Shown here piece by piece: positions 1 through 64,000 of a stretch of DNA of 64,000 nt; the first letter of the stretch is position 1, and each line of letters starts with the position of its first letter. Under the pieces are notes generated by a model. The model worked only from the letters and a program-made list of their open reading frames with translations. It ran no database searches and was not told the DNA's origin. Made by a program: the position numbers and the translations under genes. The DNA lies in contig JBOHGD010000001.1 of NCBI GenBank assembly GCA_050699955.1, positions 126,418 to 190,417 of the forward strand, in the 5' to 3' direction. Source of the DNA: Pseudonocardiaceae bacterium (GTDB lineage Bacteria; Actinomycetota; Actinomycetes; Mycobacteriales; Pseudonocardiaceae).

Positions 1-718
1 TCAAGCCAGGTTTCAATGACTACAGATCAACGAATAGTGCGTCGCCGCTATCTAATCCAGTAGCCGCATGTCGTTGGGACCGTGCATTGCTCCATCGGAT
101 TGGCGAACGTCTCCGGTTGCGCACTCGAAAAACATCTGCTAGGGCTAAGGACGACGGCGATCAGTCAAAGTGCCTTACCCGGTGGAAATTGCCTGGCTTG
201 TCGAGTGGGGCAGGGCGTTCGTTGGGTCGACCCGTGACAGCTGCATCGCCGGACAGTTGGACGGTGGGGCGGGGTCCGGGCTGGAAAGCGCGGAGGAGCC
301 GGGTGCGCGGCCGTCATGGGGCTGTCTCACAGTGCGGAGCTGATCCATGAGGAATCGCCTGATCCGACCCCACACGTCCCGATTCCCCACGCCCCGGTCC
401 GACCCGCGCTCACCCCGGCCCAGCCGACATCGGGACCGCAGCGCCGAGCCTGCCCGACCCGTCCGCAAGGACCGGCCCGAGAACAACCGGTGAGGCCGGT
501 CCGACTCACCCCGCCAGAACGTCCCGACCCGGCGGCCGAGGACAGGCAAGCGTGGCGCACCCCCGAGCCGGAGCGGTCCGACGCTGCGCGGGACTCTCTA
601 GGAGAGTTCTCCGAAACGGTTCCGCAGGTCATCAGGGACCCGCTCGGGGGTCTCATCCGGTCTTACCCAGCGCAGACTTGGGCCGAAACGGGCGGATGAC
701 CTGTGACTAGTTCGCCAC

Positions 719-867
719 CGAATATTCGATTCACGAATAATGCGGGCGGAATTATTCCACAAGGGCGTGTCACGGCGGACGCGCACGCTGCACGCCAAGA
801 ATTCTTAAGTTTTTGATCGCGAGAACTGGGTGCACTAGGGGTGCACTAGGGGTGCCGGATTAGTGCA
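719..867. promoter_or_regulatory. Repeat-rich, relatively AT-rich control region upstream of the whiB-like gene
   Basis: Contains palindrome CGAATATTCG (719-728), hairpin GAATAAT-9 nt-ATTATTC (735-757) and palindrome AAGAATTCTT (797-806). GGGTGCACTAG is repeated in tandem with an 11-bp period (828-838, 839-849, partial 850-856). An inverted half-site TAGTGCA sits at 861-867. Confidence 0.5.
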
Positions 868-914
868 TTGGCTGTGCGTGGTTTATGCAACGAGTTCATC
901 GTTGACTTGTCCGC

Positions 915-1316
915 ATGGAAGACAACCCTTTCAACACAGCTTCAGCGGCCGGGGAGCCACGCAAGAGCGCTGAGGAACTGTCCGCCGAGTTGGATGAGCT
1001 TGCGGCGGTGCCGACCGAGGTATTAGCGGACTGGGTGACTGCTCGGGGCCGATGCCTATGGGAAAGCACATTCGGTGTCCTACCGGAGTGGACCGGGGAA
1101 GACGAGCCGGATCGGGATTTGGCGCATCGGTTGTGTGCGGGCTGCCCGGTGCGGTCGGAGTGTCTTGAATTCGAAATCCGGGTCTCCGATGATCAGAATG
1201 CCGGAGTATGGAACGGATTGAACTCCGATGACCGGGTGGTGCTGCGCGACATGTGGCAGTCGCGACACCGTGACGAGATCGCCGCGCTTCCGGATGCCGA
1301 GGAGGCCGGACAGTGA
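915..1316 (+). CDS. WhiB-like Fe-S transcription factor (element-borne)
   Basis: Has the four-Cys pattern C-x27-CAGC-x5-C (RGRCLWES...RLCAGCPVRSEC), followed by a GVWNG variant of the WhiB G[VI]WGG turn and a basic tail. Confidence 0.8.
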   Translation: MEDNPFNTASAAGEPRKSAEELSAELDELAAVPTEVLADWVTARGRCLWESTFGVLPEWTGEDEPDRDLAHRLCAGCPVRSECLEFEIRVSDDQNAGVWNGLNSDDRVVLRDMWQSRHRDEIAALPDAEEAGQ

Positions 1317-1639
1317 ACGGCCCCGAGTTGTTCTTGGGTGGCATGGCCGCCCTCGGAGTGTTGTCAGTAGTGGTGAAGGCGAAGGTGAATGCGCGGCGGA
1401 CCGCCGTGGCGGCGGAGATTACCCGAGTGGGCACAAGCACAGTCTCGTTGCTGGGTCGGGTGCTGGTGACAGCAGTGATGATTGTCGGTGTGCAATGGCT
1501 GGTGATCACTCATCCCGGTAACCGAACGTTGCTCGTGGTAGTGCTGGCGTTCCCGGCATTGGTGACGTCGTTCACGCTCGTGAAGGCATTGACAGTGACC
1601 GAGATTCGGCGTTCGCGGTCTCGGGGTGGTAGGCGATGA
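1313..1639 (+). CDS. Small integral membrane protein (about 3 TM; Spd-like position upstream of the translocase)
   Basis: GTGA overlap with the whiB-like stop and ATGA overlap with the next gene. Has hydrophobic segments LFLGGMAALGVLSVVV, LLGRVLVTAVMIVGVQWLVI and LLVVVLAFPALVTSFTLV. No family recognised. Confidence 0.55.
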   Translation: MNGPELFLGGMAALGVLSVVVKAKVNARRTAVAAEITRVGTSTVSLLGRVLVTAVMIVGVQWLVITHPGNRTLLVVVLAFPALVTSFTLVKALTVTEIRRSRSRGGRR

Positions 1640-3771
1640 CGACTCCGAAGAAACCACACAAATCCACACAATTGGTGCCAAGGGTCTATGACGGTGAGGT
1701 GGTATCCGACAACGACCGTGCGTCTGATGTTGATGTGTCGGGGCGGGTAATGCGAGTGGCCGTGGACTGCACCGGGTATGTGCTGCGACAGGTACGAGAA
1801 TCGGAGCACGTCGCGCGGTTGTATTCGGTGGTCGCGTATCGGGTGCGGCAGGCGCCGCGCGACTTTGCCCGGCTGGCGTGGTTCGTGTTGCGGGGTCATG
1901 TTCGGTGGGTGAGTAAGGCGTGGACGTTTGTCACCTACGGCGACCTGCGAGCCGATGCCCGTGCCGCGCGACTGGCCGGGGACCCAGAAACCCGCAGGAG
2001 GACGCAGGAATTGTTGCGGGCTGACGCGCGGGCCCGTTGGGCGCGGGTCGGCATGGCCGTCGAGCGAGTGGGCACCGTGACGTGGGTGCTGGGCGCGCTG
2101 GCAGCGGTGCTGTGGCTGGTCGATTCGGTGATGACCCGGGATGAGATGTGGCCGTGGCTGGCGGGCGTCTACTCGTTCCTGGACGCGGCGGGGGCGGTCA
2201 TCGTGACCGGGACGCCAGACATGGCCGCACTTGCGATGGTGGGGTGGCTCGTGGCTGCCGCGTTCGAGGGTCGCGACCACACACCCGGGGCCGGATGGCT
2301 GGTGCGCCCGAACCGGGATGACGCGGATTCCTGGGTGGACGAGCGAATGATTTCCCGAGCTCTCGCGCACCTGGGTATCGCACCAATGGACAAGTTCTTT
2401 AAGACCGGTGGCGAACTCGTCTACACGATCCCGGCCCGACTGGACGGACAGGGTACCTACGCGCAGATCAGATTACCGATGGGCGTCACAGCGGACATGG
2501 TGGCGGATCGACGCGACCGGCTGGCGGCCAACCTTGGGCGGGCGAAACTGGAGACCTGGCCAACCGAAGGCAGCGAGGCCGGCCAACTGGATCTATGGAT
2601 CGCGGACAAGGGCACCCTCAGTAGAGGCTCCGGGCCGTGGCCGTTACTACATGACGGCCGGGTGGATGTATTCGACGGGGTACCGTTCGGCCGATCACAA
2701 CGTGGCCAATTGATCGCCGCGCCGATCCTGGAACGCAACTACATCATCGGCGGCCAACCAGGACAGGGCAAATCCTCGGCCGGGCGAACCCTATGCTTGG
2801 GATGCGCGCTGGACCCAAGCGTCGAATTGCGGGTGTTCGTGTTCGCGGCGAACCCGGACTTCGATCCCTTCACTCCACGTCTGTCCAAGTACGTCAAGGG
2901 TGATGACGACGCCGCCATCGAGACCGGGCGCGATGAACTGCGGTGGCTCCGGGAAGAAGTGACCCGCCGGGGCACACTGCTGGAACGACACGGAGCCGCG
3001 AAGGTCACCCGCACATTGGCCAGCAGAGTCCGGGGATTGCATCCGATGGTGGTGGTCTTCGACGAGTGTCACGAAATGTTCGAGCACCGCGAGTTCGGTG
3101 CGGAGGCAGCAGCGTTGGCGGTACGGGTGGTGAAAAAGGCCCGCAAATGTGCGATCACCTGCATGTTCCTCACCCAGTCGCCGACTGCGGCGTCCATCCC
3201 GAAGGACCTGACGCGTAACTGCTCGAACGGGATCGCGTTCGCGGTCGCCGATCAGGTCGCCAACGACGGCCTACTCGGCTCGGGAAAGTACCGGGCCGGT
3301 ATCCGGGCGACCGAACTACGCCCCGGCGAGGACCGGGGCACAGCAGTCACGGTCGGGCTGACCGCGAACCGGTTCGAACTCATCAACAGCTTCTATGTTC
3401 CGTTCGAGGACGGAGACGACCAAGTCAGCCCGGTCATAGCCCGGTCTCTGGCCCTGCTCGCCGAGCACGGCCACCACGTGCCCGGCAGTGCACCGCAGAC
3501 CGGTGTTGAGGCATCGGCACCTGATCATCTCGCCGATATCTACGCCGTGCTGTGTGGTCAGGCACGGGTGCGTACTCAGGTCGTGCTCGCCCGGCTCGCC
3601 GAGCACAACCCCGGCGTGTACGCCGACTGGACGTTCGGGCACCTCGCCGAAGCACTGGCCGCCGAGGGCCTGGCAGCCCACAAATCCGACGGCGTGATGG
3701 TCATCCGCGCTGACGACGTAGCGCTCGCGATCGCCGATCGCGACACCGACGGTGATGACCGTGGCGCGTGA
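1636..3771 (+). CDS. Membrane-anchored FtsK/SpoIIIE-family DNA translocase (TraB/TraSA-like conjugal transfer protein)
   Basis: Walker A is IIGGQPGQGKSSAGRT and Walker B is HPMVVVFDECHEMF. N-terminal TM segments are VTWVLGALAAVLWLV and MAALAMVGWLVAAAF. The C-terminus has a winged-helix-like tail. Confidence 0.85.
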   Translation: MTTPKKPHKSTQLVPRVYDGEVVSDNDRASDVDVSGRVMRVAVDCTGYVLRQVRESEHVARLYSVVAYRVRQAPRDFARLAWFVLRGHVRWVSKAWTFVTYGDLRADARAARLAGDPETRRRTQELLRADARARWARVGMAVERVGTVTWVLGALAAVLWLVDSVMTRDEMWPWLAGVYSFLDAAGAVIVTGTPDMAALAMVGWLVAAAFEGRDHTPGAGWLVRPNRDDADSWVDERMISRALAHLGIAPMDKFFKTGGELVYTIPARLDGQGTYAQIRLPMGVTADMVADRRDRLAANLGRAKLETWPTEGSEAGQLDLWIADKGTLSRGSGPWPLLHDGRVDVFDGVPFGRSQRGQLIAAPILERNYIIGGQPGQGKSSAGRTLCLGCALDPSVELRVFVFAANPDFDPFTPRLSKYVKGDDDAAIETGRDELRWLREEVTRRGTLLERHGAAKVTRTLASRVRGLHPMVVVFDECHEMFEHREFGAEAAALAVRVVKKARKCAITCMFLTQSPTAASIPKDLTRNCSNGIAFAVADQVANDGLLGSGKYRAGIRATELRPGEDRGTAVTVGLTANRFELINSFYVPFEDGDDQVSPVIARSLALLAEHGHHVPGSAPQTGVEASAPDHLADIYAVLCGQARVRTQVVLARLAEHNPGVYADWTFGHLAEALAAEGLAAHKSDGVMVIRADDVALAIADRDTDGDDRGA

Positions 3772-3775
3772 GACA

Positions 3776-3957
3776 CAGGGAGGCGGGCAGGGAGACACCC
3801 AGGGACCCAGGGAGTTCTCCCTGAGTCCCTCCCTGCCCCACCTCCCTGCCCTGAGCTGCGGAAACAACCGTCAGGGAGGTAACACTCCACGTGCGCCGGG
3901 CACCTCACAACCACCCGAAACCCCGAACGCAGCGCACGCCGGTTACCTCCCTCCCTC
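3776..3957. repeat. Array of the heptamer CAGGGAG/CTCCCTG; candidate clt (TraB recognition repeats)
   Basis: Perfect forward copies at 3776, 3788, 3808 and 3872. Perfect reverse copies at 3817, 3829 and 3842. One-mismatch copies at 3800, 3947 and 3951. 3808-3823 is the palindrome CAGGGAGttCTCCCTG. A 10-bp inverted pair GGGAGGTAAC (3874-3883) / GTTACCTCCC (3942-3951) is also present. The array starts 5 nt after the translocase stop codon. Confidence 0.6.
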
Positions 3958-4020
3958 CCGGCCACGGCTCAACCCTCCGCCAGGCCCCCGCACGCAGGGT
4001 GACCCACCGGGGAGCCGCCG

Positions 4021-4257
4021 ATGACGCCCACTACCCGACCACCGGCGACCCAGGACGGCCCAGCACAACCCCAGCACGACGACATGAAAGGCGATCAGGA
4101 AACAGACGACGGCCCAGCGGAGACCGACAGAGAGCGCCTACGTGAGCTGGTCGCGCGAAGTCGCACTGAGCAAGGGCTACCGCCCAGGATTGAGGACCCC
4201 GCTACCTTAGATCGAGTCGCGACGGTCTTCCGGCTGGTTGAACAGGTCAGGCCCTAA
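4021..4257 (+). CDS. Small acidic hypothetical protein, convergent with the recombinase gene
   Basis: 78-aa ORF. Its C-terminal part, RELVARSRTEQGLPPRIEDPATLDRVATVFRLV, looks like a folded helical segment. No family assigned. The N-terminal half is low complexity, so the true start is uncertain. Confidence 0.4.
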   Translation: MTPTTRPPATQDGPAQPQHDDMKGDQETDDGPAETDRERLRELVARSRTEQGLPPRIEDPATLDRVATVFRLVEQVRP

Positions 4258-4314
4258 ATCGAGGCGCTACGTGACCACCGGTAGCGGGGATGTCAGGCGC
4301 GCTGCGGTGGACTG

Positions 4315-5775
4315 TCAGGCCCGCCAGAGCGGTTCGAGCCGGTCCGGGTCGAACCGGCTGCGCACGGTCGCCGGGTGCACGATCACCTTCTCCAGCACGG
4401 CGGTGACCACGGCCCGGCGCTGGCTGAGGTTCGCCGTTTCCCACCGGGCCAGCATCTCGTCATAGCTGCCCACGAAGCCATCCAGCGCACCGCTCTGCGT
4501 GGTACGGCTCAACCGCTCCCGCGCAACGTCCAAGCGGGCCACGATCGGCGCGCGGGCAGCCTTCCACTCCACGCGGCTGATCTCACCGCTACCCATCTCG
4601 GCGGCCAGCGCTTCGAGATCGTCCTCATCGGCCCGGATCCGGGCATACAGGTCCGGCTCCGGATTGTCCCGACGGTGGAGCCGCTCGGCCATCCTCGGCG
4701 AGTCCAGCGCAGCCAGGATCAGGTCCCGCACACGCCCGTCGGTGCCGCTTTGGACGATCATCACCTTTCCGCAGCCGGGCTGCCCAGGGTCATTACGGCA
4801 CAGATAGCGGGCGGCGTTGCGGTCGGAGTCCGAGCGTGGACGGGCCACCATCGGACGGCCACACCCAGGGTAGCCGCAGTGCAGGATGCCGCTCAGCAAG
4901 TACTTGCGGGCATTGCCCGGTGACGTGCGCCGCGCCGGATTGGCCAGCATCACCCGCAACCGGTCGCTATCGGCCGGACTGATGATCACGGGCCAGTCAG
5001 CGACATCGGCGACGATCTCACCCAACAGCGGGCGCGCCCGCCCCGGCTGATACATCTCCCCCGGCCGATACTCCCGGCGACCAGAAATCCGCGCAGACAC
5101 AAGCAGATGCCGCAGGGTCTGAATACGCCATTGCCCCCCCGCCGATGTCGGGATGCTGCGAGCGTTCAGATCCTTGCACACACTGATCAGCGACTCACCC
5201 GCCAGAGCCCGGGCGGCACACTCCCGGACCACCACTGCCTCATGCTCGATCAACGTCTTGCGGTCCTTGGCGTAACCGTAGGGCCGATGCCCACCCCCGG
5301 TGGTCTTCCCAGCCTCGGCGGCCTGCCGGGCCTGCCGACGCTGCCGTAAACCCTTGTGCTCACTCTCATGCCGGGCAGCCGCCCCCAACATCCGGGCGAT
5401 CATGCGCCCAGTCGGGGTGGCTAAGTCGATGTCACCGGTCACCGTGGCCAGGGCCAGCCCATACCGGTCCGCCAGGTCGATCACATCCTCCAGCTCCCTC
5501 GGGGAGCGGGTGAGCCGGTCCACATGCCAGCAGATCACCGCATTCACCGACCCGGCACGCACATCAGCCAGCAACCGCTCCCACGCCGGACGCGGCTTCC
5601 CGCTATACGCACTCACGTCGTTGTCGACATAGACCTCGACCATCGACCAGCCCAGACGCTCCGCCAACGCCCGGCAGTCTTCCTCCTGACGGACCACACC
5701 CAACCCAGCACCCCCCCGATCCATCGAGATCCGGCAGTAGATCGCGGCCCGCCGCGCCACACCCATCGTCGCCAT
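4315..5775 (-). CDS. Large serine recombinase (integrase)
   Basis: The N-terminal resolvase domain carries the catalytic Ser in AAIYCRISMD, plus DRLTRS. Followed by a recombinase domain, a zinc ribbon (HCGYPGCG...CRNDPGQPGCG) and a C-terminal coiled-coil region. The start was set at ATG 5775 rather than the ORF-track start at 5988. Confidence 0.9.
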   Translation of the reverse strand: MATMGVARRAAIYCRISMDRGGAGLGVVRQEEDCRALAERLGWSMVEVYVDNDVSAYSGKPRPAWERLLADVRAGSVNAVICWHVDRLTRSPRELEDVIDLADRYGLALATVTGDIDLATPTGRMIARMLGAAARHESEHKGLRQRRQARQAAEAGKTTGGGHRPYGYAKDRKTLIEHEAVVVRECAARALAGESLISVCKDLNARSIPTSAGGQWRIQTLRHLLVSARISGRREYRPGEMYQPGRARPLLGEIVADVADWPVIISPADSDRLRVMLANPARRTSPGNARKYLLSGILHCGYPGCGRPMVARPRSDSDRNAARYLCRNDPGQPGCGKVMIVQSGTDGRVRDLILAALDSPRMAERLHRRDNPEPDLYARIRADEDDLEALAAEMGSGEISRVEWKAARAPIVARLDVARERLSRTTQSGALDGFVGSYDEMLARWETANLSQRRAVVTAVLEKVIVHPATVRSRFDPDRLEPLWRA

Positions 5776-5789
5776 GGGTACACAATGAC

Positions 5790-6870
5790 AGACCGAGGTT
5801 GGCCTCGATGGTGGCGCCGCCCCGAGCGTGGTCGACCGTGTGGTCGACGTCGGCGTGGCGAGCTGGACAGCGACAGCCCGGGTACACGCAGACTCGGTCG
5901 CGGATCTGAACGTGGCGGCGCAGCACGGTTCCGGCGAACCGGGCGGCTGGATCCTGCTCACCTGCCCGGCCCGCGCCATCCCGGGCACGGTGAGCGTGAT
6001 GAGCCCGGTACTGGGCGGCGAGATCAGTGATCACCGTGGCCCACTGCCAGGTGCCGCACTCCTTGGCGGGTGCGGCCAATTCGGTCAGCAGGGTGGCCGG
6101 GATGTGCAGCTCGACGATCCCCCGCCGGCCCGGTGCCACGGCTGCGGCCGGGAGCCCGGTGCCGGTGCCGCGGGACCCGGTGCCCTCGGGGATCGCGGGG
6201 CGGCGACGGGTGATCCCGGCCAGGAGAAGCCGCCCGTCGGGGCAAGTGATGGCGTAGCGCCACTCCGCGTCGTGCCGGGCAGCCGCGATCGTGCGGGCGG
6301 TCTCGGCGGTGACCGGTCCCCACCCGGGGATCTCCCCAGGGCGCCGGTCGCGCCCGAGCAGGGTGGACAGCCCCACCCGTAGCTCGACGCCCACCCGCTG
6401 TCCTGTGGCGGGCTGCTCGGCACTGCCCGCGCTGTGCCCGTCATCCGGGCCAGCCGGGGCTTCGGCTGCGGGGGTGTCGTCCGACGCGCCACCGGGGGTG
6501 GGGTCCTGCGCAGTGTCATCAGCAGTCACCTGGTCCAGCAGATCAGCGATGATCTGATCTCGGGTCAGCCGCGCCCAGCGGCCGTCGAGCAGGCCGAGGT
6601 AGATGCTGGCCCGCAGCGGGCCGATCCGTTCGGGGTGCCCGGCGCGTTTGGCGGCCTTGGCGAGGTCCTCGATCCGGGCGCATGCGGCGGCGGCCTGGTC
6701 GGCGGGCAGCCTGCGTCCGGTGACGGTCGCGGTGCCGTCCTCATCCAGGTATCCGATCACGTCCCGATCCCGCACCGCGCTGGCATACCGGCGGGCGGCC
6801 CACTCCGGGTCCAGCGCAATGGCGAGTTTCTTGATCCGGGCCGCCAGCTCGCCGGAACCTGATAAACGGC
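5790..6870 (-). pseudogene. DUF222/HNH endonuclease gene remnant (13E12-repeat-like), truncated at both ends
   Basis: The HNH region CVYPGCRCPARHADVDHTVDHARGGATIEANLG stops being family-like at about 5790, before the expected LCxxHHxxKH. The frame then runs into recombinase-gene DNA as a Gly/Arg-rich tail. Upstream, family-like sequence (ELAARIKKLAIALDPEWAARRYASAVRDRDV) begins near 6860 with no N-terminal DUF222 part and no start codon. Confidence 0.65.
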
Positions 6871-7199
6871 CGGGGAGCCGGATACTGCCCGGGTGACAAC
6901 GGCAATTGCGGCACCCCTCCCCAATGCGCCGCCCGGCTCGGAGATCGGGGTAGTCCGAGCCGGGCGGTCTACGCCATCGTTACTTGGGGTTCGGAGCCGG
7001 GATCCAGTGCCCCTCGATGATAGGAGGAACGCTGTGGGTGACGTTCAACGACTACCGTAGGGCAAACCCATTGAACCGAGCGTATTCGGCTCTCGTCGTA
7101 TGCCTTGTGGAGAAAGTGTACAGCCGCGAGTGGTTCGTGTTGAAGATGATAGGCAGGCACGCCGACTGACGGACAGCATCGTCGCAGGGTTCGATCGGT

Positions 7200-7466
7200 C
7201 GGCGCTTCATGCGCGGGTTTGGTAAAGGTGGCGGTCGCGAGCTTTTGTTCTCCGGTCAACTGAGCGAGGTCATCGACTTTCGCGAGGTCATCGACTTTCA
7301 ACACTTCGGCCAGCCGGAGCAACAGCGAATCCGAGGTGTCAGTAACGATCCGTCTCAACCGCCTTGACCCTCTCGTCACTGCGCCCCACGAGCCCGTTCG
7401 GCACCGCACGCGTCATTCCCGCGCGCTGCCGATATGCCGTGTAACGGCGCAGGGTGACACGACGAG
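7200..7466 (-). pseudogene. XRE-family HTH regulator remnant (frameshifted)
   Basis: The HTH-like sequence is split over two frames. One frame reads RRVTLRRYTAYRQRAGMTRA...SDERVKAVETDRY* and the other reads TDTSDSLLLRLAEVLKVDDL. Contains an 18-bp tandem duplication and lies in a lower-GC stretch. Confidence 0.4.
7264..7299. repeat. Perfect 18-bp tandem duplication GCGAGGTCATCGACTTTC x2
   Basis: Read directly from the sequence at 7264-7281 and 7282-7299. It duplicates KVDDLA in the XRE remnant. Confidence 0.95.
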
Positions 7467-7657
7467 ACGCACCTCGTCGGGGCCTACAGCTGGAGATCGG
7501 CCCGGACCTGCGCTAGAACTTGCCGATGGGGCTGGCGTACGTGGTGGGCACGCACGACACCAAGGGCGCCGAGCTGCGCTACGTCGCCACCGCCCGCGCC
7601 GCGGATCTGCTCAAGACCGCCTGTCCCGCCGGTGACATCGACCCCCGAGGAGTACTC

Positions 7658-8121
7658 ATGCCCAGGCCCTACGCCAGCGCCGTCGTCCCCGCGGGCGCCG
7701 CCGACGTCTGGCACCTGGTCCGCGACTTCGCCGGTCTGCCCGGCTGGCACCCGGCGATCGCGGCCAGCGAGCTCATCTCCGGCACCGCGACCGAGGTCGG
7801 GGCGGTGCGACGGCTGACCGTCGCCGACGGTGGCATCGTCGTCGAGCGCCTCGTCGCCCTCGACGACGGAGACCGCAGCTACACCTACGAGATCCTGGAG
7901 GGCCCGTTCGCGGTGCGCCGCTACGTCTCCACGGTCCGGGTCACACCGGTCACCGATTCGGGGCACGCGTTCGTGGAATGGTGGTCGGAGTACGACGCGG
8001 ACTCGCGTGACGAGGACGAGCTCTCCGCGCTGTTCGCCGACGGGGTCTACGCGGCGGGCATCGCGGCACTGCGCGAGCGGTTCACCGTGATCCAGTCAGC
8101 AGCGATGGGATCCGATGCGCG

Positions 8122-8125
<4 letters not shown>
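7658..8125 (+). CDS. SRPBCC (Bet v1 / polyketide cyclase-like) ligand-binding protein
   Basis: GAGGAG lies 5 nt upstream of ATG 7658. Sequence: PYASAVVPAGAADVWHLVRDFAGLPGWHPAI...RLVALDDGDRSYTYEILEGPFAVRRYVSTVRVTPV...FVEWWSEYD. The stop overlaps the aroK start (ATGA). Confidence 0.75.
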
Positions 8126-10254
<2,129 letters not shown>

Positions 10255-10294
10255 GGGCGGGCACCGAACGTGGTCAACCGCTACCGTCGAGGTC

Positions 10295-11395
10295 ATGTCC
10301 CACCTCACCCGCCGTGCGGCGCTCCGTGTCCAGCTGCATGAGCTGGGACTCGAGGCGCTGCTGGTCACCAGCCTGGTCAACCTTCGTTACCTCACCGGGT
10401 TCACGGGTTCGAACGGGGCCCTGCTCATCCACGCCGAGGGCGAAGCGCAGACCGTGTTCTGCACCGACGGCCGCTACCGCACCCAGTCCGAGCGGCAGGT
10501 GCCGGAGCTGCGGCGGGTGCTCGGACGGGGCGCCGACCTGCGACTGGTGATGGAGGCCGTCGAAGCGGGGATCGGCAGGCTGGGTTTCGAGAGCCACGTG
10601 ATGACGATCGACGGGCTCGGCGCACTCGCGGAGGTCATCGACGCGGACCGGCTGGTCCCCATCTCCCGGTCGGTGGAACGGCTGCGGCTGGTCAAGGACG
10701 AGTCTGAGATCGCGGCGTTACGGACAGCCTGCGCGGCTGCCGACACCGCCCTGGCCGGCCTGCTCACCGACGGCGGGTTGCGGCCCGGCCGCACCGAGCT
10801 GGAGGTGGCCCGCGATCTGGAGGCTCGGATGGTCGCGGCAGGGGCGGCAGGGCCGTCGTTCGAGACGATCGTGGCAGCCGGGCCCAACTCGGCGATTCCG
10901 CATCACCGGCCCACCGGGACGCAGCTGCGTCCCGGTGACCTGGTGAAGATGGACTTCGGGGCACTGGTCGACGGCTACCACTCGGACATGACCCGCACCG
11001 TGGTGCTCGGGGAGCCCGCCGAGTGGCAGCGCGAGCTCTACGACCTGGTGGCTGCGGCCCAGGCCGCCGGTCGCGCCGCGCTGCGGGTGGGGGCCGACGT
11101 CCGCGATGTGGACTCGGCGGCCCGGGATCTCATCGTGCGGGCCGGGTACGGCGAGAACTTCGTGCACGGCCTGGGGCATGGGGTCGGCCTGCAGATCCAC
11201 GAGGCTCCGGCGTTGTCGCAGCTAGGGGTAGGTACACTCACGTCGGGCATGGTGGTCACGGTCGAGCCGGGCGTGTACCTGGCGGGCCGGGGCGGCGTGC
11301 GAATCGAGGACACCCTCGCCGTCTGCGACGGCGAGCCTGACATCCTCACCCTGACCACGAGGGACCTCGTGGTCGCTGAGGACCACACCTTCTAA
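10295..11395 (+). CDS. pepQ: M24-family Xaa-Pro aminopeptidase/dipeptidase
   Basis: M24 metal-ligand motifs [29 protein letters not shown] and VEPGVY...RIED. Occupies the conserved position between aroQ and efp. Confidence 0.9.
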
Positions 11396-11415
11396 CAGCG
11401 GGAGCGCAGGCTGAC

Positions 11416-11979
11416 GTGGCCACCACCAACGACCTGAAGAACGGGCTCGTACTCAACCTCGACGGCCAACTGTGGTCGATCGTGAACTTTCAGCACGTCA
11501 AGCCGGGCAAGGGCGGTGCCTTTGTGCGGACCACCCTGAAGAATGTGCTGTCCGGCAAGGTCGTGGACAAGACGTTCAACGCAGGCACCAAGGTCGACAC
11601 CGCCACGGTGGACCGCCGTGACATGACCTACCTGTACGCCGACGGCGCCGACTTCGTCTTCATGGATACCGATACCTACGACCAGATCACCGTACCTGGT
11701 GAGACCGTGGGCAATGCGGCGAAGTACCTGCTGGACAACCTGGGCGTGCTGGTCGCCGTGCATGAGGGGACTCCACTCTACGTCGAACTGCCTACGTCCG
11801 TGGAGCTGATCATCTCGCACACCGATCCGGGACTGCAAGGCGACCGGTCGACCGGCGGCACCAAACCCGCCACGCTGGAAACGGGTGCGGAGATCCAGGT
11901 GCCGCTGTTCGTCAGCACCGGCGAGAAGGTGAAGGTCGACACCCGGGACGGGCGTTACCTCGGCCGCGTCAGCTCCTGA
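11416..11979 (+). CDS. efp: Elongation factor P
   Basis: [41 protein letters not shown]. Confidence 0.97.
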
Positions 11980-11980
11980 G

Positions 11981-12388
11981 ATGGGCGCTCGGAGCAAGGC
12001 CCGCAAGCGCGCTGTCGATATTCTCTTCGAATCCGACCTGCGGGGGGTCGACCCGCTCGAACTGCTCGCCGAGCGGGTCGAGTCGACCGACGTACCCCCG
12101 ATCAGCGACTACACGGTTGCTTTGGTGCAGGGTGTGATGTCCCACCGGGAGGACATCGATCGCCTGCTCACCGAGCAAGCCCGGGATTGGACGCTTGCGC
12201 GGATGCCCGCGGTGGACCGCGCAGTGCTTCGGCTGGGCACCTACGAGGTGCTGTTCTCCGACGAGGTGGATGACGCAGTAGCCATCGACGAGGCAATCGA
12301 ACTGGCCAGAGCCCTGTCGACCGATGAGTCGCCACGGTTCATCAATGGGGTTCTCGGGGCTATCGCGTCGCTGACACACGGCCCATAA
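11981..12388 (+). CDS. nusB: Transcription antitermination factor NusB
   Basis: ARKRAVDILFE...DRAVLRLGTYE...PRFINGVLG. Confidence 0.95.
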   Translation: MGARSKARKRAVDILFESDLRGVDPLELLAERVESTDVPPISDYTVALVQGVMSHREDIDRLLTEQARDWTLARMPAVDRAVLRLGTYEVLFSDEVDDAVAIDEAIELARALSTDESPRFINGVLGAIASLTHGP

Positions 12389-12451
12389 GCGCTGAAGTGG
12401 TCCCCCCGTGCCCCCCGCCGATCGCCACTCACGAACGGTCGGCTGCTGCCC

Positions 12452-12940
12452 CTACTCCTCCTTCGCGGGGCGAGCTTCCGGAGGCAGAACTCCCCAGCCG
12501 ATCAGTTGCTCGGTGAGCTCGCCCGGTGACATGTCGTAGATGATCGCCAGGGAACGCAGGTCCTCGGTGCGGATAGACAGCACCTTGCCGTTGTAGTCCC
12601 CGCGCTGACTCTGAATCGTTGCGGCGTAACGCGCCAGCGGACCGATCTTGTCCACCGGCAACTGCTGCAGACGTTCCAGGTTGATCACGATCTTGGTAGC
12701 TGGCTCGCCACCGGAGGGCACCCTGCCCTCAGGAAGCAGTTCGGCAACCGGGACACCGTAGAAGTCGGCCAGTTCGGCCAGCTTCTGCACTGTGACCGCC
12801 CGGTCACCCCGTTCGTAGGAGCCGACCACCACTGCCTTCCAGCGGCCCCCTGACTTCTGTTCGACACCGTGCAGGGACAGACCCTGCTGTTGACGGATGC
12901 CGCGCAGCTTGGACCCTAGAGCCTTGGCGTAGTCGCCCAT
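12452..12940 (-). CDS. bldD: Developmental master regulator BldD (XRE-type HTH plus c-di-GMP-binding C-terminal domain)
   Basis: MGDYAKALGSKLRGIRQQQGLSLHGVEQKSGGRWKAVVVGSYERGDRAVTVQKLAELADFYGVPV. Sits between nusB and pyrR, as in Streptomyces. Confidence 0.9.
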   Translation of the reverse strand: MGDYAKALGSKLRGIRQQQGLSLHGVEQKSGGRWKAVVVGSYERGDRAVTVQKLAELADFYGVPVAELLPEGRVPSGGEPATKIVINLERLQQLPVDKIGPLARYAATIQSQRGDYNGKVLSIRTEDLRSLAIIYDMSPGELTEQLIGWGVLPPEARPAKEE

Positions 12941-13179
12941 CTAGCGCTTCTCCTTCATCAGAACCCCGACCAGTCAGCGGCTCTGGAGCGCCGCCGGAGG
13001 ATCGGAATGATACGGAGAGTAATGCTGCGCTGAGTAACCTCCCAGGTCAAGCAGTTGCAGCCCGAACGCGTCGGCGAGTCGCGCACACCACCCGTACGGG
13101 GCAGCGGAGGCGGCAGCATCCACGCGCTGCTGTCCTGCTACCGTCCCGATCAGGTTCGGGCGCCCGCCCGGCGCCTGAC

Positions 13180-13216
13180 GTCCTTTAAGACCCGTCCGGC
13201 GAGGCGGGGAAGGAGG
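13180..13216 (+). promoter_or_regulatory. PyrR-binding RNA hairpin overlapping the pyrR ribosome-binding site
   Basis: GUCCUUUAAGACCCGUCCGGCGAGGCGGGGAAGGAGG contains the conserved UUUAA bulge. The terminal loop UCCGGCGAGGC resembles the UCCAGAGAGGC PyrR consensus. The stem is CCCG/CGGG (13191-13194 / 13205-13208). The GAAGGAGG SD and GTG 13223 follow directly. Confidence 0.6.
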
Positions 13217-13222
13217 TCGACC

Positions 13223-13804
13223 GTGTCGTCCCGCTCCGGGACGGGTGCGGCGGGCGAGGCCGGTCCCCCGCAGCAGCATGAGTTGCTGTCGGCGGCCGAT
13301 GTCGCGCGCACCGTGGCCCGTATGGCGCACCAGATCATCGAACGCACTGCCCCCGAGCCGGTGGTGCTGCTCGGCATTCCCACCCGCGGCGTCCCGTTGG
13401 CCCGCCGGCTGGTCGAGCGGATCCGGGAGTTCGGTGGGCCTCCGGCCGGGCTGGGCACGCTCGACGTCACGCTCTACCGGGACGACCTGCGGCGCAGACC
13501 GACCCGCCCCCTGGCCGGCACGGAGCTGCCCGAGCGGGGGCTGGACGACGCCTTGGTCATCCTGGTCGATGACGTGCTGTACTCCGGGCGCACCGTGCGG
13601 GCGGCGCTGGACGCGCTACGAGAGTACGGCCGCCCCCGCTCGGTGCAGCTCGCGGTGCTGGTTGATCGCGGACACCGAGAGCTGCCGATCCGGGCGGATT
13701 ACGTGGGCAAGAACCTGCCGACCTCGCGGGACGAGGAGGTCGGCGTGCTGTTCGCCGAGACCGACGGCACGGACGCCGTGGTGATCCGCCGGGTGTCCCG
13801 GTGA
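13223..13804 (+). CDS. pyrR: Bifunctional pyrimidine operon regulator / uracil phosphoribosyltransferase PyrR
   Basis: [20 protein letters not shown]...[19 protein letters not shown]...[20 protein letters not shown]. Confidence 0.92.
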
Positions 13805-14742
13805 GGCACCTGCTGACCGCCGCGGGGCTCGACCGGGAGACCGCCACCGGCTTGCTGGACACCGCCGACCGGCTCAAGCAGGCGTTGCTGGGCCGTGAGG
13901 TGCGCAAGCTGCCGACGCTACGCGGGCGCACCGTGGTCACCCTGTTCTACGAGAACTCCACCCGCACCCGGGCCTCATTCGAGATCGCGGGCAAGTGGAT
14001 GAGCGCCGATGTGGTCAACGTCGCGGCCGGCGGTTCCTCTGTGGCCAAGGGGGAGTCGTTGCGGGACACCGCGCTCACCCTGACCGCGATGGGCGCGGAC
14101 TGCGTGGTGATCCGGCACCCGGCCTCGGGCGCGGCGCATCGGATCGCCGGCTGGGTGCCTGCGCACGTGGTCAACGCCGGAGACGGCACCCATGAGCACC
14201 CGACCCAGGCGCTGCTGGACGCGGCCACGCTGCGCGATCGACTGGGCCCCCTGGATGGGCGGTCCGTCACCATCGTGGGCGATGTGTTGCACAGCAGGGT
14301 CGCGCGCTCCAACGTGCACCTGTTGACCACGCTGGGTGCACGAGTGCACCTCGTTGCCCCACCCACTCTGCTGCCGGTCGGCGTAACGGAGTGGGGAGCG
14401 GGCGAGCGCTGGCCGGTCACGGTTGGGTACGACCTGGAGGCCGCCCTTCCCGACACCGACGCGGTGATGGTGCTGCGGGTGCAGGCTGAGCGGATGCACG
14501 GCCGGTTCTTCCCTTCGGCGCGGGAATACTCCATCGGTTACGGGCTTTCCGAGGCGAGGCTGCGGTTGCTGCCCGAGCACGCCGTCGTGTTGCATCCGGG
14601 GCCGATGCTGCGTGGCATGGAGATCGCGCACGCGGTCGCCGACTCCCCCCGCGCCGCGATCACCGAGCAGGTCCGCAACGGAGTGCACGTGCGGATGGCT
14701 GTGCTCTACCACCTGCTCGCTGCCCAGGAGGAGGAGTCGTGA
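13801..14742 (+). CDS. pyrB: Aspartate carbamoyltransferase catalytic subunit
   Basis: [23 protein letters not shown]...[10 protein letters not shown]. Confidence 0.96.
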
Positions 14743-16052
14743 CCGGTGAGCGCGCCATGACCCGGCCGCTGCTGCTGCGGGGGATTCGGCCCTACGGCGC
14801 GGGCGACCCGGTGGACCTGCTGGTCCGTGACGGGGTGATCGCCGAGCTGGATACCGGACTGGACACCACCGGTGCCACGGTGCTCGACATGGGCGGGCTG
14901 ATCGCGTTGCCCGGTCTCGTCGATCTGCACAGCCACCTGCGTGAGCCCGGTCGGGAGGACGCGGAGACGATCGCCACCGGCTCGGCGGCCGCGGCGCTGG
15001 GCGGTTACACCGCCGTGTTCGCGATGGCGAACACCGACCCGGTGGCCGACACCGCCGTACTCGTCGAACACGTGTACCGGCGTGGCCGCGAGGTCGGCTT
15101 GGTCGACGTTCATCCGGTCGGCGCGGTCACCGTGGGGCTGCGCGGCGAGCGGCTCGCCGAGCTGGGCGGCATGGCCAGATCCACAGCCGCGGTACGGGTG
15201 TTCTCCGACGACGGGGTGTGTGTGCACGACCCACTGTTGATGCGCCGGGCGCTGGAGTACATCCGCGGTCTGGACGGCGTGGTCGCTCAGCACGCCGAGG
15301 ATCCCCGGCTCACCGCAGGCGCCCAGGCTCATGAGGGGCAGGTCGCTGCTCGGCTGGGACTGGCAGGCTGGCCCGCCGCCGCCGAGGAGTCGATCGTCGC
15401 GCGGGACTGCTTGCTGGCTCGGGACGCGGGTGCCCGGTTGCACGTCTGTCACGTCTCCACCGCAGGCACGGTTCAGGTGCTGCAATGGGCCAAGGATCGG
15501 GGCGTTCACGTGTCGGCCGAGGTCACCCCGCACCACCTGCTGCTCACCGATGAACGGCTGGCCGGCTACGACCCGGTCAACAAGGTCAACCCGCCGCTGC
15601 GCACCGAGGCCGACGCCGAGGCGCTGCGCGCCGCGCTGGCCGCGGGGATCGTGGACTGCGTCGCCACCGACCATGCCCCGCACGCTCCGCAGGACAAGGA
15701 CTGTGAATGGTCTGCCGCCCGGCCGGGCATGCTGGGGTTGCAGACCGCGTTGTCCGTGGTGGTAGCCACCATGGTGCGGTCCGGCCTGCTGGACTGGCGA
15801 GGGGTGGCCGAGGTGATGAGCGAGCGACCTGCCCGGATCGGTGGAGCCGGCGACCAGGGCCGCCCGATCGCGGCCGGAGAGCCGGCCAGCCTGGTGCTGA
15901 TCGATCCGGACGCCACCTGGACGGTGCGGGGTGCGCGGTTGGCCAGTCTGGCCGCCAACACCCCCTACGAGGGAATGGAGCTGCCCGCCCAGGTGGTGGC
16001 CACCCTGCTGCGCGGCGAGGTCACGGTCAGGGACGGACAGGTGCAGCGTTGA
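14739..16052 (+). CDS. pyrC: Dihydroorotase
   Basis: [14 protein letters not shown]...ATDHAPH. The start could also be ATG 14757. Confidence 0.93.
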
Positions 16053-17269
16053 CGACAATTGCGAGCACGCACGCGACAGCCGGGCGCGCCGCACTGGTGC
16101 TGGAAGACGGCACCCTGCTGCGCGGCGAGAGCTACGGCGCGGTGGGTCAGACGCTGGGTGAGGCCGTGTTCGCCACCGGGATGACCGGCTACCAGGAAAC
16201 CCTCACCGACCCGTCCTATCGCCGCCAGATCGTGGTGCAGACCGCGCCGCACATCGGCAACACCGGCTGGAACGACGAGGACAACGAGTCGGACCGGATC
16301 TGGGTGGCCGGCTACGTCGTGCGCGACCCGGCGCGCAGTCCCTCCAACTGGCGCTCGCTTCGCTCCTTGCAGGAGGAGCTCTCCCGCCAGGGCGTGGTGG
16401 GCATCTCCGGGGTGGACACTCGTGCCCTGACCCGCCGGCTGCGCGAGCACGGCTCCATGCGGGCCGGGATCTTCTCCGGCGCCGCGCTCACCGGGTCCCC
16501 CGAACTGCTGGCTCGGGTGTTGGCCAGCCCCTCGATGACCGGGGCGGACCTGGTTGGGGAGGTCACCGTTGCCGGACCCTATGTCGTGCCCGCAGCGGCC
16601 GAACGCCGGTTCCGGGTGGCGGCGCTGGATCTGGGGATCAAGTCGAACACCCCGAGGATGCTGGCCGCGCGGGGCGTCGAGACGCACGTCCTTCCGGCCA
16701 CCGCCACCCTGGAGCAGGTGCTGGCGCTGGAACCCGACGGGGTCTTCCTGTCCAACGGCCCGGGCGACCCGGCCACCGCGGAGCACGCCGTCGCGCTCAC
16801 CCGGGGTGTGCTGCAGCGGCGGCTGCCGCTGTTCGGGATCTGCTTCGGCAACCAGATCCTCGGCCGTGCCCTGGGGCGGGGGACCTACAAGATGCGCTAC
16901 GGGCACCGCGGGCTCAACATCCCGGTCGTGGAGCACCTCACCGGGCGGGTCGCGATCACCTCGCAGAACCACGGGTTCGCCGTCCAGGGTGAGCCGGGGG
17001 AGCGTTTCGACTCCGACTTCGGCGCAGCGACGGTGAGCCACTCCTGCCCGAACGACGCCACCGTGGAAGGCTTGACCTGCCTGGACACCCCCGCGTTCAG
17101 CGTCCAATATCACCCCGAGGCGGCCGCCGGCCCACACGACGCAGCTAACCTGTTCGACCGATTCTGCGATCTCATGACCTCCCATCGCTATTCGGAGCCG
17201 AATCGCGGTTCTCCGGCCTTGCGGGAGCACTGTTCGGAGTCTAATCGCGATCCGGGAGGTGATCGCTGA
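16049..17269 (+). CDS. carA: Carbamoyl-phosphate synthase small (glutaminase) subunit
   Basis: [19 protein letters not shown]...[16 protein letters not shown]...QNHGFAV. The putative TTG start overlaps the pyrC stop, so the exact start is uncertain. Confidence 0.9.
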
Positions 17270-20200
17270 TGCCAAGGCGGGATGACATTTCGCATGTGCT
17301 GGTGATCGGGTCGGGGCCGATCGTGATCGGGCAGGCTTGTGAGTTCGACTATTCGGGCACTCAGGCGTGCCGGGTGCTTCGGGAGGAGGGCCTACGGGTC
17401 AGTTTGGTCAACTCCAACCCAGCGACGATCATGACTGATCCGGAGTTCGCCGATGCGACCTATATCGAGCCGATCACCCCTGAGTTCGTCGAGAAGGTGA
17501 TCGCTGCGGAGCAGGCCGCCGGGTTTCCGGTGACCGCGCTGCTGGCCACGTTGGGCGGGCAGACGGCGCTGAACACCGCTGTCGCGCTGCACGAGCGCGG
17601 AGTGCTGCAGCGCTACGGGGTCGAGTTGATCGGCGCCGACATCGACGCCATCCAGCGCGGCGAGGACCGGCTGAAGTTCAAGGACGTGGTCCGTTCGGTG
17701 GGCGCCGAGGTACCGCGCAGCGCGGTGTGCCGGTCCATGGACCAGGTGCGTGCGGCCGTCGACGACCTCGGCCTGCCGGTGGTGATCCGGCCGTCGTACA
17801 CCATGGGTGGGCTCGGCTCCGGGATGGCCCACACCCATGACGACCTGGCTCGCCTTGCCTCCCTGGGGTTGGCCGAGAGCCCGGTGCACGAGGTGCTCAT
17901 CGAGGAGAGCGTGCTGGGCTGGAAGGAGTACGAACTCGAGCTGATGCGCGACCACCGCGACAACGTGGTGGTGGTGTGCTCGATCGAGAACATCGACCCG
18001 ATGGGCGTGCACACCGGGGACTCGGTCACCGTCGCGCCTGTGATGACCCTGACCGACCGTGAGTACCAGCACATGCGGGACGTCGGGATCGCGGTGCTAC
18101 GGAAGGTCGGGGTGGACACCGGCGGCTGCAACATCCAGTTCGCGGTGCACCCCGAGGACGGCAGACTGGTCGTGATCGAGATGAACCCACGAGTGTCCCG
18201 GTCGAGCGCGCTGGCGTCCAAGGCCACCGGGTTCCCGATCGCCAAGATCGCCGCGAAGCTGGCCATCGGCTACACCCTCGACGAGATCACCAATGACATC
18301 ACCGGCGAGACCCCGGCGAGTTTCGAGCCCACCCTGGACTACGTGGTGGTCAAGGTGCCCCGGTTCGCCTTCGAGAAGTTCCCCGGTGCCGATCCGACGC
18401 TCACCACCACCATGAAGTCGGTCGGTGAGGCGATGGCGCTGGGCCGCTCGTTTCCCGAGGCGCTGGGCAAGGCGCTGCGTTCGATGGAGACCGCCGCAGC
18501 CGGTTTCTGGACCAGGCCCGACCCGCCGGACGGATCCGTGCACTCGGAGCTGGCCGCGCTGCGTATCCCGCACGACGGCCGGCTCTACACCGCCGAGCGA
18601 GCGCTGCGCCTCGGCGCGACGGTCGCCGAGGTGGTGTCCGCTTCGGGAATCGACCCGTGGTTCGTCGACCAGATCGCCGGTCTGGTGGAGCTGCGTGCGG
18701 AGCTGGTGGCCGCCCGGGAACTGGACGAGCCGTTGCTGCGCAGGGCCAAGCGTGCCGGAGTCTCCGACCGGCAGCTGGCCGCTGTGCGGGGCGAGCTGAC
18801 CGAGTCGCAGGTGCGGTCGCTGCGGCATCGACTGGGCGTGCGCCCGGTCTACAAGACGGTGGACACCTGCGCCGCCGAGTTCGCCGCCCGCACGCCCTAC
18901 CATTATTCCGCCTACGAGAGCGACCCGGACGCGGAGAGCGAGGTCAGCGAGCAGCGGGAGCGCCCCAAGGTGATCATTCTGGGGTCGGGGCCGAACCGGA
19001 TCGGGCAGGGCATCGAGTTCGACTACTCCTGCGTGCACGCCGCTATCGCGCTGCGTGCTGCTCCGGACAACGACGGGGCCGGCTACGAGACCGTGATGGT
19101 CAACTGCAACCCCGAGACCGTCTCCACGGACTACGACACGGCCGATCGGCTCTACTTCGAGCCGTTGACCTTCGAGGACGTCATGGAGGTGGTCGACGCG
19201 GAGCGGGCATCGGGGACCGTGGCGGGGGTCATCGTGCAACTCGGCGGTCAGACCCCGCTGGGGCTGGCGCAGCGGCTGGCCGACGCCGGTGTCCCGGTGG
19301 TCGGCACCTCGCCGGAGGCGATCCATCTCGCCGAGGACCGGGGTGCTTTCGGCGCCCTGTTGGAGCGGTCCGGGCTGCCCGCTCCGGCGTACGGCACGGC
19401 GACGTCCTTCGCGGAGGCCAGGAAGATCGCCGACGAGATCGGATACCCCGTGCTGGTCCGCCCTTCCTACGTGCTCGGCGGCCGGGGCATGGAGATCGTC
19501 TACGACGAGGAGACCCTGGCCGGCTACATCACCCGCGCCACCGAGATCACCCCCGAGCACCCGGTGCTGGTGGACCGCTTCCTCGACGACGCCATCGAGA
19601 TCGACGTCGACGCGCTCTGCGACGGCACGCCCGGGCGGAGCGGGATCTATATCGGCGGAATCATGGAGCACATCGAGGAGGCCGGCGTGCACTCCGGGGA
19701 CTCCGCGTGCGCACTACCGCCCATCGCGCTCGGCGAGACGGATCTGGCGATGGTGCGCACCTCCACCGAGGCGATCGCCCGTGGCGTCGGTGTGCGCGGC
19801 CTGCTCAACGTGCAGTACGCGCTCAAGGACGACGTGCTTTATGTACTGGAGGCCAACCCCCGGGCGAGCCGGACGGTGCCCTTCGTGTCCAAGGCGACCG
19901 CGGTTCCACTGGCCAGGGCAGCCGCCCGGATCATGCTCGGTGCCAGCATCGCCGATCTGCGGGCCGAAGGCTTGCTGGCATCCCACGGGGACGGCGGGGA
20001 CCTGCCCGCCCACGCGCCGGTGGCCGTCAAGGAGGCGGTGTTGCCCTTCCACCGGTTCCGCACCCCGGAGGGTAAGGGGGTGGACTCGCTGCTCGGCCCG
20101 GAGATGAAGTCCACCGGCGAGGTGATGGGCATTGATGTCGCGTTCGGTCCGGCCTTCGCGAAGTCCCAGGCCGCGGCATATGGTTCGCTGCCGACATCCG

Positions 20201-20658
20201 GCCGGGTATTCGTCTCGGTAGCCAATCGGGACAAGCGGGCGCTGGTGTTCCCGGTCAAGCGGCTGGCCGATCTCGGATTCGAGGTGCTGGCCACCCGGGG
20301 GACGGCGAACACCCTGCGCCGCAACGGCATCCCGTGCACCGTTGTCCGCAAACACTTCGAGGGTCCGGACAACATCGTCGACCTGATCGACGCCGGGCAG
20401 GTCGACATGATCATCAACACCCCGTACGGCAACCCCGGCCCCCGGGTGGACGGCTACGAGATCCGTACCGCAGCGGTGTCCCGGGCCATTCCGTGCATCA
20501 CCACCGTGCAGGGTGCGGCCGCAGCGGTGCAGGGCATCGAAGCCCTGATCCGCGGTGACATCGCGGTCCGTCCCCTGCAAGCACTGCACGCCGCACTGCG
20601 GGCCTGCCCGCCATCCACCCCACCGCCCCGCATTCAGCGGGCTGAGCGGGGTCGTCCG
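17269..20658 (+). CDS. carB: Carbamoyl-phosphate synthase large subunit, with no stop codon before pyrF
   Basis: [32 protein letters not shown]... Both ATP-grasp halves and the MGS-like domain are present. CarB-like sequence ends near ...[17 protein letters not shown] (about 20590). The ORF then continues in frame to 21555, giving 1428 aa in total. Confidence 0.9.
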
Positions 20659-20688
20659 ATGCCGGTGCACCCCGCTCAGCCGGCTGAA
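20633..20688. repeat. 20-bp inverted repeat (19/20 complementary) with a 16-nt loop at the carB/pyrF junction
   Basis: The arms are TTCAGCGGGCTGAGCGGGGT (20633-20652) and ACCCCGCTCAGCCGGCTGAA (20669-20688). The loop cgtccgATGccggtgc carries ATG 20659. Confidence 0.9.
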
Positions 20689-21555
20689 CGCGAGGGCTTC
20701 GGCGCGCGACTGGTCGCCGCCGTAGCCGGCCGTGGCCCGTTGTGCGCGGGCATCGACCCACATCCCGGGTTGCTGCACAGCTGGGGGCTGGCCGATGACG
20801 CAGCGGGTCTCGAGCGCTTCGCGCTGACCGCGGTCGAGGCGCTGGCACCGGAGGTGGCGGTGATCAAGCCCCAGTCGGCGTTCTTCGAGCGTCACGGAGC
20901 CCGCGGGATTGCGGTGCTGGAGCGGGTAGTGGCCGGCGTCCGGGAGGCCGGTGCCCTGGTGCTGCTCGACGTCAAGCGTGCTGACATCGGCTCCACCATG
21001 GCCGGTTACGCCGCGGCCTATCTCAGCGACGGAGCGCCGCTCGCCGCCGATGCCATCACTGTGTCGCCCTATCTGGGGGTCGGCGCGCTGGAACCGGCTT
21101 TCGATCTGGCGGCCAGCACCGGGCGCGGGGTGTTCGTGCTGGCCCTGACCTCTAACCCGGAAGGTGCCGACGTGCAGACCGCGATCACCGGGACCGGCGT
21201 CACGGTCGCGCAGTCGGTGGTCGACGCGGTCGCGACCCGCAACGCAGGTCGGCCCCTCATCGGCGATATCGGTGTGGTGGTCGGGGCGGCTACGGCGCCC
21301 GGGGCGCTGCGGCTCGGGGAGCTCAACGGCCCAATACTCACCCCCGGCATCGGTGCACAGGGCGCCACCCTCGCTGACCTGCACCGGGTGTTCGACGGTG
21401 GGGCGCGGTACGTGCTGCCGACGACATCGCGGGACCTGCTGCGGCACGGTCCCGAGCCGGCCGTGCTGCGCGACGCCGCCAGACGGGTGGCCGAGGAGGC
21501 CGCTGGAGCACTACTTCGCCTGTCGTGGCAGGTCGATGGGGGCACCCCGCGTTGA
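20659..21555 (+). CDS. pyrF: Orotidine-5'-phosphate decarboxylase (type 2), either a separate cistron or the C-terminal domain of a CarB-PyrF fusion
   Basis: [32 protein letters not shown]...[18 protein letters not shown]... Same frame as carB with no intervening stop. Confidence 0.85.
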
Positions 21556-21633
21556 AAGGTGGGCTGTCCGGGGGATACGGTCGCGACACCATCCAGACCA
21601 TCCCTAAGAAAACAGAAATCGACGGAGGAGACC

Positions 21634-21951
21634 GTGGCCCTTCCCGAGCTGACCGAGGAGCAGCGGGCCGCTGCGCTGGAGAAGGCGGCTGCCGCTCGCC
21701 GCGCCCGGGCCGAGCTCAAGGAGCGCCTCAAGCGTGGTGGGACCAATCTCAAGGAGGTCCTCGCCAATTCTGACAGCGATGACATCCTGGGCAAGATGAA
21801 GGTCTCGGCGCTGTTGGAGGCCCTTCCGGGCGTAGGCAAGGTGCGCGCCCAGCAGATCATGGAGCGGCTGGAGATCGCCCCGAGCCGACGGCTGCGCGGG
21901 CTCGGTGACCGTCAGCGCAAGGCGCTGCTGACCGAATTCAGCGGAGAGTGA
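21634..21951 (+). CDS. mihF: Integration host factor, actinobacterial type (mIHF/sIHF)
   Basis: GGAGGAG lies upstream of GTG 21634. ALPELTEEQRAAALEKAAAARRARAELKERLKRGGTNL...VSALLEALPGVGKVRAQQIMERL. Confidence 0.9.
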   Translation: MALPELTEEQRAAALEKAAAARRARAELKERLKRGGTNLKEVLANSDSDDILGKMKVSALLEALPGVGKVRAQQIMERLEIAPSRRLRGLGDRQRKALLTEFSGE

Positions 21952-21958
21952 CCAGGCG

Positions 21959-22585
21959 GTGACGACATGCGAGCCGGGGCCCCCCGAGGGCGGCGGGCCC
22001 CGGCTCGCTGTTGTGTCGGGGCCCTCCGGGGTCGGCAAGTCCAGCGTCGTCGCCGAGGTCCGCCGACTTTGTCCGCAGCTTTTCGTCAGCGTCTCGGTGA
22101 CCACTCGATCGCCTCGCGAAGGGGAACGACCCGGCGAGGATTACCATTTCGTGGACGGCGCCACCTTCGCTGACCTGGTGCGCCGCGGGGAGCTGCTCGA
22201 ACACGCTCAGTACGCGGGCAACTCCTACGGCACACCGGCCGGGCCGGTGCGGGCGGCGCTGGCCGCCGGTCGGTCAGCTCTGCTGGAGATCGAGTTGCAG
22301 GGTGCCCGGCAGGTGCGGGCGGCGATGCCGGATGCAGTGCTGGTGATGCTGGTGCCGCCGTCCTGGGAGGAGCTGGGCGGGCGGCTGTCGCACCGCGGCA
22401 CCGAGAACCCCGCGGCACGGGAACGTCGCTTACAGGTTGCCCGCATCGAACTCGACGCCGCCGGCGAGTTCGATGCGGTGGTCGTGAACGACGATGTGCA
22501 CCGTGCCGCCAAGGAATTGATATCCTTAACGGTCGGCACGACTACCGGACACTTCCGGGCTCGCGTGACCCCGGCCGACCTCTGA
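21959..22585 (+). CDS. gmk: Guanylate kinase
   Basis: VVSGPSGVGKSSV...TTRSPREGE..G.DYHFV. Confidence 0.93.
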   Translation: MTTCEPGPPEGGGPRLAVVSGPSGVGKSSVVAEVRRLCPQLFVSVSVTTRSPREGERPGEDYHFVDGATFADLVRRGELLEHAQYAGNSYGTPAGPVRAALAAGRSALLEIELQGARQVRAAMPDAVLVMLVPPSWEELGGRLSHRGTENPAARERRLQVARIELDAAGEFDAVVVNDDVHRAAKELISLTVGTTTGHFRARVTPADL

Positions 22586-22604
22586 AGGCATCTGGAGCGA
22601 CTGA

Positions 22605-22895
22605 GTGAGCATTCCCGCCGAACTGGGCGCGCTGGGCGCGCCCTCGGTCATGGCCCCCGAGGGCATCACCAACCCTCCCATCGACGACCTGCTGAGCAAG
22701 GTCAGCTCGAAGTACGCGCTGGTCATCTTCGCAGCGAAGCGGGCTCGTCAGATCAACGACTACTACGCGCAGCTCGGAGAGGGCCTGCTGGAGTACGTCG
22801 GCCCGCTGGTCGAGCCCGGGCCGAGGGAGAAGCCGCTCTCGATCTCGCTGCGTGAGATCCACGCCGGGCTGCTCGAGCACACCGAGGGCGAGTGA
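22605..22895 (+). CDS. rpoZ: RNA polymerase omega subunit
   Basis: [20 protein letters not shown]. Confidence 0.93.
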
Positions 22896-24136
22896 CCCAC
22901 GCCGTCCCCGTCCCGCCGGGACAACTCCGACAGATCGTTCTCGGCGTCGGGGGCGGCATCGCCGCTTACAAAGCATGCGAGGTGCTGCGCCGGCTCACCG
23001 AGGCGGGCCATCAGGTCCGGGTCGTTCCCACCGAGGCGGCGCTGCAGTTCGTCGGCGCGGCCACCTGGGAGGCACTGTCCGGATCTGCGGTGCGCCATAG
23101 CGTCTTCGCTGATGTTCCCGACGTGCCGCACGTGCGGCTGGGCCAGACCGCCGATCTGGTGCTGGTCGTCCCGGCGACCGCGGACCTGCTGGCCCGCGCC
23201 GCGCACGGGCAGGCCGACGATCTGCTGACCGCCATGTTGCTGACCGTTCGCGGCCCGGTGCTCCTGGTTCCCGCGATGCACACCGAGATGTGGGAACACC
23301 CCGCGACGATGCACAACGTCGAGGTCCTGCGCTCCCGCGGAACCATCGTCGCCGAGCCGGCTCGCGGGCGGCTGACCGGTACCGACTCCGGAGTGGGCCG
23401 ACTGCCGGAGCCCGTGGAGATCGTCGATCTGGCCACTCTGTTGTTGCATCGCCATGATGCGCTTCCCCGAGATCTCGTCGGCCGGCATGTCGTGGTCTCC
23501 GCAGGAGGTACCCGGGAGCCGCTGGACCCGGTCCGTTTTCTGGGCAACCGGTCCTCGGGTCGGCAGGGTTATGCGCTCGCCCAGGTCGCGGCGCAGCGCG
23601 GGGCCCGGGTGACGCTGGTGGCGACGCATACCGCCGACCTGGCCGATCCGGCCGGGGCCGAGGTGGTCCGGGTGGGCACCGCGCAGCAGCTGGGGGAGAC
23701 CGTGCTCAAGGCCGCAGCGGAGGCCGACGCGGTGGTGATGGCGGCCGCCGTGGCGGACTTCCGCCCGACCAGCCCGCGACCGGACAAGATCAAGAAGTTC
23801 GGGTCGGAACCGGAGCCGATCTCGCTCACCGTCAATCCGGACGTCCTGGCCGAACTGGTGCTACGACGCCCGGAGGGCCAGATCGTCGTCGGTTTCGCGG
23901 CCGAGACCGGCGACGCCGACGGTGACGTGCTGGCGCACGCCCGGGCGAAGCTCGCCCGCAAGGGCTGCGATCTGCTGGTGGTCAATGCGGTCGGAGACGG
24001 CCGGGCCTTCGATGTCGAGCACAACTCAGGCTGGCTGCTCGGCGCCGACGGTGTGCAGACCGAGTTGCCCGACGGGCCCAAGGTTCTGCTGGCCGCGCGG
24101 GTGTGGGACGCGGTCAGCGCTCGGCTCAAGGGCTGA
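22892..24136 (+). CDS. coaBC: Bifunctional phosphopantothenoylcysteine decarboxylase / phosphopantothenate-cysteine ligase
   Basis: [18 protein letters not shown]...[13 protein letters not shown]...[25 protein letters not shown]. Confidence 0.95.
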
Positions 24137-24220
24137 GCCGGACCGTCGCCGATTCCCGGCGTGGCTGCCGCGGCCTCGGTAGGCTCCGATGAGCAGGTGT
24201 ACTCCAGTGAAAGGGAACCC

Positions 24221-25414
24221 GTGAGCTGTCGACTGTTCACCTCCGAGTCGGTTACCGAGGGGCACCCGGACAAGATGTGCGACGCGATCAGCGATTCGGT
24301 GCTGGACGCGTTGTTGGCCCAGGATCCCCGTAGCCGCGTCGCGGTGGAGACCATGGTCACCACCGGGCAGGTGCATGTCGCGGGAGAGGTCACTACGCGG
24401 GCCTACGCGGACATTCCCGGCATCGTGCGGGACACGGTGCTCGAGATCGGTTACGACTCCTCGGCCAAGGGGTTCGACGGGAACTCCTGCGGAGTGAGCG
24501 TCTCGATCGGTGCGCAGTCCCCGGACATCGGACAGGGTGTCGACCTCGGCTACGAGAGCCGGGTGGAGGGCTTCGGTGACGAGATCGGCCGGCAAGGCGC
24601 AGGTGACCAGGGGCTGATGTTCGGCTACGCCTGCACCGACACGCCGGAGCTGATGCCGCTGCCGATCGCGCTGGCACACCGGTTGGCTCTGCGGCTGACC
24701 GAGGTCCGCAAGCAGGGTGTGCTGCCCTACCTGCGGCCGGACGGCAAGACCCAGGTGACCATCGAGTACGCCGGTGACCAGGCGGTCAGACTGGACACAG
24801 TCGTCGTCTCCACGCAGCACGCCGCAGACATCGACCTGGAGCAGATGCTCGCTGTCGACGTGCGCGAGCAGGTGGTCGGACCGGAGATCGCCGGGCTGGA
24901 GCTGGATGTCTCCGACGTGCGGTTGCTGGTCAACCCTACCGGCCGGTTCGTCATCGGTGGCCCGATGGGGGATGCGGGCCTGACCGGCCGCAAGATCATC
25001 GTCGACACGTACGGCGGGATGGCCCGGCACGGCGGGGGCGCCTTCTCCGGTAAGGACCCGTCGAAGGTGGACCGTTCCGCGGCCTACGCGATGCGCTGGG
25101 TGGCCAAGAACGCGGTAGCCGCCGGGCTGGCCACTCGGATCGAGGTACAGGTGGCCTACGCGATCGGCAAGGCCTCGCCGGTGGGGCTGTTCGTGGAGAC
25201 CTTCGGCACCGAGACGGTGGACCCGATGAAGATCCAGGCTGCCATCAACGAAGTGTTCGACTTGCGGCCGGGCGCGTTGATCCGGGACCTGGACCTGCTG
25301 CGACCGATCTACGCGCGGACCGCTGCCTACGGTCATTTCGGCCGGACGGACCTGGACCTGCCGTGGGAGCACACCGACCGCGCCGACGCGCTGAAGGCCG
25401 CGGCTGGAGCCTGA
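24221..25414 (+). CDS. metK: S-adenosylmethionine synthase
   Basis: [22 protein letters not shown]...[12 protein letters not shown]...[19 protein letters not shown]. Confidence 0.97.
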
Positions 25415-25496
25415 CTGGGCACGGGCGGCGCTTCTCCGATTGGTATCACCTTCCCGCGAGGAGCGGTGCTCACAATGCAACAGGAGACCACGCACG

Positions 25497-26336
25497 GTGT
25501 CCGAGAATCGCGAACCTGCAGAGCCTACTTCCGGCAGAGGTCGCCTCAGCCTTCGAGCTGACTGCGAGCGCTGCTTCGCGCTGTGCTGTGTCGCCCCGGC
25601 TTTCTCAGCCTCGGCAGACTTCGCGATCGACAAGGACGCCGGGCAAGCCTGTCCCAATCTGCGATCGGACTTCCGCTGCGGCATTCACGCACGCCTCAGG
25701 CAGCAGGGCTTTCCGGGTTGCACCGTGTACGACTGCTTCGGCGCGGGGCAAAAGGTCTCCCAGGTCACCTTCGGCGGACGGGATTGGCGGCGGGCTCCGC
25801 GAACCGCACAGCAGATGTTCGAGGTGTTCCCGATCATGCGGCAACTCCATGAGCTGCTCTGGTATCTGACCGAAGCGCTGACGCTGCCACCAGCCCGCCC
25901 GCTGCACGGTGAGCTCACTCGCGCGCTCGACGAGACCGAGCGCCTCACGCACAGCAGTCCCGGCTCTCTCCTGGAACTGGACATGGCGGCACACCGACGA
26001 GACCTCAATGCCCTACTGCTACGCACGAGCGAACTCGTGCGAGCCGAAGTCCGGCACCAGAAGAAGGATCACAGAGGCACTGACCTCATCGGGGCCGACC
26101 TCAGAGGCGCTGACCTCAGAGGCGCCAACTTGAGGGGGGCATACCTCATTGGGGCCGACCTCAGCGGCGCTGATCTGAGAGTGGCCGACCTTATCGGGGC
26201 CGACTTCAGAGATGCAGATCTCAGAGCTGCCGACCTCACCGAGAGTATCTTCCTCATCCAGTCCCAGCTCGATGCGGCGAAGGGCGATACCGACACGAAG
26301 TTACCGCCGTCGCTCACTCGCCCGACGCATTGGTAG
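25497..26336 (+). CDS. Pentapeptide-repeat protein with an N-terminal Cys-rich (CxxCxxxCC, UPF0153-like) domain
   Basis: The N-terminal domain reads [12 protein letters not shown]...CPNL...FRCGIH...[12 protein letters not shown]. The C-terminal repeats read [49 protein letters not shown]. The start was chosen at GTG 25497, downstream of AGGAGA. TTG 25440 is also possible. Confidence 0.8.
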
Positions 26337-26613
26337 CCACCGCGGTTCGCGATCGGTCAGCGGGTCCACCTGCCTACTGAGCGGGTCGGCCGGGTCACCG
26401 AACTCGCCGCGGCCGAGCAGTACTGTTGCGCCTTTTTCGACTTCAACCTTCGGCTGACCGGAGGATGCCTGCAGCTCGAGATCCGCGCCCGGGCCAACGC
26501 TGCATCGCTGTTGGCCGACGTGTTCGGTACTGCCGACTGATCTCCCGCCCGCCGGCCCGGTACCGGCCCGACCGGTTCGACGTGAGGGGTGCCCTGATCT
26601 GCCTTGCCCGGGA

Positions 26614-27084
26614 TTACCTTCCCGCGAGTATCGCTTTCGCCAAGCGAGTGACCCGAGTTGCACGTTGTGCCGGGGTGGGCTGGCGGATTGTGAGGGGTCG
26701 CTGCTGCTCGCCTGGGACGTGCAGTGCCGACGGAGCCGGGAAGGTCCGGGTGGGCGCGCCGGGATGAGCCGGGTGCACCAGGTGTAGCAGGGCTCGCAGC
26801 GTCGGTTCGGCGGGCCCCTCGTAGGCCCATACCGCCAGCTGCGGGGCGAAGACGTCGACCGGCTTCGGAACCCGCGCCGCCGTGATCCGCTCGTAGGTGC
26901 GGATGGTGACCAGGTCGACGTAGCCCGGCCATTCGTAGTACGCCAGCAGTGCCGCCGGGTTGTCGCGGGGTCCGCAGCAGTAGCGGATGAACCCCTCCTC
27001 GACGAGATCACGGTGCAGCTGCTCCAGCTGCGGTGTCATCAGCGCACCGGCGTCCGCGCCGCGGCTGAGTTCGCTACGGATCAC
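26614..27084 (-). CDS. Hypothetical protein (156 aa), no family recognised
   Basis: Third-position G+C is high over the first ~110 codons. The sequence looks natural (LVEEGFIRYCCGPRDNPAALLAYYEWPGYVDLVTIRTYERI...LAVWAYEGPAEPTLRALLHLVHPAHPGAP). The last ~25 codons lose codon bias, so the 3' end is uncertain. Confidence 0.5.
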   Translation of the reverse strand: MIRSELSRGADAGALMTPQLEQLHRDLVEEGFIRYCCGPRDNPAALLAYYEWPGYVDLVTIRTYERITAARVPKPVDVFAPQLAVWAYEGPAEPTLRALLHLVHPAHPGAPTRTFPAPSALHVPGEQQRPLTIRQPTPAQRATRVTRLAKAILAGR

Positions 27085-27120
27085 GACCTGCCGATCTCGC
27101 GGAGGTTGCTGAACGGGTCC

Positions 27121-27519
27121 TCACCGGTCTTCATTGGATAACCCCAACGGGGTGAACGGTGCCGTGTCCGGACCGCCCTCGGCCGACGGCGCGACTCGGC
27201 GGATCACCGCGACCCACCGTGACGGGCGCTGCGCCAGCACGACCTTCTCGCGTCTCTCGCGGTCCAGCCGCTTCGCAATCTCCTGTACTGACACGGCCGA
27301 CACGATCGCCCGGCCGGTCGGCGCATGCCGGGGCCGCCGAGTGGCGCGCCCCGGTGCCGCCCGAATGCCGCCGGTTTGGCGCCGTTCGCGCCAGACGGTG
27401 ACACCCCACCACCCGAACAGGACGGCATCCACTGCCCACACCACGCCGAGCGCGAGCAGGAACCAGGGGGATTCCGACCCCGGCAGGCAGTTCCCGGCCG
27501 CGCACCCCGGCCGCGACAC
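27121..27519 (-). CDS. Small membrane-anchored hypothetical protein
   Basis: The per-position G+C pattern supports this frame over the two overlapping ORFs. One TM segment (WFLLALGVVWAVDAVLFGWWGVTVW) is followed by a basic cytoplasmic tail. Confidence 0.5.
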   Translation of the reverse strand: MSRPGCAAGNCLPGSESPWFLLALGVVWAVDAVLFGWWGVTVWRERRQTGGIRAAPGRATRRPRHAPTGRAIVSAVSVQEIAKRLDRERREKVVLAQRPSRWVAVIRRVAPSAEGGPDTAPFTPLGLSNEDR

Positions 27520-27829
27520 ACGCGTTCACCGCGCGACCGGCCAGGCCCGCACCACGGCACCGACCGCGGAGTCCCGGATCGCCGTCCAGTCCACGCCTGC
27601 TGGGTTCGTCCTCGTAACAGCGCTCATGTGATCTCCCCGTGTTGTGGTCGCCCGTGGCGCGACCGAGGGGCGTTCATGAGCCGCGCCACGGGCCTGACCG
27701 TGATCACAGCGGCAGTGCTGGACCAGCTCCACCAGGTGGTGCGGTAGCGCGGGCAACGGTGGAGTTTGCAGGTGACGGGTGGTAACGGGCCGCTCCCGTT
27801 CTGTCAGTGGGTGCCGCTACGGTGATCCA

Positions 27830-29287
27830 ATGACAACCAAGGGGAGTCGAGCGGAGTGCCCAGAGTGCGGGGCGCGGCTGCGCCGAGGCCAGCCGGTCGG
27901 CGCGGTGTGTGATCCCTGCCTGCGTAAAGGTCCCCGGTTCGCCCTGCCCCCCGGCTTCTATGACGCGCAGCCCGTGGCGGCCGCGTTGGCGGTGTACGAC
28001 TTCGGCACCGTGTTTCTGGCGATCCGAGCTGAGCAGCGCTGGTCCCAGGAACGGCTTGGTGAGTTCGTCGGCATCGACCAGGCCCGGATCTCCGAGATCG
28101 AGCGTGGCGTGCGGCAACTGCGCGACGTGCGTCTGGTGGCGAAACTCGCCGCCAAGTGCGCGATCCCAGCGGTCAAACTCGGGTTCAGCGCGGTTACCGT
28201 GGGCGGTGGGGCCAACGGGAAGGGCAGTTGGGTGGAACGCAGAGACTTCATTCAGCGAGTGGCTGGCATGACCCTCGGCTTCGGCACGGCAGGGATCGAC
28301 CTCGACCGGCTCAACGCTCTGCTACCGCAGGCCGATCCCACCGGGACCCGCCATGTTGGTGTATCCGATGTGGAGGCCATCGAGCAGGCCACCGCCGCGT
28401 TCCGGAAGCTCGACAGCGTGCACGGCGGTGGAGTGCCCCGAGCCGCGGCGATCGCCCAGCTCCAGTCCACGCTCCCGCTGCTGGGTGCCGAGAGCACACC
28501 GGACGTGCGATCCCGACTGCTCGTCGCGGTCGGCAACCTCGCGATGCAAGCCGGATGGATGAGCCACGACGTGCAGGACCACGACGCCGCACACAGGCTG
28601 TGGCTGATCGGCTTGGAACTCGCCCGCGAAACCGACGACCCGCGTGGCCCGGACCTGATCGTGTGCATGTTGATGGACATGACCGCCCAGGCACTGGCAC
28701 TGGGCCGACCGGACGAGGCCAAGCGGCTGGTGCAGCTCGGCCACGCCACCGTCGCCGACGGAGCGCACCCGGTGGCGGCGTCGACGCACAGCTTCCTGGC
28801 GCACAACCAGGCCCGGACGCACGCCGCACAGGGCGACGTGGCCGCCTGTGAGCGCGCGCTCGGGCAGGTGGTGGAGCGGTTCGGTGTCGCCGACCCGGAC
28901 ACCGCCGCTCCGTGGGCCGCGGCGATCGACCCGTCGGCACTCGAAGGCTGGCAGGGTTGGGCCCGCTACGAGCTGGCCGCCGTCACTCGCGACCCCCGCA
29001 TCGCCAGCCAGGCGGTGCCCCTGCTGCGGCACGTCATCAGCCACTTCCCCGCCAGCCACGCCCGGACCCGGGCGCTGAACATGACCGAGCTCACCGGGGC
29101 GCACGCGCTCGCCGGGGACGCGGACACGGCCGTGAGCGTCGGCCACCAGGCCATCGACGCCGGGATGGGCCTGTCTTCCCAGCGCATCCGCATCGGGCTG
29201 CGTGCGCTCCACGGCGTGCTGGAGCCGATGCACACCAGTGCAGGAGTCGCTGAGCTGCGCGAACGCCTCGCCGCCACTGCGGCGTAG
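27830..29287 (+). CDS. XRE-family HTH regulator with an N-terminal Zn-ribbon-like CxxC...CxxC and a long helical (TPR-like) C-terminal domain
   Basis: The Zn-ribbon-like motif is CPECGARLRRGQPVGAVCDPC. The HTH is RWSQERLGEFVGIDQARISEIERGVRQL. A ~330-aa Ala/Leu-rich helical repeat region follows. Confidence 0.8.
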   Translation: MTTKGSRAECPECGARLRRGQPVGAVCDPCLRKGPRFALPPGFYDAQPVAAALAVYDFGTVFLAIRAEQRWSQERLGEFVGIDQARISEIERGVRQLRDVRLVAKLAAKCAIPAVKLGFSAVTVGGGANGKGSWVERRDFIQRVAGMTLGFGTAGIDLDRLNALLPQADPTGTRHVGVSDVEAIEQATAAFRKLDSVHGGGVPRAAAIAQLQSTLPLLGAESTPDVRSRLLVAVGNLAMQAGWMSHDVQDHDAAHRLWLIGLELARETDDPRGPDLIVCMLMDMTAQALALGRPDEAKRLVQLGHATVADGAHPVAASTHSFLAHNQARTHAAQGDVAACERALGQVVERFGVADPDTAAPWAAAIDPSALEGWQGWARYELAAVTRDPRIASQAVPLLRHVISHFPASHARTRALNMTELTGAHALAGDADTAVSVGHQAIDAGMGLSSQRIRIGLRALHGVLEPMHTSAGVAELRERLAATAA

Positions 29288-29527
29288 CTATCCCCACTAT
29301 TCGAGCGGTCGCGAGGAGTCGGCGGCATAGACCTGGCGCGAAAGTGTCCCTCTACCACACGAAGACGCATTCGGGAAGGGCACCCGGCGATAGCCGTATC
29401 GCAGTAAGTTACGAGCGTGCGGTGCGATCGGGTACGAGCGACACGCTGCGGCTGGCGTTACCGATGGCCGCTACCGCTGCCTGAGAGAGGAAGCACGGCA
29501 GGGTGTTGAGGAAGGGGGGTGGGATCG

Positions 29528-29854
29528 ATGGCTCGGTATCGGGGTGATCCGTTGGCATCGGTGGCGGCGCGGTTCCCGCTGTCGACCTCGCCGTTCGCGG
29601 TGACTCCCGACGGTGGTGCGCCGTCGGGCCCGGTGACCCGGCCGTGGGGGCTGCGGTGGTTGCGGCCCATTCCGGTCGGTGTTGCACCGGCTTACCGGTA
29701 TTGCCCGATACGTCAGGTGGCCGTGGCTGCGGATGGCAGTGGGCTGCGGTGGATGGACAGCGAGGGGCAGCAGTGGTCCTCCATTGCCGAGCGCGATGGC
29801 GACGAGGGGCCTTCAGAGGATTATGGCTGGGATACCAGCGGGGACGTGAGTTGA
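29528..29854 (+). CDS. Candidate RiPP (graspetide) precursor peptide, 108 aa
   Basis: GAGGAAGGGGGG lies 9 nt upstream of ATG 29528. The stop overlaps the ATP-grasp start (TGATG). There are no enzyme motifs. The C-terminal 37 aa (GLRWMDSEGQQWSSIAERDGDEGPSEDYGWDTSGDVS) has 10 Asp/Glu, 7 Ser/Thr and one Asp-Gly. Confidence 0.7.
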   Translation: MARYRGDPLASVAARFPLSTSPFAVTPDGGAPSGPVTRPWGLRWLRPIPVGVAPAYRYCPIRQVAVAADGSGLRWMDSEGQQWSSIAERDGDEGPSEDYGWDTSGDVS

Positions 29855-30828
29855 TGACGGTCCTGGTGCTGGCCCAGGAGCTGGATCGTGCTGTCGACGG
29901 CGTGGTGAGCGCGCTGGCCGATCTTGATGTACCGGTATTCCGGGCCGATTGTTCCTGGTTCCCGCAGCGACTCACGCTGGATGCAGAACTGGATGATGGG
30001 CGCTGGCGGGGTTATCTGGCCACCGCGCATCGGCGGCTGGAGCTGGCCGACGTGCGCTCGATCTGGTACCACTCGCCGTCGCCGTTCGTGTTCCCAGCCG
30101 GGATGTCGCAGGCCGAACAGCGCCACGCCGAGCAGGAGGCCCGGATCGGGCTCGGTGGTGTGCTGACGTCGCTTCCCGTGTTGCAGGTCAACCACCCGCA
30201 CCGGGTAGCCGCCGCCACCAAGCCGTGGCAGCTCACCGTGGCCGCCGCCTGCGGGCTGCCGGTTCCGGGCACGCGGATCGTCAACCGCGCGGAGGCCGCC
30301 CGCGAGTTCGTCGCGGGGGCCGGTGGTGAGGTGGTGAGCAAGCTGTTCGCCAACCGGGTCGACGAGGAGGGTCGCGCGAAAGTCGGGCACACCCACCTGC
30401 TCACCGCGGCCGACCTGGCTGATCTGCGGGGCATTGACACCACGGCTCATGTCCTGCAGCGATTTGTGGACAAGCATTACGACCTGAGAGTTGTGGCCGC
30501 CGGCGAGCGACTCTTTCCGGTCGCCATGTACCCGACCAGCGCCGCCGCGCGGATCGACTTCCGCAGTGACTACCGGGCGCTGCGGCATGAGGTGGTCGAG
30601 CTGCCGCCCGCGGTCGCGGCGGGGGTGCGGGCACTGATGGCCGAGTTGGGTCTGGTGTTCGGCTGCCTGGATTTCGTGGTTGATCACTCGGGGGTTCATC
30701 ACTACCTGGAGGTCAATCCTGGTGGTGTCTACGGGTGGCTGGAGGCACTCGCCGGGGTACCGATCACCGAGGCGCTGGCTGAGCTACTCGCCCAGCCGGT
30801 GACCGCAGCTAGCCGGGCGCCGGCCTGA
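29854..30828 (+). CDS. ATP-grasp ribosomal-peptide maturase (omega-ester/graspetide macrocyclase)
   Basis: RimK/MdnC-like ATP-grasp. The N-terminal region reads MTVLVLAQELDRAVDGVVSALADLDVPVFRAD. Other segments are KPWQLTVAAACGLPVPGT, EVVSKLF, HVLQRFVDKHYDLRVVAAGERLF and GCLDFVV...YLEVNPGG. Single-nucleotide overlaps with both neighbouring genes. Confidence 0.85.
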   Translation: MTVLVLAQELDRAVDGVVSALADLDVPVFRADCSWFPQRLTLDAELDDGRWRGYLATAHRRLELADVRSIWYHSPSPFVFPAGMSQAEQRHAEQEARIGLGGVLTSLPVLQVNHPHRVAAATKPWQLTVAAACGLPVPGTRIVNRAEAAREFVAGAGGEVVSKLFANRVDEEGRAKVGHTHLLTAADLADLRGIDTTAHVLQRFVDKHYDLRVVAAGERLFPVAMYPTSAAARIDFRSDYRALRHEVVELPPAVAAGVRALMAELGLVFGCLDFVVDHSGVHHYLEVNPGGVYGWLEALAGVPITEALAELLAQPVTAASRAPA

Positions 30829-31994
30829 TGGACTGGGCCCAGCGGCTGGCAGGCCTGGCCGACCAGCTCAGCGCCGAGGGAAAACTGACCTCGCCGCAGT
30901 GGCGGGCTGCATTCTGTGCTGTTCCCCGCCACGAACTGGTGCCCGAGATCTACCTTCAGGACGAGCACCGCCAGTGGGGCCCGGCCGAGGACAACACCGC
31001 ACAGTGGTGGGACTTGGTCTACTCCGACGCCACCGTGATCACCAGCGTGCTGCCCAACTCCCAGGGCGTCCTCGTGCCGGTCTCCTCATCGACCAAGCCC
31101 GGCCTCATGCTGCGGATGCTGGAAGCACTCGACGTTCGCGACGGGATGCGGGTGCTGGAGATCGGCACCGGCAGCGGCTACAACGCCGCGTTGCTCTCGG
31201 CGCGCCTCGGCGCGCAGCAGGTGTTCTCGCTCGACCTGCGCGCCGAGCTGGTCGAGTTGGCCCGCGACCGGCTGGCCCGGCTGGGATACCGGCCGATGTT
31301 GGCCGCCCGCGACGGCACCGAGGGCCTGGCCGAGCACGCCCCCTACGACCGGATCATCGTGACTTGCGGCATGCCCTTCATCCCCGCGGCCTGGATCACC
31401 CAACTGGCCCCCGGCGGCCTGCTGCTGGTCGACCTGGAGGGGCCGCTGAGCGCGGGCAACCTCATCGCGCTACGCCGAGACACCGACGTCGAATGCCTGC
31501 GCGGGCGGTTCCTGCCCTGGTTCGGGCGGTTCCTGCCGATGCGACGCAACACCACAGCAGCCGACTACCACTTGCGGGCACCCGATCCCGACACCACCGC
31601 GCCAATCGAGGTCGGCTGGACCACCGTCGACCCCAGCGAACTCGACCAGGAGTTCCGGCTTCTCGCCCAGCTCCACCTACCCAGCGGAACCTTCCACACC
31701 CTCACCGCAGCGACACCGCAGCCCCGGCCCACCCACACCCGCCTGGTCAGCCCGGACGGCTCCTGGTGCGAGGTCGCCCGCGAGCCCAGCACACACAGCG
31801 GGTACGCCCTGCGCCAGGCCGGCCCACAACGGCTCTGGGACACCGTGGAAACCGCCCACCAGCAGTGGTACGAGTTGGGCGAGCCAGCGTGGTCCCGCTT
31901 CGGCGTCACCGCCACCCCCACCAGTCAGCACATGTGGCTCAACAACCCCGACAACAGCCCCCACCACTGGCCACTGTGGACCACAGTGGCCTAA
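30828..31994 (+). CDS. Protein-L-isoaspartate O-methyltransferase (PIMT) homologue with a ~170-aa C-terminal extension; predicted aspartimide-forming RiPP tailoring enzyme
   Basis: PIMT motifs are AVPRHELVP, SSTKPGLMLRMLEAL, the SAM motif RVLEIGTGSGYNAALLSARLG, YDRIIVTCGMPFIPAAWITQLAPGGLLLV, and a C-terminal extension. The start overlaps the ATP-grasp stop (TGATG). Confidence 0.85.
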   Translation: MDWAQRLAGLADQLSAEGKLTSPQWRAAFCAVPRHELVPEIYLQDEHRQWGPAEDNTAQWWDLVYSDATVITSVLPNSQGVLVPVSSSTKPGLMLRMLEALDVRDGMRVLEIGTGSGYNAALLSARLGAQQVFSLDLRAELVELARDRLARLGYRPMLAARDGTEGLAEHAPYDRIIVTCGMPFIPAAWITQLAPGGLLLVDLEGPLSAGNLIALRRDTDVECLRGRFLPWFGRFLPMRRNTTAADYHLRAPDPDTTAPIEVGWTTVDPSELDQEFRLLAQLHLPSGTFHTLTAATPQPRPTHTRLVSPDGSWCEVAREPSTHSGYALRQAGPQRLWDTVETAHQQWYELGEPAWSRFGVTATPTSQHMWLNNPDNSPHHWPLWTTVA

Positions 31995-32165
31995 CCGTGG
32001 GTATCCATGTAGTACTGGCTCGCCTCATCGGCAAGCCTCCTGACCCGTCACAGGTGTGCCAAGCATGCAGAGATCACAAGAACGTCGAGGAGCACCACAA
32101 GCGGGCGCGAGACCGCAGCCCCCGGATCCCAACAAGCACGACCGGTGACCGGCCCACGGACTGAC

Positions 32166-32294
32166 GTGGGCGAGCTGCGGGCGCGGATGGTGCAGCAGCT
32201 CGCGGCGGAGGACTATCTGGCCAGATGGGAAGCGGCGATAGCGCCGTGGTGGCCGACGCTGGAGATGGTGCCCCGCCACCGGAAGCGTCACTGA
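32166..32294 (+). pseudogene. Orphan N-terminal fragment of a second PIMT-like methyltransferase (42 codons)
   Basis: VGELRARMVQQLAAEDYLARWEAAIAPWWPTLEMVPRH|RKRH* parallels the N-terminus of the neighbouring methyltransferase (RLAGLADQLSAEGKLTSPQWRAAFCAVPRHELVP). It terminates right after the VPRH motif, 5 nt from the convergent helicase stop. Confidence 0.4.
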
Positions 32295-32299
32295 CCCTA

Positions 32300-34541
32300 C
32301 TATCGCGCGTCGCGAACAACAGCCAACGCTTGAAGTACTCGATCATGTTCTGGAGTTGTGATGCCCACGAGTGAACCTTCAAGCAGCTCCATGAGCCGCC
32401 CGTAGGCCCATCGCTGGAGTTGGTCGTCGGTCTCAACCTCTGGAGCAGGGAGTAGCTCATTGAGCATGTGCGCTGCGGCTCGGGGCTGGACACCTGCCCG
32501 CATCCAAGCGAGTATCTCCGGGCTCGCCGCTCCCGAGCGCACTGCCAGCGGCAGGAGGGTGAGGCATCGGAGGCTCTCTTCGGGGAGCCCCCATGGTCCG
32601 TCCGGGTCCTCCTCCTGTCCAGTTGCCACGATCGCTCCGAGCGCGCCAGCGATCAATGATAGCCCGAATCGGAAACCTTCGGCGATCACCGTGATCGCCC
32701 TCGGTAGCGGATCCTGGGAGCCGCGCCCGGCGTTGCCGTTCACCGGCTTGGGGTGAATTTCCTCAGCGACAGTGATCAACGGCTTGCCGGTCATCCAGGC
32801 GGCGAGGGCGCGTGCGAAGGCCGTCCACCCGGCGTCGCGTTTGGTCTGATCGGCCGCGTAGATCGCGGACAGGCGGCTTGTTGTCCCGTATGGCTTCTTG
32901 GGCAGAATTCTGTCCAAGGCGCGTGGCGGGAGGGTTCTCAGCAATTCGATCATCAGCCGCGCCCACTCGACAATTGTCGTTGGGACCACATCTGCTAAGC
33001 GTGCTCGCAGTCCCTGGTAGAGTTCGACTGTTTCTGGCAGGGCAATCCCGGATCGATGCGCTGCGAGGGCGACCCACGACGGTGCTCCGGCCTGTATCAA
33101 GAAGCTCTGGCCAAGAGCGTCGACGGCGCTTGCGATCTCCCTTGCGCGTGGCACGACCTGTGCTCGATGAATGGCCCAAGTCTTGCTAACTACTCCTTGG
33201 GTATCGTCGTGCTCGCTGGCGAACGACAAGAACGCGAAAGCGGTTTGGTCCGCATCGCTCATGGTCTCCACGCGCAGGTCTCCGCTGAGCGCGGTTGCGA
33301 TCAGACCGTCGAGGGAGCTGGTGATGTCGGTGGAGGCGTCCTCCTCCTGAAGGAACTCGGCGGCGCGGACTGCTCGCATGGCATCGCCCGCGGAGTCAAG
33401 CGGTACGGCCTTATTTGGAACGATGATCGCCATTGACCGGGGTGCGACGTGAGCGCGGCCGGCCCTTCCGATCGCATTGAGCAACTGCGCCCGCGTACGC
33501 TGTTTCTTCTGCTCTACCGATGCTTGATCGTCGTACCCGATGTCGGTTCCGCCGATCACAACGGCGGTGGCAGGAAGGTTGAGGCCCTGGGCCATCGTTC
33601 CCGTCGCGAACATGGCCAAGGCGATCTCCTCGTCGAAGGCGACCTCGCTGGCGCGCTGCTCCTCGCGCAGGAGCGCGCTGGTGTGCACCGCGACCCGCTT
33701 GCGCAACATTCCGCGCAAGGCCGTCTCGGCTCCCAGCTCAAGTTGGGCCAGGATGAGGAGCGATTCGACGGTCTTGCCCAGGTCAACGGGTCTGCTGCTG
33801 AAGCCGGATATCTTGGTGGCGGCCAGGAAACTGTCGTGCTTGCTGCGCGGAAGGAAGGCGAGCACCCTGTCGCCTCGCTCGCCGAGCCTTTGCACTAGCG
33901 CTATAGACGCTGGGTTGCAGTACCCATCGGATTTGATCTGCTGATCGCGGTTCACGGTCAGTTCTACGCCGATGTCTGTCTTGGCTAGATCGTAGTCCAG
34001 GGTCTCGTTGCTACGCCAAGCTCCTTGCAGACCGACGAGCAGCGCAATCGGTGCCATGAACTTTTCGTTCATGCGGTGGCCCCCGCTGGGACAGATCCGC
34101 GAACGCGGCGCCGCCGGCAGCCTTCGCGCGGTCACTGTCGAATCCGGCGATCGCCCGTAGAGTGCGGGTCGGTCGCCAAGGCTCGTCGACCACAATGGCT
34201 GGGATCTGTGTTGCGTCACGGAGCCAACTGGCGAGGTCGTGGGGGTTGGCCACCAGGGCCGAAAGCAGGAGCAGACGCGCTTGTGGCGCGCGGTGCAGGA
34301 TCTCCGCGATGACCAGTTCGGCGATCACGCCTCGGCTTTTGGTCCGCCGGGGCGCAGTAAGACAAGCTGAACACAAGCATCCGGTTGGGTTCGGGCCTTG
34401 TCGTGGTGCATAGACGACGGCGAGCTCATCGAAGTTTAGCGTGCCGGGTTGGATCCGCCGTGCACGGCACGGCAGATGTCGGGCAGTGTTGCGTTGGCCG
34501 AGAGCGGGGCAGACTCTCAGCGCGGACGTACTGCACGGCAA
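32300..34541 (-). pseudogene. Superfamily-2 (Lhr/Ski2-like) helicase remnant, with the 5' end deleted and one internal frameshift
   Basis: The upstream frame (34541-34011) has a degenerate motif II, FDELAVV, and motif III, RLLLLSALVANPHDLASWL. A frameshift lies near 34080-34100. The downstream 639-aa ORF has helicase-C motifs V/VI (ATGTMAQGLNLPATAVVIGG...QLLNAIGRAGRA) and a ~400-aa unassigned C-terminal region. There is no room for Walker A before the DUF3024 gene. G+C is visibly lower than in the flanks. Confidence 0.65.
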
Positions 34542-34653
34542 CGTCGGACCAGCTCAGCGTCCGAACCCGCCATGGTCGCCACGAGAATCGAGCACCTGAC
34601 GTCGCTGCCGGAGGGGAGGGCCCGGCGAAGATGCGGATGGCACGCTGGTGCCC

Positions 34654-34996
34654 ATGTCCGCCATCAAATTGCCCGAGCTCGACGTGGCACGCGTGCAGCG
34701 TTGGTGTGCTGAGCGCGTGCCAGAACGGGCCCGTCATCAGGTTCGGGTCGACTGCGACGTGGCGCCTCGGCACCTGACAATCGTTGAGCAGCGCGCCCCT
34801 TGGCGTGAGGACTTCGAGTCGGAGTGGACCCGCTTCCCGATCGCGCGGCTGCGGTACACCAAGACGAGCAAGACGTGGATGTTGTACTGGCGCGACCGTA
34901 ACCTGCGCTTCCACGCCTACGACCGCATCGGGCCATCGGCCGGTATCAACGACCTGCGAGATCGACAGTGATCCAACTGGCATCTTCTGGGGCTGA
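34654..34996 (+). pseudogene. DUF3024-family gene with a frameshift near its 3' end
   Basis: LPELDVARVQRWCAERVP...LTIVEQRAPWREDFESEWTRFPIARLRYTKTSKTWMLYWRDRNLRFHAYD is family-like. The conserved end EIDSDPTGIFWG* is in the +1 frame from about 34953 (ATCAACGACCTGC|GAGATCGAC). Confidence 0.6.
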
Positions 34997-35190
34997 CCGG
35001 AGGATCATCCTCCATCTGGCCCGAGACGACAGCGCGCAGACGGCCAGAAGCGGTGGCCGGGCCTGAGCCGAGACACCGGCCTCGCGCCGTCCGGCTCATC
35101 GCACTCGGAGGCGCCTGGCTCACCGTACAACGTGCCAGACCTCATCTCGGCTGATCCGCCCATCGGGCAGACAGCGTGTCCTCGCCTGAT

Positions 35191-36291
35191 TCACTTGCCC
35201 ACGGTGGCGGCGACGCGTTCCTCGACCGGGAGGTAGTCGAGGTCGTAGCCGAAGGCGCGGGGCCCGACCAGCGCGAGGCCCTGGCTGGTCCGCCAGCGGG
35301 CGTCGCAGGGGGCCGCGATCACCGTCACCCGGAAGCCGTAACGAAGCTCCTCAGTGGTGATCGGCGCGCCGGTGTCGGCGTCGAGGACGATGATCAGATC
35401 CGGCGTCGAGGCGACGACCTGGCCGTCGCGGACGGCGAGGAGATGCTCGTTCTGGAAGCGGAGCGCGAGCACGGAGCCGGTGTCGGCGCCAGCGCCCTCG
35501 ATCCGGGCCCGGCCTCTGGCGAAGCCGGTCTCGGTGCGCCGTTGGACGTCGCTGATCTTGCCGTCGAACAGACGGTAGCCGGCCAGCCGGTGCAGGATCG
35601 CGGCGATCGGATCGCCGTGCGCGGCCCGGGTCCGGCGGATGAGCCGCCCGAGTTCCTCGGCGAGGCTGAGCGTCCCCGGGATCATCGCCTGCTCGAGCTG
35701 GTCGCCCGAGAGCGGGTAGAGCGCGATCTTGGCCACGCAGCCCATGTCGATCGTGAGCGAGCGCGCGAACCGCTCGGCCCAGTGGTTGTCGATGGTGTCG
35801 ATGATGGCCGTGTTGCCCTTCTCGTCCGCCAACGCCATCGGCGTGGCCGCCACGCCGTACAAGGTCGCGGTCACCATCTGGATCTCGGGGAAGGCCCGGC
35901 CCATGCCGTCGGCGTCGACGACCGGGATGCCCAGCTGTGCGGCCACCCGGAACGGGACCGTCGAGTTCGACCCGCCGGCCTCGATCGAGACGGTGTGGGT
36001 GATCGGCCGCCCGAGGTAGGACTGCAGCGCCTGGAGCGCGCGGCGGTGCTCGTCGCCGCGGGGTAGCTTCTCGACTCCGACCGTCGGCGCGCCCATCCCC
36101 GCGGTGGCCACGACGAGGGCGTCGTCGGGCACCTCGTCCACCGCGACGAGCTCGACCGGTCCGTGCTCGCGGATCTCCCGCTTGGCGAGCAGGGCGCCGA
36201 GGTAGGGGTTGCCGCCACCGCCCGTGCCGAGCACGGCGGCGCCGATGGCCAGGTCGTCCAGGTTGCCCTCACCGATACGCCGCACCGGCAT
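35191..36291 (-). CDS. DUF917 protein (hydantoinase-associated)
   Basis: LDDLAIGAAVLGTGGGGNPYLGALLAKREI...VATAGMGAPTVGVEKLPRGDE. The start was set at ATG 36291, overlapping the upstream hydantoinase gene by 23 nt. Confidence 0.8.
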   Translation of the reverse strand: MPVRRIGEGNLDDLAIGAAVLGTGGGGNPYLGALLAKREIREHGPVELVAVDEVPDDALVVATAGMGAPTVGVEKLPRGDEHRRALQALQSYLGRPITHTVSIEAGGSNSTVPFRVAAQLGIPVVDADGMGRAFPEIQMVTATLYGVAATPMALADEKGNTAIIDTIDNHWAERFARSLTIDMGCVAKIALYPLSGDQLEQAMIPGTLSLAEELGRLIRRTRAAHGDPIAAILHRLAGYRLFDGKISDVQRRTETGFARGRARIEGAGADTGSVLALRFQNEHLLAVRDGQVVASTPDLIIVLDADTGAPITTEELRYGFRVTVIAAPCDARWRTSQGLALVGPRAFGYDLDYLPVEERVAATVGK

Positions 36292-37837
36292 CCCTTCCGA
36301 GCTCGAGGTCGCCGACGGCCTTGACCCGGATCCGGGTCGCGTTGCCCGGCAGGTAAGCCAGCGGCACCTCCTCGACATCGACGACCTGCACGCTCGCCCG
36401 GACCGCGCCCGCCGCGACGGCCTTGTCGATCGCCTCCTGGGTGGCCTGTTCCACGGCGAGCGCGCGCGAGTCTCTCGTGAGCGAGACGACCCGGTCCACC
36501 TCGCCGCCGACCTGTGCGATCGCTGCGCCGATCGCGTTCGCGATGGCGAAGTGGTCGGGGTTGATCAGCTCGGAAGCGCCGGGCAGGCGCCCGCCGAGCA
36601 GGACGCTGCCGCCACCGACCACGACCACCGGGATCGGCTCCGGTGTCGTCTTCATCCGATCGACGGCCTCGGCGATCCTCTGCACGATCCACTCCAGCCC
36701 GCGCCCGACGAGGTCGCGGTCGAGCGCGGCGACGCGCTCGGAGTCGCCGATCGTGGCCAGACCCGCAGCCACGGCCAAGTCGGTGGCCGTCAGGATGTCA
36801 CCGCCGCACACCAGCGCCCGGCTGGTCAGCTCGTAGCCGACGCTGTCCGGCCCGATCCTCAGCTCGGGCTGGTCGCGCACCACACTGCCTCCCCCGATGC
36901 CGAATGAGCGCACATCGGGCATCCGAAAGTTCGTGCGCACCTGCCCGATCTCGGTCGCGACCGAGGCCTGGAGCGGGAACCCGCCTCGGAGCATGCCGAC
37001 ATCCGTGGTCGTGCCCCCGATGTCGACCACCGCGCAGTCGTGCAGGCCGGACAGGAAGGCCGCCCCGCGCATGGAGTTCGTCGGCCCACAGGCAAAGGTC
37101 GCGACCGGATAGCGCTCGGCGTGCTCGACGCTCATGAGCGTCCCGTCGTTCTGGCTCAACCAGACCGGTGCGGTGAGCTCGAACCCGGCCAGCGCTGCGC
37201 GCAACGCATCGACGATCCGGGCTGCGAGGTCGCGCAGACAGGCATTGACGATCGTGGCGTTCTCGCGCTCGAGCAGGCCGACCCGGCCGATCTCGTGTGA
37301 CAGGCTGATCGCGACCCCGGGCAGCTCCGCCGCCAGGATCTCCGCCGCCTGCTGCTCACATTCTGCGTTGACCGGCGAGAACACCGAGGAGAGCGCGATC
37401 GTGCGCAGCCGTTTCGAGGCGATGTCGGCGGCCACGTGCCGCAGTTCGTCTGCGTCCAGCGGCGCGAGCACGCGCCCGTCGTACTCGTAGCCGCCGTGAC
37501 ACAGATAGACGTGCCCGCCCAGCGCCTGGCGCAGGCGCTGCGGCCAGTCCACCATCGGCGGGAGCGCACGCGTCGCCGGCAGGCCCAACCGGACCGCAGC
37601 CGTGGGCAGCAAGCCCTTCGCCTCGATGACCGCGTTCGTGAAGTGTGTCGTCCCGATCATCACCGCCTGCACGTCGGCGAGGCCGACCGCGCCATCGGCA
37701 ACCAGGCCGCCAAGCGCGCTGGAGATCCCGCCGGTCACGTCCGCGGTCGTCGGCGTCTTCGCTTCGGCGAGCACCCGTCGGCCGTTCATGAGCACCACGT
37801 CGGTGTTGGTGCCGCCCACGTCGATACCTACCCGCAT
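36269..37837 (-). CDS. Hydantoinase/oxoprolinase (HyuA-like) family protein
   Basis: MRVGIDVGGTNTDVVLMNG...MIGTTHFTNAVIE...VVDIGGTTTDVGML. Confidence 0.88.
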   Translation of the reverse strand: MRVGIDVGGTNTDVVLMNGRRVLAEAKTPTTADVTGGISSALGGLVADGAVGLADVQAVMIGTTHFTNAVIEAKGLLPTAAVRLGLPATRALPPMVDWPQRLRQALGGHVYLCHGGYEYDGRVLAPLDADELRHVAADIASKRLRTIALSSVFSPVNAECEQQAAEILAAELPGVAISLSHEIGRVGLLERENATIVNACLRDLAARIVDALRAALAGFELTAPVWLSQNDGTLMSVEHAERYPVATFACGPTNSMRGAAFLSGLHDCAVVDIGGTTTDVGMLRGGFPLQASVATEIGQVRTNFRMPDVRSFGIGGGSVVRDQPELRIGPDSVGYELTSRALVCGGDILTATDLAVAAGLATIGDSERVAALDRDLVGRGLEWIVQRIAEAVDRMKTTPEPIPVVVVGGGSVLLGGRLPGASELINPDHFAIANAIGAAIAQVGGEVDRVVSLTRDSRALAVEQATQEAIDKAVAAGAVRASVQVVDVEEVPLAYLPGNATRIRVKAVGDLELGRDAGAAYR

Positions 37838-37915
37838 GGGGCGTCTCCCTCTCCCGCCGCGGTCAGGCTACCCGTGGCATCTCCGACCAGGCTCGGGCGG
37901 CGCCCGGCTTTGCCC

Positions 37916-39088
37916 CTATCCGCAGAGGTGTTCGACCGTGTCGGCCGCGATCGCGGTTCCGCCGGAGCTGCGCACGTCGGCGCGCAGTGCCTGGACCCGG
38001 TCGGTTCTGCCGGCTGCAGCGTCCACTGCGGCGCGCAGGCTCTCGCCGTCGAGCTTTTCGGCCGGGAGTTGCACTCCCGCGCCGATGGCCTCGAGCTTCG
38101 CCGCGTTGGTGAACTGGTCGACGGCTTGCGGGATCGCGACAGTCGGCACTCCGAACCACAGTGACTCGACGGCGCCCCCCATTCCTGCGTGGGTGATGAA
38201 CACCGAAGCGTGCTCGAGCACGTCGAGTTGCGGTTGCGTGCGTGCGGCGTGCACACCGTCGGGCAATGGTCCCAGCGCGGCCGGGTCGACCTTCCCGGTG
38301 GCGAGCACCAAGCGGTGGGTGCCCGCGAACTCGTCGACGCAGAGCCGGTAGATGTCGGGTTGGTTGGTGTACGCGGTTCCGAAGGACACGTAGACCAGCG
38401 GCCGGTCATCGCCGGGGGCGGGAGCCCAGGCCTGCGTCCGGGTCTGGTCGATGCACGGCCCGGCGAAGACATAGCGTGGTCCGACGCGATCGGCGTTCGG
38501 CTGCAACACCCGCGGGATGAGCACCACGCACGCGTCGGGCCGACCGAGGAACACGTCGGGGTCGAGTTGCACGTCGTTGTCCGCCAACCAGGCCCGCAAG
38601 GTCGCGTAGTAGTGCCGGCCGCTGGGCGAGGCCTTCAGCGCCGCGGTCTGCTCGGCGGTGTCCTGCTCATAACCCTCCCACGCCACGTACGTCGGCGACA
38701 GCTGCACGGCGGGCACGCCCCACCGCTGCGCGGCGACCCGCCCCGCGAAGCCACCGATGTCGTAGAGCACCGCGTCGGGGCGCTCGACGCGGCCGACCAG
38801 CGGGCCGAGTACGGAGATCGCCTCGTCGAGGAACAGCTGCATCGCCGCACCGATGTCGTCGGGCCAGCTGCGGTCGCCGTCGGGCAGGAGCGAGGGGTGG
38901 GCGACGACGTCTGCGCCGGTCGGGGCCACGAGCCCGGCCAGCCGCTCACCGATGACGTAGCTGACGCGATGCCCGCGGGACACCAGTTCGGAGATGAGCG
39001 CGAGGCTCGGGTAGACGTGACTGGGCGCGGTCACGCCAGCCATCACCAGATGGATCGGAACAGCGTCCCTGAAGACGAAGGCGACCAT
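37916..39088 (-). CDS. MGT-family (macrolide/OleD-like) UDP-glycosyltransferase
   Basis: The N-terminus IHLVMAGVTAPSHVYPSLALISELVSRGHRVSYV aligns with the OleD/Mgt N-terminus. The C-terminus has the GT1 donor motif FITHAGMGGAVESLWFGVPTVAIPQAVDQFTNA. Confidence 0.85.
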   Translation of the reverse strand: MVAFVFRDAVPIHLVMAGVTAPSHVYPSLALISELVSRGHRVSYVIGERLAGLVAPTGADVVAHPSLLPDGDRSWPDDIGAAMQLFLDEAISVLGPLVGRVERPDAVLYDIGGFAGRVAAQRWGVPAVQLSPTYVAWEGYEQDTAEQTAALKASPSGRHYYATLRAWLADNDVQLDPDVFLGRPDACVVLIPRVLQPNADRVGPRYVFAGPCIDQTRTQAWAPAPGDDRPLVYVSFGTAYTNQPDIYRLCVDEFAGTHRLVLATGKVDPAALGPLPDGVHAARTQPQLDVLEHASVFITHAGMGGAVESLWFGVPTVAIPQAVDQFTNAAKLEAIGAGVQLPAEKLDGESLRAAVDAAAGRTDRVQALRADVRSSGGTAIAADTVEHLCG

Positions 39089-39183
39089 CAACAGAGACTG
39101 CGGTCCGGTCGCCACGACCCGTGACCGATGAGTTTCGCCGCCACCCGGAGTCTGCATGGGAACCCACCGGACGGAGGCTGAAC

Positions 39184-39678
39184 ATGAGTGCAGACGACGC
39201 AATGCAGAAGATCACACCATGTCTGTGGTTCGACACGCAGGGTGCAGAGGCAGTGAACTTCTACACCAGCGTCTTCAAGAACTCCAGGATCCTGAACGTT
39301 GCTCGCTACGGTGCGGCCGGCCCCGGACCCGAGGGCACGGTCATGACTGTCACCTTCGAGTTGGACGGGCAGAAATTTGTCGCGTTGAACGGTGGGCCGC
39401 AGTTCACGTTCACCGAGGCCATCTCGTTCCAGGTGAGCTGCGAGACACAGGATGAGGTCGACTACTTCTGGAGCACGCTCTCCGAGGGTGGGAAAGAAGG
39501 CCCATGCGGCTGGCTCAAGGACAAGTACGGCGTGTCCTGGCAGATCGTCCCCACCGCTCTGCATGAGCTGCTGAGTGACCCCGACACCGCGAAGTCGCAA
39601 GGGGCCATGACAGCGATGCTCGGCATGCGCAAGATCGACATCGAAGCCTTGCGGCGCGCGGCTCATCAGCCGCAGTAG
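39184..39678 (+). CDS. VOC/glyoxalase-fold protein (PhnB/YjdN-like, 3-demethylubiquinone-9 methyltransferase-like domain)
   Basis: GGAGG lies upstream of ATG 39184. [28 protein letters not shown]...[27 protein letters not shown]...[16 protein letters not shown]. Confidence 0.85.
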
Positions 39679-39709
39679 CGCTGACAGGACGCTCTGGTAG
39701 ACCGTCGCG

Positions 39710-41710
39710 GTGAGCAACGTCGGCCGGTCCCGTCGTGGCCAGCAGGTCCCGGCCGCTGTGCAACCCGTCGCCCGAGTGTGCGTGGACATCCCGCTGGCCC
39801 ACCTCGATCGGCCGTTCGACTACCAGGTGCCCGCCGACCTGGACGCGACGGCGGTGCCGGGGGTGCGGGTGCGGGTGCGGTTCGCCGGGCGGCTGGTGAA
39901 TGGGTGGCTGCTGGAGCGGGCCGAGGGATCCGATCATCCGGGCAAGCTCGGCTGGCTGGAGCGGGTGGTCTCGCCCGAACCGGTGCTCAGCCCGCGGATC
40001 GCGGCGCTGACCCGGGTGGTGGCCGACCGGTGCGCGGGCACGATGAGCGAGGTACTGCGCCTCGCCGTGCCGCCGCGCCATGCCCGCATCGAAGCCGAGC
40101 CGAGCACACCCGTCGCAGCCCACCCGCAACGGCCGGCGACCGACTGCTGGGCCCGCTACCCCCGAGGCCCGGCCTTCCTGGACGCTCTGCACCAGGGCCG
40201 GGCCGCGCACGCCTGCTGGCAGGTGTTACCCGGGGAGGACTGGCCTGCCCGGCTGGCCGAAGCGGCGGTCACGGTGGCCGCCACCGGACGAGGCGCGCTG
40301 CTGGTGGTGCCCGATCATCGGGACACCGCGCGGGTGCACGCCGCAGTCGCCGCACTGGCTGGGCCGGAGATGGTCGTCACCCTGGCCGCCGAGCTGGGGC
40401 CCGCCGAGCGGTACCGCAGATGGCTGGCGGTGCGCCGGGGCGCGGTGCGGATCGTGGTGGGCACCCGGGCGGCAGCCTTCGCCCCCGTTGCGGAGCTGGG
40501 TCTGATGGTGCTCTGGGACGACGGTGACGACCTGCACGCCGAACCGCGGTCCCCCTACCCGCATGCCCGGCTGGTGCTCGGCCAGCGTGCGGTCCTGGAA
40601 GCTGCGGCGCTGCTCGTCGCGGGCCACGCCCGTACCGCCGAGACCCAGCTGTCGGTCGACACCGGATGGGCTCACGAGATCGTCGCGCCGCGCAGCGCGG
40701 TGCGGGTCGTGGCGCCGCGGGTCACCGCGATCGCGGAGGATGACACCCAGCTGGCCCGGGATCCGGCCGCCCGCGCGGCGCGGCTGCCCAGCGTGGCGTT
40801 CGAGGCGGCCCGCGCGGCACTGGGTCGCGACCGGCCGGTGCTCGTGCAGGTACCTCGCCGTGGCTACGTGCCCGTGTTGGCCTGCGGCCAGTGCCGGGTC
40901 CCGGCGCGCTGCCGGCGCTGCGCAGGCCCGCTGGCGCTGCCCGGGGACGCTGCCACGCAGACGCCTGCGTGCCGGTGGTGTGGCGTCAGCGCGGCCGGTC
41001 ATCGGTGCCCCGCCTGCGGCTCGGGCCGGCTGCGGGCGGTGGTGGTCGGTGCCCGGCGGACCGCCGAGGAGCTCGGCCGCGCCTTCCCGGGGACAGCGTT
41101 GCGCAACTCCGGCGGAGGGGAGGTGCTGGCGGAGATCCCGCCGGGACCGGCGCTGGTGATCGCCACTCCCGGCGCTGAGCCGCTGGCCCGTTACGGGGCG
41201 GCGTTGTTGCTGGATGCCGCCGCCCTGCTGGCCCGGCCCGACCTGCGCGCCGCGGAGGAGGCGCTGCGGCGCTGGATGACCGCGGCGGCGATGGTCGAGC
41301 CGGCGGCCGACGGCGGGCGGGTGGTCGTGGTCGCTGAGGCTTCGCTGGTCCCGGTGCAGGCGCTGATCCGGTGGGATCCGGCCGGCCACGCCAGTGCCGA
41401 GCTGGCGGCCCGCACCGAACTCGGGTTTCCCCCCGCGGTGCGGATCGCCGCCGTGGACGGCACCCCGGATACCCTCGCCGGGCTGGCGGAGACGGTGGAG
41501 CTGCCTGCGGGGGCGGAGCTGCTGGGTCCGGTGCCGTTGCCGGCTGGGCGAACGGAGCAGGCGGGCGAGTGGGAACGGCTGCTGATCCGGGTCCCCCGTG
41601 CCCAGGGCAGGGCCCTGGCCGGCGTGCTGGCTGCACTGCAGGCTGGGCGCAGCGCCCGCAAGCTGCCCGACCCGCTGCGGGTCGAGCTCGATCTGCCGAC
41701 CGGTTCATGA
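39710..41710 (+). CDS. priA: Primosomal protein N' (PriA), actinobacterial type
   Basis: [17 protein letters not shown]... plus the Cys-rich zinc region [17 protein letters not shown]...CRWCG...CPACGS. Sits in the conserved position before def-fmt. Confidence 0.9.
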
Positions 41711-41776
41711 TCGGCCCTCGGCATCAGAACCGGCTACCGGAACACCGTTACGCACCGACCAGGCATACTTGGCCCC

Positions 41777-42325
41777 ATGCCCGTTCAGCCCCTCCGCCTC
41801 TTCGGCGATCCGGTACTGCGCGCCCGCGCGGACGAGGTCGTCGACTTCGACAAGGAACTCCGCAACCTGGTCCGCGACCTGTGGGACACCATGGCTGACG
41901 AGGGCGGAGCCGGGCTGGCCGCCCCTCAGCTGGGCGTCGCGCTGCGGGTGTTCACCTACCACTGTGACAGCTTCTCCGGGCATCTGGTGAACCCCACTTT
42001 CGACGTGGTGGATGAGCAGATGCAGGACGGGCCGGAGGGCTGCCTGTCGATCCCGGGGCTGTCCTGGGACTGCAGGCGCCATCTGCACGTCGTCGCTCGC
42101 GGGCTGGACCAGCACGGCGAGCCGATCGAAGTGCCCGGCTCCGAGAGCCTGGCCAGGGCGATCCAGCACGAGACCGACCACCTCGACGGTGTGTTGTTCA
42201 TCGACCGGCTCGACCCCGAGACCCGCAAACAGGCCATGCGGGAGATCCGGCAGGCGCGCTGGTTCGGCGCCGCCGAGCCGGTGGTCAAGGTCAGTCCGCA
42301 CCCGCTGCTGGGGAAGGTGCGCTGA
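41777..42325 (+). CDS. def: Peptide deformylase
   Basis: [10 protein letters not shown]...EGCLSIPG...HETDHLDG. Confidence 0.96.
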
Positions 42326-42330
42326 GCGGC

Positions 42331-43266
42331 GTGCGGCTGGTTTTCGTTGGCACACCTGAGATCGCGGTGCCCTCACTGCAGGCCCTGCTGAAGTCCGACC
42401 GGCATGCGGTCGTCGCGGTGCTGACCCGCCCGGACGCGCCGGCTGGACGGGGGCGGCGGCTGGTCCGCTCCCCGGTCGGCGCACTGGCCGATCGGGCCGG
42501 TCTGGAGGTGCTCACTCCAGGCCGGCCTGCCGAGCCGGACTTCCTGGCCCGGCTCGGCGAGCTCGCCCCGGACTGTTGCCCGGTGGTCGCCTACGGCGCT
42601 CTGGTACCCCGAGCCGCCCTAGATGTGCCCGGGCATGGCTGGGTCAACCTGCACTTCTCTCTGTTGCCCGCCTGGCGTGGTGCCGCACCGGTGCCTGCCG
42701 CGATCCGGCACGGCGACGACATCACCGGCGCCTGCACCTTCGCGCTGGAGGAAGGCCTGGATACTGGCCCGGTATACGGCACGCTCACTGAGGTGATCCA
42801 CGCCGAGGACACCGCGGGTGACCTGCTGAGCCGGTTGGCCGACTCCGGTGCCGGACTGCTCGTCTCGACACTGGACGGGATCGCCGACTGTGTGCTGAGC
42901 CCGGTGCCGCAACCCACCGAGGGTGTCTCCTACGCCCCGAAGCTGACCGCACAGGACGCCGAGGTGGACTTCGCCGCTCCGGCCTTCGCCGTGCACCGGC
43001 AGGTGCGGGCGATGACGCCCGCGCCCGGTGCCTGGGTCCGATTCCGGGATCTGCGGCTGGGCGTGGGTCCGATGCAGCTCGCCGACGAGCCGTCCCCTGA
43101 TGAACTGGAGCCTGGCGAGCTGCGGGCCGGCAAGCGGGAGGTGCTGGTCGGTACCGCGACCGGGGCGCTGCGGCTGGGCGAGATCACCGCGCCCGGCAAG
43201 CGGGCGGTACCCGCCGCGGACTGGGCCCGTGGTGTCCGGCCGCGGCCGGGGGAGCGGTTCGGGTGA
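42331..43266 (+). CDS. fmt: Methionyl-tRNA formyltransferase
   Basis: [15 protein letters not shown]...[16 protein letters not shown]. Confidence 0.95.
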
Positions 43267-43297
43267 CGCTCGCCGTCGAGGGCCTGGCGGGCGCGCC

Positions 43298-44719
43298 GTG
43301 ACCACACCTCGCCGGCCTTCTCGGCCGCGCAGGCGCGGCCCGCCCGCCCGGCGTACGGGACCGCGCAGGCCTCCGGTGGAGAATCCGGCCCGGCGAGCCG
43401 CCCTGGATGCCCTGGCCGCTGTGCGCGAGCGGGACGCCTACGCCAATCTGGTGCTGCCTGGCTTGTTGCGGGAGCGTGGGATCAGCGGCCGGGACGCCGC
43501 GCTGTCCACTGAGCTGTGCTACGGCACGAGCCGAGCCCGGGGTCTGCTGGACGCGGTGCTGCAGACCTGCGTGGACCGACCACTGTCCGAAGTGGATGGT
43601 GAGCTGCTGGACGCCCTTCGGCTGGGCAGCTATCAGCTACTCCGTACCCGGGTGCCGCCACATGCCGCGGTCGCCGCCACCGTGGACCTGGTGCGCGCCG
43701 CGCGTGGCAGTGGCGCGGCCGGCTTCGTGAACGCCGTGCTCCGCCGGGTCGGCAGGCATGACGAGAACGCCTGGATCGAGGCGGTGGCGCCGGCGCGAGA
43801 CGACGACCCGGTGGGCCACCTCGCGATGGCTCACTCGCATCCGCGGTGGATCGCGCAGGTCTTCGCCGACGCACTGGGCGGCGATCATGACGAGCTGGCC
43901 GCGGCGCTGGCTGCCGATACCCGTCCGCTGGTGCACCTCGTTGCCCGTCCGGGCCAGATCAGCGCCGCTGAGCTGGCCGCGGCGACCGGCGGACAGGCCG
44001 CGCCGTACTCGCCTTACGGGGTGCACCTGGCCGAGGGCGGCGACCCGGGTGAGCTGGCCCCGGTCCGCGATCATCTGGCCCACGTGCAGGACGAGGGCAG
44101 CCAGCTCGTCGCGCTGGCGCTGGCCGATGCACCGCTGGACGGCCCGGACGGCCGCTGGCTGGACCTGTGCGCGGGACCGGGGGGCAAGGCGGCGCTGCTG
44201 GGTGCCCTGGCCGCTATCCGGGGGGCGACCCTGGACGCCGTCGAGCCTGCGGAGCACCGGGCCCGCCTGGTCCGCCAGGCCTGTGCGGGTCTGCCGGTGA
44301 CCGTGTACGTCGCCGATGGGCGGGACAGCGGACTGCCGGAGCGAGCCTTCGATCGAGTGCTGGTGGATGTGCCGTGTACCGGTCTCGGGGCGCTGCGTCG
44401 CCGGCCGGAGGCGCGCTGGCGGCGGCGCCCCGACGATGTCGCCGGGCTGGTCCGGCTGCAGCGGGAGCTGCTGCTGGCGGCCTGGCGACTGGTCCGCGCC
44501 GGGGGCGTGGTGGCCTATGTGACCTGCTCACCGCATACCGATGAGACGGTGGGTGTGGTCCAGGACGTGCTGAGGCGCACCGGCGCCGAGCAGCTCGACG
44601 CCACGGTGGGGTTCCCGGGTGTGCCTCTGCTCGGCGAGGGACCGCAGGTGCAGCTGTGGCCGCACCGGCACGGCACCGACGCGATGTTCTGCGCTCTGTT
44701 CCGGCGCCCGGGTGGATGA
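43298..44719 (+). CDS. rsmB: 16S rRNA (cytosine967-C5)-methyltransferase
   Basis: An N-terminal NusB-like domain is followed by DLCAGPGGKAALL, DRVLVDVPCTGLGALRRRPE and YVTCSPH. The basic N-terminal extension makes the start uncertain. Confidence 0.9.
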   Translation: MTTPRRPSRPRRRGPPARRTGPRRPPVENPARRAALDALAAVRERDAYANLVLPGLLRERGISGRDAALSTELCYGTSRARGLLDAVLQTCVDRPLSEVDGELLDALRLGSYQLLRTRVPPHAAVAATVDLVRAARGSGAAGFVNAVLRRVGRHDENAWIEAVAPARDDDPVGHLAMAHSHPRWIAQVFADALGGDHDELAAALAADTRPLVHLVARPGQISAAELAAATGGQAAPYSPYGVHLAEGGDPGELAPVRDHLAHVQDEGSQLVALALADAPLDGPDGRWLDLCAGPGGKAALLGALAAIRGATLDAVEPAEHRARLVRQACAGLPVTVYVADGRDSGLPERAFDRVLVDVPCTGLGALRRRPEARWRRRPDDVAGLVRLQRELLLAAWRLVRAGGVVAYVTCSPHTDETVGVVQDVLRRTGAEQLDATVGFPGVPLLGEGPQVQLWPHRHGTDAMFCALFRRPGG

Positions 44720-44732
44720 TGGCGGGCTGACC

Positions 44733-45224
44733 TCAGCGCCGCTCGATCCGATGTAGCGGGCGCTCCGGGCGCCACAGCTCGATCACCAGATGATCCGGCG
44801 GATCACCGACCCGGGTGACCACGACCTCGCCGATGTCGGCGCGGAACAGGTCGGAGCTCTGATCGGGCGGCGCGCGCAGGGCGTCGAGCGCGGCGGCCAG
44901 CTCGCCTGGGTCGGTGACTCGCACTGCTCTGCCGCTGAGCTTGGCGTCCCCCACCCAGCTGGACTCGTCTCGCTTCGGCGGGTCCACCGAGGCGCTGTGC
45001 AGTGCGAAACGCGGGTCGCGGCGTAGGTCGTGACCCTTGCGCGCGCCCGGCATGGAGCCGAACCACAGCTGACCGGTCACGAAGGTCGCCTCGATCCCGC
45101 TGATCCGCGGCGATCCGTCGACCCGCAGCGTCGCTATCGTCTTGTGCCGATGCGTATCCATGATCGCCTGTACTCGCTGGGCGAAGTCCGGTTCCGAGTC
45201 CACTACGTCACGCCATGCCGCCAC
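44733..45224 (-). CDS. Pyridoxamine 5'-phosphate oxidase-family (PPOX/FMN-binding split barrel) protein
   Basis: GGAGGAGG lies upstream of GTG 45224. HKTIATLRVDGSPRISGIEATFVTGQLWFGSMPGARKGHDLRRDPRFALHS. Confidence 0.75.
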   Translation of the reverse strand: MAAWRDVVDSEPDFAQRVQAIMDTHRHKTIATLRVDGSPRISGIEATFVTGQLWFGSMPGARKGHDLRRDPRFALHSASVDPPKRDESSWVGDAKLSGRAVRVTDPGELAAALDALRAPPDQSSDLFRADIGEVVVTRVGDPPDHLVIELWRPERPLHRIERR

Positions 45225-45427
45225 CCCAACGCCTCCTCCCGGGATCGGGAACACCGTCCCAGGATGGTGCGTCACCGAACCGACAGTCGTTAGCCTCAAC
45301 GGCTGTCGTGCTCTGCATGCGGGCGCGACACCACCGGCGTAGCCGACCTGCGTAGCCGGCTCGCGGCAACCGCTGCATAGCGCTGTTGGCCGGGTTCGAT
45401 AATGTGCACCCTGTGTCACACCAGCCG

Positions 45428-46084
45428 ATGATCGCACCGTCCCTGCTGGCCGCGGACTTCGCCCGGCTTGCCGATGAGGCCAACCGGGTTGCCGGCGCCG
45501 ACTGGCTGCACGTCGATGTGATGGACGCGCACTTCGTGCCGAACCTCACTCTCGGCCTGCCCGTGGTGGAGAGCCTGCTGAAGTACACCGACATCCCGGT
45601 GGACTGCCACCTCATGATCGACAACCCGGATCGGTGGGCGATCGGGTACGCCGAGGCGGGGTCCTACAACGTCACGGTGCACGCCGAGGCCGCCGAGGAC
45701 CCGGTGAAGCTCGCGAGGAACCTGCGCGCGGCCGGGGCCAAGGCCGGTCTCTCGATCAAACCGGGGACCCCGCTCGAGCCCTGGGTCGAGGTGCTGAAGC
45801 ACTACGACACGCTGCTGGTGATGAGCGTGGAGCCCGGCTTCGGCGGGCAGTCGTTCATTCCCGAGGTGCTGGAGAAGGTGCGTATCGCCCGGCGACTGGT
45901 GGACACCGGGCACCTCACCGTGTTGGTGGAGATCGACGGCGGGATCAACGCCGACACGATCGAGGCGGCCGCGGAGGCGGGGGTGGACTGCTTCGTCGCC
46001 GGATCGTCGGTATACGGAGCTGAGGACCCTCAGCGGGCTGTCGAGTTCCTGCGGGCCAAGGCGCTGGCGCACCGAGCGCGATGA
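45428..46084 (+). CDS. rpe: Ribulose-phosphate 3-epimerase
   Basis: [13 protein letters not shown]...[16 protein letters not shown]...[13 protein letters not shown]. Confidence 0.95.
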
Positions 46085-46106
46085 GTCGCGCTACTGCCCG
46101 GATACC

Positions 46107-47168
46107 GTGAAGGACTCTGGTGAGGCGGTGCGGCGGGCCACACTGGCTGCCGCGATGCACCGAGCCGTTGCTGCTTCGGAGTTGGTGCGCGGCACCACCA
46201 GCCCCAACCCACCGGTCGGCTGCGTGCTGCTGGACGCCACCGGCGCGACCGCCGGCGTGGGCGCCACCGCGCCGCCGGGCGGCCCGCACGCCGAGGTCCG
46301 GGCACTCGCCCAGGCCGGGGAGCGGGCCCGCGGCGGTACTGCCGTGGTGACCCTGGAACCGTGTGCCCAGCACGGCCGCACCCCACCGTGCACTGATGCG
46401 TTGCTTGCCGCCGGGGTCGCCGAGGTGCACTACGCGGTTGACGATCCGCATCCGGCCGGTGCCGGGGGAGCGGGTGTGCTGCGCGCGGCGGGCGTCACCG
46501 TCGACCAGGGGCTACTGGCCGACCAGATCCGCCGCGGCCCGCTGCGGGCTTGGCTGCACGCGGTGCGTACCGGTCTGCCGCACGTCACCTGGAAGTTCGC
46601 CGCCACCCTGGACGGCCGGGTGGCCGCCGCCGACGGCACCAGCCGGTGGATCAGTGCGCCGGAGTCGCGGGCCGAGGTGCACCGGCTGCGTGCCGCGGTG
46701 GATGCCGTCGTGGCAGGCATCGGCACTGTGCTCGCGGATGACCCGCAGCTCACCGCCAGAGACCCGGACGGCGGGCTGGTCGCCCGGCAACCGCTGCGGG
46801 TGGTGCTCGGCGACCGGGCGGTGCCGCCGGCGGCCCGGGTGCTCGACGGTGCTGCCGAGACGCTCGTGTTGCCCGGGCACGACCCGGCCGCCGCGCTGGC
46901 GGTCCTGCACGGACGGGGCGTGGTCGACGTGCTGCTTGAGGGCGGCCCGACGCTGGCCGGGGCATTCCTGGCCGCCGGGCACGTCGACCGGGTTGTGGCC
47001 TACCTCGCGCCGGCTCTGCTCGGGGCAGGCCCGGCGGCATTGTCCGGGACGGGGATGGGAACGTTGGGGCAGATGCTGCGGTTGCGCATCGAGGAGATCG
47101 GAATGAGCGGGCCTGACATCCGGATCAGTGCGGTTCCGGGCATTCGGGAAGACTCTCGGGAAGGCTGA
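46107..47168 (+). CDS. ribD: Bifunctional riboflavin biosynthesis deaminase/reductase
   Basis: GTTSPNPPVGCVLL...HAEVRALAQAG...TLEPCAQHGRTPPC. Confidence 0.95.
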   Translation: MKDSGEAVRRATLAAAMHRAVAASELVRGTTSPNPPVGCVLLDATGATAGVGATAPPGGPHAEVRALAQAGERARGGTAVVTLEPCAQHGRTPPCTDALLAAGVAEVHYAVDDPHPAGAGGAGVLRAAGVTVDQGLLADQIRRGPLRAWLHAVRTGLPHVTWKFAATLDGRVAAADGTSRWISAPESRAEVHRLRAAVDAVVAGIGTVLADDPQLTARDPDGGLVARQPLRVVLGDRAVPPAARVLDGAAETLVLPGHDPAAALAVLHGRGVVDVLLEGGPTLAGAFLAAGHVDRVVAYLAPALLGAGPAALSGTGMGTLGQMLRLRIEEIGMSGPDIRISAVPGIREDSREG

Positions 47169-47171
47169 GGT

Positions 47172-47815
47172 GTGTTCACCGGCATCGTCGAGGAACTCGG
47201 GGAACTTGTCATCCGGGTCGAGCGGCCCGACGCCGCGCGATTGACCGTGCGGGGACCCGTGGTCTGCTCCGACGCCCGCCCCGGAGACTCGATCGCGGTC
47301 AACGGGGTGTGCCTGACCGTTGTCGAGGTCACCGCCGACGGGTTCACCGCGGACGTGATCGGCGAGACACTGCGTCGCTCCACGCTGGGATCAGCGGTGG
47401 CCGGGGACCGGCTGAACCTGGAGCGGGCCGCGAAGCTGGGCGATCGGCTGGGCGGGCATCTGGTGCAGGGCCATGTCGACGGAGTCGGGACCGTGCTGTC
47501 CCGCACCGCGCCGCAGGGATCCGCCCCGTGGGAGCTGATCCGAGTCGGGCTGCCCGCCGGGCTGGCCCGATATGTGGTCGAGAAGGGGTCCATCACCGTG
47601 GACGGAGTATCGCTCACCGTGGTCGAGGCAGGCACCGACGAGTTCTCCCTGGGACTCATCCCGACCACGCGGGAGCTGACCACCCTGGGTCTGCGCCGTC
47701 CCGGCGAGTCGGTGAACCTCGAGGTCGACGTGATCGCCAAGTATGTCGAGCGGTTGGCCTTGGCACATCTGGCCCCCAGCGGTGCCGGCCTGGGGGATGA
47801 TGCGGGGGAGGAGGA

Positions 47816-47819
<4 letters not shown>
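47172..47819 (+). CDS. ribE: Riboflavin synthase (alpha chain)
   Basis: [10 protein letters not shown]...[13 protein letters not shown]...[12 protein letters not shown]. Confidence 0.95.
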
Positions 47820-49626
<1,807 letters not shown>

Positions 49627-49720
49627 CCCTGCTGCCCGGCGTGTCCGCTCGTAGTGCACGGTGTGTTCGCCCTCGGTGTACGCCAAGACCCGTCGGCGTT
49701 CCTCGTTCGGTGGAGGCGAC

Positions 49721-50191
49721 ATGGTGACTCCCACGGTGTTCGAGGCCCGGCCACGCAAGGCACGTCGGATCGCAGTGGTCGCGGCGGTGTTGCTGGTCGC
49801 GGTGTTCACCGTCGTCGCGGTGCTGCTGCGCAGCACTCCCACCGGGGTCTACTTCCGGGTCTCCGACCAGGTGGCGATGGTGGTGCTCGGGTTGCTGCTC
49901 GCGGGTGCCGCGCTGCTGTTCGGCTGTCCACGGGTGCGGGCCGGTGCCGACGGCGTGGAGGTGCGTAACCTGCTGAGCTCGCGCTTGGTGCCCTGGGAGC
50001 TCGTGCTCCGGGTGTCCTTCCCTGACGGCGCCCCGTGGGCCCGCTTGGAGCTTCCCGACGACGAGTACATCGCGATCATGGCGATCCAGGCCGTCGATGG
50101 GCGACTCGCTGTGCAGGCCATCCGGGGCCTGCGCGCAGCGCATGCGCAGTACACCGGAGGTCCCCAGCCGGGGCCGCCTGACCCCCCGTGA
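49721..50191 (+). CDS. PH-domain membrane protein (Rv1417-like position after ribH)
   Basis: GGAGG lies upstream of ATG 49721. Two TM segments (IAVVAAVLLVAVFTVVAVLL and MVVLGLLLAGAALLFG) are followed by a bacterial PH-like segment, GVEVRNLLSSRLVPWELVLRVSF. Confidence 0.75.
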   Translation: MVTPTVFEARPRKARRIAVVAAVLLVAVFTVVAVLLRSTPTGVYFRVSDQVAMVVLGLLLAGAALLFGCPRVRAGADGVEVRNLLSSRLVPWELVLRVSFPDGAPWARLELPDDEYIAIMAIQAVDGRLAVQAIRGLRAAHAQYTGGPQPGPPDPP

Positions 50192-50230
50192 TCGTCCCCG
50201 ATGCCGGCGACCGGTCGGCGGACGGAGTCG

Positions 50231-50503
50231 TCACAGCCCCCTGGACGCGGCGCGGATCGCCTCGATCATCTGCCCGGCCTGCGGGTCGGTCATCACCACG
50301 GTGGTCTTGACCGCACCGTTGAGCACCACCCATATCCTGGTGCCTCGCCGCATGATGATCACGGTGGCGACCTCGCCCTCCGGCCCGCGGAACGCGAGTA
50401 CGGCGCGGTCGGACTCGCTCTCGCTATAGGTGGCCGTCATCGCTTCCGCTGTGGCAGATGCGAGAGGACCCGCGACCGGCAACGGTCGCTTGTTGATGCT
50501 CAT
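50231..50503 (-). CDS. Hypothetical 90-aa protein
   Basis: ORF convergent with the PH-domain gene. No family recognised. Confidence 0.4.
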   Translation of the reverse strand: MSINKRPLPVAGPLASATAEAMTATYSESESDRAVLAFRGPEGEVATVIIMRRGTRIWVVLNGAVKTTVVMTDPQAGQMIEAIRAASRGL

Positions 50504-50692
50504 CGGATACCCCCAGAGATCCGGCGAGGCCCGCTGCCCCGTCGATCTTCAGACAACCGGTTGAACACCGGGCACGCAAGCGATTGCCCCTGGGTGATCA
50601 CGAATGCGGTGTCCCGGCAAGTTGTGGGGTTATGCGCCATGTGGGTGTTTAGGGTGCCCGCAGGGAGGCATCGCGAACGTCGGCACGGGAAC

Positions 50693-50988
50693 CTACTCGT
50701 TCACTGAGGCGAACATCGCATCGATGTCCTCGAACACCTCGACATCACCGGCCTTGATCTGCGCGCTCGCCTCACGCTCACCGTCCTGCCACTCGGGTTC
50801 CCAGAATCAACGCTGGTCTGTGGGTACGCTGGTCATGCCGCGCAGCAAGACCGCACCGGCGTCAGTGATGGTGAACTCGATCTCATCCCCTCGCCGACGT
50901 GCAGCGCGTCCCTGACTTCCGCAGGCAGGGTGACCTGGGCCTTCGCGCGTACCGTCGCACTTGGCCGCGGTGTCTCCGGCGTAGCCAT
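50693..50988 (-). pseudogene. AbrB/MazE/SpoVT-type antitoxin-like gene carrying a frameshift and an in-frame TGA
   Basis: GGAGTG lies upstream of ATG 50988. MATPETPRPSATVRAKAQVTLPAEVRDALHVGEG shifts frame at GAGGGG-ATGAG (about 50885-50890) into DEIEFTITDAGAVLLRGMTSVPTDQR. TGA at 50807-50809 stands where Trp is expected (RW-FWEPEWQDGE...). The reading frame then continues to TAG at 50693. Confidence 0.6.
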
Positions 50989-51156
50989 GATCACTCCATC
51001 GCTCTCGTCGCACCGCACCCGGCAGAGGGCATCAGGTGCTCCCAGTGGTACGTCAGAAAGTCGGAAAATCCGAACATGTAGCAGGTCACGTGCTTAGCTC
51101 GCGCGGTGCCGCGGCTCTATTCTGACGTGGAGCAGCGGGTACCGGACGGAGGTGCG

Positions 51157-52185
51157 ATGGGCGAGGTCAGGCTGGGGGACATCCGGTTGCGCAACCGGCT
51201 GGTCACCTCGTCCAGCCTGCTCGGCTACGGTGCCGCCGACCCCGGTCTGGTGCCCTACGGGATGAGCCCGATCTCGCGGTTCGTGCCGGTGGAGCGCTTC
51301 GGTGCGGTCACCACCAGGACCTTGACCGTCCAGCCTCGCGACGGACACTTCACCAACCGCACCGACTGGCCGTTGCGGGCACTGCCCGACCTGCTGCGCA
51401 GGTACAGCACCGTGCTGCGCAGGGCCGACGCGGGCTGGCTGAACGCGTTCGGCTGGTGCAACGTCGGGATCGACGCCTACCTGCGCGACTACTACCCACG
51501 CACCCGTGCCCTGAACACGATCATCTCGGTGGGTGGGTTCTCCGTCGAGGAGTTCGTCACCCTGGTCGACACGGTGAACGCCGCGGTGCCCACGGGCGAG
51601 ATCGCCGCCGTCGAGCTCAACGTGTCCTGCCCGAATGTCGACCACGACTTCGAGCCCATTCTGGACGGGGTACTGGCCGACGCGGTACCGCGCAGCCACC
51701 ACCCGGTGATCCTCAAGCTGTCCCCGGACCGCGACTACGTCGGGCACGCCAGGCGGGCCGCTACCGCGGAGGTGTCGGCGCTGACCGCGATCAACACCGT
51801 GCGCGCATTGCGGCTGGACCCGGAGACCGGTCGACCGTGGCTGACCAACCGCTACGGCGGTCTGTCCGGCCGGGCGGTGAAGCCGATCGGCTTGCGGGTG
51901 GTCGCCGAGCTGCGCGATGCGGGAGTCACCCTGCCGGTGATCGCGACCGGTGGAATCCGCACCTTCGACGACTGCCGAGAGTACTTCTGGGCCGGTGCCG
52001 ACGCGGTCAGCCTGGGCAGCGCGAGCTGGCTGGCCTCCTACCCCGGCTACGCGCTGGCTCCCCTGTGGGGCTGGCGGATTCAAACCCTGCTGACCCGGAT
52101 CGAGCGCTACCGTCCGCCCGGAGTCGCCGAGCGCCAGGGCACCGTCGTTCCGGCGCGTGCTTCGCCGCGTTCGGCCGCGCCGTAG
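51157..52185 (+). CDS. Dihydroorotate dehydrogenase-like (class 1 DHOD/DHPD family) flavoenzyme
   Basis: LRNRLVTSSSLLGYG...AAVELNVSCPNV...VILKLSPD...IATGGIRTFDDCREYFWAGADAVSLGSA. It is not in the pyr operon. Confidence 0.75.
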   Translation: MGEVRLGDIRLRNRLVTSSSLLGYGAADPGLVPYGMSPISRFVPVERFGAVTTRTLTVQPRDGHFTNRTDWPLRALPDLLRRYSTVLRRADAGWLNAFGWCNVGIDAYLRDYYPRTRALNTIISVGGFSVEEFVTLVDTVNAAVPTGEIAAVELNVSCPNVDHDFEPILDGVLADAVPRSHHPVILKLSPDRDYVGHARRAATAEVSALTAINTVRALRLDPETGRPWLTNRYGGLSGRAVKPIGLRVVAELRDAGVTLPVIATGGIRTFDDCREYFWAGADAVSLGSASWLASYPGYALAPLWGWRIQTLLTRIERYRPPGVAERQGTVVPARASPRSAAP

Positions 52186-52196
52186 GGTTGGCCACC

Positions 52197-52865
52197 ATGC
52201 CCACCCGGCCCGACGTGATCTTGTTCGACATCCTCGAGACCGTGCTGCAGCTCGAGCCACTGCGCACGCGGCTGGCCGACGTGGGCAGGCCCGGTCACGA
52301 GCTTGCGCTGTTCTACACCCGGCTGACCCGGGACGGGATGGCGCTGACCCTGTCCGGTGAGGCACCCCCGTTCGGCGAGGTCGCCACCGCGGCGCTACGC
52401 ACCGTGTCCGGCAACACGCTGTCCAGCGAGGACATCTCGTACGTGCTGGGTGGGTTCGAGGAGCTGCCGCCGCATCCGGATGTCGAGCCCGCATTACGTG
52501 CGCTGACCGAGGCGGGGGTGCCGGCCTGGGGTCTCACACAGGGTTCCGCCCAGGTCACCGCCACCGCACTGGATCGGGCCGGACTGCTCGGCCTGCTGCG
52601 CGGAGTGCTTTCGGCCGAGCAACTGAGATCGTTCAAACCGCCGGCCCGGGTCTACCGCTGGGCCTGTACGCAGGTGGGCTGTGAGCCCGAGCGCGTCGCC
52701 CTGGTCGCCGCGCATGCCTGGGACACTCATGGCGCGATGCGTGCCGGTCTGATGGCCGGTTACGTCACCCGGCTGGAGGGGCAGCTGCCCGCGGTGTTCG
52801 ACCGGCCGACCGTCATCGCCGACAGCCTCGACGAGGTGGTAGCCGAACTGCTCGCGCTGGCCTGA
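52197..52865 (+). CDS. HAD-superfamily hydrolase (haloacid dehalogenase type II-like)
   Basis: The motif I variant is [10 protein letters not shown] (canonical form DxDxT). Also SFKPPARVY and [14 protein letters not shown]. Confidence 0.75.
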
Positions 52866-52921
52866 CGGACCGATGCGGGGCGCTCGCGTTACGTCGTACC
52901 CGAGACCGGTCGCGGGCGGTC

Positions 52922-54958
52922 ATGCCGCATACCCTTATCGGTGAGATGGCTGATCCTTCCACCTATCGTCCGGCGCCGGGGACGATTCCGGACGCACCCG
53001 GCGTGTACCGGTTCCGTGACGAACGCGGCCGGGTGATCTACGTCGGAAAGGCGAAGGGCCTGCGCAGTCGGCTGAACTCCTATTTCGCCGACCTGGCCGG
53101 GCTGCACCCGCGTACCCGCCAGATGGTCACCACGGCGGCGTCGGTGGAGTGGACGGTGGTGGGCACCGAGGTCGAGGCCTTGCAGCTGGAGTACAACTGG
53201 ATCAAAGAGTTCGACCCCCGGTTCAACGTGCGGTACCGGGACGACAAGTCCTATCCGGTGCTGGCGGTCACGCTGAACGAGGAGTACCCGCGGTTGCACG
53301 TCTACCGGGGTGCCCGCCGCCGCGGGGTCCGGTACTTCGGGCCCTATGCGCATGCCTGGGCGATCCGGGAGACCCTCGACCTGCTCACCAGGGTGTTCCC
53401 GGCCAGGGTGTGTTCCAGCGGTGTGTTCAAGAGACACGGCCAGATCGGCAGGCCCTGCCTGTTGGGCTACATCGACAAGTGCGCGGCACCGTGTGTCGGC
53501 AACGTCACCGCAGACGAGCACCGCACCATCGTCGAGGACTTCTGCGACTTCCTGTCCGGCCGGACAGACAGGATGATCCGGCGCCTGGAGCGGGAGATGG
53601 AGTCGGCCTCCGCTGACCTGGAGTTCGAACGCGCCGCGCGGTTGCGCGACCATCTGGGGGCGCTGCGCCGAGCCTCGGAGAAGCAGGCCGTGGTGCTCGG
53701 CGACGGTACGGACGCCGATGTGATCGCTTTCGCCTCCGACGAGCTTGAGGCGGCTGTGCAGGTGTTCCACGTCCGCGGTGGGCGAGTACGCGGCCAGCGC
53801 GGCTGGGTGATCGAGAAGGTGGAGGAGACCGATCAGGCCGGCCTGGTCGGCCAGTTCCTGACCCAGTTCTACGGTGAACAGGCCGCACTGGCCGGTTCTG
53901 CCGATGACGCCGCTCAACCGGTGCCCAGGGAAGTGCTGGTTCCCGAGCTACCCGCAGACGCCGAGGCGCTGATCGAGTGGCTCTCCGGACTGCGCGGTGC
54001 CCGGGTGGCGCTGCGGGTACCGCAACGGGGGGACAAGCGGGCACTGGCCGCCACTGTGGCGCGCAACGCGGCGGAGGCCTTCACCCAGCACAAGCTGCGC
54101 CGTGCCGGTGACCTGACCGCCCGATCCGCTGCGCTGCAGGAGGTCCAGGAGTACCTCGGGCTGGACTCCGCCCCGTTGCGCATCGAGTGCATCGACGTCA
54201 GCCATGTGCAGGGCAGTGACGTGGTCGCCTCGCTGGTGGTCTTCGAGGACGGGTTGGCGCGTAAGTCGGACTATCGGCGTTTCGCGATCCGGGACGCGGC
54301 CGGGGGCGGGCGTTCCGACGATGTGGCCAGCATCGCCGAGGTGGTCCGTCGGCGTTTCGCCCGCTACCTGCGGGAGACCAGTCAGCCGGATCCGGACGGA
54401 CCCGCCGAGCAGCAGCCGACCGGCCGCGCAGGCCTCGACCCTGACACGGGGCGTCCTCGCAGGTTCGCTTACCCGCCGAACCTGCTGCTCGTCGACGGCG
54501 GTCCGGCGCAGGTCGCCGCGGCGGCCGAGGTGCTCTTCGAGATCGGCGTGACCGACGTGGCGATCGCCGGGCTGGCCAAGCGGCTGGAAGAGGTGTGGTT
54601 GCCCGGTGAGCCGGATCCGGTGATCCTGCCTCGCCTCGGCGAGGCGCTCTACCTGCTGCAACGGGTGCGTGACGAGGCACACCGGTTCGCGATCAGCTAC
54701 CACCGGCAGAAGCGCTCGGCGCGGATGACCAGTTCCGCCCTGGACAGCGTCGCCGGTCTGGGACAGACCCGGCGCACTGCGCTGCTCAAGCACTTCGGAT
54801 CGGTGCGCCGGCTCCGGCAGGCCAGCGTGGCGGAGATCACCGAAGTACCCGGGGTCGGGCCACGGACCGCGCGGGCGGTACTCGCCGCACTGAATAGTGG
54901 GCCGCAGGTGAACAATGGGTCTGATAGGGCTAACGGTGACAAGGGGGAGGCGCCGTGA
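52922..54958 (+). CDS. uvrC: Excinuclease ABC subunit C
   Basis: The GIY-YIG domain reads [25 protein letters not shown]...YNWIKEF. A UVR domain and a C-terminal (HhH)2 follow. The start could be ATG 52946. Confidence 0.96.
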
Positions 54959-55866
54959 CCGATTACCGAGCTGCGCCGCAGAGACGCGGGCCCGGAACTC
55001 TTGGCGGCATCGAGGTCGCTGTCGTATCCGGACTGTCCGGGGCCGGCCGCAGTACGGCGGCCAAAGTGCTGGAGGACCTGGGCTGGTTCGTCGTGGACAA
55101 CCTGCCGCCCGAGCTGATGGCCACCATGGTCGACCTGGGTGCCCGTTCGCAGGGCGTGGTGACCCGGGTCGCGGTGGTGATGGACGTGCGCAGCCGGGCG
55201 TTCACCGATGACCTCGCCGCGGTGATCAAAGATCTGGATGCCCGCGGCTATCGACCCAAGGTGCTGTTCCTCGAAGCCACCGACGCGGTGCTGATCCGCC
55301 GTTTCGAGCAGGTCCGGCGTAGCCACCCGCTCCAGGGCGATGGCCGGCTCGCCGACGGGATCGCCGCGGAGCGCGCGTTGCTCGCGCCACTGCGTGAAGC
55401 AGCCGATCTCGTGCTGGACACCACCGGGTTGTCCGTTCACCAGCTCAGGGCAAAAATCGAGCATGCGTTCGGCGGGGAGGCCAGTACCCGCACCCGGATC
55501 ACCGTTTTGTCGTTCGGCTACAAGTATGGGCTGCCCATGGATGCCGACCTGGTGATCGATATGCGGTTCCTGCCCAACCCGTTCTGGATCCCGGAACTGC
55601 GCGACCTCACCGGGCTGGATTCCAACGTCCGCAACTACGTGTTGTCCCAGGAGGGCGCCGAGGAGTTCCTGGAGCGCTATCTTGAGCTGCTGCGGTTGAT
55701 CGGCGGGGGATACCGGCGGGAAGGCAAGCGCTACCTGACCCTCGCGGTGGGGTGCACTGGAGGTAAGCATCGTAGCGTCGCCATCTCCGAGGCGCTGGCC
55801 GCCCGGTTGGCCGAGGAGGATGGCATCACCGTCAAGGTGGTGCACCGAGACGTGGGTCGCGAGTGA
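54955..55866 (+). CDS. rapZ: RNase adapter protein RapZ (P-loop ATPase)
   Basis: [29 protein letters not shown]...[10 protein letters not shown]. Confidence 0.93.
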
Positions 55867-56869
55867 CTTCCGAGGGCTCATCCGGTCTCAAGGCCGTCGC
55901 GCTGGGTGGCGGCCATGGCCTGTATGCGACGCTCACCGCGTTGCGTAACCTCACCGAGGACGTCACCGCAGTGGTCACAGTGGCCGATGACGGCGGATCC
56001 TCCGGGCGCCTGCGCCGGGAGCTGGGCGTGCTTCCGCCGGGTGACTTGCGGATGGCTCTGACCGCGTTGGCTGCGGCCGACGGCGGCGGGGCGGGTTGGC
56101 GAGAACTCTTTCAGCACCGGTTCGGTGGTATCGGGGCGCTGGCCGGGCACGCCGTGGGCAACCTGGTGCTCGCCGGACTAATGGAGGTGCTCGTCGATCC
56201 GGTGGCGGTCCTGGATCAGGCATGTCAGTTGCTCGGGGTGCGCGGCCGGGTGCTGCCGATGGCTGATGAGCCGCTGGACATCGAGGCCGACGTCGCAGGG
56301 CTGGACGGTGACCCGGAGCTGCTTCGACGGATCCGTGGCCAGGTGGCGGTGGCCACCACACCGGGCCGGGTGCACCGGGTGCGGCTGCGCCCGGAGCGGC
56401 CCCGAGCCTGCGTCGAAGCGGTGCGCGCGGTGCGCGAGGCCGATCTCGTCGTGCTCGGACCGGGCTCATGGTTCACCAGCGTGCTGCCCCACCTGCTGGT
56501 GCCCGATCTGGCTGCCGCGCTCGTCGGCACGACGGCACGCCGGGTACTGGTGCTCAATCTGGTACCGCAGCCTGGCGAGACCGCGGGGTTTTCGCCCGAG
56601 CAGCACCTGCAGGTGCTCTCCAGGCACGCACCGTCCGGTTTCACCGTGCACGCGGTCCTCGCGGATGTCGACGCGGTGCCGGTACCTGCTCGGTTGTACC
56701 GATGTGCCGCTGAGCTGGGGGGCCACGTCTACTTCGACCGGGTTGCCGATGACGGATTCTCCGATCGGCACGATCCGGTGGCACTGGCCTCAGCGCTGCA
56801 TCGGATACTGACGGACGCGCCCGGCGACCCCGACCCCGGACGTTATCCCCAGCGGGAGGAGGAGCACGG

Positions 56870-56879
<10 letters not shown>
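55863..56879 (+). CDS. yvcK: YvcK/CofD-like gluconeogenesis factor (CuvA-like)
   Basis: VALGGGHGL...[24 protein letters not shown]. Confidence 0.92.
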
Positions 56880-60220
<3,341 letters not shown>

Positions 60221-60222
60221 GG

Positions 60223-61008
60223 GTGGCCAGACAACCGCTGATCGCAGGCAACTGGAAGATGAACCTCAACCACCTCGAGGCCATCGCCCTGGTGCAGAAG
60301 ATCGCCTTCGCCCTGCCGGAGAAGTACTTCGCGAAGGTCGAGGTGGCGGTGCTCCCGCCGTTCACCGCGCTGCGCAGCGTGCAGTCCCTGGTCACGGGGG
60401 ACAGACTGCTGGTTCGCTACGGTGCCCAGGACCTGCACCCGAAGGACTCCGGCGCGTACACCGGCGATGTGCCGGGGCCGATGCTGGCGAAGCTGGACTG
60501 CACCTACGTGGTGGTCGGGCACTCGGAGCGGCGGCAGTACCACGGCGAGGACGATGCGCTGGTGGGCAGCAAGGTGCGGGCTGCACTGCGCAACGGCCTG
60601 GTGCCGATCCTGTGTGTGGGCGAGGGGCTGGAGATCCGCGAGGCCGGTGGGCACCTGGAGCACAGCACCGGGCAACTGGTCGCCGCGCTCAAGGGCGTGC
60701 CCGCCGAGCAGGTCCGGACCATTGTGGTGGCCTATGAGCCGATCTGGGCGATCGGTACCGGGCGGGTCGCAACGCCCGCCGATGCGCAGGAAGTCTGCGG
60801 CGCGTTGCGGGCTGCCCTGACGGATAAGTACGACACCGGCGTCGCCGACGACGTGCGAGTGATCTACGGCGGCTCGGTGAAATCGAGCAACGTGGCCGCC
60901 TTGGTGGCCGAGCCGGATATCGACGGCGCCTTGGTCGGTGGTGCCAGCCTGGACGCCGACGAGTTCGCGAAGCTGTGCGCGCTGGCCGCGGGGGGCCCGC
61001 TGGTGTGA
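60223..61008 (+). CDS. tpiA: Triosephosphate isomerase
   Basis: LIAGNWKMN...VVGHSERR...[12 protein letters not shown]. Confidence 0.97.
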
Positions 61009-61095
61009 CGAGGTGCTGGTGGCTGGAGCCGGGCCTTCGTGCTTGACATAGGACGGAGTAACCTCAACACCCAACTGCCGTCCCACGAGGGTGTG

Positions 61096-61329
61096 ATGAG
61101 ACTTTTTCTGCAGATCGTGCTTCTGGTTACCAGCGCTGTGCTGATCCTGCTGATCCTGCTGCACCGGAGCAAGGGTGGAGGATTGTCCAGTCTGTTCGGT
61201 GGCGGCGTGCAATCGAGCCTGTCCGGCTCCAGCGTCGTGGAGAAGAACCTGGATCGGTTGACGTTGTTCGTCGGTGCGGTCTGGGTGATCTCCGTCGTGG
61301 GAACCGGGCTTCTAATCAAGATCGGCTGA
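61096..61329 (+). CDS. secG: Preprotein translocase subunit SecG
   Basis: LLILLHRSKGGGLSSLFGGG, with two TM segments. Sits in the conserved position after tpiA. Confidence 0.9.
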   Translation: MRLFLQIVLLVTSAVLILLILLHRSKGGGLSSLFGGGVQSSLSGSSVVEKNLDRLTLFVGAVWVISVVGTGLLIKIG

Positions 61330-61375
61330 ACAGGTTCCGGGCGCTGCCCGGGCGGTTCCGCGAAGTGAGGCATCG

Positions 61376-61717
61376 ATGGCAAGTGGTAATGCGATCCGCG
61401 GTACGCGGGTCGGAGCAGGTCCGATGGGCGAGTCGGAGCGCGGTGAGTCCGCTCCGCGTCGTCGGGTGTCCTACTGGTGCGCGAACGGACACGAGTCGCA
61501 GCCCTCATTCGCGGTGGAGGCTGAGGAGCCCGATGTATGGGACTGCCCGCGATGTGGCTTCCCGGCCGGACGCAACGAGCAACGGCCACCTGCGGCCCCG
61601 CGCAATGAGCCGTACAAGACCCACCTGGCCTACGTGAAGGAGCGCCGTTCCGACGCCGACGGCGAGGCGATCCTGGCCGAGGCGCTCGCCAAACTGAAGG
61701 CGGCCCGCGAGGGCTGA
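61376..61717 (+). CDS. rbpA: RNA polymerase-binding protein RbpA
   Basis: IRGTRVGAGPMGESERGESAPRRRVSYWCANGHE...WDCPRCGFPAG...KTHLAYVKERRSDADGEAILAEAL. Confidence 0.93.
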   Translation: MASGNAIRGTRVGAGPMGESERGESAPRRRVSYWCANGHESQPSFAVEAEEPDVWDCPRCGFPAGRNEQRPPAAPRNEPYKTHLAYVKERRSDADGEAILAEALAKLKAAREG

Positions 61718-61844
61718 CGTCGGTCGCCCTTCAAGTACCCGTCACCGCGGTGTCGCCTGCCTTCAACGACGGCCAACCTGGTCGGCGGACGGTGGGCCGT
61801 GCACCGTGAGCAGGCTCTCGGCCCGGCGACGATGAAGGAGTGCC

Positions 61845-63104
61845 GTGACGATGACTCGGTGGACGCTTCCGACCGACAAGATCCCGTCGGCCTGGTTCAA
61901 TGTCGCCCCGCATCTGTCGACCCCGCTGCAGCCGCCACTGCATCCGGCGACCCGGGAACCTGTGCGGCCAGAGGACCTGGCGCCGCTGTTTCCGGCGGCA
62001 CTCATCGAGCAGGAGATGGCGACGGCACCGTGGATTGACGTGCCGGGTGAGGTACTTGACATCCTGCGGCTGTGGCGCCCCACACCACTGGTGCGCGCGA
62101 TCCGTCTGGAGCAGGCGCTGGGCACGCCGGCCCGGATCTACTTCAAGGACGAATCGGGGTCGCCGGCAGGTAGCCACAAACCGAACACCGCCGTGCCGCA
62201 GGCTTTCTACAACGCCCAGGCAGGCGTTCGCAGGCTGACCACCGAGACCGGTGCCGGCCAGTGGGGGACCGCGTTGTCGTTCGCGTGCGCCCAGTTCGAT
62301 ATCGAGTGCATGGTGTACATGGTCCGGGCCAGCTTCGAACAGAAGCCCTACCGGCGCGTGATCATGGAGACCTGGGGTGGCTCGGTGGTGCCCTCGCCGG
62401 TCGACGAGCCTGATCACCCGGGCTCCTTGGGTGCTGCGATCTCGGACGCGGTTCGGGACTGCGTTTCCCGCGAGGACACCCACTACTCGCTGGGTTCGGT
62501 GCTCAACCATGTGCTGCTGCACCAAACGGTGATCGGGCTTGAGGTCCGGGAGCAGCTCGAACTGGCCGGAGAGCGGCTACCCGATGTGGTGATCGCGCCG
62601 TGCGGTGGCGGGTCCAATCTGGGCGGGCTCGCGTTCCCGTTCGTGCCGGACATCGGAGTACGGCTGCTTGCCGTCGAGCCGCTGTCCTGCCCCACGCTGA
62701 CCCAGGGCCGGTTCGACTACGACTTCGGCGATACCGCCGGGTTCACTCCGCTGCTACCGATGTACACCCTGGGCCACGACTTCGTACCGCCGAGCATCCA
62801 TGCCGGTGGGCTGCGCTATCACGGGGACAGCCCGCTGATCTCGGCTCTGGTTCGAGACGGCCGGATGGAGGCGGTGGCCTACTCACAGGGCAAGGTCTTC
62901 GATGCGGCTGTGCAGTTCGCTCGTGCCGAGGGAAGGGTGGCTGCTCCGGAGGCCGCGCACGCGATTCGGGCGGCCATCGACGAAGCGCTCGCGGCCAAAG
63001 AAGTCGGCGAGGACAAGGTCATCCTCTTCAACTACTGCGGCCACGGGTTACTCGACCTGTCCGCCTACGACGCCTACCTGCATGGGCAGATGTCCGACGA
63101 GTAG
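61845..63104 (+). CDS. TrpB-like PLP-dependent enzyme (TrpB2 family)
   Basis: IPSAWFNV...[12 protein letters not shown]...[20 protein letters not shown]. Confidence 0.88.
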
Positions 63105-63148
63105 TGCCGCGCCACGGGCACGGGGGCGGACATGCGGGTCGAGGAGGA

Positions 63149-63928
63149 TCAGAGGCGAGGTGGCGCGAAGTCACGAGGGAGCTTGGCGGCGGCTGCGCGA
63201 TCCAGCATCCACAGGGTGCGGCGACGTCCGGCGACTCCAGCTGCGGGTACCTGCACCTCACCCGCGCCGCCGAGCGCCATCGCAACCGCCGCGGCCTTCT
63301 CCGATCCGCTGACGGTCAACCACACCTCGGCGAAGCACCGGACGGCCGGGAGGGTCATCGTGATCCGGGTGGGTGGCGGTTTGGGGGCGCCACGCACCGC
63401 AACGACCGCGCGTTCGGTCTCGTAGACGGCTGGAGAGGAAGGGAACACCGACAGGACGTGTCCCTCCCCACCGACGCCGAGCAGGCAGATGTCAAAGGAT
63501 GGCGCAGGTCCGTGGTCCTCGGGGCGCCGCCGGTGCAGGAGCAGCTCTTCGTAGGCCTGGGCGGCGGCATCCGGATCGTCGCCCCAGGACCCGTTCGACG
63601 CTCCCATCGGGTGGACCCGGTCGGGATCGACATTGACGTGGTCGAGGAGCGCCTCGCGGGCCTGTGTCTCGTTGCGCTCAGGATGACCGGTGGGCAGGAA
63701 ACGTTCATCACTCCAGTAGAGGTCCAACCGCTGCCAGTCAACCGCCCCGGAAGCCGGGGTCGCGGCCATCTGACGCAGCACTGCGATCCCGCTACGACCT
63801 CCGGTCAGCAGAAGCGACGCAGATCCCGAGGCCGTCTGGATGTCGACCAGCCGAGTCACCAGCCGTGCGGCGGTCGCCGCGGCCAGCACGTCCGCGTTGG
63901 CGTGTACGACGATGTCGGGGCGGCTCAC
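63149..63928 (-). CDS. pgl: 6-phosphogluconolactonase
   Basis: LLLTGGRSG...VDWQRLDLYWSDERF...DICLLGVGGEGHVLSVFP. The GTG start overlaps the stop of an upstream ORF that runs off the window. Confidence 0.92.
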   Translation of the reverse strand: MSRPDIVVHANADVLAAATAARLVTRLVDIQTASGSASLLLTGGRSGIAVLRQMAATPASGAVDWQRLDLYWSDERFLPTGHPERNETQAREALLDHVNVDPDRVHPMGASNGSWGDDPDAAAQAYEELLLHRRRPEDHGPAPSFDICLLGVGGEGHVLSVFPSSPAVYETERAVVAVRGAPKPPPTRITMTLPAVRCFAEVWLTVSGSEKAAAVAMALGGAGEVQVPAAGVAGRRRTLWMLDRAAAAKLPRDFAPPRL

Positions 63929-64000
63929 GAGCTGTGCTGCGGTTCGGCCGATCGGGGTCCGCGCGTCGAGCCCGCGCGACGCTGGGCTACGCCCACCCGG

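Follow-up and report, generated by a model that had tools for sequence, protein, structure and literature searches.

Graspimiditides, the group 13 graspetides, account for more than 1,300 catalogued gene clusters and four characterised products, and nearly all described graspetide clusters of this class have their genes in the order A-B-M (precursor, ATP-grasp enzyme, methyltransferase). The fuscimiditide system of Thermobifida fusca (ThfA/ThfB/ThfM) yields a peptide with two Thr-Asp esters and an aspartimide at Asp10-Gly11. The published core plan consists of Ser/Thr donors, a conserved Asp-Gly and then Asp/Glu acceptors, and Asp-Gly is the modification site in all four characterised products. 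In the leader of ThfA, RPFG is reported to be the sequence on which recognition mainly depends. Among the methyltransferases, both ThfM and SsfM are documented to act solely after cyclisation; a WXXXGXP motif has been described as typical of graspimiditide PIMTs, and an extra C-terminal domain is standard in RiPP-associated PIMT homologues. A native protease is known for none of the graspimiditides.

The DNA considered here, referred to as the window, is the whole stretch of 64,000 nucleotides that was analysed; the source of the cassette described below is a Pseudonocardiaceae MAG. Three adjacent genes of this window very likely form a cassette for a graspimiditide, a peptide with side-chain ester rings and an enzymatically formed aspartimide:

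29508-29519, + strand: purine-rich ribosome-binding site, GAGGAAGGGGGG, 8 nt 5' of the ATG of gene A
29528-29854, + strand: gene A, putative graspimiditide precursor of 108 aa (ATG at 29528, TGA at 29852-29854)
29854-30828, + strand: gene B, putative ATP-grasp macrocyclase (graspetide synthetase) of 324 aa
30828-31994, + strand: gene M, putative PIMT-homologue O-methyltransferase of 388 aa

A sequence-only reading made beforehand had described three plus-strand ORFs chained by single-nucleotide stop/start overlaps, and these were indeed read from the sequence as TGATG at 29852-29856 (A/B junction) and at 30826-30830 (B/M junction), giving a three-gene A-B-M cluster with overlapping stop and start codons in a member of the Actinomycetota, as in graspimiditide clusters. 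It had also placed one strong Shine-Dalgarno sequence 9 nt before the ATG at 29528; the purine-rich site, read from the sequence too, was retrieved, although its spacing is 8 nt. The only part of GAGGAAGGGGGG conserved in the closest relative, locus L001, is GAAGGGGG; conservation in that locus covers approximately 45 nt before the start codon of A. This start codon is backed by relatives opening with MARYRGDPL..., the start of B by a profile alignment from residue 2, and that of M by one from residue 10. None of the three genes occurs a second time in the window.

An NCBIfam profile search returned TIGR04186, TIGR04187 and TIGR04188 as the top models for A, B and M, respectively, the very trio that the sequence-only reading had named when predicting an aspartimidylated-graspetide cassette. 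In the case of B, the match to TIGR04187 (SAV_5884 subfamily; positions 1-311 of 312) reached 343 bits, 7 bits short of the curated cutoff of 350, yet it was the top match by 171 bits. The next models were MvdD (172 bits, equivalog cutoff 475) and RimK (TIGR00768; 18 bits, cutoff 143); MvdC gave 149 bits (equivalog cutoff 425), and the LysX model gave 15 bits, far below its cutoff. Furthermore, B carries an MvdD pre-ATP-grasp domain (Pfam), and the solved structures closest to it are 9bou and MdnC 5ig9. The earlier designation as a RimK/MdnC-type ATP-grasp protein was borne out along with the other sequence statements. Judged by these matches, B is a divergent relative of the TIGR04187 subfamily and not a member of another family.

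Similarly, M matched TIGR04188 over positions 1-363 of 363 with 339.7 bits, which is below the curated cutoff of 380, yet exceeds any other match by 205 bits. Models of housekeeping Pcm remained under their cutoffs (NF001453, 119 bits versus 188; TIGR00080, 95 bits versus 159). The following parts were distinguished in M:

31089-31439, + strand: PCMT domain (residues 88-204, Pfam PF01135)
31440-31991, + strand: C-terminal domain of approximately 184 aa, putatively involved in substrate recognition
31866-31886, + strand: WYELGEP, a WXXXGXP motif within the C-terminal domain (residues 347-353)

Together with GTGSG (GXGXG SAM motif) at residue 113, the PCMT domain bears out the earlier view of ORF3 as PIMT-like, and its additional C-terminal domain, put at approximately 170 aa at the time, spans approximately 184 aa. 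Both this domain and WXXXGXP are features of the graspimiditide PIMT homologues. Since B and M score below the NCBIfam cutoffs, PGAP names M merely a 'methyltransferase domain-containing protein'; the NCBI label of A is already 'putative ATP-grasp-modified RiPP'. The architecture had been held not to be unprecedented, in line with a class that is already catalogued, and the cassette is an intact, uncharacterised addition to this class, not a new kind of system.

The precursor A, with a computed average mass of 11,580.7 Da when unmodified, could be divided into a leader and a core:

Residues 1 to approximately 82 of A: basic leader, pI 10.2
29639-29650, + strand: RPWG leader motif (residues 38-41), corresponding to RPFG, by which graspimiditide leaders are recognised
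29774-29851, + strand: predicted core, residues 83-108 (start at approximately 83), WSSIAERDGDEGPSEDYGWDTSGDVS, acidic, pI 4.05
29795-29800, + strand: Asp90-Gly91 of the loop, where methylation and aspartimide formation are predicted

The match of A to TIGR04186 (35 bits, above the cutoff of 25) spans leader residues 37-75 only and does not reach the core. An alignment of the relatives of A, 30 in number and 105-112 aa long, revealed RP[FW]G across the family, with R38 and P39 invariant and G41 at least 90% conserved; RPWG corresponds to the leader recognition motif known from graspimiditides. Further leader motifs are SVxxRFPL and YRYCPxRQVAV. ORF1 had been noted to lack enzyme features and to end in a tail rich in Ser/Thr and Asp/Glu, which agrees with the lack of any Pfam domain in A and with its acidic core. 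Its length, by contrast, had wrongly been considered unusual, as the median is 112 aa among the 149 representative relatives listed and the leader of ThfA measures 67 aa. AlphaFold2 prediction of A from a 31-sequence alignment gave a pLDDT of 59 and a pTM of 0.25, with a core devoid of structure, which is consistent with a disordered precursor; ThfA is likewise disordered.

Relatives of A were retrieved in 33 Pseudonocardiales loci, and the order and adjacency of A, B and M are kept in 30 of them. This recurrence in independent loci, along with a dN/dS of 0.15-0.18 for A, indicates that the arrangement is not due to chance. A is under purifying selection, most strongly in its core, for which the two comparisons that allowed an estimate of dS gave a dN/dS of 0-0.04; the leader (80 aa, constant in length) gave 0.19-0.29.

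The core follows the published plan, with S84/S85 as Ser/Thr, D90-G91 as the loop Asp-Xaa, and E97, D98, D102 and D106 as Asp/Glu. Its consensus W[ST][ST]Ixx[KR]DGDEGPS[KE]DYGW[DE]TxxD is restricted to Pseudonocardiaceae; W83, G91, D92, E93, G94, S96, D98 and D106 do not vary among the family members, and D90 is at least 90% conserved. DGDEGPS does not occur in the searchable text of the papers, and on that text the core was assigned to none of the eight precursor clusters that have been published. Of the 149 representatives of the wider family, 113 allowed a DG dyad to be located with the Ser/Thr stretch on one side and the Asp/Glu stretch on the other. Aligned on this dyad, these 113 sequences displayed Ser/Thr at -5 in 81%, Asp/Glu at +8 in 79% and Asp/Glu at +12 in 63% of the cases. 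Candidate ester donors would accordingly be S84, S85 and possibly S96, and candidate acceptors D98, D102 and D106. The donor region is unusually short, as only two hydroxyl donors, the adjacent S84 and S85, precede Asp-Gly. Given that the donors of the four characterised peptides are spaced Thr residues, the pairing of donors and acceptors proposed below is a guess.

The pathway may be envisaged as follows. Gene A would be translated into the 108-aa precursor, whose basic leader would be bound by B through SVxxRFPL, RPWG and YRYCPxRQVAV. With ATP, B would activate side-chain carboxylates of core Asp/Glu residues as acyl phosphates, and these would be joined to Ser hydroxyls, giving omega-ester macrolactones in a stem-loop. 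Only esters are possible, as the core is devoid of Lys. An inner ester S85-D98 and an outer ester S84-D102 are predicted, with a loop enclosing Asp90-Gly91. Arg89 also falls inside this predicted loop, where trypsin would nick the ring without releasing it. M would recognise the cyclised peptide only and would methylate Asp90 with SAM, whereupon the amide nitrogen of Gly91 would displace the methyl ester, forming the aspartimide and releasing methanol. Leader removal and export would be ensured by unlinked factors. Finally, an NsdA-type HTH regulator encoded upstream probably controls the cassette.

It is possible, although doubtful, that the aspartimide is an intermediate only and that position 90 of the mature product carries isoAsp, alone or mixed with Asp, in which case M would in effect be an Asp-to-isoAsp isomerase. 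Indeed, SsfA (group 13), when co-expressed with SsfB and SsfM, yielded a product that had an unchanged mass and contained isoAsp81, and the imides of fuscimiditide and albusimiditide hydrolyse mainly to isoAsp. However, fuscimiditide, amycolimiditide and albusimiditide obtained from cells are mostly in the aspartimide form.

Concerning the rings, the adjacent donors and the invariant S96 and D106 raise the prospect that this Pseudonocardiaceae-restricted core might have a topology new to the class. Instead of the bicyclic stem-loop of fuscimiditide, S96 could be esterified to D102 or D106, in a microviridin-like overlapping or a tricyclic arrangement, or a single ester could be formed. This idea, to be taken as tentative and rather unlikely, draws on the invariance of S96 and D106 across 31 sequences, on the two adjacent N-terminal donors, which differ from the spaced donors of characterised members, and on SsfA, in which unexpected linkages occur, a side chain being attached to the C-terminus. 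Nevertheless, Ser/Thr occurs at +6 in only 38% of the 113 representatives of the wider family, and the four characterised graspimiditides all form simple stem-loops, in which the donors precede the loop and the acceptors follow it.

A full-length, modified protein of approximately 11.5 kDa might also be the functional end product, with the leader kept, so that the cassette would make a cross-linked small protein and not a secreted peptide. Indeed, the 33 loci share no gene for a protease or transporter beside the cassette, the 80-aa leader is conserved in length with the dN/dS range given above, and the authors of the fuscimiditide report begin to raise a further possibility for the post-translationally modified product. 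Yet the recognition by the enzymes explains the conservation of the leader equally well, and A is predicted to be disordered, as is ThfA, making this outcome improbable. The lack of a protease or exporter nearby, correctly noted before, had been held to be unusual; it is the norm for this class. A product freed of its leader by unlinked factors is preferred.

The gene preceding the cassette is the following:

27779-29287, + strand: candidate pathway regulator of 502 aa, with an N-terminal CxxC...CxxC, an XRE-type HTH and an NsdA-family TPR-like domain

Its HTH (residues ~75-130) corresponds to Pfam HTH_3/HTH_31, and residues 86-496 match NF053720 (NsdA_fam_reg) with 222.7 bits, well over the cutoff of 75. 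A homologue adjoins the cassette in eight of the 33 related loci, and the gene at the same position in L001 is 58% identical. From its position, this regulator probably controls A-B-M, and its recurrence offers a concrete lead on how such clusters are controlled. A search of positions 24000-36000 with Rfam yielded no relevant structured RNA or riboswitch upstream of A, the 253-nt region upstream of A folded no better than shuffled sequences (z = -0.53), and a scan of positions 27400-32400 gave no promoter-like sites and terminators at chance level only. The approximately 197 nt of extra spacer between the regulator gene and A was considered as a repeated mobile element and rejected, no second copy occurring in the window or the loci. 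Similarly, a 49-aa ORF at 32145-32294 that contains VPRH was rejected as the remnant of a second methyltransferase, as it has no significant similarity to M and no Pfam match.

Peptide-sensing HTH-TPR regulators of the RRNPP type provide a parallel for a far-reaching reading, in which the cassette and the NsdA-type regulator form a four-gene unit and the modified peptide is the signal or ligand for the TPR domain of the regulator. This reading is speculative and very unlikely to hold; if true, it would give the graspimiditides a first biological function. As to B and M being enzymes of primary metabolism or repair (RimK/glutathione-synthetase-like, housekeeping Pcm) beside an unrelated or spurious ORF1, the counter-case named by the sequence-only reading itself, the weak secondary matches to RimK, LysX and Pcm models (18, 15 and 119 bits) fall far below those to the RiPP-specific models (343 and 340 bits) and far below their own cutoffs (143 for RimK, 188 for Pcm), and ORF1 is conserved, under selection and adjoining B and M in 30 of the 33 loci, so that on these scores it is effectively refuted.

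Compared with known systems, M shares its catalytic fold and SAM motif with housekeeping Pcm, and PIMTs in the PDB match its residues 85-217. In contrast to Pcm, it stays below the Pcm cutoffs, has the C-terminal domain of approximately 184 aa, is encoded by a gene translationally coupled to those of a RiPP precursor and cyclase, and is expected to methylate Asp instead of isoAsp. The imiditides and pamtides, which consist of a precursor and a PIMT homologue only, have the C-terminal WXXXGXP domain in common with M, and a specific Asp is methylated, leading to an aspartimide or isoAsp. There, the methyltransferase defines the class and acts on a linear substrate, whereas an ATP-grasp enzyme is present here and M is expected to need a cyclised substrate. 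The microviridins (MdnA with MdnB/MdnC, or MvdC/MvdD) possess homologues of B (MdnC 5ig9, E 8e-32; MvdD pre-ATP-grasp domain), and a leader-guided formation of esters by ATP-grasp enzymes would be shared. However, they use two ATP-grasp enzymes, against one plus a methyltransferase here, the core of A has no Lys for an amide bond, and the acetyltransferase and C39-ABC transporter are absent.

The same trio in the same A-B-M order is found for amycolimiditide (Amycolatopsis), albusimiditide (Streptomyces albus J1074) and SsfA(BM) (Streptomyces sp. F-3), all from Actinomycetota, the genus of the first being one of the Pseudonocardiaceae too. These systems have a stem-loop with Asp-Gly and an M acting after cyclisation. 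The four or five esters of their cores, however, are made from stems rich in Thr (TxTxT ... DxDxD), and a His is conserved upstream, whereas the present core lacks such a His, has its two Ser/Thr side by side and contains a DGDEGPSxDYGW block, which did not occur in the paper text searched. Fuscimiditide is produced by the same three protein types; its precursor resembles A in its long leader with RP(F/W)G, an Asp-Gly in the loop and few possible esters, and a protease or exporter is not linked to the genes either. Moreover, acidic residues occur here at the offsets of the ThfA acceptors D18 and D22 (+8 and +12 from D10). The differences concern the gene order (A-B-M here, B-A-M in T. fusca), the precursor length (108 versus 89 aa), the loop (RDGDEGPS versus PDGQKP) and the donors (adjacent Ser at -6 and -5 versus Thr at -7 and -3). 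This short, Lys-free core with Ser as its only donors is an intact and easily tested addition to the RiPP class, of modest practical value; with the acceptor spacing of fuscimiditide but a different donor arrangement, it offers a useful natural case for testing the rules by which graspetide ATP-grasp enzymes pair residues.

The RiPP cassette, encoding a precursor (A), an ATP-grasp macrocyclase (B), and a PIMT-homologous O-methyltransferase (M), and the regulator gene directly upstream of A were read from the window (G+C content of 69%) as follows:

27779-29287, plus strand: regulator of 502 aa, with an N-terminal XRE-type HTH and an NsdA-family TPR-like domain
29508-29519, plus strand: purine-rich GAGGAAGGGGGG, 8 nt upstream of the ATG of ORF1
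29528-29854, plus strand: ORF1 (A), 108 codons, ATG 29528, TGA 29852-29854
29854-30828, plus strand: ORF2 (B), 324 codons, ATG 29854, TGA 30826-30828
30828-31994, plus strand: ORF3 (M), 388 codons, ATG 30828, TAA 31992-31994

Re-reading of the coordinates bore out that the three plus-strand ORFs are chained by stop/start overlaps, as the sequence-only reading had claimed: the final A of the ORF1 stop codon also begins the ATG of ORF2 (29854), and the same one-base overlap joins the ORF2 stop codon to the ORF3 ATG (30828). The strong SD announced before ATG 29528 was found as a purine-rich site, albeit at a spacing of 8 nt instead of 9 nt. A mechanical ORF list contained longer alternative starts (GTG 29519 for ORF1 and GTG 29644 for ORF2), but the shorter ones are the real starts, as the ORF1 relatives begin with MxxYRGDPL in the alignment and the matches to the family profiles set in at residue 2 of ORF2 and residue 10 of ORF3. 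Directly before the stop codon of M, its last codons form a perfect palindrome of 11+11 nt (GGCCACTGTGG-a-CCACAGTGGCC; 31969-31991), which is not conserved in L001 (the closest locus encoding a relative of A), L002, and L003, and which may represent either a terminator hairpin without a T tract or mere chance.

The three proteins had as their best NCBIfam matches the very trio of models to which the sequence-only reading had pointed, namely TIGR04186 ("putative ATP-grasp-modified RiPP") for ORF1 (35 bits; cutoff 25), TIGR04187 ("ATP-grasp ribosomal peptide maturase, SAV_5884 family") for ORF2 (343 bits; cutoff 350; profile positions 1-311 of 312), and TIGR04188 ("ATP-grasp peptide maturase system methyltransferase") for ORF3 (339.7 bits; cutoff 380; profile positions 1-363 of 363). 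The scores of B and M slightly below the curated cutoffs would, in our reading, reflect divergence from the mostly Streptomyces seeds and not membership of another family. Runner-up NCBIfam models trailed by a wide margin, namely MvdD (172 bits), MvdC (149 bits), and RimK (18 bits) for ORF2, and an FxLD-system methyltransferase (134 bits) and the housekeeping Pcm (119 bits; cutoff 188) for ORF3. In Pfam, an MvdD pre-ATP-grasp domain was retrieved in ORF2 and a PCMT domain in ORF3 (residues 88-204), and no domain in ORF1. The nearest solved structure of ORF2 was 9bou (E 1.5e-36), followed by the microviridin ligases MdnC and MdnB. ORF3 matched PIMT structures over residues 85-217 only, its remaining ~184 residues containing WYELGEP (347-353). 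The NCBI records of the three proteins (MGH3793403-05) stem from a Pseudonocardiaceae MAG, in which PGAP named A "putative ATP-grasp-modified RiPP" and B "MvdC/MvdD family ATP grasp protein".

The NCBIfam trio, the synteny, and the class features support the predicted aspartimidylated graspetide cassette, its class being the graspimiditides (group 13 graspetides), for which 1,326, 962-1,083, and 1,432 clusters have been published, nearly all from Actinomycetota. A-B-M is the usual gene order of the class. Four members have been characterised, namely fuscimiditide, amycolimiditide, albusimiditide, and SsfA(BM) of Streptomyces sp. F-3, all of them stem-loops of Thr-Asp esters, of which the loop Asp-Gly is turned into an aspartimide by a methyltransferase that accepts the cyclised peptide as sole substrate. 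The fuscimiditide precursor ThfA has a leader of 67 aa, whose conserved RPFG motif was pinpointed in later work as the key sequence for recognition. A profile search for related precursors among 1.84 billion representatives yielded 184 clusters, and the median length among the 149 listed was 112 aa. Further, graspimiditide clusters lack a dedicated protease gene in their vicinity, and no member of the class has a known one. Hence, the precursor length and the missing protease and exporter, initially judged odd, are typical of the class.

A search of 5.8 billion clustered proteins yielded 30 relatives of A at E < 1e-17, almost all of them 105-112 aa long, and conservation runs over the whole length of the alignment. 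This concerns leader motifs (DPLxSVxx(R/Q)FP(L/M), PSGPxTRP(W/F)GLRWL, and YRYCPxRQVAV), a core motif (W(S/T)(S/T)Ixx(K/R)DGDEGPS(K/E)DYGW(D/E)TxxD), and the invariant residues R38, P39, L42, R43, Y58, Q63, W83, G91, D92, E93, G94, S96, D98, and D106. The lone, nearly invariant Cys59 lies in YRYCPxRQVAV, where AlphaFold2 weakly modelled a small hairpin (strands 56-59 and 64-67); (Y/W)xYC is often retained at this site across the wider precursor family. Although the third-position G+C content of ORF1 (0.74) is unremarkable, its low dN/dS (0.15-0.18 versus the three closest loci) marks ORF1 as a real gene. The ratio was 0-0.04 for residues 81-108 (two comparisons with estimable dS) and 0.19-0.29 for the leader versus the closest loci.

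When one genome was scanned for each prokaryotic species, 33 loci with relatives of A were retrieved, all of them from Pseudonocardiaceae, Pseudonocardiales, or uncultured Actinomycetota closely related to these, including Pseudonocardia acaciae DSM 45401, Pseudonocardia sp. CNS-139, and an Amycolatopsis isolate. The precursor gene was followed by homologues of B and M in 30 loci; two exceptions lie at contig ends, and the third, L017, has a B truncated after ~88 residues (1028-1285) and no M, which suggests decay. Clustering of all flanking ORFs across the 33 loci showed that A, B, and M alone are broadly conserved, without a recurring protease or transporter. Several MAGs carry two paralogous cassettes (L001 and L032; L002 and L003; L022 and L023, the latter pair ~9 kb apart on one contig), and in L018 the M gene is followed by a second M-like gene (8623-9513).

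The regulator (NF053720; 222.7 bits; cutoff 75) is a recurrent but optional partner of the cassette, since a homologue adjoins it in eight of the 33 loci, six times directly upstream in the same orientation and twice upstream in the opposite orientation:

L001 4436-5953, same strand as the cassette: regulator homologue
L004 94-804, same strand as the cassette: regulator homologue
L012 4454-5710, same strand as the cassette: regulator homologue
L024 4407-5972, same strand as the cassette: regulator homologue
L025 4412-6007, same strand as the cassette: regulator homologue
L032 4591-5742, same strand as the cassette: regulator homologue
L009 4009-5451, minus strand: regulator homologue
L030 2690-4159, minus strand: regulator homologue

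Its position suggests a role in cassette control. Peptide-sensing regulators of Firmicutes are built from the same combination of HTH and TPR. In the literature searched, no paper brought NsdA and graspetides together. Nucleotide similarity to L001 spans ~27111-32005; it is patchy before 27773 and missing between 29284 and 29464, and it takes in the regulator and A-B-M and nothing else. The ~45 nt before A are conserved in L001, where the regulator stop codon abuts them, whereas the window has ~197 extra nt in between (29288-29464), of which no repeat copies were found elsewhere. The C-terminal ending of the regulator (ATAA-stop) occurs twice, at 29287 and, in another small ORF, at 29484, which hints at a local rearrangement near the spacer.

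Cassette and regulator occupy a variable stretch of ~14 kb between metK and priA, within a conserved block:

21559-25414 and 39710-43266: housekeeping block carB/pyrF, mihF-like, gmk, rpoZ, coaBC, metK, insert, priA, def, fmt

None of the housekeeping or other accessory genes of the window is shared in the flanks of related loci, except for partial matches, in L017/L030 and L001, of two small minus-strand ORFs (26614-27084 and 27121-27519) that immediately precede the regulator. The SAM synthetase gene metK precedes a SAM-dependent enzyme by 4 kb, a proximity that is probably coincidental, as metK is near none of the related loci. Directly after metK, a 298-aa protein (25440-26336, plus strand) combines a Cys-rich N-terminal half with C-terminal pentapeptide repeats. 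A segment of lower G+C content (0.61-0.66) adjoins the cassette (32300-34541, minus strand, and 34648-34971, plus strand). Taken together, two neighbouring ORFs therein (32300-34541; 176 aa and 639 aa) resemble a broken Hel308/HamB-like helicase (PDC-M23B), beside a DUF3024 gene (PADLOC PDC-S43); the segment may represent the remains of a defence island that borders the cassette.

The core fits a family-wide plan of S/T, Asp-Gly, and D/E. Indeed, in a pile-up of 113 of the 149 listed representatives, anchored at the Asp-Gly dyad (0/+1), S/T occurs at -5 in 81%, and D/E at +7, +8, and +12 in 62%, 79%, and 63%, respectively. The window core has D90-G91 at the dyad, S84 (-6) and S85 (-5) as its only upstream hydroxyls, an adjacent pair, and the acidic residues E97 (+7), D98 (+8), D102 (+12), and D106 (+16). 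It contains no Lys, so that only esters can form; the sister clade core has Lys at -1 and +7 in the alignment. Based on the Asp-Gly register, the Lys-free core, and comparison with fuscimiditide, the product is predicted to carry one ester between S85 and D98, another between S84 and D102, and an aspartimide at D90; the invariant S96 and D106 would still allow a third link or a different topology.

Overall, the cassette, which is intact, under selection, and hitherto uncharacterised, belongs to a RiPP class that is well catalogued, and represents a reasonable target for heterologous expression, not a surprising discovery. Its core subfamily is restricted to Pseudonocardiaceae and has a donor arrangement unlike that of the characterised graspimiditides. 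Fuscimiditide has esters T7-D18 and T3-D22 and an aspartimide at D10; its acceptors therefore stand at +8 and +12, the register of D98 and D102, whereas its donors stand at -3 and -7, where the window core has Ala and Trp.
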